Position numbers and translations under genes: made by a program
Notes under the pieces: generated by a model
Told to the model about the DNA's origin: nothing
The model's database searches: none
The model's input: only the letters and a program-made list of their open reading frames with translations
DNA from: Octopus bimaculoides
Lineage: Eukaryota
Length of the DNA stretch: 64,000 bases
Direction: 5' to 3'
Assembly: GCF_001194135.2 (NCBI RefSeq)
Contig: NC_069004.1
Span: 16,530,652 to 16,594,651, forward strand
Shown: piece by piece, positions 1 to 64,000 of the stretch
How positions within the stretch are numbered: the stretch's first letter is position 1
Layout: each line of letters starts with the position of its first letter

Positions 1-12700: not shown

Positions 12701-14021
12701 ATACACACACATACATACAAGGACATACTTGTGTTCTTTTACTGGTTTCAGTCATTGGGTTGCAACTATCTAAAAAGATTTAATTGGTCATATAGAATCC
12801 ATTGCTTATTTTTGTCTGGTACTGAAGTCATTGACTCTATTTACGTCTTGTACTTACAAGACGTAAACAAACATTAATAAATCGCACCAGTGTTTAGACT
12901 ATGAGCGCAGACATGCATGCATATATACATCCACATGCACACACACAACCTACCATATTTACTCAAGTGCAGTGGAATATAATGTAATCCTTATTTTCCA
13001 CTAAGGATTACATTATAAGCAATATACCCTATCCTCTCCTTTTTCTTTTTACACTCTAGTATAATGCACACACACCCACTTCCTAATTTTGACATGTGAT
13101 GTTTTGTATCAACTTTCTTGCATTAAACTACTTGAGTAAATATGATGAACTTTTGAACTGTTTCCATCAAATTCTGTTTACAAGGTATTAACCAAGTCAG
13201 TAGTAGATGCCACACAATGGGATTGAACCTAGAGTCATTTATATAAACTGAACTATAGTGCTTTCTTTTTATGTTTATACTTTGATTTACATAAATTTTA
13301 TTTCAAACTTGTCCAACCTGTATTTTAATTTTCATGGTCGGGATATTTTTATTACCTTATCAACCCATTTTGTTTGGTTTTGTTTGGTCTGTATGTGTGT
13401 TGTGTATGATTCACTCTATAGCTATTTAGAGTTTCACTTGTTTTTATAGCACAGTTGATAGAATCTACCTAATACTTGATTGGTACATGCTTTAATGACT
13501 CTGAAAGGTACATTAAACTTTGCACAGAATGAAATAACACCTTTACACAATAGTCTCAAATACTTATAGAGTACTTTTTCTCTTGACTTCATTTCTAAAT
13601 GTGTGTGTGTCTGTGTATTACATATACAGGATTTGGTTTCTACTTAGGTTTCATGCTGACCAGATATTGAAGCAACTAATTCAGATATTCAAACAATTAA
13701 TGCCTTCATTCTCATTATTATTTTGTTTTTTGCTTATCAATCATTTTGGGAGTTTGCAGTATTCTGTGAAGTAACTGATTTTTGCTTATCTGTGTCACCC
13801 TCATATTTTGGCTCTAGTACACCATTTAAAAGTATTTATTCCGTCTGCATTTCTGACCAATTATTCAATATTAATTGATTTTGATGTCTACATTGGGACA
13901 AGATCTCATTTCAACTATTGAGTAAGGATATATCTGGCATGATGATATTGTATTTTTCCAAGACGAATCGTGGTCGGTTCACAGGACCATTTACATAAGG
14001 GATATCACTGTGTATCATTAC

Positions 14022-14277
14022 TGTTGTTTGAGAGTATGATGCCCCCTAGCAAGAATGGACTGGACCACTACATATAAATAGTAGTGGTCTGAGTAAGTGA
14101 GGTAGTTCATGCTAGTTCCACAGTTCATGTGTTGATAGTTCAAAGTTTACAATTCAAGCTAACGTGTTTGGATTGTTGGTTCCTAAAAGATTGTTGTTAT
14201 ATTCCATGTGGTTACTGCTATTTGTTTCAATTGTATTATTACACTGTTGCAGCATATTTATCCATAAGGATATAACA
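14022..14277 (+). repeat. 5' LTR (256 bp)
   Basis: About 90% identical to 17178-17443 by manual alignment. Confidence 0.92.
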
Positions 14278-14424
14278 TCTGGCGCCAAGGATCGTTTGAA
14301 ACTCTCATTAGTTATTTGACAGTTTCTGCATCATGGAAAGCCTATTAGCCACAGAAGTATAGCTTCAAGGAAAGCAACAGGAACAACTACAGGAGTTGCA
14401 AAAACAAATACTACAACATCAACA

Positions 14425-17095
14425 GTTGAGTTACAGTTGGTGAAATCTGAAAATTCAGTAAGCTCATTTATGTCAGATGGCATGGCTAATGCAATTTCTA
14501 AATTTACATATAATCCAAAGGAGAACATTACGTTTCCCGTATATTATAGAAGATACAGGAAATTTTTAACAATGAGTGCAAGTCATTGTTGGAGGATGAA
14601 AAAGTAAGGCTTTTATTACACAGGGTAGCTCCTGCCAAACATGAATGTTACTGTAACTTTATTCTGCCCGAAATGTCAAGTGAGATTGGTTTCCAAGAAA
14701 CTGTGGAACTGCTTTCAAAAATTCTTGTAATAGAAGTTCATTATTCGACACCAGAATGGAGTGTTGGAACTTAACAAAAAATGAGGAGGATGATTTTATC
14801 ACCTACACTGGGGTAGTCAACCGTATTGTGTGAAAATTTCAAACTCCAGCATATGTTCAAATCGCTTATCTTCATGCAAGAACTTGTAGCACCTAAAGAT
14901 AGAGAAATTCAGGCTAGGATTTTCTCGCAAATGGAGCAAGTGAATTGGAGTTTATCTCTACAGACCATCGCAGAGGAATATCAGACTATGGTAAATCTTA
15001 AACATAATGTGAAAAAATACAAGATAAAGACTCTGCAAAAATTCAAATATGTCATCCCAAGAAGTACAATAAAAAAAAAGTGTCAGGCCCCAATTTAAAG
15101 GATTGTCCATTTAAAACACAAAGTGCTATAGTTGTCAGAAGCTTGGATACATGAGTTCTTGTAGAACAAGACTACGAGGCTCAAGCACAAAAAGTTCTGG
15201 AGAGTGATTGCAACAGAAAAACAAGAAGATTCGTGCTCGTAAAAATAAATGATGTAATTATCAAATTACAGTTAGACTCAGGTAGTGACATCTCGATTAT
15301 AAATGCAGGTAATTGGGAAAAAAACTGGGAAACCGAGATTATGTAAAACAGCAAAAATAGTGCGTGGTGTAACTGGCAATAAATTACATTTCATGAGCAA
15401 ATCATATCAACGTCGCATTTCGAGGAGAGACAGATAAAGCAAAATTATTTGTTGTGGATAATATAATCAATCTGTTTGGCACAGATTAGTTAGAACTATC
15501 TGATTTATGGCACCTACCCATAAATCTTTACTGCAATAACATAAATGGTTGTCCCATTAAAAACAAGTCTTCAGAAGAGCTGAAAAAATTGGAGAAAATG
15601 TTCCCACAAGTGTTATCAGACAATTTAGGTCTATGTAGAAAGATGGAAGCCTATTTCCAGGTAAGTGAAAATGTTGTACCTGTATATAAAGCAAACAGAA
15701 AAGCACCATTCACGGCAACTGAAACCATAAATGAAGTGTTGGACAGACTCGAAAAGAGTGGAGTCAGCAAAAAGATGGATTACTCAAAATGAGTGACACC
15801 CACGGTATGTATTAAAAAAACAAATAAATAATAAGCTTAGGCTGTGTGCCAATTTCTCTACAGGATTGAATGACTGCATAAAAACATAGCACCATTCACT
15901 CCCAACTGCAGAGGACATCTTTTCAAAGTTAAATGGTGGAAAAAATTTTTCCAAATTAAATCTGTCTGAAGCCTATTTACAGATAAAAGTAAATGAAAAA
16001 TGCTCAAAGCATTTGAAAATAAATAGACACAGAGAATTGTACAGATACACATGATTACCTTTTGGATTAAAAGTGGCACCAGCATATTCCAGCAAATCAT
16101 GGATGCTCTGTTATCTGATAGTAAATTTGCAATGGACAATATTTTGATCAAGAGTAATTCTTTTGAACAGCTTATGGAACACATAAAAGCTGTATTTAAG
16201 AAAATTCAAGTTTTCGGGTTCACTCTGAGTGAAGAAAAATGCGAATTCTTTTGACCCAAAATTGGGCAAATAATTGATAAAAGTGCTAGACATCTTGACC
16301 CGTTGAGAGCAGATGCAATAAGAAATATGCCTGTCCTGACAAATATTCCAACTTTACAAGCATTTCTTGGGCTGGCAAACTACTACCAAAACTACATTCC
16401 TAATATGCACAAGTTAAGAGCTCCATCGAACAACTTATTAAAAAAAGGAGTAAAGTGGAATTGGTCCACTAAATGCCAGAACACTTTTAAAGAAATTTTA
16501 AAAAATTCTAATCTCAGACTTGTTGTTAGCACATTATGATCCTGAAATGGACATAATTTCTGATGCTTCCGAGCACAGATTAGGTGTAGTTCTACTTCAT
16601 AAATATGAAGACAGAAGTACAAAACAAGTGCTTCATGTTTCGCGGTAGAGAAGAGATATAGTCAAATTAAAAAGGAGGCCCTAACAATTTTTGCAGTTAA
16701 AATTTCACAGGTTTCTGCATGGCAGAAGTTTTTTTATTGCATACAGACCATAAACCTTTGCTGTCGATTTATGGGTCTGAGAAAGGGATATTGACTCGTA
16801 CTGCGAACTGCCTGCTATGTCGGGATATAATATTACTAAATTAAATTTCAAAATGCAATACATTTCATTGAAAAATAATGGTCATGCAGACTGCCTTTCA
16901 AGATTAATTCCAAAACATATGGAACCACTAGAAGAGACTGTTATAGCAACACTGCAGGCAGAAAGTGAAATTAAAAATGTTATGACAAACGTTATCCAAG
17001 AACTACCAGTGAAGGCACAGGATATAAGAATGAAAGCTGTAGGTGATGAGTATATTACAAAACTGAAAGAAAGCAGACCAAACGCCTTGAGATAA
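14425..17095 (+). pseudogene. gag-pol pseudogene (gag, aspartyl protease, RT, RNase H; many stops and frameshifts)
   Basis: ORF-track fragments 14586, 14826, 15589, 16051, 16303 and 16817: EKVRLLLHR..YCNFILP; GTSIFQQIMD; LQAFLGLANYYQNYIPN; NGHADCLSRLIP. Confidence 0.88.
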
Positions 17096-17177
17096 TGCCC
17101 AGGTGAATGAGATACTAAAAATATATATATAAAAAATTTCTTTATTCCTTTGGAACACGAAATCTCAAAAGGGGAGA

Positions 17178-17443
17178 TGTTGTGTGAGAGTACAACGCCC
17201 CCTGGCAAGAATGGACTGGACCACTACATATAAATAGTAGTGGTCTGAGTAAGTGAGGTAGTATTGTGCTCGCTCCACATTTCATGTGTTGGTAGTTCAA
17301 AGTTTAGAGTTCAAGCTAGTGTGTTTGGATTGTTGGTTCCTAAAAGATTGTTACGTTACGTTACATGTGGTTACTGCCGTTCGTTTCAGTTATATTGTTA
17401 TTACACTATTGCAGTGTATTCGTTTATCCATAAGGATATAACA
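17178..17443 (+). repeat. 3' LTR (266 bp)
   Basis: Preceded by the PPT and followed by TSD ATTAC. Confidence 0.92.
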
Positions 17444-19048
17444 ATTACCCTGCTTTTATTATGGTGAAATTTATTTTCTTAAGTTCCAAATATGCTGCAA
17501 CAATGTAACATTCCTTCTTTTTGAACAATTACTACTCAACGAGTGTGTTCTTGATTTGTTTCAGTTGCATTCACTTTCAGGTAAAGGTTGTGAGTTGGTA
17601 GTTGTTTTTTATTACTGATATTCCTGGGGGCATACTTTTAGTTTTTCATGCAGCTAAGTTCAGAATTTTAAAGAATTCAACTTTGAAATAAACCAGTTAA
17701 ATTATAAAAAGTAACAATCACTATATAAAATCTATCAAGTAACCACTGTATATATATAAAAAGTTATTCCAACTACACATTTTCAATAGTAATAATAATA
17801 ATTTTACACAGTAACTAAAGCAGAAGGATCTCCACAATTTCCTCAAGTTAAACAGTATTCAATCAGCCTGCACCATTCTATAAGGAAACCTTAAAAAACC
17901 CTAATGTAAATAGAGAAACAAATCCAGTAGAACTAGGAAAGGAAAGATCTAGTTCAACTCAACATTCAGCTTAGATTTAACATCAAATGTAACAAAAATG
18001 TTTCTAGCATTGAACATTCCCCATCTGACTATAGGCTATTTTATAGAAATAATATAAAAGTTAGCTATTGCCTATACATGAAACTAAAACATACCATCTG
18101 AGAGATAAATAACTAAATAGCTAGCAATCCACAACCTTCAGCTGAAAATGGACACAACTAATACAGATCAAGAATATATCTAAGTGATAATTCTTAAAAA
18201 AAAAAAAAAGAAATTAATTCATAAGAAACCTATAGTATGATTTATAAGAAAGCTATACTGATTAAAAACTACATCTGGGTACCAAGCAGAACATTTAAAA
18301 TTAGATATAGACATATAACATGTGCATTCATTCCACAACTGCATATGTGAACCTTAAAAGGAGCAAAATATAAATATTAGCTGATAGATAGTAGTACCCC
18401 TTAAATGACTACTGGATAAACCCTCTGCATTGCAGAAAATGCAATATCATCACAAAAATGTATGCATACTCATGAGGTATGAAAAATTGGTTGGAATTGT
18501 GCACACAACATCTGAAAATGATGTAGTAGTGGTAAAGTAGCATCAAGATTGTAAATGCCAAACAGCTACTCAACAGGACACAACCAACTACCAGAAAGAA
18601 TTGACCACTACAGATGGAGTAACCAATGAGAATGACTGACATTTTAAAGAAAGTAACTGTTTATTTTTATCTAAATTAGGTGCTTGGAAGTTTGCAGAGT
18701 GCAAAACTTGAATAATGATAAAATCCCCAATTTATATAAGTATATGAACAAACTACACGATGTATTGACTATCTTCCATTTTCATTTGTAAGCTGTAACA
18801 ATGCATGCATGTGCATGTGGTTACATAGCTATATTTTCTCAAAGCATAGAGATGGAATATTTCATTGTTGTATTAGTGAACAAGGTAGCAACTTATTACA
18901 TAATATATGTATGTGTGAAGGCTGAACAATATTCTGTATTTGTAGTAAAAGAAGTGAGATATACTTGCATATTTAGAATAGTAAAATGGTAATTTTTTTG
19001 AGCTGCATTTTTCTTTAAAAATCCTTCTTTTTTCCTCCCAATTTTCAG

Positions 19049-19138
19049 GCTCTTGATGGTTTTGTCTTCTTTGTCAACTGCCAAGGCATTGTAGAACATG
19101 TCTCAGAAAAGGTCTCTCTTTACCTCAAATACACGCAG
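19049..19138 (+). CDS. NCOA: NCOA exon 2, PAS-A start: ALDGFVFFVNCQGIVEHVSEKVSLYLKYTQ
   Basis: ttttcag acceptor, CAG|GTATGT donor, 90 nt, canonical bHLH-PAS ALDGF motif. Confidence 0.95.
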
Positions 19139-20009
19139 GTATGTATTTCTATAATTTTGTTTTATCTCCCTTTTTTTTTTTTTTTTTTTTTTTTTGCTTA
19201 GAAATTGTTTTAGTCACACTCACCAACTCAAAATGAATTTTTCTAAAAGCTAGTACTTGGTTGATGTGTGATTAATGTTTTTACAATATCAGAAGATTGT
19301 GCATTGCAGGTGACATTCCTAGAAGTTCTGTTATTTCTCACAGCTAAGAGAACTGAACTATATGGAATTTAATAGTAAAATACTTGCAAATTCAAACATT
19401 TGGAGGTTGAGTTTGATACTTTACTCACAGCATTTCTCAGATTTTTGTAACAAACACCAAGTGGAGTAAAGCTTTGTGAGCTCAATTGAGACATACATTA
19501 GATTTCACAGGCTGGATAGGGACAATCACTCCTAAAAAGTCTTTTCATAATGCAAGCCAAAGTAATGATCAAAGGGGGTCAATATATATAACAACTTCAT
19601 TAATAATTAAGAAAGGAAAGAACATGAAGTGTTCATAAAGTTCATATGTAGAGCATGTGATGAAAACTTATCCACATGCAGTCCTATTAAGTAAGGATTC
19701 TTAGGGTAAGAACAGAAATAGAAATTGTCCAAATGAATGCATGCAGTTGTTGAGGATACCCTTATACTTTATAAAAAGCTTACATTGTTTCAGCTGCCAA
19801 ATCTTTCCTAATCATTTACATCATTAGAATCCATTCAGGCTCTGAATCTGAGAGTATGCTGGAGATGTTAGACTGAGTGTTTGGGCAAAATTTGACAGTT
19901 TGCATAAAAGGAAAAGGAAACAATATCCCATCCAAAAATAAAAGTATTTTTAAAACATAAAAAAATATCAAACAAATTATGGTTGGGAGATAATTTTCTC
20001 AAAGAAAAT

Positions 20010-21235
20010 TATTCTGCCATGGCCTCAAAATGGCTCCAGAACTTGGTGCATGCATTCCTCACTGTACCCCTGAGAAGATGTTCAAACACCTACTTGATCT
20101 TAGCCCCAGCTCAGCCTTGATGTTGCAGGCAGAGCAGTTGGTGTCTTCCTTGACCATGCCCCACACATAGTAATCCATGGGATTATAATTGGGGGAATTA
20201 GTAGGCCAGAAATTTGGACTGGTGAAATCATAGAAATTCTCTGAAAGCCACTTCTGACTCTTTCTGGAGGTATGGCAAGGACCCAAATCCTGTTGTCACA
20301 CACATGATCTTCCAACATCAATCCTCTCCAGCCAGGGTTTGACCACAGTCTCCAGCAGTTTCACATCATCATCATCATCATCATCGTTTAACGTCCGCTT
20401 TCCATGCTAGCATGGGTTGGACGACTTGACTGAGGACTGGTGAAACCGGATGGCAACACCAGGCTCCAATCTAAATTTGGCAGAGTTTCTACAGTTGGAT
20501 GCCCTTCCTAACGCCAACCACTGAATTGTTTAAAGATGTGGGGCAGCGAAACAGCACCCTCAATGAAGACACACCCAAAGACAGTTTGGAGGAACTTGGT
20601 TTTCATGATATGTGGGACATCACATGGATTGTAGGCAAACCATGTCTCATGCAACTGGTCCTGGCAGAAGTTCTTTTCATCTGAGAAGAACCAGATCATC
20701 CTCAGTTCAACCGGATGCATCAGCTTTGGCTATCAGAACTTGTTCCCTATGCCTTTCGTACAAGTGGTAGCGAAAGTACTCATTCAGAGTCGGCTTTATG
20801 GTGTTGACTCCAACACCCATCTTTCTCACCAAAGCCCAGTTTCCCTTGCTCGGATCTTCCATCACCTTGTCCTGCAGCTGTTGGATGAATTCCAGCCTGT
20901 GGATGCAGCCAGAACACCTGTTCTGTCCCTTTCTACTGGCTTCATAGTTTCTGTTGCAACTGTCCATGTCACTTCTTACAGCTTTTACAGTGTTCACAGA
21001 ACATCGAGCAGCAGTCCTGATGGTGGTATTTTGATACCTGACATGAATCATCGTGATACAACTAACTCTTTTCCAATATTCAGATGGCTTCCCATTCTCC
21101 ATGTCAACTAACTTTTTCTTGGCTCCAACTTTAATCTTATGCTCTCCAATGCTGTTGACTATTCATCAACACATCAAGCTGTTTTTGGCAAAAGGAAACA
21201 TTAAAAAAATTATCAGATTTAGCCAAAACACCCTG
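20010..21235 (-). mobile_element. Tc1/mariner superfamily element (maT/DD37D-like), decayed and interrupted by an RTE end
   Basis: Peptides IWFFSDEKNFCQDQ, CHTSRKSQKWLSENF and WPTNSPNYNPMDYYVWG; minus-strand terminus TA-CAGGGTGTTTTGG at 21235-21237; the other TIR was not found. Confidence 0.8.
20364..20522 (-). mobile_element. young RTE 3' end with (CAT)7 tail
   Basis: Homologous to the 9026 tail region; retains CpGs; interrupts the Tc1-like transposase. Confidence 0.85.
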
Positions 21236-21687
21236 TATTTTACAGAATATTCCAAAATTAAGATGTGCATGAATATTTTTTTTGTAAAATTCTGCCAGTG
21301 GGCTGGACTAAATATTGCTATGAGCTGGATCTGTCCTGCAAGCTGTATGTTTGACGTCCTTGATATAGACATTAGCATGTTTGATGCTATCTTTGTCTAA
21401 CTTTTTCTTGGTTCTAACTTTAATCTTATGCTCTCCAATGCTGTTGACTATTCATCAACACATCAAGCTGTTCTTGGCAAAAGGAAACATTAAAAAAATT
21501 ATCAGATTTAGCCAAAACACCCTGTATTTTACAGAATATTCCAAAATTAAGATGTACATGAATATTTTTTTGTAAAATTCTGCCAGTGGACTGGACTAAA
21601 TATTGCTATGAGTTGGATCTGTCCTGCAAGCTGTATGTTTGACGTCCTTGATATAGACATTAACATGTTTGATGCTATCTTTGTCTA
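21108..21687. repeat. 289-bp tandem duplication (2 copies, about 97% identical)
   Basis: Copies at 21108-21396 and 21397-21684; I count 7 transitions and 1 indel; CTA microhomology at the junctions. Confidence 0.95.
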
Positions 21688-22544
21688 CATTCAGCTCTGT
21701 TCTGGTAACAAAGAAATGTCTAAAAGACTGTGCAAATCTGTGAGTTATGCATGAAGAATAACTATTTCTGTCTTCATAATAACAATACTTAAATGTTTTA
21801 AAGTTTTTGATAATTTATGGCAACAGTATCCTAGTCTACTTCATATATTTCTGTAACTGTCACAGCTACACTGCTGGTGTTATTTGTATAGGAGTGTGCA
21901 TATGTGGGTGGGGCTTGAATTAAAATTGACAATCCCCAAATAGATAAGTTCTCAGCAAATCTAGTCTCCCAGAAATCTATAAATTGATAACTTTTCAATT
22001 TGCACAGCCATTGTTCCATTAATCTGCTCTAAATGGTAATAACAGAAGAGAAAAGAAAGTCATTGATGAGACAAAAATACAAGTGTTTGTGTGGGATGTA
22101 AGAGGCTGAGATGGTATTATAAAAGGAGAGAGGCTGTAATTGATAGAACAAGGCAGATACTGCTGATTGCAAACATACTGGAATTTTATATATAACCAGT
22201 GTGTATAACTAGTCATTGAATCATTGAATATACATCAGTTCCACAATTTTTCTCAATGTTAACTTTATTATTACACATTATATTCATGAAGACATTTGCA
22301 CTTTTGATCAAATGTTTTGCTCTCTGTTTGCATGCATTCACACAAGACAAGAGATGGGTATCAATAAACTACTTGAAATAGCAGTCAAATTGCACTGAAA
22401 TTGTTTCCTACTGGACACGGATAGTGTTGATCTGCATGTAGGAGAAAACTTCCTTTTAAATCTGCTGCATCAAAGTTGGCATTAAACACACGCATACGTG
22501 CACACGCTTATGTGATTGCTATGACAAAGAATAGGTCCCACCAC

Positions 22545-22775
22545 CATAATGTGTGTGTGTGTCTTTGTTTGTCGTAAACCACCACTTGACAACTGCTGTT
22601 GGTATGTTTACATCCCTATAAATTAGCAGTTCATGAAAAGAGAATGATAGAATAGGTACCAGGTTTAAAGAAAAGAATATGTTTTGGGATCAATTCATTC
22701 AAGTAAAAATTCTTTAAGGCAGTGCTCCAGTATGGCCACAGTCTAACGCCTGAAATGTGTAAAAGATAAAAGATA
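22545..22775 (+). mobile_element. family A SINE, 3' half
   Basis: CTTGACAACTG..TGTTTACATCCC..ATAGAATAGGTACC..GTGCTCCAGTATGGCCACAGTC, homologous to 985-1140. Confidence 0.7.
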
Positions 22776-23299
22776 CACACACATACAGAGAATTTGTTGT
22801 ACTGGTGATAAATCTAACAGTCTCAGAGTTGTGTCTGTAGTGTGTTAGAGAGAGTAGGTCATTATCAATCTTTCAAATGGTTTTCTTTCAGATTTTGTCT
22901 CTGATGCTTCTATGTCTTAATAATAATTTAGCAGAGATTATAAAACTAAAACACATGTGGTGTGACATTGATAGTTTTAGTTGAGGTGTTTGATTTGCAA
23001 TCTCAAAGACCTGGATCCAGTCCCAAATTTTGGGTAAATGTCTTTCAACCTAGCCATGGATTGACCCAAGGTTTATGAATGAAATTGGGTGTGGAAGCCT
23101 GATGGATGGATGAATGGATGGGCAGGCAGGTGAGCCAATAGAATGATGGTACCTGTAATTCAATGGTACAGCCTTGTTACACACCGTATCACATTGATTC
23201 TGCTTCAGGATTACATTGAGTGTGCCTCTGGAATTCTCAACCGCTAACTAATTCAATGAACAGGTATTTTAGTTGATTGAACAATTATTGAAACCAACA

Positions 23300-24760
23300 G
23301 TTTTACATTATTTCTAACTCTGAAATGTGAAGACTGTTTCCTTTTTATGCTGTGATTGAGTGTTTCTCTTTGTAGAAGGTTAAAGAGTGAAGTATATCAT
23401 CTGCAAGGGATTGTGTAGTAGGATATTATAATAAGGGAGACATAACCTTAGAGTACATCAGAGCATATAGAATATAATTCAAAAGCAGTCCTCTCATCTA
23501 GTGCTGCAGTAGGACAGTCTTTCTGGAAACTTAATTTCTAAGAGACAGGCTACTTAAGATTTTCTTATGCCAGGGACAATCAGCAGTTTTGGTGAGTGAC
23601 AGAGAGGATCAAGTCTCTGGTGGATCTGGAGGCTGTACCAGTGGCCACTGAGCATGATGAATGGGGTCACCATTGACAGGGATTTCTGTTTTCTCTGAGA
23701 TACTGGAAACATGTGCTAGATGTTGGTAAGAGTTGTTGCCTTTTGGGAGGCAGGACACACTATAGGGGGCTTACAAAGCTTTGGATAAACCAGAGAGAGA
23801 GCAGGTGATTGAGGACTTTGGTGATAATAAGAACAAGTTCTGAAAGATACACCAGTGGGATAGGTTGCGTTTGGTATGATCAGAGAAGTTTTCAGACTTG
23901 GTAGCCCTGGAAGTGTGGAGAAGGAGAGTTGAGAGCTGGATTTCATTTTATTTATGTGTATGTGCACTTTCAGTGTAGAGTTGGACAAAGCAAGTAACAA
24001 ATGTAGAAGATTTTTTCAGTAATTATGTTATTGAATCAGCTGTTCTGTTTAAGGAACGACAAGTAGAAATTCTGGAGATTTGGCAAGGGATCACAAGGCT
24101 TTATTACAATTTTGGAGGTAGAAATGTTTGCTAGTTGTGCATTATAAAAAGGCATCCTTTGCTATGTTATTCTTTTTAATAGTAATCATGTAGGTATTAC
24201 AATGGTGTACTATGTTGGTTATCCAGGAATTGCATTGGTAGGTTCTTTTGCTCATACTGCTGTAACAGCTGTCGGTAAACCAGTTGAGGGTTTTGAGATT
24301 ATAGGCTTCACTGTGTGAGGAATTTGAAGGGTCATACCTTGGAGTCATGTTCATCACCAGCTTAACTGCTTCAAATAAATCAGGGGTGAAACACATTTAC
24401 AGCCAGTAGATAAGCATATGCCTGAAGCTTTAAGTATTTTGAACAGAGGATTCAATATGCAGTGTGTTACATCTATTACAGTAATCAGCCATGAGGAAGA
24501 GATCAAGGGTATTTATTGTTAGTATCAGTCAGGGATGGAGGTATTTGGAGATATCAACTTATACAGATAGCTGATGGTGGCATACAATTTGAATGGTACA
24601 TTAGCAGTGTCAATGTAGGAGGGATGTGTATATTGAAATTTCTTAGTATCTAATTACTATAGAAAGAATGGTGGTGTGAGACAGATGTCTTCAATGTAGA
24701 AAGTGAGATAATTGGTTGGAAGATTTCAGGGATTGTAAAGGCAGTAGATGAACTTTACAG
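23300..24760 (-). mobile_element. highly decayed CR1-like LINE (endonuclease linker plus RT remnants)
   Basis: Minus strand TTGCAGATGATATAC near 23395-23410 resembles the ADD catalytic motif; ORF 24142..24396 resembles the CR1 linker (..NWFTDSC..). Confidence 0.5.
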
Positions 24761-24770
24761 GAGTAAAGTA

Positions 24771-24870
24771 AAGGGTCGGTTAAAAGGTTCATAGGCTGAC
24801 CAAAATACTCTCATGGAATGTGACCAAATGAGGTTTATTTTCCAATATAGTCCCCTATGTGATCCATTGG
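24771..24870. mobile_element. terminal fragment of the same mariner family as 28227-29485
   Basis: AAGGTTCATAGGCTGACCAAAATACT...GGAATGTGACCAAAT is shared with 28227-28290. Confidence 0.7.
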
Positions 24871-25489
24871 TGAAGAAGTTTTCATCAAACAAGATGTGGT
24901 CCGCTGACCTATTGAATCCTGTCAAAATCCATGCTAATACTGAAAGCAGATGATAATGATCAAAGATTAGAAACCTTTTATTCTTTATCTAATCTTTTGT
25001 CGTATTTTATTTTTATAATTTGTAAAATTTAAACTGTTACACCTATTCCAAACTATATACACAAATACATACATTTATCAAATACGTGTATATATACATA
25101 TATCCTTATGCACATTTGCTTCCTGGTGCATCATGTCTTATATGTATTGTATTTGACTTGGAATGCTTCACAGAATAATTCTTTCAAAAAAGAGGCTAAT
25201 TAAACAAATTAGAAGTTTTACCAAATGAAACGCTGATATATTTATTGGTATGAAGGAATGCTTTGTAAACCACTTTTTCTGTACCTAAATCGATATTTTA
25301 ATGACTAATTACACAAACTCCGGTGATGCCAATAGAAAATATAGGATGTGAATTTCTGTAGTGTTCTGTGGTGAACAAAACATTTAGTAATCACTGAAGA
25401 GATAACAACACCAATTAGTTTGTTGCATGTGTAACATGACATTTCATTTATTTATTGTTTATTGTTGCTGTTGTATCTTTCTTTTCTAG

Positions 25490-25580
25490 GAGGAACTGAT
25501 TGGGAAAAGTATCTACAACATTATCCACGTTGGTGACCATGCCCAATTTAGCGGCAAACTACTTCCTATGTCCTATGGCG
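25490..25580 (+). CDS. NCOA: NCOA exon 3, PAS-A: EELIGKSIYNIIHVGDHAQFSGKLLPMSYG
   Basis: cttttctag acceptor, G|GTAAGA donor, 91 nt, phase 0 to 1; PAS motif ELIGKSIYNIIH. Confidence 0.95.
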
Positions 25581-26756
25581 GTAAGATAATGTTAAAAACT
25601 TCTTTTTTTTTTTTTAAACCTATCATTTGATGTGAACACATTTTCTTTTACAGAAATATATTCCACTTACTCTCTCCATCCCTCTTCTACAAACATTTTG
25701 TAGTTCACCATTTAATTTTGCTGTGTCATTTATAATCCACAAGTTCTAGTCATAATAGCATTGGAATCCCATAAATGGAATTTGTTTCCTGGAAATTGCA
25801 TTTCTATCCAAAAACTAGATTCCTGGTTGTTAGTCAGTTGAGTAATTAGTTGAAGCAGAGCAACTTTTTCAATCTTTAAGCTGATTTTCTGCATCAGGAT
25901 TTAAACATTCTTGAGAAATTGACCTCATTAAGGATATTGGTTTGAGCTGGTTGTGTTAGTTTTAAAGTGCTCTCTCTTTCTCTCTCTCTCCCCTCTCTAT
26001 CAAAACTTTTCAATATTTCTGCCATATAGAGAAGTCATCAATGAAATATGCTGCTTTGTTTTATCATTTCTTTTTGCCCTTGATTCTATTAGAATGTGCA
26101 TTAACATAGAGAAACCTTTTGTTCAGTGATTTCAGTCGTTTTTTTTTTAATCCCCTTACCTTACTACCTTGCTAGAAGATATGTTCTAGAGACCTATTTT
26201 GCAATAATATTGAGTATAAAGGTCATAATGAGTTCTTGTAAGATAAGGCACTTTGGTTTAGAAGTTTGCTTTGCAACTATGTAGTTCTGAGTTTGATCTC
26301 ACTGTATAGTATTTGGGACAAAAGTTTTCTAACATGACTTCAGGTTGGCCAATATCTTGCATGTGAAATCTGGTGGATGGGAGCTGTTCAAAAAGCTCAT
26401 GTATGTGTGTATGTGCATGTCTTTCAGCAATGAACATCAACATAGAAGCCATTAAATCAGTATTTCTGAATGGAATCCCTTACTATTGTTTGTTTCCTTT
26501 GACCTGCACAGACAGTCTGTTGTCACATTCAACCATTATAAAGGTAGTGAACCAGTGATTGGCCAGTTAGAAGTTTATAACCAGCAATGCTTATTACTCA
26601 CAAAATGTGAAATAAAATATAGGTGTTTGACACTTCTCTCTTCACTGTCTAATTATTTGCTCTTCTCCTTCCTGTCAGTCATGTACCTCATCTATCTCCT
26701 GTTCCTCTCTTCATTTTTTCTTCTTTAGTTGAAGTGATTTATACAGTTTGTATTTC

Positions 26757-26832
26757 TCTCATATCTATCTGTCTGTCTGTATCTATCTATCTCTCTATCT
26801 ATCTATCTATCTATCTCTCTATCTATCTATCA
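26757..26832. repeat. (TATC)n/(TGTC)n microsatellite
   Basis: Direct reading. Confidence 0.9.
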
Positions 26833-27836
26833 CACACAAGTTGATAATTTTACCCCCTCTGCTCTGCTGCCCTGAACAGAAGTAAAATATTTAATGATCA
26901 GTTCATAATTCATGAGTCCAACTTGGTTCTGCATTTTATTTATTACTGCATTATTACTTGTGGAAGAACACTGTCTGCAACAGACAGGCTTCATACCCAT
27001 TGAGACGATTTACTTGTCGTCTATTAAATATTCGTTTTAAGAGCCTTGTGTGGAAACATATTCTTGTGATTTATTGTGACATATTCTTCCTTGCACCAAC
27101 CATTCCTTTAGCATTGTTGGCATCCTAACTGCAGTAGAAGACTTAGAGCAGCAGTAGAAAGTTGGTGAGGAGATATAACAATAACACTTAAAATATTAAC
27201 TGGTGCTTATGATCCAAAGGTTATTCTCTTTAGTCTACAATGGTGTAATTAGATTTTGAATAGTTTATAGAAACACTGAATCCTGGCTTAGCTAATGTTG
27301 ATGTTAAAAATATTTCAGGTGCCTTTGTTGTTTAATGTAAGACCGTAAACCAGTAAAATTGTCTATCTCTGCTCATAACTATTGCTTTTAGTGATTTAAT
27401 AATGTAATTTGTTTAAAATGTAGTGCACTTTTACATCTTTTTTTCTCATTACTAGCAAAGTTCAGTTGGAGTTCACTGACTATTACATTTTCAGTGTTGA
27501 TAGCTGTGAAATGGGATTGACATTATTAAGTAAGCAGGCTGAAGCAAACAATTATCTACCTTGCCTAAAAAGCACTAAACAGTGACTGTAGAGAAATTTG
27601 AACTGATGCCACTCGTAGTCAATGAGGGTCCAGCACCTTGATAATTTTGTACCTTCCAGGACATGATAAACTGAATATCATAGCACTATTTGAATTGATC
27701 AGTTTATTGTTGGTAATCCAGCAACCTAACTTCACAGTGGTTCTTGTGTAAAGTGCTATGGTTGATTTCATTCACTAACTTCTCAACCAAAATTTCAGGA
27801 CTTGTGCCCATGTTTAAAAGAATTATTATTATTATT

Positions 27837-27969
27837 GTTCAGTAGTTTTATTTTTATAACGTGCTTTCACTTCACTACCGAGCGCAGCTCTGTGTGCCTT
27901 GGGTATGTGCTGTGGTTTGCTGTGATGCTCTTATGGTTACTGTATTGAAAGTGTTTGGCGTAGGATGTG
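27837..27969 (-). mobile_element. young, 5'-truncated R4/Dong-like LINE 3' end flanked by (TAA)n
   Basis: Minus strand encodes HILRQTLSIQ-stop followed by a 3' UTR; (ATT)n at 27822-27836 and 27970-27993; CpGs retained. Confidence 0.7.
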
Positions 27970-27993
27970 TTGTTATTATTATTATTATTATTA

Positions 27994-28195
27994 TGAAAAG
28001 TTTTCCTTTGATAGTTTCATGTGAGTTTTTACTGCACTCACTTCAGGAGTACCTTTGTGTTTTTGAGGGTGTGCAGTGTTGTGTTCTTAATTTTGTAGGG
28101 GTGGGGGAAGTATAGACTCCTACAGTAGGTGTACTGCACCAGTTTGTTTTGTTATGGGGTTTAGTTCCTTGTTATATTAGTGTGTGAAATGCAAG
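27994..28195 (-). mobile_element. older, related LINE 3' end
   Basis: Minus strand GGTGCAGTACACCTACT (GAVHLL) and a 3' UTR loosely parallel to the neighbouring copy, ending in the (TAA)n tract. Confidence 0.45.
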
Positions 28196-28226
28196 ATGTA
28201 TTATTTTATTGGACATTAATCTTGTA

Positions 28227-29485
28227 CAAGGGCTGGCTGAAAAGTTCAAAAGCTGACCAAAATACTTGTGGAATGTGACCAAATAAGGCTTACTTTTCAA
28301 CATAGTCCCTCTTGCAGTCCACACATATCTTCCTCCAGTGTTGCAGTACTTGGATCTCATTGATGAAGAAGTGTTCATCCCGTTGGTCAAAAAAGTCATT
28401 GGCAGCAGACATAATATCATCAACATTGTGATACTGGTTCCCAGCCAAGTGTTATTTCCTGTTGGGGAACAGCTGACAGTTAGAGGGGGCCAAATCTGGA
28501 GAAAAGGAATGAGGATCAACCATTTCAAATCCACAGTCATGCCCAGCGGTCATGGAAACCAATGACTCGTGTGCTGAAGCATTCTCCTGATGAAGACTCC
28601 TTTCATCAGTTTTACTGGTCATTTGGTCTTGATAGCTTTCTGTAACTGCCTCAGCAAGTTAGCATAGTACTCTCCATTGATGGTGTAGCCCTTTTGAAGA
28701 TAGTAAACACAATGCCTTTTGCATCCCAAAAAACTGAGGCCATCACCTTCTCTACAGAGGAAACAACCTTGGCCTTCTCTAGAGCAAGTGAGGAGAAATG
28801 TTTCCATTGCATGGAATTTCTCTGTCTCCGGCTCAAAGTAATGAAACCAACACTCATCCTGGTTTAGGAAACATTCAAGGAAATCAGCTGGATCTGTCTC
28901 AAAGAATGTCAGATTTTCCCATGATGTGATCAGCCTGATATGTTTTTGATCAAATATCAGAACACTTGGCACCCACCAAGCAGAAACCTTCATCATACCA
29001 AGTTCATTGTGCAGATTATTCTCAACTCTCTCATGAGATATGCTGATAGCATGGGCTATTTGATTTATAGTCAATCATCTGTCATCCATCAGCATGTGCT
29101 GAACATGATCAATGTTTTCTTTGATGGTGGCTGTTGCATGACATCCAGACCTTGGGTCATCTTCAGGACTCTTAAATTCAGCTGCCCACGTTTGCACTGC
29201 TGATAAAGTTGGAGTGTCATCCTCTAATGTAGCAACTATGTAAGCATGAATGTCTTTGGGAGCTAAACACTTTCTGAAAGTGCTTGATTACACTGCAATG
29301 CCAAATTTTGTCCATTTTCAAGAGAAGTTGCTACTAGTTACTTTTGAACAGTGACCTATCAGTTTACCTGGAAAGAAACAATACAATTGATAAGAAGAAG
29401 AAGAGTTGAAATTAATGCATCAAGATTTCACAGCTCTAGCATCGCTTCCTCATTGTCAGCCTATGGACTTTTCAGCACATCCTCA
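28227..29485 (-). mobile_element. full-length decayed mariner (second family)
   Basis: Roughly 31-bp imperfect TIRs; TA at 28225-28226; peptides KVSAWWVP, DECWFHYFEPE, VMASVFWDAKG and FSPDLAPSN. Confidence 0.9.
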
Positions 29486-29489
29486 TCTA

Positions 29490-30061
29490 TGTAGTGCGAG
29501 TTGTCTTGTTGTATAGGGTGTGTATTGTATGTGAAGATTGTTCTATTTCAGCTATTCTATTGAATTGATAGTGTCTTGCACAAGATGTGGGCTATTCCTA
29601 GCAAAGCTATTTTTTAGGCAGTGTGTAGTGTTGTGAACCCTGCTATGGCTTCTATGTTTCCTTTTCTATATTTCTAATTATACCTAATGCTCTAATTGCT
29701 AGTAGTACCATTTGCACCCTCCTACTCACCATCTTGAATATTTTAATTTCAAGATCCTTGTATTTTTACAGTTTCTCGACCTCCTTCTGGGCAACATTTT
29801 CATCAGAAGGGATTGTGATGTCTACCAGTGTTCATGTGTTTGTTTTTTTGGTATTATTATGTCTGGACAGTTTGCCTTGATCACTTTGTCAGTTTGGATG
29901 GGTATATCCCAGGTTGTTGCTACCAGGTTATTGTCTTGTACTGTGTTCAATACCTTCTTGTATCACTTATTAAGTGTTCACATTGAAGTGTCTATATATT
30001 ACCCAGTGGATGTAGCTGCCAACGCAATCATGCCTGTGGATATACTCAGATGTGGCAAGGG
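29490..30061 (-). mobile_element. R4/Dong-like LINE fragment (restriction-like endonuclease domain)
   Basis: Minus strand EYIHRHDCVGSYIHW...WDIPIQTDKVIKANCPDII...AHILCKTLSIQ-stop; abuts (TTA)n at 30062-30111. Confidence 0.8.
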
Positions 30062-30093
<32 letters not shown>

Positions 30094-30758
30094 GTTATTA
30101 TTATTATTATTTCCATTACATTCCTTTTGCAGATGATAGAAGTGAGGAAAAATTGTGATAAATCACGTTAAGTTTAACATCTTGTGTTTTTTTTTGTTTT
30201 TTTTTTTAAGTTCTAATATTACTGGGATTGGTTTTTAACTTCTGTGTTGATGAGCTTTCATAAAAAAGTACCAGTTTTATAAGAATAGTCTAAGGATAAT
30301 ATGTATTTTATGCTCTAGTTTTTTTTTTTCTTGAAAATGAAATTCGTATAATATAAACTCATGTACCACAAGGAAAAGCAAATACTGACAATTTAGAGAG
30401 CATTCTTTCTTGCCAGAAAGCTCCGTCTCCAATTTCCTTGGATCTTCTTCCTCAACAAATCTGGCATCTTTTTCAGATAGCTGAGCACCACAAAAAGCCT
30501 TTAATGATTTTTTTAAACCCTTTACCTCTGAAGTTCTAGTTCAGTATCTTATCCATTCTGCTATATTCTATTTTAATAATAATAATAATACACTAAGATA
30601 ATTTAACCAGTTATATACCTCCTGTATACTAAGTGAAATGATATTCAGTGTTCATTTTGTTTCTTTTGCTCTTCTGCTGAGTCATTTCATTTATTGAAAC
30701 TGAATGAGTCTCAACATCACCATTATCGTGAAGTGTTCCTTTGCTATTGTTGTTACAG

Positions 30759-30836
30759 GCTCCAGTGCTTGGCCATCAGACAACTCTGCTGCGAAAGGGA
30801 AGACTTTTTTCTGTCGGATGCTGATCAAGCCTTCAG
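30759..30836 (+). CDS. NCOA: NCOA exon 4: GSSAWPSDNSAAKGKTFFCRMLIKPS
   Basis: gttacag acceptor, CAG|GTAAAA donor, 78 nt, phase 1 to 1; TFFCRML motif. Confidence 0.92.
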
Positions 30837-30844
30837 GTAAAACT

Positions 30845-30913
30845 AGTATATATATATCTCTCTCTTTCTCTCCTCTCTCTCTCTCCTCTCTCTCTCTCCT
30901 CTCTCTCTCTTTC

Positions 30914-30965
<52 letters not shown>

Positions 30966-30966
30966 T

Positions 30967-31010
<44 letters not shown>
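30845..31010. repeat. (TA)n then long imperfect (CT)n tract
   Basis: Direct reading; source of the spurious poly-RE and poly-SL ORFs in the track. Confidence 0.95.
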
Positions 31011-31014
<4 letters not shown>

Positions 31015-31812
31015 TGCGTGTATGTGTCATAAAGTACCATCTTGAAACAATGTGTGTTAGTTTTCTATGTGAATGCACAAAAAATATTTCATTTCATTTT
31101 GTCTGATGATTTATTGCTATCATTCAGCTATTCATTTAATATTTTTCCATGTTTGTATCTCTAATTTCATCTATTTCCATAGGAACCATGCCACCTACCT
31201 CCTATTCCTGCCAGATATTGTATAGAGGATATGAGGTTTTATTGCTTGATGCCCTTCCTAATAGTAAAGGTCTATTGGAGTACATTTAGTGTTGCATCAG
31301 CATCAGAGGGGCTTCTAACAAACCCTCATTTCTCCGTTAGCTTTCAGAAATAGAGAAATTTGCTATTATGTACATTGAGCTGTTCATTTCAGAAAGTTAT
31401 TTTAAGAGTTAAACAAACCACTTCTAATCTCTTCATAATTAAAACTAATAATTGTAAAGTTAGGCTTACTAAATTTGTTGTTAGATGGTGGAATAGCAGA
31501 AATGGTGTTTTGGGTAGTGAAATTACAAAAATGATATAGTAAGTTCCAATCCAATGAAAGCATTACCATTCTTTGCTTTTGGGTTACTAAAATAGTACCA
31601 GGCATATACTAGGATACTTCTTTCAATTTTACTTAGCTCTACAAATTTATTTCCTTATGCCTATATAAAATCATTTTAGTGTTACATGTGGTGGTTTGGC
31701 AGAAATGATAGCTGGGTTAGAAGAGCCAAACAGTATTTAGTTTTATCATCTTCTTGCAGTGTTCAATTTTCATCAGCTGTTAATTATACTTGATTGGGAT
31801 TTATTGTTACAG

Positions 31813-31914
31813 GTGAAGACAGTAGTGATGATGCCCAAGTGGAACATATGCAGATATCCACTGCAGTTCAACCCTGCATTGGGGAAAAGTTTTCAGATTC
31901 TCAAGAGGATTCAG
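31813..31914 (+). CDS. NCOA: NCOA exon 5: GEDSSDDAQVEHMQISTAVQPCIGEKFSDSQEDS
   Basis: gttacag acceptor, CAG|GTAAGC donor, 102 nt, phase 1 to 1; EHMQIS resembles the YETMQC / YENMQIS segment of p160 proteins. Confidence 0.88.
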
Positions 31915-32581
31915 GTAAGCTTCATATGTGATACGTAATTTACAAAATTGTACGAAATATGTAATAGCCAAAATTTTCCTGTTCTCTAAGCTTCTTTTAC
32001 AAATGACAGTATAACTTAACGCAAAAAGGGACAAGTATTTACTTGAGGCTTTTACTTTGTTTGTTTCACCCTCGAGAAACTAGAGATTGACATTGTTGAA
32101 CATCTCTTTGACAGTTGTTTTAAAAGTGGCCGTGATGACTCATTTCATATTGCTTGTCACTCAGCATTGAGTAGAACTCTCCATTAAATGGACAATCTCA
32201 GCATGGATGAGATATTACACAAACAATGACTACATAACCATTACCAGATGTCTGATGTGAGTCTAATTTTATAGTTGAGAAGAACAACCACTACTGTTTG
32301 TCTAGTTCTGCCTTTGGACAGGACCATATTTTAATTAATTAGTAAGTTACTAAATGAACTACAGTATAGTCAGTACTCTGCTAGTAAACTGGTCTTTCCC
32401 AGAATAGTAATTGAGAATTGAAACCAGAATAGTTCTTGTTTCTTGTCAAAGAACACAAGCACAGCATAGATAAGAGACTGGGTTTAAAATGTAATCATTT
32501 TCATGGTATTGTTTTTCAGTGTGTTCATTCTTCAATTCCTTTGTTTATTCCCATCTTAAAGGTGTTCTTCTTTTTTTATAG

Positions 32582-32705
32582 AGCGGCAGTCTTGCTTACT
32601 TTGTATAGCTAGGCGGGATAAAACGCATGATAAGATGAGTACAGCCATGAAAAAATTTACTACAAAACAGGATTTAAATGGAAAAATTATTGCCTGTGAT
32701 GCAAG
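32582..32705 (+). CDS. NCOA: NCOA exon 6, end of PAS-A and start of PAS-B: ERQSCLLCIARRDKTHDKMSTAMKKFTTKQDLNGKIIACDA
   Basis: tttttttatag acceptor, AAG|GTATGG donor, 124 nt, phase 1 to 2; CLLCIARR and FTTKQDLNGKI motifs. Confidence 0.94.
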
Positions 32706-33039
32706 GTATGGAAAAAATTTTTCCTTTTTTATATATAGATCTGTTATTGGAGAAGGCACACTTTATTGACCGACAACTATCACCTATTAGAATTGTTCTC
32801 ATTATTTTTACTACTGAAATAGAGAAAACCACGTTAACAGAATGTCAGTCTGAATAGTTTGTAGTCTATCAGCACCACTGCAGTGTGTTAATGGTCACCA
32901 TATGTAATTCCCAACTTCCTGGAAATGCCAATTGATGGGATATCTTATCATTGTAAGCAGTAGCACTATAAAATTAATGATTGTTTCATAAGTTTTCAAT
33001 ACTAAGTTCAGTTCTTCCAGGAAATGTCAACTTAAGAGA

Positions 33040-34770
33040 ACAATGTATTATAGTCATGCTCCTATAATGTAGTGGGGAAAAGGTGCAAATTCTTCTGGGA
33101 GGGCAACAACAACAGTGTGTGTACAAGAATTGTGTTGCTAGCAGACAAATGAATAAAGTAATTGAAGTACTCAGTGTCCAGCAACATAATTAAACTTAGA
33201 CTTGTCATAGACAGTCCTTCTGCATGTGCACCACAACTGACAGATGAACAGAACAATCGATTTTATGAAGCTTACATACAGACAACAAATGACAGAAATC
33301 TCATTATTATGGCTGGTGACCTTAATAGACATATGATAGTTTATCCACCTTAAATGAGGCTATGAATATGGTAAAAAGAATGGAATGTTGAAGGCTCCTG
33401 AAGTTCTGTGACACAAATGACCTAACTTTTTGCATCAAGAAACTAACCTGCTGCCTGATCTCTTCCTAATCAAACACCTGAGACTTCACACTCATCAGGA
33501 AATAGGATAGACAGTTAGCTGTGAATGCTAAACTTTTCCTTGGTGAAAAATGTACCACTGAACATGACTAGAGATTAGTGACTCTAGAGTAAGGGCTAAA
33601 CATAGTCAGAAGCAGAAGACAAACTGGAGAAGGAAGATGTTGAAGCTGAAAGGTCCTGTAACCAAGAGAAGTACTAGTTGATACATATAACATAAAAGAC
33701 AGAGGATAACTAGGATTTCCTATTAAAAGCACCTGTTAAAGGTTACAGTGCAGACCCAGCTGGTGCAAAGTACATAGTACTGGCAGAAAGTAGAATTATA
33801 CACGAAACAGTCATAAAAACTAAGATATAGGTCTGGAATAACTGAAAGAAAAGGAGGAACTAAGAATGATATCAAAAAGCTAGAAGAGAAGCCAAAAGTA
33901 GGAGGTCGGCAGATGTTCTGCAATGTAATGATCAGAGGCGTGAGAAGTTTCAGATTGCAAAACAATATTCTAGAGAGAATAGACATCGTTGTAGAGAATT
34001 ATGTGCAGAATAATAACAGTGCATTTGCCATTACTGGTACTAAAAAAGAAAGAGGCATGGATGTGCTATTATATGATGTTTTTTGGGTTTTTTTAACAAG
34101 GAGAATGCATAAGAAAAAGAAAGCCTAACCTTAGTTGCCCCAACTGAGGGATCAGGCATTGAAGTTGACAGCTGTATGGTGAAGAATGCAATGTAGCATA
34201 TGATGGCTGGGAAGACAGCTGGACCATGAGGAGTAGTTGCTGAGATCTTTAAAATATCTGATAAGTTGGTTACAGCTACTTGCATAGTCATTAATGTAGT
34301 ACAGAGAAGTGTTATTTCCTATGACTGGCATAGTAAAATCCTCCTCACCATCAACAACTACAAAGGCAAAGGAGATGCACCAGAGAGAGATAAATTAATG
34401 GACCATGTTTGAAAGTTACCTAGGTTTATAGCACAACTGATTAGGAAGATATTTAGCCTTGACAGGGTAGCTCTACCTAGCTTAGTACCATAAGAGTTCC
34501 ATAGGGTATTCGTTGCAAACTATGAATGCACAAAAGTTGTTTTGGAATAACAGGTCAGTTGATGGGGGAAAAAACTTTATATATTGGCAGATGTACAGGG
34601 GGAGTTAGCAGTAACAATACACTGGAAAAAAATTCTTTCAAATGCTCAGAAGTTTCCCAAGAAGTAGGCAATAGCATTTGTTACCAAGGTGACCTAATTA
34701 GTAATGGAGGTGGATGTTCTGATAGCATAGGTGCCAGAATGCAGTAGAAAATGTCCAGTTACTTCCCCAT
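33040..34770 (+). mobile_element. decayed RTE LINE, internal fragment
   Basis: Endonuclease-like IIMAGDLNRH in ORF 33162..33353; downstream segments colinear with the 9-12.7 kb RTE in the opposite orientation. Confidence 0.7.
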
Positions 34771-35216
34771 CCCTTACACATTGTTACTTTCACTTTCAAC
34801 ACCCTATTTATCTATTTTTCTGTCATTTCTGTTCAATTGTTTTCATTAAAAATGAATAATTAGGTTTTTCTTTGAGATACTTTGGGAATGTTTGCATAAA
34901 TTTTCACACCATGTCTATTTAACATAGCAAAATTACATAGAAATGTTTCATTTCAACTTTCTTTCCTTGCATCTACTTTTTATTGTTTATTATTAAGTAA
35001 TATATTGATTTCATTTAATGTCGGTTACAATACAGTAATACAATATATATAGAGAAGTGTATTATTACTGTTTTCTTATACATCTACATATAAATGTGTA
35101 ATATATCTAGATTGAGAAGTGTAACTATTATATATCTAGATAATTTTTTTAAAGTTATGTAACAATTTATAATAAAAAACAAAATTCCTTGATTCGTTAT
35201 TTTTCACTTTTTTTAG

Positions 35217-35323
35217 TCAAATCTCAGGAAACCATAATAAATTCTCAGACCTTGTTGGACGTCGACTGCAAGATCTATGTCACAGTAGTGATGTGCCGAA
35301 TATAAAGCAACATTTGCAGGATG
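35217..35323 (+). CDS. NCOA: NCOA exon 7, PAS-B: SQISGNHNKFSDLVGRRLQDLCHSSDVPNIKQHLQD
   Basis: ttttttag acceptor, ATG|GTAAGC donor, 107 nt, phase 2 to 1; DLVG..LQDLCH..D PAS motif. Confidence 0.92.
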
Positions 35324-35410
35324 GTAAGCAATAACACTTTCTAGTTTCAAATTCAACATGAAAACCTTTTATTTTATGGTCGTGTTGGTGCTTAAATCTT
35401 TTAAACTATT

Positions 35411-35709
35411 CCAAAGTACAGTTCTATATTTAAGAAATGAGGAATTATGTACATTATTTATATTTGACGGATATTTGTCATCATCTTGTTTGTTGTTGAC
35501 ACAACGTTTTGGCTGATATACCCTCCAGCCTTCATCAGGTGTCTTGGGGAAATTTTGAACCTGGGTTCTCATTCCTAAGGGGGGTTTTTTTTATGTTGTT
35601 GTTGTTGTTATTATTATTAAGGTCACTACCTGGAATTGAACTCGGAATCTTGGGGTTAGTAGCCCGCACTCTTAACCACTATGCCATATGCCCATGGGCA
35701 TATGGCATA
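35411..35709 (-). mobile_element. tRNA-headed SINE-like element with Penelope-type hammerhead tail
   Basis: Minus strand: TGGCATAGTGGTT (A box)...GAGTTCAATTCC (B box), then a (TAA/CAA)n linker, then GACAC-CTGATGA-A-GGCTG..CAGCC-AAAA-CGTT-GTGTC. Confidence 0.75.
35498..35543 (-). ncRNA. minimal type I hammerhead ribozyme motif, G12-to-A mutated (probably inactive copy)
   Basis: Stem I GACAC/GTGTC, core CUGAUGA plus an extra A, stem II GGCUG/CAGCC, GAAA present as AAAA, palindromic ACGU stem III. Confidence 0.7.
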
Positions 35710-37273
35710 ATGTATTCCAAAGTACCATTCAACTGCACTAGCTCTCTTGGATATTTTATATTTTTTCTGTTGCTGTATTATATAAAGATGTTTCAGGGTC
35801 AGTAATTATAACAATCTACACCAATAATTAATCAAAGATGAAATCAAAGTTTCTTCTCAGCAGTTGATATAGAGCAGTTTCAATGCAAACTGTTGATCCT
35901 GTGTGTATTTTCAGTTCAGATCTTTTCCACACCTCTCAGTCATATATCACACTCTCTGGTTCATTTCATTTGCATCTTTTTATATCCTTCATTGTGCCAT
36001 TTAAAACTTCCCTATAATTCTCAAACATATTTGTATGAGGTCATTTTACTCACTTTCTTGAGGCATCTCCATCAGATGGGTTAGTTCACATACAGAGGTA
36101 GTTATGGTGTGTCTACAGGCCTTTTTTTCTCTTCAGCTTGCACACAATCTATATATACTTACAAATTTCTACAATGCAATGCATTCTAGATGTTCTTTAA
36201 GTTTTTCTGATGTATTTTAATTCTTTCTTTAAAATTTCACTATTGCTATCAGTTTTGTAGTTCTAGGATAAAAGTTTTAAACACTTACCATTGAAACCAT
36301 TGATAAGAATTTTTTTTTTAATCTTCTTTTTCTTGAAGACACTTTTAAATGTGGAACTGGACCAGTTTCCACTCACACATTCATTTACCCATATTGTTTC
36401 CATTCATTCAACCCTATACTACCCACTATTGAGTGCTTCCTTCTCAGAATGTCACTTCTCTGAAGTTCCCTCTATGCCCATGGTTTTTTTTTTGCAATCA
36501 TCATCTTGCAAATATTCAATCACATTAATCTCACCAAAGAATCAAGGTTACTTTGGGATTAAACAACACAAGAAATCAGACTGTACATTTAGCATGTGTC
36601 AGAATTCTTTATTAAGATATTTCTGCAAAGATCCACTCCATTATCATGTAATATATTATAGAGATCACATTATAACCAACACAATCAATAAGCACATCAT
36701 ATTTTGTAGTTCAAAGGTTACATTGATAACTCCCTACAACATATGAAATTGTAATATGACTCATATACTAATTCTTCTGTACTCATACACTATAATGTGT
36801 AGTTAATGGAGGGGCTAATCAACAGGATTAGATACAGCGGTTGGTACTGAACATGAGCCATTTAATATAGCAAGGGTGATGAGAGGGGTGAGATGAGTAA
36901 GCCTGGGTTGTTGTGTGACCCCAGATCAGCTCTGCTTGAGCAGTTCCAGGGCAAATCAGCCAAATGACTAGGTATGATTTGCCTTTTTGTTGGTTTAGTT
37001 ATACCATGTCTCCACACTCAGTTGTGCAGATGAATCACATGTAATGCAGTGTGACAGACCTGGGTAGAGGTGGTATGCGACTAGCTAGTTCAGAAGAATA
37101 GAGGCAATTATGATAGGGATAGAATAGGCATAGAAAGGAAGTGGTATGCCTATGGGCCAGAGGTTGTTCTATTGATTGAATCCATTGTTATTTAGACCTT
37201 GTTTTGGACGTAACCCAAGATCTATGTGTAACAACAACATTGCTCCCAGGTATGTGAGCAGTAACTTTAACAT

Positions 37274-37377
37274 AGCCTGGTGTTGCCATCCGGTTTCACC
37301 AGTCCTCAGTCAAATCGTCCAGCCCATGCTAGCATGGAAAGCAGACGTTAAACGATGATGATGATGATGATGATGAT
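37274..37377 (+). mobile_element. young RTE 3' end with (GAT)8 tail
   Basis: Reverse complement of 20364-20465 with 3 mismatches. Confidence 0.88.
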
Positions 37378-37534
37378 CTTAGTAGGGAATTGTTGAGGGT
37401 CAGAAACTGACCAAATATTTTTTGGCCCTAAAGAGAAGCTATGTTATTCTGAGGTTGCCAAGAAAGATCTCCCAAGATTGTGAAATCTAACATTTGTAAT
37501 GACTCTGTTTTAATTGAGAATTGTTCATGATTAA

Positions 37535-38664
37535 CCCTTTCGTTACTATATTTCTGACCAAAATACACCCCTCATGAGTTTCAATTAAATTCTAAAATAA
37601 TCATGAATTTAGACTAGTCTCATTAAACACCTGTAACTTCTTTATTTATCAACATATTAATGTGATATTTGGAACATAATTAAAGAAAGGGTTCTTAATC
37701 AATTCTATTGCATAATTTTTGTCTCTGGGGTACTGCTAGTGTCTCTCACATGTAAATATTGGTTCAGCTTCACGAATCGTACTCGTTCATAATACTGGAA
37801 ATATATTCATCGCCAAAAGGTTCCTGATCACTCCAGTAATTTGTTATTCTGGGTAACTGTCTAATACCCATAATAATATTTANNNNNNNNNNNNNNNNNN
37901 NNNNNNNNNNNNNNNNNNNNNNNNNNNNNNNNNNNNNNNNNNNNNNNNNNNNNNNNNNNNNNNNNNNNNNNNNNNNNNNNNNNNNNNNNNNNNNNNNNNN
38001 NNNNNNNNNNNNNNNNNNNNNNNNNNNNNNNNNNNNNNNNNNNNNNNNNNNNNNNNNNNNNNNNNNNNNNNNNNNNNNNNNNNNNNNNNNNNNNNNNNNN
38101 NNNNNNNNNNNNNNNNNNNNNNNNNNNNNNNNNNNNNNNNNNNNNNNNNNNNNNNNNNNNNNNNNNNNNNNNNNNNNNNNNNNNNNNNNNNNNNNNNNNN
38201 NNNNNNNNNNNNNNNNNNNNNNNNNNNNNNNNNNNNNNNNNNNNNNNNNNNNNNNNNNNNNNNNNNNNNNNNNNNNNNNNNNNNNNNNNNNNNNNNNNNN
38301 NNNNNNNNNNNNNNNNNNNNNNNNNNNNNNNNNNTTCTTCGATATCTCCATATCTTCTGTTGAAAAACCTTCAAATTCGGAATCACTGCTTGATAGCATG
38401 AAACTCCTCTCCATCTTCAAAGTTGAAAAAAATTAACGCCACAAAAAATGTGGAAAAAAATCTTCCAAAATTCACTAAGTTCAAATATCACGACAAACAA
38501 TGTTGGATACAATAACTCAACTGTTTGCAAAGTGAAATCAGGTGTTTTAACGAATGTACTAACGAGATTTGGGTTCAAATATACATTTAAATAACAATGA
38601 GTATGCTCGGCCGGGTTAGTCTTATGAACCAAAAAATTTTTCGGCCGGGTTAGTAACGAAAGGG
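37535..38664 (-). mobile_element. piggyBac element, internally deleted, contains gap 37883-38334
   Basis: Perfect 14-bp TIRs CCCTTTCGTTACTA / TAGTAACGAAAGGG; TTAA at 37531-37534 and 38665-38668; peptides SSSDSEFEGF and IMGIRQLPRITNYWS..RFVKLNQYLHV. Confidence 0.92.
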
Positions 38665-39178
38665 TTAAAGAGGGAATTAGACTATTTCTTTGATATGAAA
38701 AGTAATAGTGTTACTGTACTTTTAAAAAAGATAAAATGTCCATGTGCTCATTGAAACTTATTTACAAGATTTCTGTTTCTGAATCAGTGTAAAATTTGAA
38801 GAAAGCAGTGCTTTTATTAGCTTTCACAGTGCTACATATAATATTAGGACATGGACATGAATGTATTATCTCTCACTTAAACAAGTCTGTAACCTCAGTT
38901 ACAGCTAACGCACTCATGGTAATAAAAAGAAATATCAGAAAAAATGTTTATCAACCTATGGCTTTTGAATTTTGTTTGTAATGTACACTTACTGAAGTCT
39001 TGCAGCTATATGCGGAAGGGGATCTATGATTATGGACTCTGTAGTCACTGCACCTCCAATTACGTGTTTGAAAATCTTGCATATAAGGACACTAGATGTC
39101 AAGAGGAAACCTAGATCCATTAGAAGTATAACATTTGTAGTTTAAGCTCAAAACAGTACACTTTATTTTTATTTTATA

Positions 39179-40376
39179 CTAGCAGAAATACCCGGCTTTG
39201 CCCGGGTTAAAGAGAATAATGAAATCTAAAAACGCTGTCTAGACTACGCAACCATCAACTGTTAGTAGCTACGATACCATATTTCTACATTAATAACTCT
39301 CCAATCCATGCCAGCATGGAACATAGACATTAAGTGGAATGCCAGTCTCTCATCTAGGAGGGCCTTGAAATCAATGTTACCAACTGGGGACTATGTGTGT
39401 CGTAGTGATAATAAAAAGACCCAAAGGAGGTCTGCAACGAAATAATTTTACTCAACACTTTGCAAGTGAATCAGTGGAGGCAAAGATGCGTCTCATTTAC
39501 TTGACAATTTATGCACCACATTGCAGAAATCNNNNNNNNNNNNNNNNNNNNNNNNNNNNNNNNNNNNNNNNNNNNNNNNNNNNNNNNNNNNNNNNNNNNN
39601 NNNNNNNNNNNNNNNNNNNNNNNNNNNNNNNNNNNNNNNNNNNNNNNNNNNNNNNNNNNNNNNNNNNNNNNNNNNNNNNNNNNNNNNNNNNNNNNNNNNN
39701 NNNNNNNNNNNNNNNNNNNNNNNNNNNNNNNNNNNNNNNNNNNNNNNNNNNNNNNNNNNNNNNNNNNNNNNNNNNNNNNNNNNNNNNNNNNNNNNNNNNN
39801 NNNNNNNNNNNNNNNNNNNNNNNNNNNNNNNNNNNNNNNNNNNNNNNNNNNNNNNNNNNNNNNNNNNNNNNNNNNNNNNNNNNNNNNNNNNNNNNNNNNN
39901 NNNNNNNNNNNNNNNNNNNNNNNNNNNNNNNNNNNNNNNNNNNNNNNNNNNNNNNNNNNNNNNNNNNNNNNNNNNNNNNNNNNNNNNNNNNNNNNNNNNN
40001 NNNNNNNNNNNNNNNNNNNNNNNNNNNNNTCTTTCTCTCTCTCTCTTTCTCTCTCTCTCTGAAAGTATCTGTCATTACAATATCGAAATGTGATTGTTTC
40101 AGTTAGTTGAATAGTTTCATTTTTAAAGTGAAAGTATTTGACATGAGTGTTTTTGTTTCACTTTTGACACGTAATACTTAAATAGTGGAGGAGATATTAT
40201 GTTGCTGTGGGCTCGAACTCTGGAAGAAGTTAAAATTTTTTTTTGACTAAAACACAACTGGAACCCTAAGTAAGGCATCTGTAAAATTTGAATGAAATTG
40301 GTTGCGTAGTTCTCGAGTTTTAGGGATTCACACAGACAGACAGACACACACACATTCTCATTTTTATATATATAGA
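39179..40376 (-). mobile_element. non-autonomous Helitron, contains gap 39532-40029
   Basis: Minus strand begins A|TCTATATA and ends with hairpin ACCCGGGCAAAGCCGGGT, then 7 nt, then CTAG|T. Confidence 0.85.
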
Positions 40377-41571
40377 TTGCAGTTTGAGATTCAAGTGGAA
40401 AATGGGTTTGTGATCATTCAAGATGATATCAGGGGTTGAATGGTAAAGCAATCTACCAATCTTCTATTTCTAACAAAATAGTTAATTCTGACACTCTAGT
40501 GTACAGTATATATTGTAGGGCTGGTTTTCTTGTATATTTTGATGTTGTTGTTTATTAGGAGTCCATTGTGCATTACAGTGTCTACTTTCAATATGTTCCT
40601 AGTTTTATCTGTGAAGAAGCATACTTTCAAGTATCATGTAGTCATTCAGAATTTTTAGCAAGGGATTATTACAAGGCTGAAATCTTACTTTTAATAAAGT
40701 CCAATTATCATATTGATAAGGCAAACTGAAAATCCGAAGGTCTTTCATCGTGGTAAGGGACACATTCATGCTTTGAATCTGTATTTAGAAGTAGGTGTAC
40801 CAGTAATCTAGTTCTTAAAGAACTAGATTTTTTGTACATCTAGTTAATTATATCAATGTTATATCATAAAGTTTCATGGAGAGTATCTGTATATGCTTCA
40901 AGGAATTTGGGAAGGGCAGTTTTTCTATTAAGTGCTTGCTAAGACTTAACTGGAGTGAATATTAAAGTGAACAGGTGTACAAAGAAAAAATTATTCACTA
41001 TATCACATAGAATATATATTTGTAGCTTAATGCAGTTAATGCCCCCTCCCCTCCAATTATTACTCAGTTTTATAGACTCACAAATACATGCTTAATTGTA
41101 TAGGCACCCCAAGAAAGAGGAGTATTGTTTGAAAGTTGATTTCTTGTCAGTTGTTGGTAAGCTGAATTTTCATTGGATATGCCAGGTCATGTGATTGAAT
41201 TGAAGGCAGACTTATATAGATCACTGTAAAGTGTTAAGGGGTGTGGGTGAGTTGACTCTGACATTAACTTTGATAAGTAAGGGAGCTAACTCTTCAATAC
41301 ACTTGGGAATTTTTTTCCAGGTTGTTTGGTTGGAACTGAGCCAGCTGTGAAGGAAGAAGGAAATTATTTTGGATTTCTTGTTGAGGCATGATGTATAGTG
41401 TTTTAGCTGGTGAAACCAACAGTTCCCTCATCAGCTGGTTTATAAGAACGGATCCAATACTTCAAGTTAGAGTACAGCATTCATGGTCCTGAGCTCTTAT
41501 ACTTCCAAATGAATGAGACAGAGAAGTGGAGGTCTTGTTGATAGATCAAAACATAACACACACACACTCTT

Positions 41572-43453
41572 CTATATGTATAGACACCCGGCGTTGCTCG
41601 GAATTAAAATGGCATAGTTTGTATATAATATATTACAGTTATGTTGAAACAGGTGATATGGGAAAGTGCGGTATTGACAACAAAACATTTGTGGAATAAA
41701 TGCTGGGCTAATTCGACTAAGTAACATGCTATGCATCTGTTTGGAGTATTTCAGGCCCTAACCAGTCATGGAAAATTGGGGGTTGGGTTATATGATTTTA
41801 AAATGCACTGAAAAGCTGTCTTTTGCAGCAGTCGGTGCTGTTCCTAACACAAACCATCATCTTAAATTTTGATATCTCCTTTGGCTTTGATGTCCTACAT
41901 CACTCGTAAAGTCAATTTGGAGGAACTGTGGTTGTTCATTTGTGGGTAACTGGGAACTAATGAGGTGTGCCCTTGAACTTTGACATTAGCATAAATTCAT
42001 CTTTAACTATCTTCTTAGCTGCAGTAAACGATGTCATTTGAAATGCAAAGTTGTATTGTCTGATATTGTTCAGAAAATTCTTTGACTGGCTGGAAGTGCC
42101 TTCTAGAAGATCGATAAGAGGTTGAGAAGGAGCTGGTAGTGCTGACAATGTTACCTGACAACCCGAGCGGCACATACCATTTGTTTCATTTGAAAATTTT
42201 AAACTTCTACAGAAACGACAATTTGTGTTTAGCACGCTAATTTGGACAGTTATCATTTTTATAAGAATGGGATGGATCATATCTAAAAACAGCTTCAGGA
42301 GTTGTGAAGAACGAATTTGTATGTAGTCCATTTCTGAGAGCTATTCATTCTATTGGACCTCTCTGTCTAATCGTTAAAACATTGATTTAATGATCCAGCA
42401 TTCATTTGCTGATCTTGGGAAAGTCTCATCTCCCTTCTCTCTTGAGACTCCGTCTGACGTGCTGTGCTGCTGCATGCCTTTGCTGATGTTGAGAAAATTT
42501 CATCCTGCTTCTCTGTTCAGACTCTCGCCTTAGGTGTTTTACACTCGTCCTTGCTTTATACTTGTTTCTGGAGAGATTACATCTTTTCTTTGGTGGCATA
42601 TTTTTTTCAATATTGTAAACAAAAAATTATGAACATAAAAAGAAATTATACATTATTCCCTATTTTTGTAAGCAGGTGTATGTATGTAGTATGTCTTTAT
42701 TTTTGTATGCAGTATAAATTAACCAAATAGAAGCACATGTATGAACTGCTAATTTAATGGTAAATGCCACAGCAATTATTATAGATAAATTTCTTAATAA
42801 ATATATTAAGCACATGTATTAAATGTTAATTTAAGGGTAAATATGTAACTGTAAACATCTTGCAACCTTGAAACTGCTGCGATAATTATTAACTGGGAAT
42901 TGAACGGTAAATGTATATTTTTATATACCTTGGACCTGCCACCTCATTGCTTTTTATCAAGAGTTTCACCTCCAGCCGTTCGTTATGTCAGTCAATACAT
43001 TTACTGACACACTATTCTGCTGTGGTGGCCATAAAGACGGAAAGTTGCCGATGCATAATGTTGTTCACATTAGGATGTAAATTATTCATTTATTTCAAAT
43101 ATAATAGAAATAAGATGATCTTAATGTTATCACATTATAGATGATAAGCAGCTTTCTTTATTATAGTACAAATGTGACTAATTCGGCAAAACATTACTTT
43201 CATTATTGAAACATTATAACTCTCGTAATTTTGGTTGAAATTGAAAGTGTGAAACTATTTTCACTTTCTAATGAAACCTGGTCATTGTAGAGCAGTGTCT
43301 TTCAAATAACTATAGCTGGTTGTTGAGATAATGTAGAATATATGTAAACGAAAATGTAGTTTATTTGGTAGCCCAAAAATTACTGAATATTTTGATATCC
43401 TTATGTCAAAATGGGCAACCCAATTTTGGAATGCAAAAGGAACATATGCACGT

Positions 43454-43494
<41 letters not shown>

Positions 43495-44277
43495 CTCACT
43501 CGCTCTCTCTCTCTCTCACTTTTAGAACATACATAAGGTATGAAACATCAGTATTTCTCTGTCACCCGCTATCCCTGTCTTTCATCTTCTATAAAAACTT
43601 GTTTTCTGTCTGTTTCTTTCATTTGTCTCTGCCTTTTTTTCATTTTGTGTTTCTCCCTCTGATTCCATAAAATTTTATTTCAAGAGAGCAGAAATTGAAA
43701 GAGGAGAGAAGGAAAGTGAAAGATGTATATAAAACAGACGTGTGTGTGTGCATGCATACATGTGTGTGAGAGAGAGAAAGAGAGAGATTGAGTGAGTGAA
43801 GGTGTGTTGTGATGATTGATGTCTTTTAATTACACACACATAGAAAATGTGACGTCATCATCATCGTATAAAACGTTTACAATAGTTGATTTATGGAAAA
43901 GATTATAATGTTAAATTTTTGAAATGCAAATATGTGAATGGAAATTAAGTTTAGTTTGTAGCCAAAATAGTACTAAATCTTTTGATACCCCCATATGTCA
44001 AAACCGGTAACTCCGTTTTGGAATGCATAAGGAAGATATATATATATAGGACAAACTTCTTTCAAACTGAAAGTATTATCTCGCATTACAGTAGAGACGT
44101 AATACTGAAATAGTGCAAGAGATAAGAGATTGCTCTGGGCTTGCATTAGGCAAGAAGTTGAAAACTTTTTTTGGCCCATGACATTGCATGGACCCTAAGT
44201 AAGGTATGTGTAAAATTTGAATGAAATCGGTTGTGCAGCTCTCAAGTTTTAGGGATTCATATATATATATATATGGA
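41572..44277 (-). mobile_element. Helitron derivative carrying an N-terminal Rep fragment
   Basis: 5' end A|TCCATAT shares about 110 bp with the 39179-40376 element; degenerate 3' hairpin CCCGGCGTTGCTCGG; ORF 41957..42331 CRFCRSLKF..E..GMC..QVTL..P..PL..LL.G..SKNFLNNIRQYN.AFQMTSF, followed by PQFLQI. Confidence 0.8.
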
Positions 44278-44977
44278 TCTGAAATTCACTTCATATTTAC
44301 CTGATTTCAGGTTCCATCCTATTGCATGGTACCTACAGCAAGATGTCTTTACTATAGCCTGTAGCTGACTAATAGCGTGTGAATAAAATTGGTAGAGAGA
44401 AACTATTTAGGAGGTGTATATATCTTTGTGTGTGCATAAATATTTCCATATGTTTTCACATTTGACTCCATTTAAGTGACAGTGATATGTTTACATCTTC
44501 TGTACTCAGTATATCTTGTAGCTCAGCAACTTGAGCAGTCTCAGTAAGACTTGCCCAAACCAAACCACATGGAAAAAAGCAAATGTAAAAATGATGTGTA
44601 TGTCATCATAAACATATAAATATTTCACTCATTTGTTTTATATCCATTTTTCCTTGTTAGCAAGAGTTGGATGAATATATCATTGAGTCATTGATTTAGA
44701 ACTGAATGCCTTTCCTGTCGCTAACCTTCACCTGTTTTTTTAAATAAGCAACTTATTTCACATGAACTGAACAGACAGTTTATTGGCAGGAGAAGTTACA
44801 CTAACACTACTTCCAGCAACTGATTTTTGTAGATTGCACATATAAACAATTGTGCCCAAGTACACACATACATATATGACATGCTTCTTTCAGTTTCTGT
44901 CTACCAAATTCACCCACAAGGCTTTGCTTGGCCTGGGGCAGTACAGCTTTGCTTCTATTTTATATATATATATATAG

Positions 44978-45208
44978 TCTTTTAGTCTTTTACTTGTTTC
45001 TGTCATTTGACAGTGGCCATTACTGGTGCACTGCCTTAAAGGGTTGTAGTCAAAGAAATCATCCCCAGGGCTTATTCTTTGTAAGCCCAGTACTTATTTT
45101 ATCAATCTCTTTTGCCAAACCATTAAGTTATGGGGACATGAACACACCAGCATCAGATGTCAAGTGGTGGCAGGGACAAAAACACACACACACACACACA
45201 CACATATA

Positions 45209-45246
<38 letters not shown>

Positions 45247-45394
45247 CGACAGGCTTCTTTCAGTTTCCATCTGCTAAATCCACTCACAAAGTTTTGGTCG
45301 GCTCGAGGCTATAGTAGAAGATACTTGCTCAAGGTGCCATGCAGTGGGACTGAACTTGGCACCATGTGGTTGAGAAGGTAGCTTCTTGCCACAC
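44978..45394 (-). mobile_element. family A SINE, full length
   Basis: Reverse complement of 745-1165; a partial extra copy lies at 44870-44940. Confidence 0.85.
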
Positions 45395-46326
45395 TTGTGT
45401 GTGTTTCTGCTCTTGTCTTGACATCATACAATTGTTGTAAACATCATCCAAGTAGTATCCTTTGTTTACATAAAAACATGTCTGGCCATGAGGAAATATT
45501 TCCTTACCTGGAAACAGGAAGGGCTTCCAGCTGTAGAAAACATGCAAACATGAATCAGATATATTCAAAAGTGAACATTAAAATGATTGTGCACATCTGT
45601 TTATATACATTTATACAAGGTATCTCATAATGATAGGACACATTATATGTATGTATGTATGTCCATACATATGAAATGAAAAGAGAAATAAAGAAATTTT
45701 GTAACAGTGCTGAAAGTTTTACAAACAAAACTATTTTAGATGCAAAAGTCTAGCTTCAGAAGGAAGCAGTCTAAGAAATGTGTATTTACCTCAATTTCTT
45801 TATTTCTTTTAAACTGTTTGGGTTAGCAGCAGCAGTGACTCTCCATTGTTACTCGTGGTTGTTGTAACATATTTTCACATAGTGGTGATGGAAGATGGTG
45901 TTAGTGGTGTATGCTATATTGTTGGTCTTAGTTGCTGTGATGTATTCATAGGAGCCACTTGCCCATCTTTAATCAACTATTGATTTTCAGGTTGAGGCAG
46001 TTGATCAGATTTCTTGTGTTCTTCTCCGAGTCTAGTATGGAGGCATCTATCTTTTTGGTAGTGTTGCAACATTTGGTTAAGTGTTAGCAAAAGGAAGATG
46101 CATCGATAGTGAGGTGTTCCTTCATTAAGACATAGAGTGATCAGACCGTGCTACCAAAATAATAGTTGTTGCATTTGGAGCACCATATCTGTTTTACTAT
46201 GTATGTATGTAGGCACATGTTAATGTTGCGAATAGGGCAGTTCCTCTAGGAACTAAGCATCATGTGCATCCTGGCTGGTGTTGTCACTGCATCTCTAGTG
46301 TCTGCAGGTTTATCTAAAACGTATGT

Positions 46327-46676
46327 AGGTGCAGGAGTGGCTGTGTAGTAAGTAGCTTGCTTACCAACCACATGGTTCTGGGTTCAGTCCCACTGCGTGC
46401 CACTCTGGGCAAGTGTCTTACTATAGCCTCAGGCCGACCAAAGCCTTGTGAGTGGATTGGGTAGACAGAAACTGAAAGAAGCCCATCATATATATATATA
46501 TGTTTGTGTGTCTGTGTTTGTCCCCCAGCATCACTTGATAACCGATGCTGGTGTGTTTACATCCCCGTAACGTAGCAGTTTGGCAAAAGAGACTGATGGA
46601 ATAAGTACTCGGCTTACAAAGAATAAGTCCTGGGGTCAATTTGCTTGTAGTCAAAAGGACAAACAAATAAAAGAAT
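46327..46676 (+). mobile_element. family A SINE
   Basis: GGAGTGGCTGTGTAGTAAGTAGCTTGCTTACCAACCACATGG head. Confidence 0.88.
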
Positions 46677-47175
46677 ATATATCATAGATAGATATGTATA
46701 TGTAAATATACTTGCTGTTGGTAACCCTAAGAATGAGATTGATGTATAAACATATAAAGACAATACCTGACTGTTGCATCAAATATGCAACTGCATGGAT
46801 GCATAGTATGTTTGCGAGACTGGGTCTCACTGGATCTAAACATCATAAAAATGTCAAGAAAGATAAACATGCTCTTATTTTTGTACATCAAATACTCTAC
46901 AGACTCTGGTTACTACTATTATGACCCTAGGCTTTTCTACTTCACTTGCCCCACTTTACTCTCTGTTCGTGTGTTGATATGCATAAATGTGTGTGTGTCT
47001 CTGCTTGTCCTCTTCTCTCTTCTTTCATCTTTCTTTAAAATTCTTTCACCCTCTAGTCAGGTATGCCAATTTGCTTATAATATGCAGGATTAGGTTATAT
47101 ATTTTTTTGCTGAAATACTGAGGGTGTGTGCTGCTGGCTTATAGAAATGTGTGTGTATTATTAAATCTTAAAAAA

Positions 47176-47385
47176 AGGTGTTGAGCTGGCAGAATCTTTA
47201 GTATACTGGATAAAATGCTTAGTGGCATTTCATCCATCTTTACAGTCAGTCAAGTTCTGCCAAGACTAACTTTGACTTTTATCCTTTCAAGGGTGATAAA
47301 ATAAGTACCCATTGAGCACTAGAGTTGATGTAAATGACCTGCCCTTACTCTCAACATTTCAGACCTATAGTAGAAAGAATTATTA
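47176..47385 (+). mobile_element. family B SINE
   Basis: GAGCTGGCAGAATC...GATAAAATAAGTACC. Confidence 0.75.
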
Positions 47386-47793
47386 AAGCTTAAAAACACC
47401 TGTTATGTTTTCTGTGTTTCTTATTACTGTATAACATGGCTCAAACTCCACACTCTCTCCTAATGCATGATCTGACAGTTCACTTTCAAACCACATGGAA
47501 TATTAGTGTTGAGTGAAACTGATTACTGAGCTGAAATTATCTGGTATCAGCACACTGATAATTGTATATATACTTACACACACACACACACATACATATA
47601 TCTAAATAAACATATATACATATGTTTGTTTGTTTATACATATAGCTGTTAAACTAGCAACAAACAAACAAAAAGATAAAATCAAGAGGTCAAGAGCTAC
47701 AAACACTACAGGTTTCAAATAAGAGTATCCTTCTTTCATATATATTTATATACATGTTCATTTATGTACTCATGTAAATAAGCATACACATGA

Positions 47794-47839
<46 letters not shown>

Positions 47840-49109
47840 TAGGTGGCTGTTGTCACTCCTTTGTTTATCTGCCTTTTGACAGGTCTTCTTCATCTTTCAT
47901 GGTGTTTAAAATTCACCTTCCTAACAGTGCAATGGGTGTACAGGGTTACATTAGCAATAGCACCTATGAGTGACCTGACAGTAAACATATATAGGCACAG
48001 GCATGGATCTTTGGTTAAGAAGTTCACCTCATAGCTATATGGTTTGAGCTTCAGTCCCTCTTCATGATACCTTGGGCAAGTCTCTTCTACTATAGTGAGT
48101 GGATTTGATTGAAAGAAACTGGATGAAGCACATTGTATGTGCATATATTTGTATAACCCCATGCTAGCTTGAAAAAAAAAACTGAAAATGGTATATGTTT
48201 GTGAGTATGTATTTTATTTTTATAATGATTTGATGAGCTGAACTGGCCTTGAAGGTGGGGCTAGTTATGTTTCTTGAAACCATTACACTTTATGGTGTCC
48301 ATTATTTATCTCAAAGGTTATTTGCATTTGTCATGCAACCTCTGATGATTTGATGATGTAATCTATTTATAAGGTATTTCTTTACCTGACAGATATTATC
48401 ATTAATGAAATATTTAAGATATATTAAATAAAAATTTATCTCTACAGTTTTGCATTTGTACCTTATATTTGTAATATTGGAATGGATTTACAGAAAGAAA
48501 TACAAAATAATGCATTTGTTCCTCACATATGGATCTTTTGAAATATAATGAACACAGCATAATAAACCACACCCATGCTCACACACACTCTAAAAGCACA
48601 GGTGTGACTGTGTGACTGAGAAGTTTTTCATGTTGGCTGTTAACTTGCTGTCAAGTATAACTTTTTGTGTTAAAATCATAAATGCAGTACCTTCTTGTAA
48701 TGAGCTTCCACAGTAACATAGATATACAACAATGTGATCAAACCAAGATAGCTATGGCACTGCAATGAAGGACACTTGCATAGTCAACCAAAGGATGATC
48801 ACAACCACATTCAGCTACACATCACTTGGTGTCTCCATGAGTGAGGAAATTAGAGAAGTGGTGCTATTTCATTCTCAGACATGCATGGTACCCCAACTGC
48901 TACAGCTAAAAGCCCACCATCTGTTTCTTTCATGAAGTCTAAATCTTGATTTATACATAGAAAAAGAGAGAAGGGTACAAAATTTACATAGACAAGTTTT
49001 ATTGCGACAAATTGCACCCTGTAAAAGTTTAAAATCAATAATGTGGCAGCAAGCCAAATAAGATATGAGAAACCCAGAGGCTACAAAAACTGCAGCTTTT
49101 AAGTTAGAG

Positions 49110-50130
49110 TACTCTTCTCCCATGTGCAATAACACATACACATCATTATCCCCACTTGATGTCCATTTTCCATGTTGGTCTGGAGTAGATGGTTCAATAG
49201 GAGCTGGCAAGCCAGAGGACTGCCAAGCTTCAATGTCTGCTTTGACATGGTTTCTACTGCTGGATGCCTTTCCTCACACCAACCACTTTACAAAGTACAC
49301 TGGGTGCATTTTACATGGCATCAGCATCATCAAGGTAACCTAGATGAGGTAACAAACAGGTGTTCTGCTGTAGAGGAAGGAGATAGATGGCTACTCCTGA
49401 TAGAAAAGAGTAAAGATGGTGGTGAAAAGATGTCAGTGACCCTCATCTTACTGGACGGTGAATATAAGTGGTCCAGAGGATTGGACTGGGTGAGTGAGTA
49501 GGCAGATTTGCTCGAATGTGAAAGGAGAGTGGCAGATGGATAGAGAGGAATGGAGTGGGTGTTAGGAAGATGAGTTGTGTGAAGGGTGGGTGTTGGGAAA
49601 ATGTTGTGAAAAACAAAACTCATTAAGGACAGATTGGGTGCAGAGACATTGATATAAATGATATGCTTTTAAGACCTTATTTTTGCTTAGAAGAATGGGT
49701 TTTCTTGAGCACAGCAAATCACCAATTACCTCAGTTCTTCATCTCGCATCTTCCTCTTTCACAGGTTCTATTCACGTTTAGTGATAGGCACTTCTTTATG
49801 CAGCTATCCTCATCGATATGCATCACATTACTATAGCATTGCAGTCTTTTCTCTTGCACATTACATCTGATGCCCAATTTTTCTCTCGACACATTTGCAC
49901 TTTGTCATAGATATACACTGATATTTCACATTCAGTGGAATATCCTAGCTTTCATTTCTTTCTGGTTTTTGCTTGTCCTCTGGATTCACATCCCAAATTT
50001 CACTACCAGTTAACATTGTTGTTCATACACAAGCATCAAAAATTTACCTTTCACTCTGAGAAAGAGACCTATTCTGTTGGATGACTATGAATTCTTTTGA
50101 ATTCATACACTCTTAGCCAGTTTATTTTTC
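49110..50130 (-). mobile_element. decayed RTE 3' region, fragmented
   Basis: GGATGCCTTTCCTCACACCAACCAC 3' UTR motif at about 49260; 49690-50120 is colinear with 9370-9800. Confidence 0.6.
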
Positions 50131-51649
50131 ATTTCACAGAGTACCTAAAATTCATCTGCCTCACTAGGTAGGTTTTGTTGGATTGCCAGCTTTGTCACTT
50201 ACATGTAGTAGCCTATGTGGTTATCACTCTAATATTTTCTAGTTATCAGATATCTGATAGAACATACATGCATGTACACAAAGGAGTTCCTGGCTTTAAA
50301 AGTGTTGCGAAAGGCCTGGTTGGAGGCCCAACCTTCCAAGTTCTTTTACGGGACTTAATAACTGAAGAACCACTGTAGTAAGTGTGTGAAGTTTAGAGGA
50401 GAATAAGTTGAATAAAATCATAACGGATCCTCCTTGTGTGTGTGTGTGCACGTGCGCAAACATGTGCCTTGTCTTACTTTGGGCCCTCAAGTTGGGATGA
50501 GGTCGTGGGGGTGCCCTCTTGTCATATGCTATTTGATGTCTTGAGCATTATTACTCTTGGTGGATCCCATCCTTTTTTAGGTGTAACATCAGCTGAAGTC
50601 TTCCAAAAAGAGACAATTATGCTATGATGGGTCAACTGCATGTGAAGGATCATGCATATATATATATATATATACGTGTGTGTAGAGAGAGAGAGAGAGA
50701 GAGAGAGATAGATATGAAATTTACAGAAAAACAAAAGACGAAGACAGGTGTATAAACAACAAGCAGAAATATTAGTTTGATGCTCGGGAAGGTGACACTC
50801 ACGCACACACATTTGTTGCTGGTGTGTTAATATTTTGTTTCAGTGCTACTCAGATTTTTCAACCAGTACTCTGTAGACCAATTTACAGACAGTAATGTAA
50901 AGAGCAAACCAGTGAACAAATTTCAATCTCCTATTGGGATTTCTTTTGTGGACTGGTCACAGATACAGTTGCGTTTACTTCAAGTTTTTAATAATAGTAG
51001 GTCTATATGCTGTCTTTGAGAACAGTATAAGGGGTCGTACATGACATTAAAGAAATTTTAACGGAATTGAAATTAGATCATCCCCCCCCTTTTTTTTCTT
51101 CTTCTTTCCACAAAGATATTGTAAAGACCTTTAGATCTTACTAGACATACAATGTTGGCTAAAAAAAAAAAAAACCTATAGATATATTTTGTACTACATT
51201 GTTGGTATTAGGAAGGGCGTCCAGCCTTAGAAACCAGGTGGTGATAACTCTCAGAATTGTTTCACACTATCACAACTCGTCCAATTCGTGCCAACACAGA
51301 AAATAGACGTAAAATGAATATGTGTGTGTGTGTCCAGCTTCTGGCTCAAAAGCATCTTGTCTCCTCTTTCTTCCTTTTCTACTAATACAAAATAGCTTTT
51401 ATTTCTTGGGCTTCTGTCACCTCCACTCAGGCACTTCCATCCGACTCATCTCTTTTGCTCCCAACACACTTGTGTCCAGGCACGTTAATCACCACTCCCA
51501 GTCCTTCCTTTTCCAAACTGAAAACCCTCTTTAATTCCCTTCTTGCTTATATCTTTCCCACAATTTTTGGTTTATTCAAAAGGAATATTATCCGATCAGG
51601 AGGATCAGGAAAAACCATGGGTACTACCCCTTCTTCCAGACCAAGCTAG

Positions 51650-52536
51650 TCAAATAGTGTCGCTAGCGCGCATATGTGCATATGCATGTGTACGCATAAG
51701 TGCATATGAATGTGAATATGTATGTATTCAAGTGTGTGCGACTGCGTACACAGACCACATTTAGTAAGATATTTTGTCTTAAGATAGGAAAGCTATGAAG
51801 TCTAACAAAAGCATATCAGAAATGACATGATGTAATGTTTATACTTTTATTACATCCACTACTGTTCAGTTTTGAAGTTTGCCCCACTTTGCTTGTGTAT
51901 AGGTGTGTACATACGCGAACACCGTTTTGTATTATTAGTGTGCAGAATGTCTAAGGACTCATTCTCGTTGCTTCCGCCCACCTCTGCTAACGAATGCGCG
52001 CGCGCGCGCTCATATCCCACAGTTTAATGAACTCAACATTTTCACCCTGGTTTTTCATGTCTTTGAAACCTTACGAGATAGATAGATACACAGATACACA
52101 CAAACACGTACACAACCCTTGCTGTGTATATGTATTATGAAAGTGTGTTATGTAGTAGCCAACATATTTTCATGTTGCAACAAACGGCACCGGATGAACT
52201 AGGTTGTTGTTTGCACGTGACTCTTATCGACCAACCATGCGTCGGAATCCAAGTACGCATGCGTTGTTAGATTCCGCTGTTCGTCTCCTCCCACCTCGAC
52301 ACTATCCTTCTACCTCCTCACTATTTCTAACTCTTGTAACGCCTCACCTTTCGCAATTGCCACTACGTCTGCTACCACCACCTCCTCCTCTTCCTCATAA
52401 CAGTAGTGGCTGTAGTAGTAGTAGTAGTAGTAGTAGTGTCAATAGCGACACTACTATAGATGTGTCTATGTAGGGAGCTATGTAATAATATTGTGTATGT
52501 ATGTACATACATAGATGTATGCGTGTGGCAGATTAC

Positions 52537-52591
<55 letters not shown>

Positions 52592-52766
52592 CATACATAC
52601 ATACATACACGTATGCGTGTGTGTAGAATGACACTCTGCTAGATAGACGTATATGTTTTATATACGTCTGTCTTGTATAGCTCATAACATTGATACTTCT
52701 CTTTGCTTTTACTACTGGGGTGTATAAGCACATGTTTTCATACATTGAATTCTGTTAATACAAGTA

Positions 52767-52807
<41 letters not shown>

Positions 52808-54839
52808 GCTAGTACTACCACCCACTCTGATACTACTACTACTACTACTGCTGCTGCTGCTGTTTGCTACTTACCAGGAGACCTACTATCTATAACACCA
52901 ATGGCCTGCTACAACTGACTTCAGACGATCCACTTACGGCCATCAGGTTAGCAATACAAGCTTTTCGTTAGCTTTTTCATCTGGCTCTATATTTTTCTTT
53001 TTGCGTGTGTGTGTCTACACACACACACACACACACATTAAAAAACCTGGTGTATGTGTCTAAACATACATTAGGTTTGTATGTTATTTTTCATTTCATT
53101 CGATTGCTGTATGAACCCCCACACACTTATCATAACCTGTCCATGTAATGTCTCCCTACCTCCCTTCTGGCAATAATAAAGAACGAATTATCATCATCAC
53201 ATACACCCATAACAAGTGTGTGTTTTTCATACACCCATTGTCATTTCTTCCTTTGAACAGAAATTGATAGCAACACCATCAATGGCTAACAGTTTATTGA
53301 TGGCTATCAATCAGCTTATATTTTCATGCCTCGTACTACATTTTTGCTCTGGTAGTAGTAGTGCGTATGTGTATGTATGTATGTATGTATGTATCATCAT
53401 CGTATACACATATACTATACCTTCTGGTACTGCTAGTGGTGCTGTTTATGGTGCTTGTAATGGTACAATTTGCAGTAGCTGTATTTGTTGTTGGTATAAC
53501 AGCTTTGGCAGTATTAGTTAGGGGTGCGTGTGTGTGTTTTTAGTACCCTGTTTCTCGTCCCCATGAAGTCCCGTTTCTCGACACATTCGTTTATGACACT
53601 TGTTCGACATTTATTTCCACCCCCTCCTTTAACATACACATTACACCTTCCTCCTCTCTCTCTCTCTTTCAACTCTATCGTTTTTCTTGTAACACACCAA
53701 AGTCGTCATCACCAGCGTCATGGAGTTTTTTTTTAAATCTTTTTTTTTTTTGTTTTTCTTTTAGAATTTAATATATTTTCGATAGAGATTTTTTTGTGGA
53801 GAAATAGATCTGTATATACAGTACCTATTTGACACTGTGATAGAACTCATATATATAAATACACATATACAGAGTATCTGTTATAAAAGAAATGTTTATC
53901 ATCACCATTATTATTACATCCATCGCCGCCATCACGTCACCCCTACCCTTCCTCTTTTTGCTGATTGTATTTTATTGCTCGCCTATTATTACAACTGCTA
54001 CCTACCATCTACCAGGAAGATGATTATTATTATTAAACTCACTATCCTTACTTCAACCGTTACTGAAATGATTTTTTAACACAACTGCTCTTTGAACGAG
54101 CATTTTTAAATATGGTGCTGATGATGATGAACACAATAATAATAATAATAATCAATATTTGTATTATTACATGGTTGAGGTGCTCCTCCGCTTTAACCTC
54201 AACAAGAGAATGTCTATGTGGTCGTTCGGCATGCTAAAAATAGCCATAAAATCGTATCCTACTGCCTTAAATAAGAAAAGGACATATTGGATAATGTAGT
54301 CTTGCGTATCCCTAAGAAAAACGTGATGTTAGCGAGAATGTCTTTGATCATTGCTATGCTCGATCGGGGATTGACCTAGGGTTAAACAACACCAACAAAC
54401 CTCATTGATAACGCCCTTGGAAGAAGCATAAACGTCATTACAAGCCGTTTTTCCTCAACTGTAGTATTATTATTTGTTCTGGTATTCATATTTTCTGCTT
54501 ATAAATCATAGTGCATATGTTAAATCTTCCATTTTCATTTGTACTCCCACCCCAAAATGATCTAGGGATATGCGTGTGTGCTGGCCATGAATTAAACAGA
54601 AATTGTGATAGCAGTCCAGCATTAGTTTGATGTTTGAAACAACAGTTTCTTCCCCCCCCCCTCTCTAGTCTTCTTGATGGGCGTCCTTCTCTGCCCTCTA
54701 CCTACATACAACATACACCACTGTGATGGTTTAAAACTGGAGGCTTTTTAGTCTTTCAGCTCTACCATCTTTTAATTCCATTTTTATCCACCTCATGTGT
54801 GTGTGTGTGTATATATATATCTGTATGTATATATATATC

Positions 54840-54873
<34 letters not shown>

Positions 54874-55800
54874 TATATACACAAACATATACACACGCTC
54901 GCGCGTATAGACGTATATAATATACATACATTCTTCCTCACCTATTCCAGCCACGTGTTATGCAATAAGACATATCAATAACCAATTTTTTTTTTTTTTT
55001 TTTTTTTTNNNNNNNNNNTTTTTTTTTTTTTTTTTTTTGTTAATTTACTACAACCCACTGATCGATATGAAACTGCGGAAATCTTGTATGTAGTGTTGGT
55101 TATCGGTAGACGTTGCCATGTTGGATATGTTTTTATTGCAACGTGCCCGTTAGGTGGATGTTCAATACACAAACTAGCCTGCTGCTACTATCTCGACTAC
55201 TGTCATTTCTGCAATCCATAACTGCTGCTGCTGCTACTACTACTACTATAATTAATGGCTATTATATTTACAGAGGATAGATGAACGTTTATGTTTACAA
55301 ACGATAAAAGTAAAATACGTGTAATATTTTATGAAAAGATGGGGCTTCTTGAATCGTTACTCTGATTTCACGTTTGGGATTATTCAAACGAATGTTTTGA
55401 ATTTTGAATCATCGAGGAAACGTGAAACTCAGCAACGATTCAGGAAGCTTCAGCTTCTGATAAAATAATTACACGCCCGCGCGCTCATGCACACACATGT
55501 GTGTTATATATATGCATATTCTTCTTGAACTATCTTTTCGATAATGTTCGAATTTACAAAGTTCCATAGTCAGCTCTCATCTTCCAGAATTTCTTTTATC
55601 CCTTTAAATAACCCTATGGGAAGGCTCTCTCCGCCCCTTGTATGCCATTACAAACCGGAAGTTTTGGTTCATAGTATGGTATGGCACGTGCAAAAGAAAA
55701 TCTATGAACGTTCCCCCTGTGAAAATTCCATGAAATTCATTTATTTCGCATCCATGTTCGAGAATTGTGTACACGCAAAATAACTGGTACACTTTATTTA
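51650..55800 (+). promoter_or_regulatory. CpG-retaining intronic island, candidate internal promoter or enhancer
   Basis: About 34 CpG in 51661-52380 versus 4 in the equal-length 58141-58860 (hand counts); GC boxes, ETS, E-box and NRF1-like motifs; almost no long TEs. Confidence 0.6.
55009..55018. other. assembly gap inside a poly-T run (other gaps: 11818-12079, 37883-38334, 39532-40029)
   Basis: N runs in the sequence. Confidence 0.99.
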
Positions 55801-57228
55801 CAAAACTCCATTTATTATAGTGCCCACTGTATGTATTTTGTATGTCCATTTATTGCTGTTCAGAAAGAATCTCAAGGATCCATTCTTCTAGTGATGTGGA
55901 CACATAAATCTGTTCTCATTTATGAAGACATGATGTCCCAGAGAGCAATGGTTGTTTACGAAGGGAGGTAATGAGCACAAAGAATTTGTAAACCAAACTT
56001 AGCTGGAATTGCCCCAGTTTAATTTGCATATGTCCAAGTAATCTGTCACTGATTTTATGTTTGCGAGTTTTGTTTCCCTTATTGTAAAAGTCTGTTTTTA
56101 TTGAAGATTTTCTGTTGCTGGTCAACACGGAACTACTTGATTCTTCTGCATTTATTAAAGGGGTTTCAAAAAATTGAATTGTTTCAGCTTTTTAGTGTGC
56201 CTGTTCCATGTTTATCAGTATTGAATGGGATTAATTTTAAGGTAGTAATGAATTTCTTTGATATCTGTTGTAAGTCAAGATTATAGACATGCATCAACTT
56301 AGACGTTAGACAAACAGTCAACATTGAGGAAAGATATTTTATCTGACTCGCAACTGATGGTGTATATTAGATGGTTGTGTTAATGTTTATAAGTGTTTCT
56401 AATTTAAGCATTTAACACTTTTGACTGATACTTTATTTTATCAACCTCGAAGGATTTCAACTCAGAATGTTAACTCAAACAAATATTGCAAGACATTTTT
56501 CCAATGTTCTAATGATTCTATCAGCTCTCCACCTTTGTATAATAAATAACATAAAGGTCAGGATGTAAAGAAGATGGACAGTGTTCAAACAACTGCTGTT
56601 GTTTAACAATTTTTCTTGAGATTACATGCAGCATGAGGCTGCAAAATATGAAACATTTGATGCACTGCTTGTTGTGGTTGGTAAGAAAAGAATTGAGTAT
56701 AGTCTGTTAGAAATAGGAAGTGCGTTTAAGATAGTAAACTGGACATGAAAGCAGTGGTAGATGTATACATTATTATCACAAGGAGTGAAGTGCAGAAGTT
56801 GGAATATAGGTTTGAAGCTGGAATTTCTGAATAATTTTTAATTTCTGGAGTTGATAACATTATAGTCCTCTACCATGTGAATGGGTTTTAACTTTTCTTC
56901 CTTTTTTTTTCTTCTTTTTTTTTTTTGTTAATAGGGATGTAGACAGCGCCATTGAGTGAGTGTTGGCCATCTTATTTCATAAAGGTACAAGATGGAGACC
57001 ACATGTACCACCAGTTAAAGTATTACTAGATTGCAAGGCTAAAAGACTCTTAAATGAGAGGGTTTGATACTGTATTTAGCTAGCTAATCCTATCAACACT
57101 ATCTGTAGTCTGTTAGGGTTTATTTATTTATTGCAAATGTTATTCCTGTCTCGTTGACTATATTATCAGTTTGGTTTTGATGTTACAAAATAATTTACAA
57201 TTACATTTTGTTTATTTTTCATTTACAG

Positions 57229-57376
57229 TCTTACAAAATGGACAGCGCAAAAGCAATGTTTTCAGGTTCAAATTACAAGATAATCATTTTGTCAATACTC
57301 AAACTACAAGCTGTTTGTTTACAAACCCCATTAGTAATGAGGCTGAATGCATAACCTCAACACATGTTATTCTTAG
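57229..57376 (+). CDS. NCOA: NCOA exon 8, end of PAS-B: VLQNGQRKSNVFRFKLQDNHFVNTQTTSCLFTNPISNEAECITSTHVIL
   Basis: tttttcatttacag acceptor, TAG|GTAAGT donor, 148 nt, phase 1 to 2; overlaps ORF-track 57171..57380. Confidence 0.93.
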
Positions 57377-57434
57377 GTAAGTTTCAAATTTCCTACCATA
57401 TTACGTACATTTTTATTGTTTATTTTTATTATTC

Positions 57435-57640
57435 ATCGTCATCCTCATCATTTAAACTCCCACTTTCCATGCTGGCTTAGATGGTTTGACTGGGATTGGC
57501 AAGCCAGAGGGCTGCGCCAGGCTCCAGTCTGACTTGGCATGGTTTCTATGGTTGGATGCCCTTCCTAACGCCAACCACTCTGAGAGTGTAATGGGTACAT
57601 TTTCCGTGCCACCAATACGGGTTCCATTTACATGACACCA
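57435..57640 (-). mobile_element. RTE-type 3' end
   Basis: TTTCCATGCTGG..GGATGCCCTTCCTAACGCCAACCACTC, as at 20400-20520. Confidence 0.8.
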
Positions 57641-57939
57641 GTAACAGCCATGATTATGATTTCATGGGTGTCATTTACATGACACTGTCAAAAGCTATGA
57701 CTACATTAAAATAAGAGGAGTTGAACATTTAGATATTTTTAATAAGCCTGTTTATACTTCCCATTTAAGTAATCCTTTATAAAGACAATAAAACCTACTT
57801 AAGCTTGTAAGTTGAGAGACTGGGCCATAGTTTTATGAAGTAACAAGAAATAATAAAGGTTATTTGTAATAAGTTGTGTTATGTCAATGATAACTGGAGG
57901 AGAGGAGTGCAATACATTAGAGTACATATAAAGCATGCT

Positions 57940-58115
57940 GGTGGTACAAATAAAGCACGCAGTACATGCTGTAAAGTGGTTGGCATAAAAAGAGCATCCA
58001 TTTGTAGAAACCATGCCAAACAGACACTGGAGCACAATGCAGTCTTTCGACCCATCAGATCCTGTCAAACCGCCCAATCCATGTCAACATGGAACATAAC
58101 AGCTAAATAATGATG
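57940..58115 (+). mobile_element. RTE-type 3' end (older)
   Basis: AAGTGGTTGGCATAAAAAGAGCATCCA..TAGAAACCATGCC; ends in a ATGATGG tail remnant. Confidence 0.65.
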
Positions 58116-60139
58116 GTAATGGTAGTCTTTGTTATTAATAATCCTATTAATTTTCTCTTGTAGATCATAGATGATTGGATTGTGTGAATTGGTGGAGAAA
58201 TTTTTCACCATGGGTTTTGGATACCTTGACTCTTCATAAAACCTTGCCAGAAAGATCTAGCTGGCTGAGTTGATTAGCTCTTAGCATACCAGGTGCAAAA
58301 GAACATTCAAATCTTGCTGCCTAACTCCATTATCATCTTCTTCATCTTTTAATTTGTTTTCCATGCTAGCATGGGTTGGATTTGTGTTTAGATACCAAGG
58401 AGAGGTACAGTTCAATTGCAATAAGCAAGGTTATTGTACAATTGTTGACTAAGTGGCAAGTTGCAGAATTGTTTGAGTGTCAGAAAAAATGCCTTGCAGT
58501 ATTTGTTAATTGCTGGCAAAGCCACAGTATTTTGTTTTGCAACCACAATATATACTATCAAGTATGTTAAAGATTTATAAATCGATAGTGTGCCTTTTGT
58601 GTTAGCAGTGTGTTTTCATTTCTTAGTTTAGCTCGACAGATTTTCTATGGAGCTCAGGGCCAACACTGAAACTTATGACATTTTGTGTATGGTTCTATCT
58701 ATGTAAACATCCATTACTTATTTTTCTGTCTTTGATTGTTTTGTTTTTATAGGTGTACTCGTATATATAAAATATCGTAACTTTCAGTGCTGGCTCTGAA
58801 CTTTATAGAAAACCTGTAGAGATTAGACTTTAAAATTTGCAGTATTTGTTCCACTCTTTTTCTTCTGAGCTTGAATCCAAGATCAGTTTTGCCTTTAATT
58901 CTTTCAGGATCAATATAATAAAGTTCCAGTCAAGTGTTGGGTTGATGGTATTAACTCCCACTCATCAAAATTGCTGGCTTGTGGCTAAATTAGAAACCAT
59001 TATGATCAATGAATGCCTTGATTAAATTACAGTGTCGTTATCAAATCCTTTTTACAGATTACTAGAGATAGCTATAACCATATCTTCCCTATAGTATTAC
59101 TATTATTACCTATAGAGATTATAGAATTAGTTTTTTTTCATTGCTTTCATAGCTTCCCATGACTCTGCTATCATCCAATTCCATTATTGCAAATTTGAAT
59201 TGGTAGCTTGATTCATAGTGAATCTTTCATTAGCTGATTACACAAACATGGACACCACCCCTGTGGATGCATTGCAGTTACTCTCTTAATAGAGCTTGGT
59301 GATCCTGACTTGACTCCTCCACTCCACCATGCTGCAGTCCCATGACTTTGCCATATTGCTGGCAGGATGGTTGAACAGGTGCTATGCAGGGCACAGTCAT
59401 CACTCCATGAGGTGTTTTCAAAATAACCATATACTCTAATAGAATTAGTCAACTAATCGATCAGTTTTAATATTTTTTTTTTTAAATAATATTTTTGACT
59501 TCATATTGAGGATATACATCTTAGAGATGTGACCTAATCCTTGGATTATTGATGAATGGTTCCATATTAGTTTGGTTCTGTCACTTCTAATGAATACTGA
59601 ATCCTCTTCATTTAATACTGTTGCTGTTAATACAACCTCCAATACCTTACTAAGAATATTTACAGTGTTCTTATACTCTGGAAATATGGAAAAATGTGTC
59701 CATTATATTTATTCAGCTGTTGTAGAGATTCCACTGATATATCGCAGTATAAACATTGCTGTCACTCTACTGTTCTTTATCTGCTGATATAATGAACAAA
59801 ATGCCAAATGGTTGAATGGTATTATGTAATTACTTCAGAATAACAAAGATTTGGTCAGTATGTGACAGGTATAGCAGTTAGAGGATTTTGTAACCCTTTA
59901 TTCACCACAGTACAACAATGTTTCCATTGTTTCTTGTGAAATTTCAAAAATAATAAAGGTTTTGGCAATGTTTTAATAAATTCTTTGTAACTGAGACCCG
60001 CAACGGGGTATAATTATCTCACTTAAAAAAGTGTTGCTGTTGCCCATGCAGACCTCCAAGACTGCATCCACAAAAACCTCACCTGTCTAATATAAAGTTA
60101 TTCATGGAACTCTCTGGCCTCTTTCACAGGTGCACTAAC

Positions 60140-60330
60140 TTTTTTTTTTTTTTTTCCTACCAGTACTATAATGGCCTCTGCTCCTCAGAGCTGTTTGGGT
60201 TCATGCTGCATCCACTTTGGCACTCCTAACGCCCCACTTGTTATTCTTGTGTCCAAATGCCTGGTCCATCTTCCGCAGAATGTCATCCCTCTAGAATTTC
60301 CTTTCTGCTTATGTCTTTCTCACTGGTGTT
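60140..60330 (+). mobile_element. CR1/L2-like LINE, RT C-terminal fragment
   Basis: TACTATAATGGCCTCTGCTCCTCAGAGCTG encodes YYNGLCSSEL, homologous to 7669-7950. Confidence 0.55.
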
Positions 60331-60936
60331 GTCTTACAAAGGTCATTAACAGACCAGCAAATATTGCTAGTTAAAAAAAGTACTTTGGAGCAGTGATCCT
60401 CAAACTAACAAATACCAGCCTCTAATATTTGTGAAAATCTCTCTGAGACAAAATAGAGTTTGTGTTTGTTTCTTCACTATGGTGTTGGACAAGCTAAAAT
60501 TTTAATTTCATTAAACATGGCAATTTGTCCCTTTTTATTCCTCACAGCCCCATAAGTAACATTGCTCTGAAGTACCATTTCTATAGACTGGATAGAATTT
60601 GATATCAAAGCAACATTTTTCTGAGATGTTATCAGAGATGTGAAGATTGATTGTAACCAATTGAGTTGTCCAATCAATGATTTACTAGTCTATATACTTT
60701 CAGAAGACATTGTTAAACAGAGTGCTGGAGTAACATATTTAGAGGTGTAACCTGAGTTGGGGAGATCCTATAGTCAAGCAGCCACCAGTACTTTTGTAGC
60801 TGTTATTCTCTATTTGCTGCTGTATACTTACCAAGCACTGTTGAATGTTAATCACAATTTTACATACAAAGCCAATATTTTGTATAATAAAAACAGGCTC
60901 ACTGTATTTTCTGACATTAATAAATAGATCTACATA

Positions 60937-61150
60937 AGGTGGCGAGCTGGCAGAATTGTTAGCACACCGGGCAAAATGCTTTGTAGCATTTCGTTCGTCT
61001 TTACATTCTGAACTCAAATTCTGCTGAAGCCAATTTTGTCTTTCATCCCTTTTGGGGTCGATAAAATAAGTACCATTTGAGCACTGGGGGTCAGTGTAAT
61101 CAACTTAACCCCTCACCCAAATGCTGGCCTTGTGCCAAAATTTGAAACTC
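60937..61150 (+). mobile_element. family B SINE (relatively young)
   Basis: GGTGGCGAGCTGGCAGAATTGTTAGCACACCGGGCAAAATGC head; CpGs partly retained. Confidence 0.85.
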
Positions 61151-63597
61151 ATCTACTTGCGGTAGCTTTATTAAGTGTTTAACTATTCCTTTTATATATT
61201 TATTAATAAATCAGTATCAGTGTTTGATTTGCAGCAAAATAAAGTGTTCATATTTCAATTTCAAACCTCTCATAAAGACTTTTTAAGTTATTTTACTGAA
61301 TTTTCCAAAAAAACTTGATTATTTTCGAAATAAAATGCAACACATGGACAATATATTTAGTTAGAAATATGGATGGTTATGAAAGTGTTAAACAATGAGT
61401 TATGAAATAAGAAAAAAATATATAGTTAAAGTATATATGTTTGAATTCCTGACCTTGTAGGTAGTAATATTGAAGCTTGTTACTCAGAGGACACATTTAT
61501 ATAATGGGTTCACTGCTTTATCCCAGCTTATGTTATCTTACAAAGGAGGTATGTTCACTCTTGCAGGATTTGAGCTTAGAACAGTGAGACACTAAAACAG
61601 ATAAACTATCTAATTGTATGCTCCTCTTCAGTTTGGACAGCTAGGATCACTTATTACTACTTTGATATGTCTTGTTTCAAGCAGAATTGTGAATATTTCA
61701 TTATTGTCTACAGAATGAGTGCTGAGTAATTCCTAAGATTGATTATTTTCTAACATTTCCAGAGTTTCTGTGTGTCCACTAGCAGTTCAGTTTTTTTTTT
61801 TTTTTTCACTTCCAGTGCCAATAAGAACTTATTTAGGGTTGTGTTTCTTTCATTGCTCTAAAAAATGTTTTGTGAAGCCTTTAGATTACTTTCATGTGTT
61901 CAATTTCCAAACTTACTCCCTTCACTCTTAAAGTTCAGTGATTCAGTTGATTTCTCTCATGAAGTGGGTGTGGTTGATAAAATAAGTCGTCCTGTGATTG
62001 ACTTTCTGTCATAAAAATTTATGTTCAGTCAATATTACCACTCTATTTACAAGGTACTCCCAATCATAATGTACTGAGGTAATTTCTAAAACTTGAATTT
62101 GTTCAATGACTGTTAGCTATTTCTGACATTGAAATTAAAAACATTTCTTATAAAAGTAAATATGAACCATTCTGCTTTAACCAACATATCTCTTGCACCC
62201 ATACTCTCAATCAGCCACAAACACATAGATGACATAGTCATAGCCTTATTTTAAAACATAAAATCTTTGTCTATTTATCTCATTAGGTCTAAAGATGCAT
62301 GCCTTATGCACTATTATCACCATAACAGCATCATTTGTCTCTAGTCCTCAAATATCATGGGTCATAAATTTTCTTTTATAATAACTCCTAGTTATTTGCC
62401 GCCAGCTGTTCCTATTTTTCCTGCCTCGAGCAAAACTCATCAAAGCATATCAAAATATAGTATTATTTTAATATATCCAGGTATTTTGTGCTCTTATAAT
62501 GTCGGAACAGAGTGAACAAGGTGCTTACATCTATTCTTCAATACACTTGATGTTGGCTTAAGTTCATAGTAGCTTTCAGTTCAAATAATTAATCCAACCT
62601 TTGAATATTGTAATAACCTTGTTGAATGTGATTTCTATGCAGAATTTACATTTGTCGCTCAGTTCATATTGAGTCTTAAAAAAAAAATCCAGTCAGGTAG
62701 TTCTGATAGATATTTGCAAGTAAATTGTAACTCTTGGCAACAGCAGGACCTCACCAGAATATATCTATAGGTGGAGCTCAATTTGCTATTGGAAACTACC
62801 AGTTTATTATAGACACTGTTAAAATTTAAGTTTGAATTGTTGACTTTCGCTCTTTTCCCTGGTTTCAGAAGGTCCTCAGTCATAAATCATCATTGCAACT
62901 GGAAGTTAGTGGTTCTTATTCGTTTTCATAAATCTTGTTGGGTAACAATTTCAAGTAATTTTAATTCTTTACCAATATTGGACTCTGGCTATGTGTGTTG
63001 AGGTATTTGTTATCTGTTCTGATTATGTTGCTTCTTGTATTTCTTTCCTTATAAAGTCTTACAATACCTAATACAGTTTTTATTCCCGAAAGTGTGAGAT
63101 TTTGAAACTTTTTCAGTTTGGTTTATTGCTCTTTGTTTCTTTATTTTTTGTTATTGCCACCCAGTGTTCCTATTATGAAGGCCATGCACTATATTCTTCT
63201 TACCTTTATTTAAGACTTTGTAATTAGAACTTCCAATTTTATGTTCCTGTTCAAGACAGAAATAACCATCATTGATCAAGTCTTTAAATCTCAGACCTGA
63301 TTTTTATAAAGGAGCAACTAAGATTTTTTTTTAATACAAACAAAAGTATTTGGTAGACACTGATTTCATTGAAACCCTGTAGCTATCGTTTGGCCATCAT
63401 TAATGGTTTAGTGAAAACAGTTGAAAACTAATTTCATATAGAATAAATGTAAATTCAGTGTACTCTGTCAACCATAAGTTAATGGGATTGTTGTATTTTG
63501 TTCTCAAATCATTTACAAAGTTATAATGTTATATTGCGTGTGTTTGTGTTTGCATATTTTAAGTGATCTTTTATGTGTCTTATTTTGTCTTCTACAG

Positions 63598-64000
63598 AGA
63601 AAGTGATAAAGAGACAGATTTAAGACACCTAGGAAATGCCTTGAAAACCATCATCAACAGCAACCCCTCATACCAACATTTACAGCAACAGGATCAAAGT
63701 GGTAGTGGCATGATGCCACCAGCACCTTCCCCTTATCCAGGGGAAACTGGTTCCACTGTGAACATGAACCCGGATGGCATGGATGTACATGTTGGAAGCA
63801 ACTCAAACAGTCGACTAGGCTGGGATATTTTCAATTCACATCAACAGTCTATAGACAACAGCATGTCCAATATGTCATACGGTACCCCATCTGTTGCCGT
63901 GATGGCTATGGGGGGCTTCAATATTGCTAGCACGGCATCAAATAATTCCTGGACCAATGTGTCTACTTCTCGCACTGCTCACAATTCTCAAATGCAGAGC
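63598..64000 (+). CDS. NCOA: NCOA exon 9 (runs off the window): RESDKETDLRHLGNALKTIINSNPSYQHLQQQDQSGSGMMPPAPSP...NSQMQS
   Basis: ttttgtcttctacag acceptor; phase 2 completes the R of STHVILRE; 134 further codons with no stop to the window end; S/N/Q/M/G-rich. Confidence 0.9.

What the first reader, a model, noticed from the sequence alone, without database searches (positions are those of the whole stretch)
51650..55800. CpG island inside intron 7: candidate internal promoter for a bHLH-PAS-less NCOA/Taiman isoform
Seen: CpG density rises about 8-fold (34 vs 4 per 720 bp), long TEs nearly vanish, and core-promoter-type motifs cluster. These are an overlapping ETS/GC box CTTCCGCCC (51971-51979), CACGTGAC (52214-52221) and an NRF1-like ACGCATGCGT (52255-52264), followed by a pyrimidine-rich stretch and microsatellite-rich UTR-like sequence. 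Established knowledge: invertebrate gene bodies are methylated and lose CpG while promoters keep it. N-terminally truncated p160 proteins (human SRC-3 delta4, experimentally bHLH-deleted Taiman) behave differently from full length. Inference: transcripts starting near 52.2-52.4 kb and splicing to exon 57229 would lack bHLH, PAS-A and most of PAS-B. The first in-frame Met would be at 63710. An enhancer or an antisense nested transcript are alternatives.
Basis: partly seen in the sequence, partly recalled or inferred. Interest (0 to 1): 0.8.

Follow-up and report, generated by a model that had tools for sequence, protein, structure and literature searches.

The report
CpG-rich island inside a coactivator gene intron
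A 4-5 kb stretch that has kept its CpG dinucleotides sits in a long intron of an otherwise CpG-depleted nuclear-receptor-coactivator-like gene; it looks like an unmethylated promoter-type element, but nothing here shows that it starts a shortened version of the protein.

Summary
The island lies in a 21.9 kb intron (35324-57228) that splits the PAS-B domain of a bHLH-PAS, p160/NCOA-like gene. I rebuilt nine exons of that gene as one open frame. The island is single-copy in the window and four times richer in microsatellites. It has no transposon domain, no protein homologue, no RNA family above threshold and no terminal repeats. The N gap sits inside a poly-T run and breaks no reading frame.

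New: a second, tighter group of the same motifs (GC box, perfect ETS site, E-box within 60 bp) lies at the 3' edge, 55631-55690, where GC skew changes sign.

Best reading: a germline-unmethylated, promoter-type island. Which transcript it drives is unknown. The proposed bHLH-PAS-less protein is weakened by six out-of-frame AUGs before the first in-frame Met. The first of them has a strong context and opens a 38-codon upstream reading frame. I could obtain no methylation, transcript or cross-species data. This is a plausible, ordinary kind of candidate, still untested.

The parts
51650..55800 (.). Core of the CpG-undepleted island (shoulders of intermediate CpG o/e at 50200-51650 and 55800-56500)
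   Evidence: 114 CpG, o/e 0.84 vs 0.21 outside at equal G+C. Single copy in the window. No Pfam domain or protein homologue. Microsatellites 5.3 per kb.
51971..52264 (.). Motif cluster A: ETS/GC box CTTCCGCCC (51971-51979), (GC)7 (51996-52009), E-box CACGTGAC (52214-52221), NRF1-like palindrome ACGCATGCGT (52255-52264)
   Evidence: Read. Counts against 500 dinucleotide-preserving shuffles of the island: each motif is individually marginal (0.004-0.1).
52177..52406 (.). The only stretch that meets the classical CpG-island criteria (200-bp windows with G+C >= 0.5 and o/e >= 0.6)
   Evidence: 31 passing 200-bp windows, listed starts from 52177. The end, 52406, assumes those starts are consecutive. 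No 500-bp window passes anywhere.
52270..52400 (+). C/T-rich tract after cluster A, followed by (GTA)8, (TA)n, (TAA)11, (TAC)6(TGC)4 arrays up to ~52860
52944..52952 (+). Best candidate + strand splice donor downstream of cluster A (CAG|GTTAGC, G of GT at 52947)
   Evidence: Approximate donor score 8.2, within the range of the gene's real donors (7.0-10.3). Purely a consensus match.
54986..55038 (.). Poly-T run T23-N10-T20 holding the assembly gap 55009-55018
   Evidence: No target-site duplication between its left flank and 55.05-57.4 kb.
55340..55455 (.). Long imperfect inverted repeat (hairpin, ~35-bp arms) inside the most CpG-dense 300 bp (55301-55600: 14 CpG, o/e 1.53)
   Evidence: DNA fold -29.8 kcal/mol, z = -6.6 vs 200 shuffles. 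Unique in the window. Only sub-threshold Rfam matches.
55631..55690 (.). Motif cluster B (new): GC box CCGCCC (55631), full ETS consensus CCGGAAGT (55655), E-box CACGTG (55685) within 60 bp, at the 3' edge of the island where GC skew changes sign
   Evidence: The trio falls within 60 bp in 0.03% of 3000 dinucleotide shuffles, and none occurs in the other 58 kb. GC skew.
35217..35323 (+). Exon 7 (in-window count), middle of PAS-B; its donor opens the 21.9 kb intron that holds the island
   Evidence: AG/GT flanks and correct phases. Similar to homologues. Joined frame is open.
57229..57376 (+). Exon 8, last ~49 residues of PAS-B. It carries five out-of-frame ATGs; the first (57238, AAAATGG) opens a 38-codon uORF
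63598..64000 (+). Exon 9 (runs off the window). First in-frame ATG at 63710, preceded by one more out-of-frame ATG at 63636
   Evidence: 97% identical ORF in WGS contigs of a related species.

Best explanation
The stretch is a germline-unmethylated, promoter-type island inside an intron of a gene whose body is otherwise methylated.

Shown: the gene body, with its introns and the transposon relics in them, has lost about 80% of its CpGs. A 4-5 kb unique, transposon-free, microsatellite-rich block has kept them. At each edge of the block lies a group of CpG-containing binding-site motifs of the housekeeping-promoter type (ETS, GC box, E-box, plus an NRF1-like palindrome at the 5' edge).

Inferred from established knowledge: methylated CpGs decay to TpG. 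In octopus and other invertebrates methylation covers the bodies of a subset of genes and spares their start sites. Gene-body methylation suppresses internal initiation. The block has therefore been kept free of methylation in the germ line for a long time, most simply because factors occupy it and transcription starts in it.

Inferred, weaker: the sign change of GC skew and the tight 3' motif group point to ~55.6-55.7 kb as an initiation zone at least as likely as 52.2-52.4 kb, possibly firing in both directions.

The product is not determined. My split within this explanation is about 0.2 for sense transcripts that splice into exon 57229 and about 0.25 for an antisense or nested non-coding transcript.
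For: CpG o/e 0.84 vs 0.21 at equal G+C, P ~ 5e-34, with graded rather than sharp borders. Transposon relics elsewhere in the same gene body are CpG-depleted (o/e 0.1-0.56), so intronic sequence here normally decays. In the CpG-richest blocks TpG/CpA o/e is 1.07-1.16, against 1.32 outside.

No transposon domain, protein homologue, RNA family, tRNA, LTR/TIR or target-site duplication was found. Two ETS + GC-box + E-box groups lie in the island and none in the other 58 kb; two or more such groups occur in 0.03% of dinucleotide shuffles. GC skew is negative over 51-55.7 kb and positive over 55.75-57.25 kb.

Literature: in Octopus bimaculoides methylation clusters on the bodies of ~14,000 genes, and one large class lacks it at the TSS (PMC9476566). 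Orphan intragenic CpG islands of mammals often mark promoters (PMC2944787). Gene-body methylation suppresses intragenic initiation in a cnidarian (PMC13345969).
Against: There is no direct evidence of hypomethylation, open chromatin or any 5' end. Each motif alone is only marginally enriched (P 0.004-0.1 with about 20 motifs tried), and the trio was defined after looking at the sequence. No cephalopod core-promoter model was available. GC-skew rules come from mammals, and runs of comparably negative skew also occur at transposon relics (9-12 kb). G+C is only 36.5%, and only ~230 bp meet the classical island criteria. Conservation could not be tested. The organism was not identified.
Confidence: 0.45

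Rival explanations
1. A sense start at ~52.2-52.4 kb gives a non-coding first exon that splices to exon 57229. Translation then starts at Met 63710 and yields a p160 coactivator without bHLH, PAS-A and PAS-B. This is a sub-case of the best explanation.
For: Cluster A and the only classical CpG-island stretch lie at 51971-52406. A usable donor (CAG|GTTAGC) lies at 52947. The in-frame ATG at 63710 has a purine at -3. N-terminally truncated p160 isoforms exist and act differently (SRC-3 delta3/delta4, PMC8124743).
Against: Six out-of-frame AUGs lie between 57229 and 63710; the first has a strong context and a 38-codon uORF, besides any in a microsatellite-laden leader. No in-phase ATG-bearing first exon was found. 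The putative first exon would be C/U-rich with negative GC skew. Cluster B is nearer to the exon. The transcript would carry half a PAS-B coding segment to no purpose. The known truncated isoforms arise by exon skipping.
Confidence: 0.15
2. A regulatory element that does not start stable transcripts: an intronic enhancer cluster, an insulator or a Polycomb-type non-methylated island controlling the host gene or a neighbour.
For: CpG retention and transcription-factor-type motifs. Freedom from transposons. A location in the long intron of a developmental and hormone-signalling gene.
Against: From general knowledge of vertebrate methylomes, enhancer hypomethylation is usually short, partial and somatic. 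That would not preserve CpGs over 4-5 kb in the germ line. The motif types are those of housekeeping promoters.
Confidence: 0.2
3. Young or methylation-exempt sequence without function: a recent insertion or duplication (for example a retroposed copy on the - strand ending in the poly-A that reads as poly-T at 54986-55038), or microsatellite-driven sequence whose CpGs have simply not decayed yet.
For: A pure homopolymer of at least 43 T interrupted by the gap. Transposons in octopus are CpG-dense and mostly unmethylated (PMC9476566). Another zone at 37.4-43.9 kb with a Helitron-like ORF reaches o/e 0.43-0.78. Extreme microsatellite density.
Against: No target-site duplication, LTR or TIR. No transposon or other protein domain or homologue. 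Single copy in the window. Graded borders. o/e exceeds every recognisable transposon relic in the same gene body. A - strand retrocopy ending at the poly-A would explain only the right-hand ~1 kb.
Confidence: 0.15
4. Assembly artefact: sequence from another locus joined in at the gap, or collapsed microsatellite sequence.
For: An N gap lies inside the island. Three other gaps are in the window, two of them in this intron.
Against: Both sides of the gap are the same poly-T run and the same CpG-rich, microsatellite-rich composition. G+C equals the local background. CpG content grades into the flanks on both outer borders.
Confidence: 0.05

Closest known systems
Orphan (intragenic) CpG islands of mammals that act as alternative or novel promoters (Illingworth et al. 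2010, PMC2944787; PMC5927659)
   Same: A CpG-preserved block inside a transcription unit, away from the annotated start, with promoter-type motifs. It is presumed to be kept unmethylated in the germ line.
   Different: G+C is 36.5%, not above 50%; only ~230 bp pass the classical criteria. The genome background is a mosaic invertebrate-type methylome, not a globally methylated one. No CAP-seq, H3K4me3 or TSS evidence is available here.
Unmethylated TSS regions of gene-body-methylated genes in Octopus bimaculoides (methylation pattern 'MP2', Macchi et al. 2022, PMC9476566)
   Same: A sharp contrast between a methylated (here: CpG-depleted) gene body and an unmethylated (here: CpG-preserved) patch.
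   Different: The patch is internal, 22 kb into an intron that splits the PAS-B domain, not at the annotated 5' end. Methylation is inferred from sequence only. The species of the window was not established.
SRC-3 delta4 / delta3 (AIB1-delta4), N-terminally truncated human p160 coactivator (PMC8124743)
   Same: It would give a p160 protein lacking the bHLH-PAS region, translated from an internal Met.
   Different: The human isoforms arise by exon skipping from the normal promoter, not from an internal promoter. Here no transcript is shown, and six upstream out-of-frame AUGs stand before the internal Met.
Intragenic initiation sites normally silenced by gene-body methylation (Nematostella, PMC13345969)
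   Same: It follows the logic that unmethylated DNA inside a gene body is permissive for initiation.
   Different: Those sites are mostly embedded transposons that fire only after experimental loss of methylation. This block is transposon-free and appears constitutively exempt.

Membership tests
Classical CpG island (Gardiner-Garden & Frommer) | Length >= 200 bp with CpG observed/expected >= 0.6 | tested here: met
   o/e 0.84 over 4.15 kb
Classical CpG island (Gardiner-Garden & Frommer) | G+C >= 50% | tested here: not met
   G+C is 0.365 for the island. Only the 200-bp windows starting near 52177 (about 52177-52406) reach 0.50-0.51, and no 500-bp window passes.
Non-methylated, TSS-associated island of a mosaic invertebrate methylome | CpG preserved against CpG-depleted, methylated flanks | tested here: met
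   o/e 0.84 vs 0.21, P ~ 5e-34
Non-methylated, TSS-associated island of a mosaic invertebrate methylome | Unmethylated in bisulfite or nanopore data from germ line or embryo | not testable with these tools
   No methylation data were reachable. The species is unidentified.
Non-methylated, TSS-associated island of a mosaic invertebrate methylome | Capped 5' ends, H3K4me3 or accessibility | not testable with these tools
   No transcript contig covering the island was found. DNA scans of metagenome contigs found nothing.
Orphan intragenic CpG-island promoter | Lies inside a transcription unit, away from its 5' end | tested here: met
   It lies between exons 35217-35323 and 57229-57376 of one open frame. 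PAS_11 spans both sides.
Orphan intragenic CpG-island promoter | Conserved in related species | tested here: inconclusive
   The only related genomic contigs retrievable cover 62.8-64.0 kb (86% identity in the intron). Nothing was retrieved for the island.
p160 / NCOA / Taiman coactivator gene (host) | bHLH-PAS N-terminus with an NCOA-type PAS-A/PAS-B | tested here: met
   PAS_11 6.6e-29, plus PAS, PAS_3 and PAS_9. Best hits are bHLH-PAS proteins, including Limulus 'nuclear receptor coactivator 2-like' at 60% identity over PAS-A. NCOA1 PAS-B structures match at ~3e-6. The bHLH exon itself is outside the window.
p160 / NCOA / Taiman coactivator gene (host) | LXXLL receptor-interaction boxes and C-terminal activation domains | not testable with these tools
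   They lie downstream of the window's end.
N-terminally truncated p160 isoform (SRC-3 delta4-like) | A transcript that skips the bHLH-PAS exons and an accessible internal start codon | tested here: inconclusive
   An in-frame ATG exists at 63710, but six out-of-frame ATGs precede it from 57238 on. No transcript evidence.
Transposon or retrocopy insertion | Transposon protein domains, terminal repeats or target-site duplication, multiple copies | tested here: not met
   No Pfam hit at E <= 0.1 and no homologue in 5.8 billion proteins for the island ORFs. No LTR, TIR or TSD. Single copy in the window. Genome-wide copy number is not testable.

The most novel reading that the evidence does not exclude
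A p160 nuclear-receptor coactivator gene of a mollusc carries an evolutionarily maintained, germline-unmethylated internal promoter in the intron that splits PAS-B. It would produce a bHLH-PAS-less coactivator, or a regulatory sense/antisense RNA pair. That reaches by promoter choice what human SRC-3 delta4 reaches by exon skipping.
Probability: 0.15. Interest if true: 0.5.

Novelty: new member of a known kind. Interest (0 to 1): 0.3.

Why it matters
If the island is an active internal promoter, it would be a worked example that sequence alone (local CpG retention inside a CpG-depleted gene body) can find alternative start sites in poorly annotated mollusc genomes. It would also suggest that removing the bHLH-PAS module of p160 coactivators is a recurrent way to change their function. 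If it is only a regulatory patch or young sequence, it remains a useful landmark for annotating this gene but is not surprising. Either way, existing or routine data (bisulfite or nanopore methylation, Iso-Seq, CAGE) can decide the claim.

Tried and rejected
1. Orthologous or transcript sequence through protein look-ups.
- The exon 8+9 peptide found only WGS contigs of a related species, covering 62.8-64.0 kb.
- A 1432-aa concatenate of all non-repetitive island ORFs found nothing among 8000 candidates.
- The spliced PAS region found distant homologues only.
- All three protein searches are therefore spent and no comparison of the island was possible.

2. Two exact-match DNA scans of metagenome contigs with the cores of clusters B and A: 0 hits.

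3. Identifying the related species from its run accessions in the literature: no paper.

4. Rfam at a permissive threshold. Only microsatellite-driven or hairpin-driven miRNA-family matches appeared, far below the gathering scores. Rejected as RNA genes. No tRNA.

5. Retrocopy idea for the poly-T (poly-A on the - strand): no target-site duplication and no clear canonical AATAAA nearby. Kept only as a minor rival.

6. A candidate 'exon' at 33904-33948, found with a probe written from memory, proved to be a transposon fragment. The true exon 7 is 35217-35323.

7. The human NCOA1 probe from memory was used only to locate exons. All exons were then confirmed with database proteins and Pfam.

8. 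ATG-bearing alternative first exons in phase with exon 8: only microsatellite-encoded or 3-7 codon candidates. Rejected.

9. Inverted-repeat and tblastx screens of the island returned only TA/TG microsatellite matches.

10. Intra-window repeat coverage does not single out the island, because several other stretches also score zero.

It was replaced by scanning the ORF concatenates.
Full report
**Observation**

The window is AT-rich (G+C 0.36) and strongly CpG-depleted. Outside 50400-56160 the CpG observed/expected ratio is 0.21 (387 CpG in 57 kb). At the outside rate 28 CpGs are expected, a Poisson P of about 5e-34.

The largest CpG count of any 720-bp window in the 64 kb is 34, starting at 51648. 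The outside bins have a median of 4 and a maximum of 12.

The island is patchy. Peaks lie at 51.7-52.3, 53.5-54.4 and 54.7-55.6 kb, with o/e up to 1.5. Troughs coincide with microsatellites. The shoulders are graded over 50.2-51.65 and 55.8-56.5 kb.

The three motifs are at the stated positions. Microsatellites are four to five times denser than in the rest of the window: 5.3 against 1.27 arrays per kb, and 9.9% against 2% of bases.

**The gap**

The gap 55009-55018 lies inside a homopolymer, T23-N10-T20 at 54986-55038. Both sides have the same composition (o/e 0.98 and 0.93). No reading frame crosses it, so the question of frame does not arise. The simplest reading is an unsized poly-T. Physical continuity still needs a spanning long read.

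**Surroundings: the host gene**

I located exons with a probe written from memory and then confirmed them with database proteins and Pfam. Nine + strand exons have AG/GT borders:
- 4213-4313
- 19049-19138
- 25490-25580
- 30759-30836
- 31813-31914
- 32582-32705
- 35217-35323
- 57229-57376
- 63598 to the end of the window

They join into one frame without a stop.

The product has PAS-A and a complete PAS_11 domain (E 6.6e-29). It resembles bHLH-PAS proteins of an annelid, a bivalve, a brine shrimp and a horseshoe crab. The last is named 'nuclear receptor coactivator 2-like' by its source. NCOA1 PAS-B structures match at about 3e-6. An NCOA/Taiman assignment is reasonable. It is not complete, because the bHLH exon and the LXXLL and activation regions lie outside the window.

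Exon 8 encodes only the last ~49 residues of PAS-B.

I could not verify that the organism is a cephalopod. The only near-identical sequences are short WGS contigs from unnamed runs: 97% protein identity in exon 9 and 86% DNA identity in intron 8.

**What the island is not**

- It is single-copy within the window.
- It has no LTRs, terminal inverted repeats or target-site duplication around the poly-T.
- None of its ORFs has a Pfam domain at E <= 0.1 or a homologue among 5.8 billion proteins.
- No Rfam family reaches its threshold and there is no tRNA.

By contrast, relics of reverse transcriptase and DDE transposases are found elsewhere in the gene. All of them are CpG-depleted (o/e 0.1-0.56). 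Sequence embedded in this gene body therefore normally loses its CpGs.

**New features**

(a) A second motif group lies at the 3' edge: GC box CCGCCC at 55631, the full ETS consensus CCGGAAGT at 55655 and E-box CACGTG at 55685, all within 60 bp. Such a trio within 60 bp occurs in 0.03% of 3000 dinucleotide-preserving shuffles of the island. Two trios within 300 bp also occur in 0.03%. None occurs in the other 58 kb. The caveat is that each motif alone is only marginally enriched (P 0.004-0.1 with about 20 motifs tried), and the trio was defined after inspection.

(b) The + strand of the island is pyrimidine-rich. GC skew is -0.13 to -0.19 in four consecutive 1-kb bins, against an outside mean of +0.02 (sd 0.11). 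It turns positive at about 55.75 kb and stays so to 57.25 kb.

(c) Only about 52177-52406 meets the classical CpG-island criteria.

(d) A long hairpin at 55340-55455 (z = -6.6) lies in the most CpG-dense 300 bp.

**Mechanism**

Established knowledge: methylated CpGs decay. In Octopus bimaculoides methylation is concentrated on the bodies of about 14,000 genes and is absent from the TSS in a large class of them (PMC9476566). In mammals, orphan intragenic CpG islands frequently mark promoters (PMC2944787). In a cnidarian, gene-body methylation suppresses internal initiation (PMC13345969).

Inference: a 4-5 kb block with CpG o/e near 1, inside a body at 0.2, has been exempt from germ-line methylation for a long time. 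The most economical cause is occupancy by factors and transcription initiation, that is, a promoter-type non-methylated island (confidence 0.45).

The product cannot be decided from sequence. Within this explanation I give about 0.2 to sense transcripts entering exon 8 and about 0.25 to an antisense or nested non-coding transcript. The skew switch and the tight 3' cluster make ~55.6-55.7 kb at least as good a candidate start as 52.2-52.4 kb.

The first in-frame Met after exon 8 is indeed at 63710. A protein starting there would lack all of PAS-B. However, any transcript entering exon 8 carries five out-of-frame AUGs in that exon and one more in exon 9. The first (57238) is in an AAAATGG context and opens a 38-codon upstream frame that ends within exon 8. 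Reinitiation is possible, but this is not the layout of an efficiently translated isoform.

No ATG-bearing alternative first exon in the correct phase was found. The cited human precedent, SRC-3 delta4, arises by exon skipping, not from an internal promoter (PMC8124743).

**Rivals**

- A non-initiating regulatory element (0.2).
- Young or methylation-exempt neutral sequence, including a possible - strand retrocopy ending at the poly-A (0.15).
- An assembly artefact at the gap (0.05).

**What could not be done**

No methylation, chromatin, transcript-end or cross-species data for the island could be reached. The functional claim is therefore untested.

**Verdict**

The specific start site, the splice into 57229 and the truncated protein are unsupported and somewhat disfavoured. 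The kind of element is well known, so I score this a new member of a known kind, interest 0.3.

Noticed in passing
window 55340-55455: A long imperfect inverted repeat (~35-bp arms, structured 45-nt apical part), DNA fold -29.8 kcal/mol, z = -6.6, unique in the window, in the most CpG-dense part of the island. It could be a small-RNA precursor or a MITE-like palindrome. Only sub-threshold plant-miRNA Rfam matches were found.
   Followed up: partly
window 57238-57354 and 63636: Exon 8 carries five out-of-frame ATGs. The first is in an AAAATGG context and opens a 38-codon reading frame. One more out-of-frame ATG precedes the first in-frame ATG (63710) in exon 9. These matter only for transcripts that start downstream of the normal start codon.
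   Followed up: yes
window 31813-31914: This exon (GEDSSDDAQVEHMQISTAVQPCIGEKFSDSQEDS, the 'QYENMQIS' segment of homologues) is 102 nt long. Joining exon 30759-30836 directly to 32582-32705 also stays in frame, so it could be a cassette exon.
   Followed up: partly
window 37400-43900: A second zone of moderately raised CpG o/e (0.43-0.78) lies in the same intron, beside two assembly gaps (37883-38334, 39532-40029) and a Helitron-like ORF on the - strand (41960-42340). It is probably younger transposon sequence.
   Followed up: no
window 10432-10920(-), 20062-20295(-), 28622-29074(-), 14300-17100(+), 1998-2327(+): Degraded transposon ORFs lie in the introns: RVT_1, DDE_3 and Transposase_1 at sub-threshold Pfam scores, and pol-like and mariner-like ORFs judged by eye. 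All are CpG-depleted to o/e 0.1-0.56.
   Followed up: partly
window 51201-51236 and 57540-57575: A 36-bp inverted match (86% identity), 'aggaagggcgtccagccttagaaaccaggt...', lies on either side of the island. It looks like a fragment of a short interspersed repeat and is the only non-microsatellite intra-window match of the island region.
   Followed up: no
L001-L005 (Logan contigs of runs SRR11869384-94) vs window 62828-63998: WGS contigs of an unidentified close relative align at ~86% DNA identity across intron 8 and 97% protein identity in exon 9. This gives a neutral-divergence baseline for future conservation tests.
   Followed up: partly
window 52412-52860, 54023-54152, 55222-55248: Eight of the 22 perfect microsatellites in the island are trinucleotide arrays: (GTA)8, (TAA)11, (TAC)6(TGC)4, (ATT)4, (TGA)4, (AAT)6, (CTG)4(CTA)5. 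That is an unusual share for non-coding sequence, and it is unexplained.
   Followed up: no
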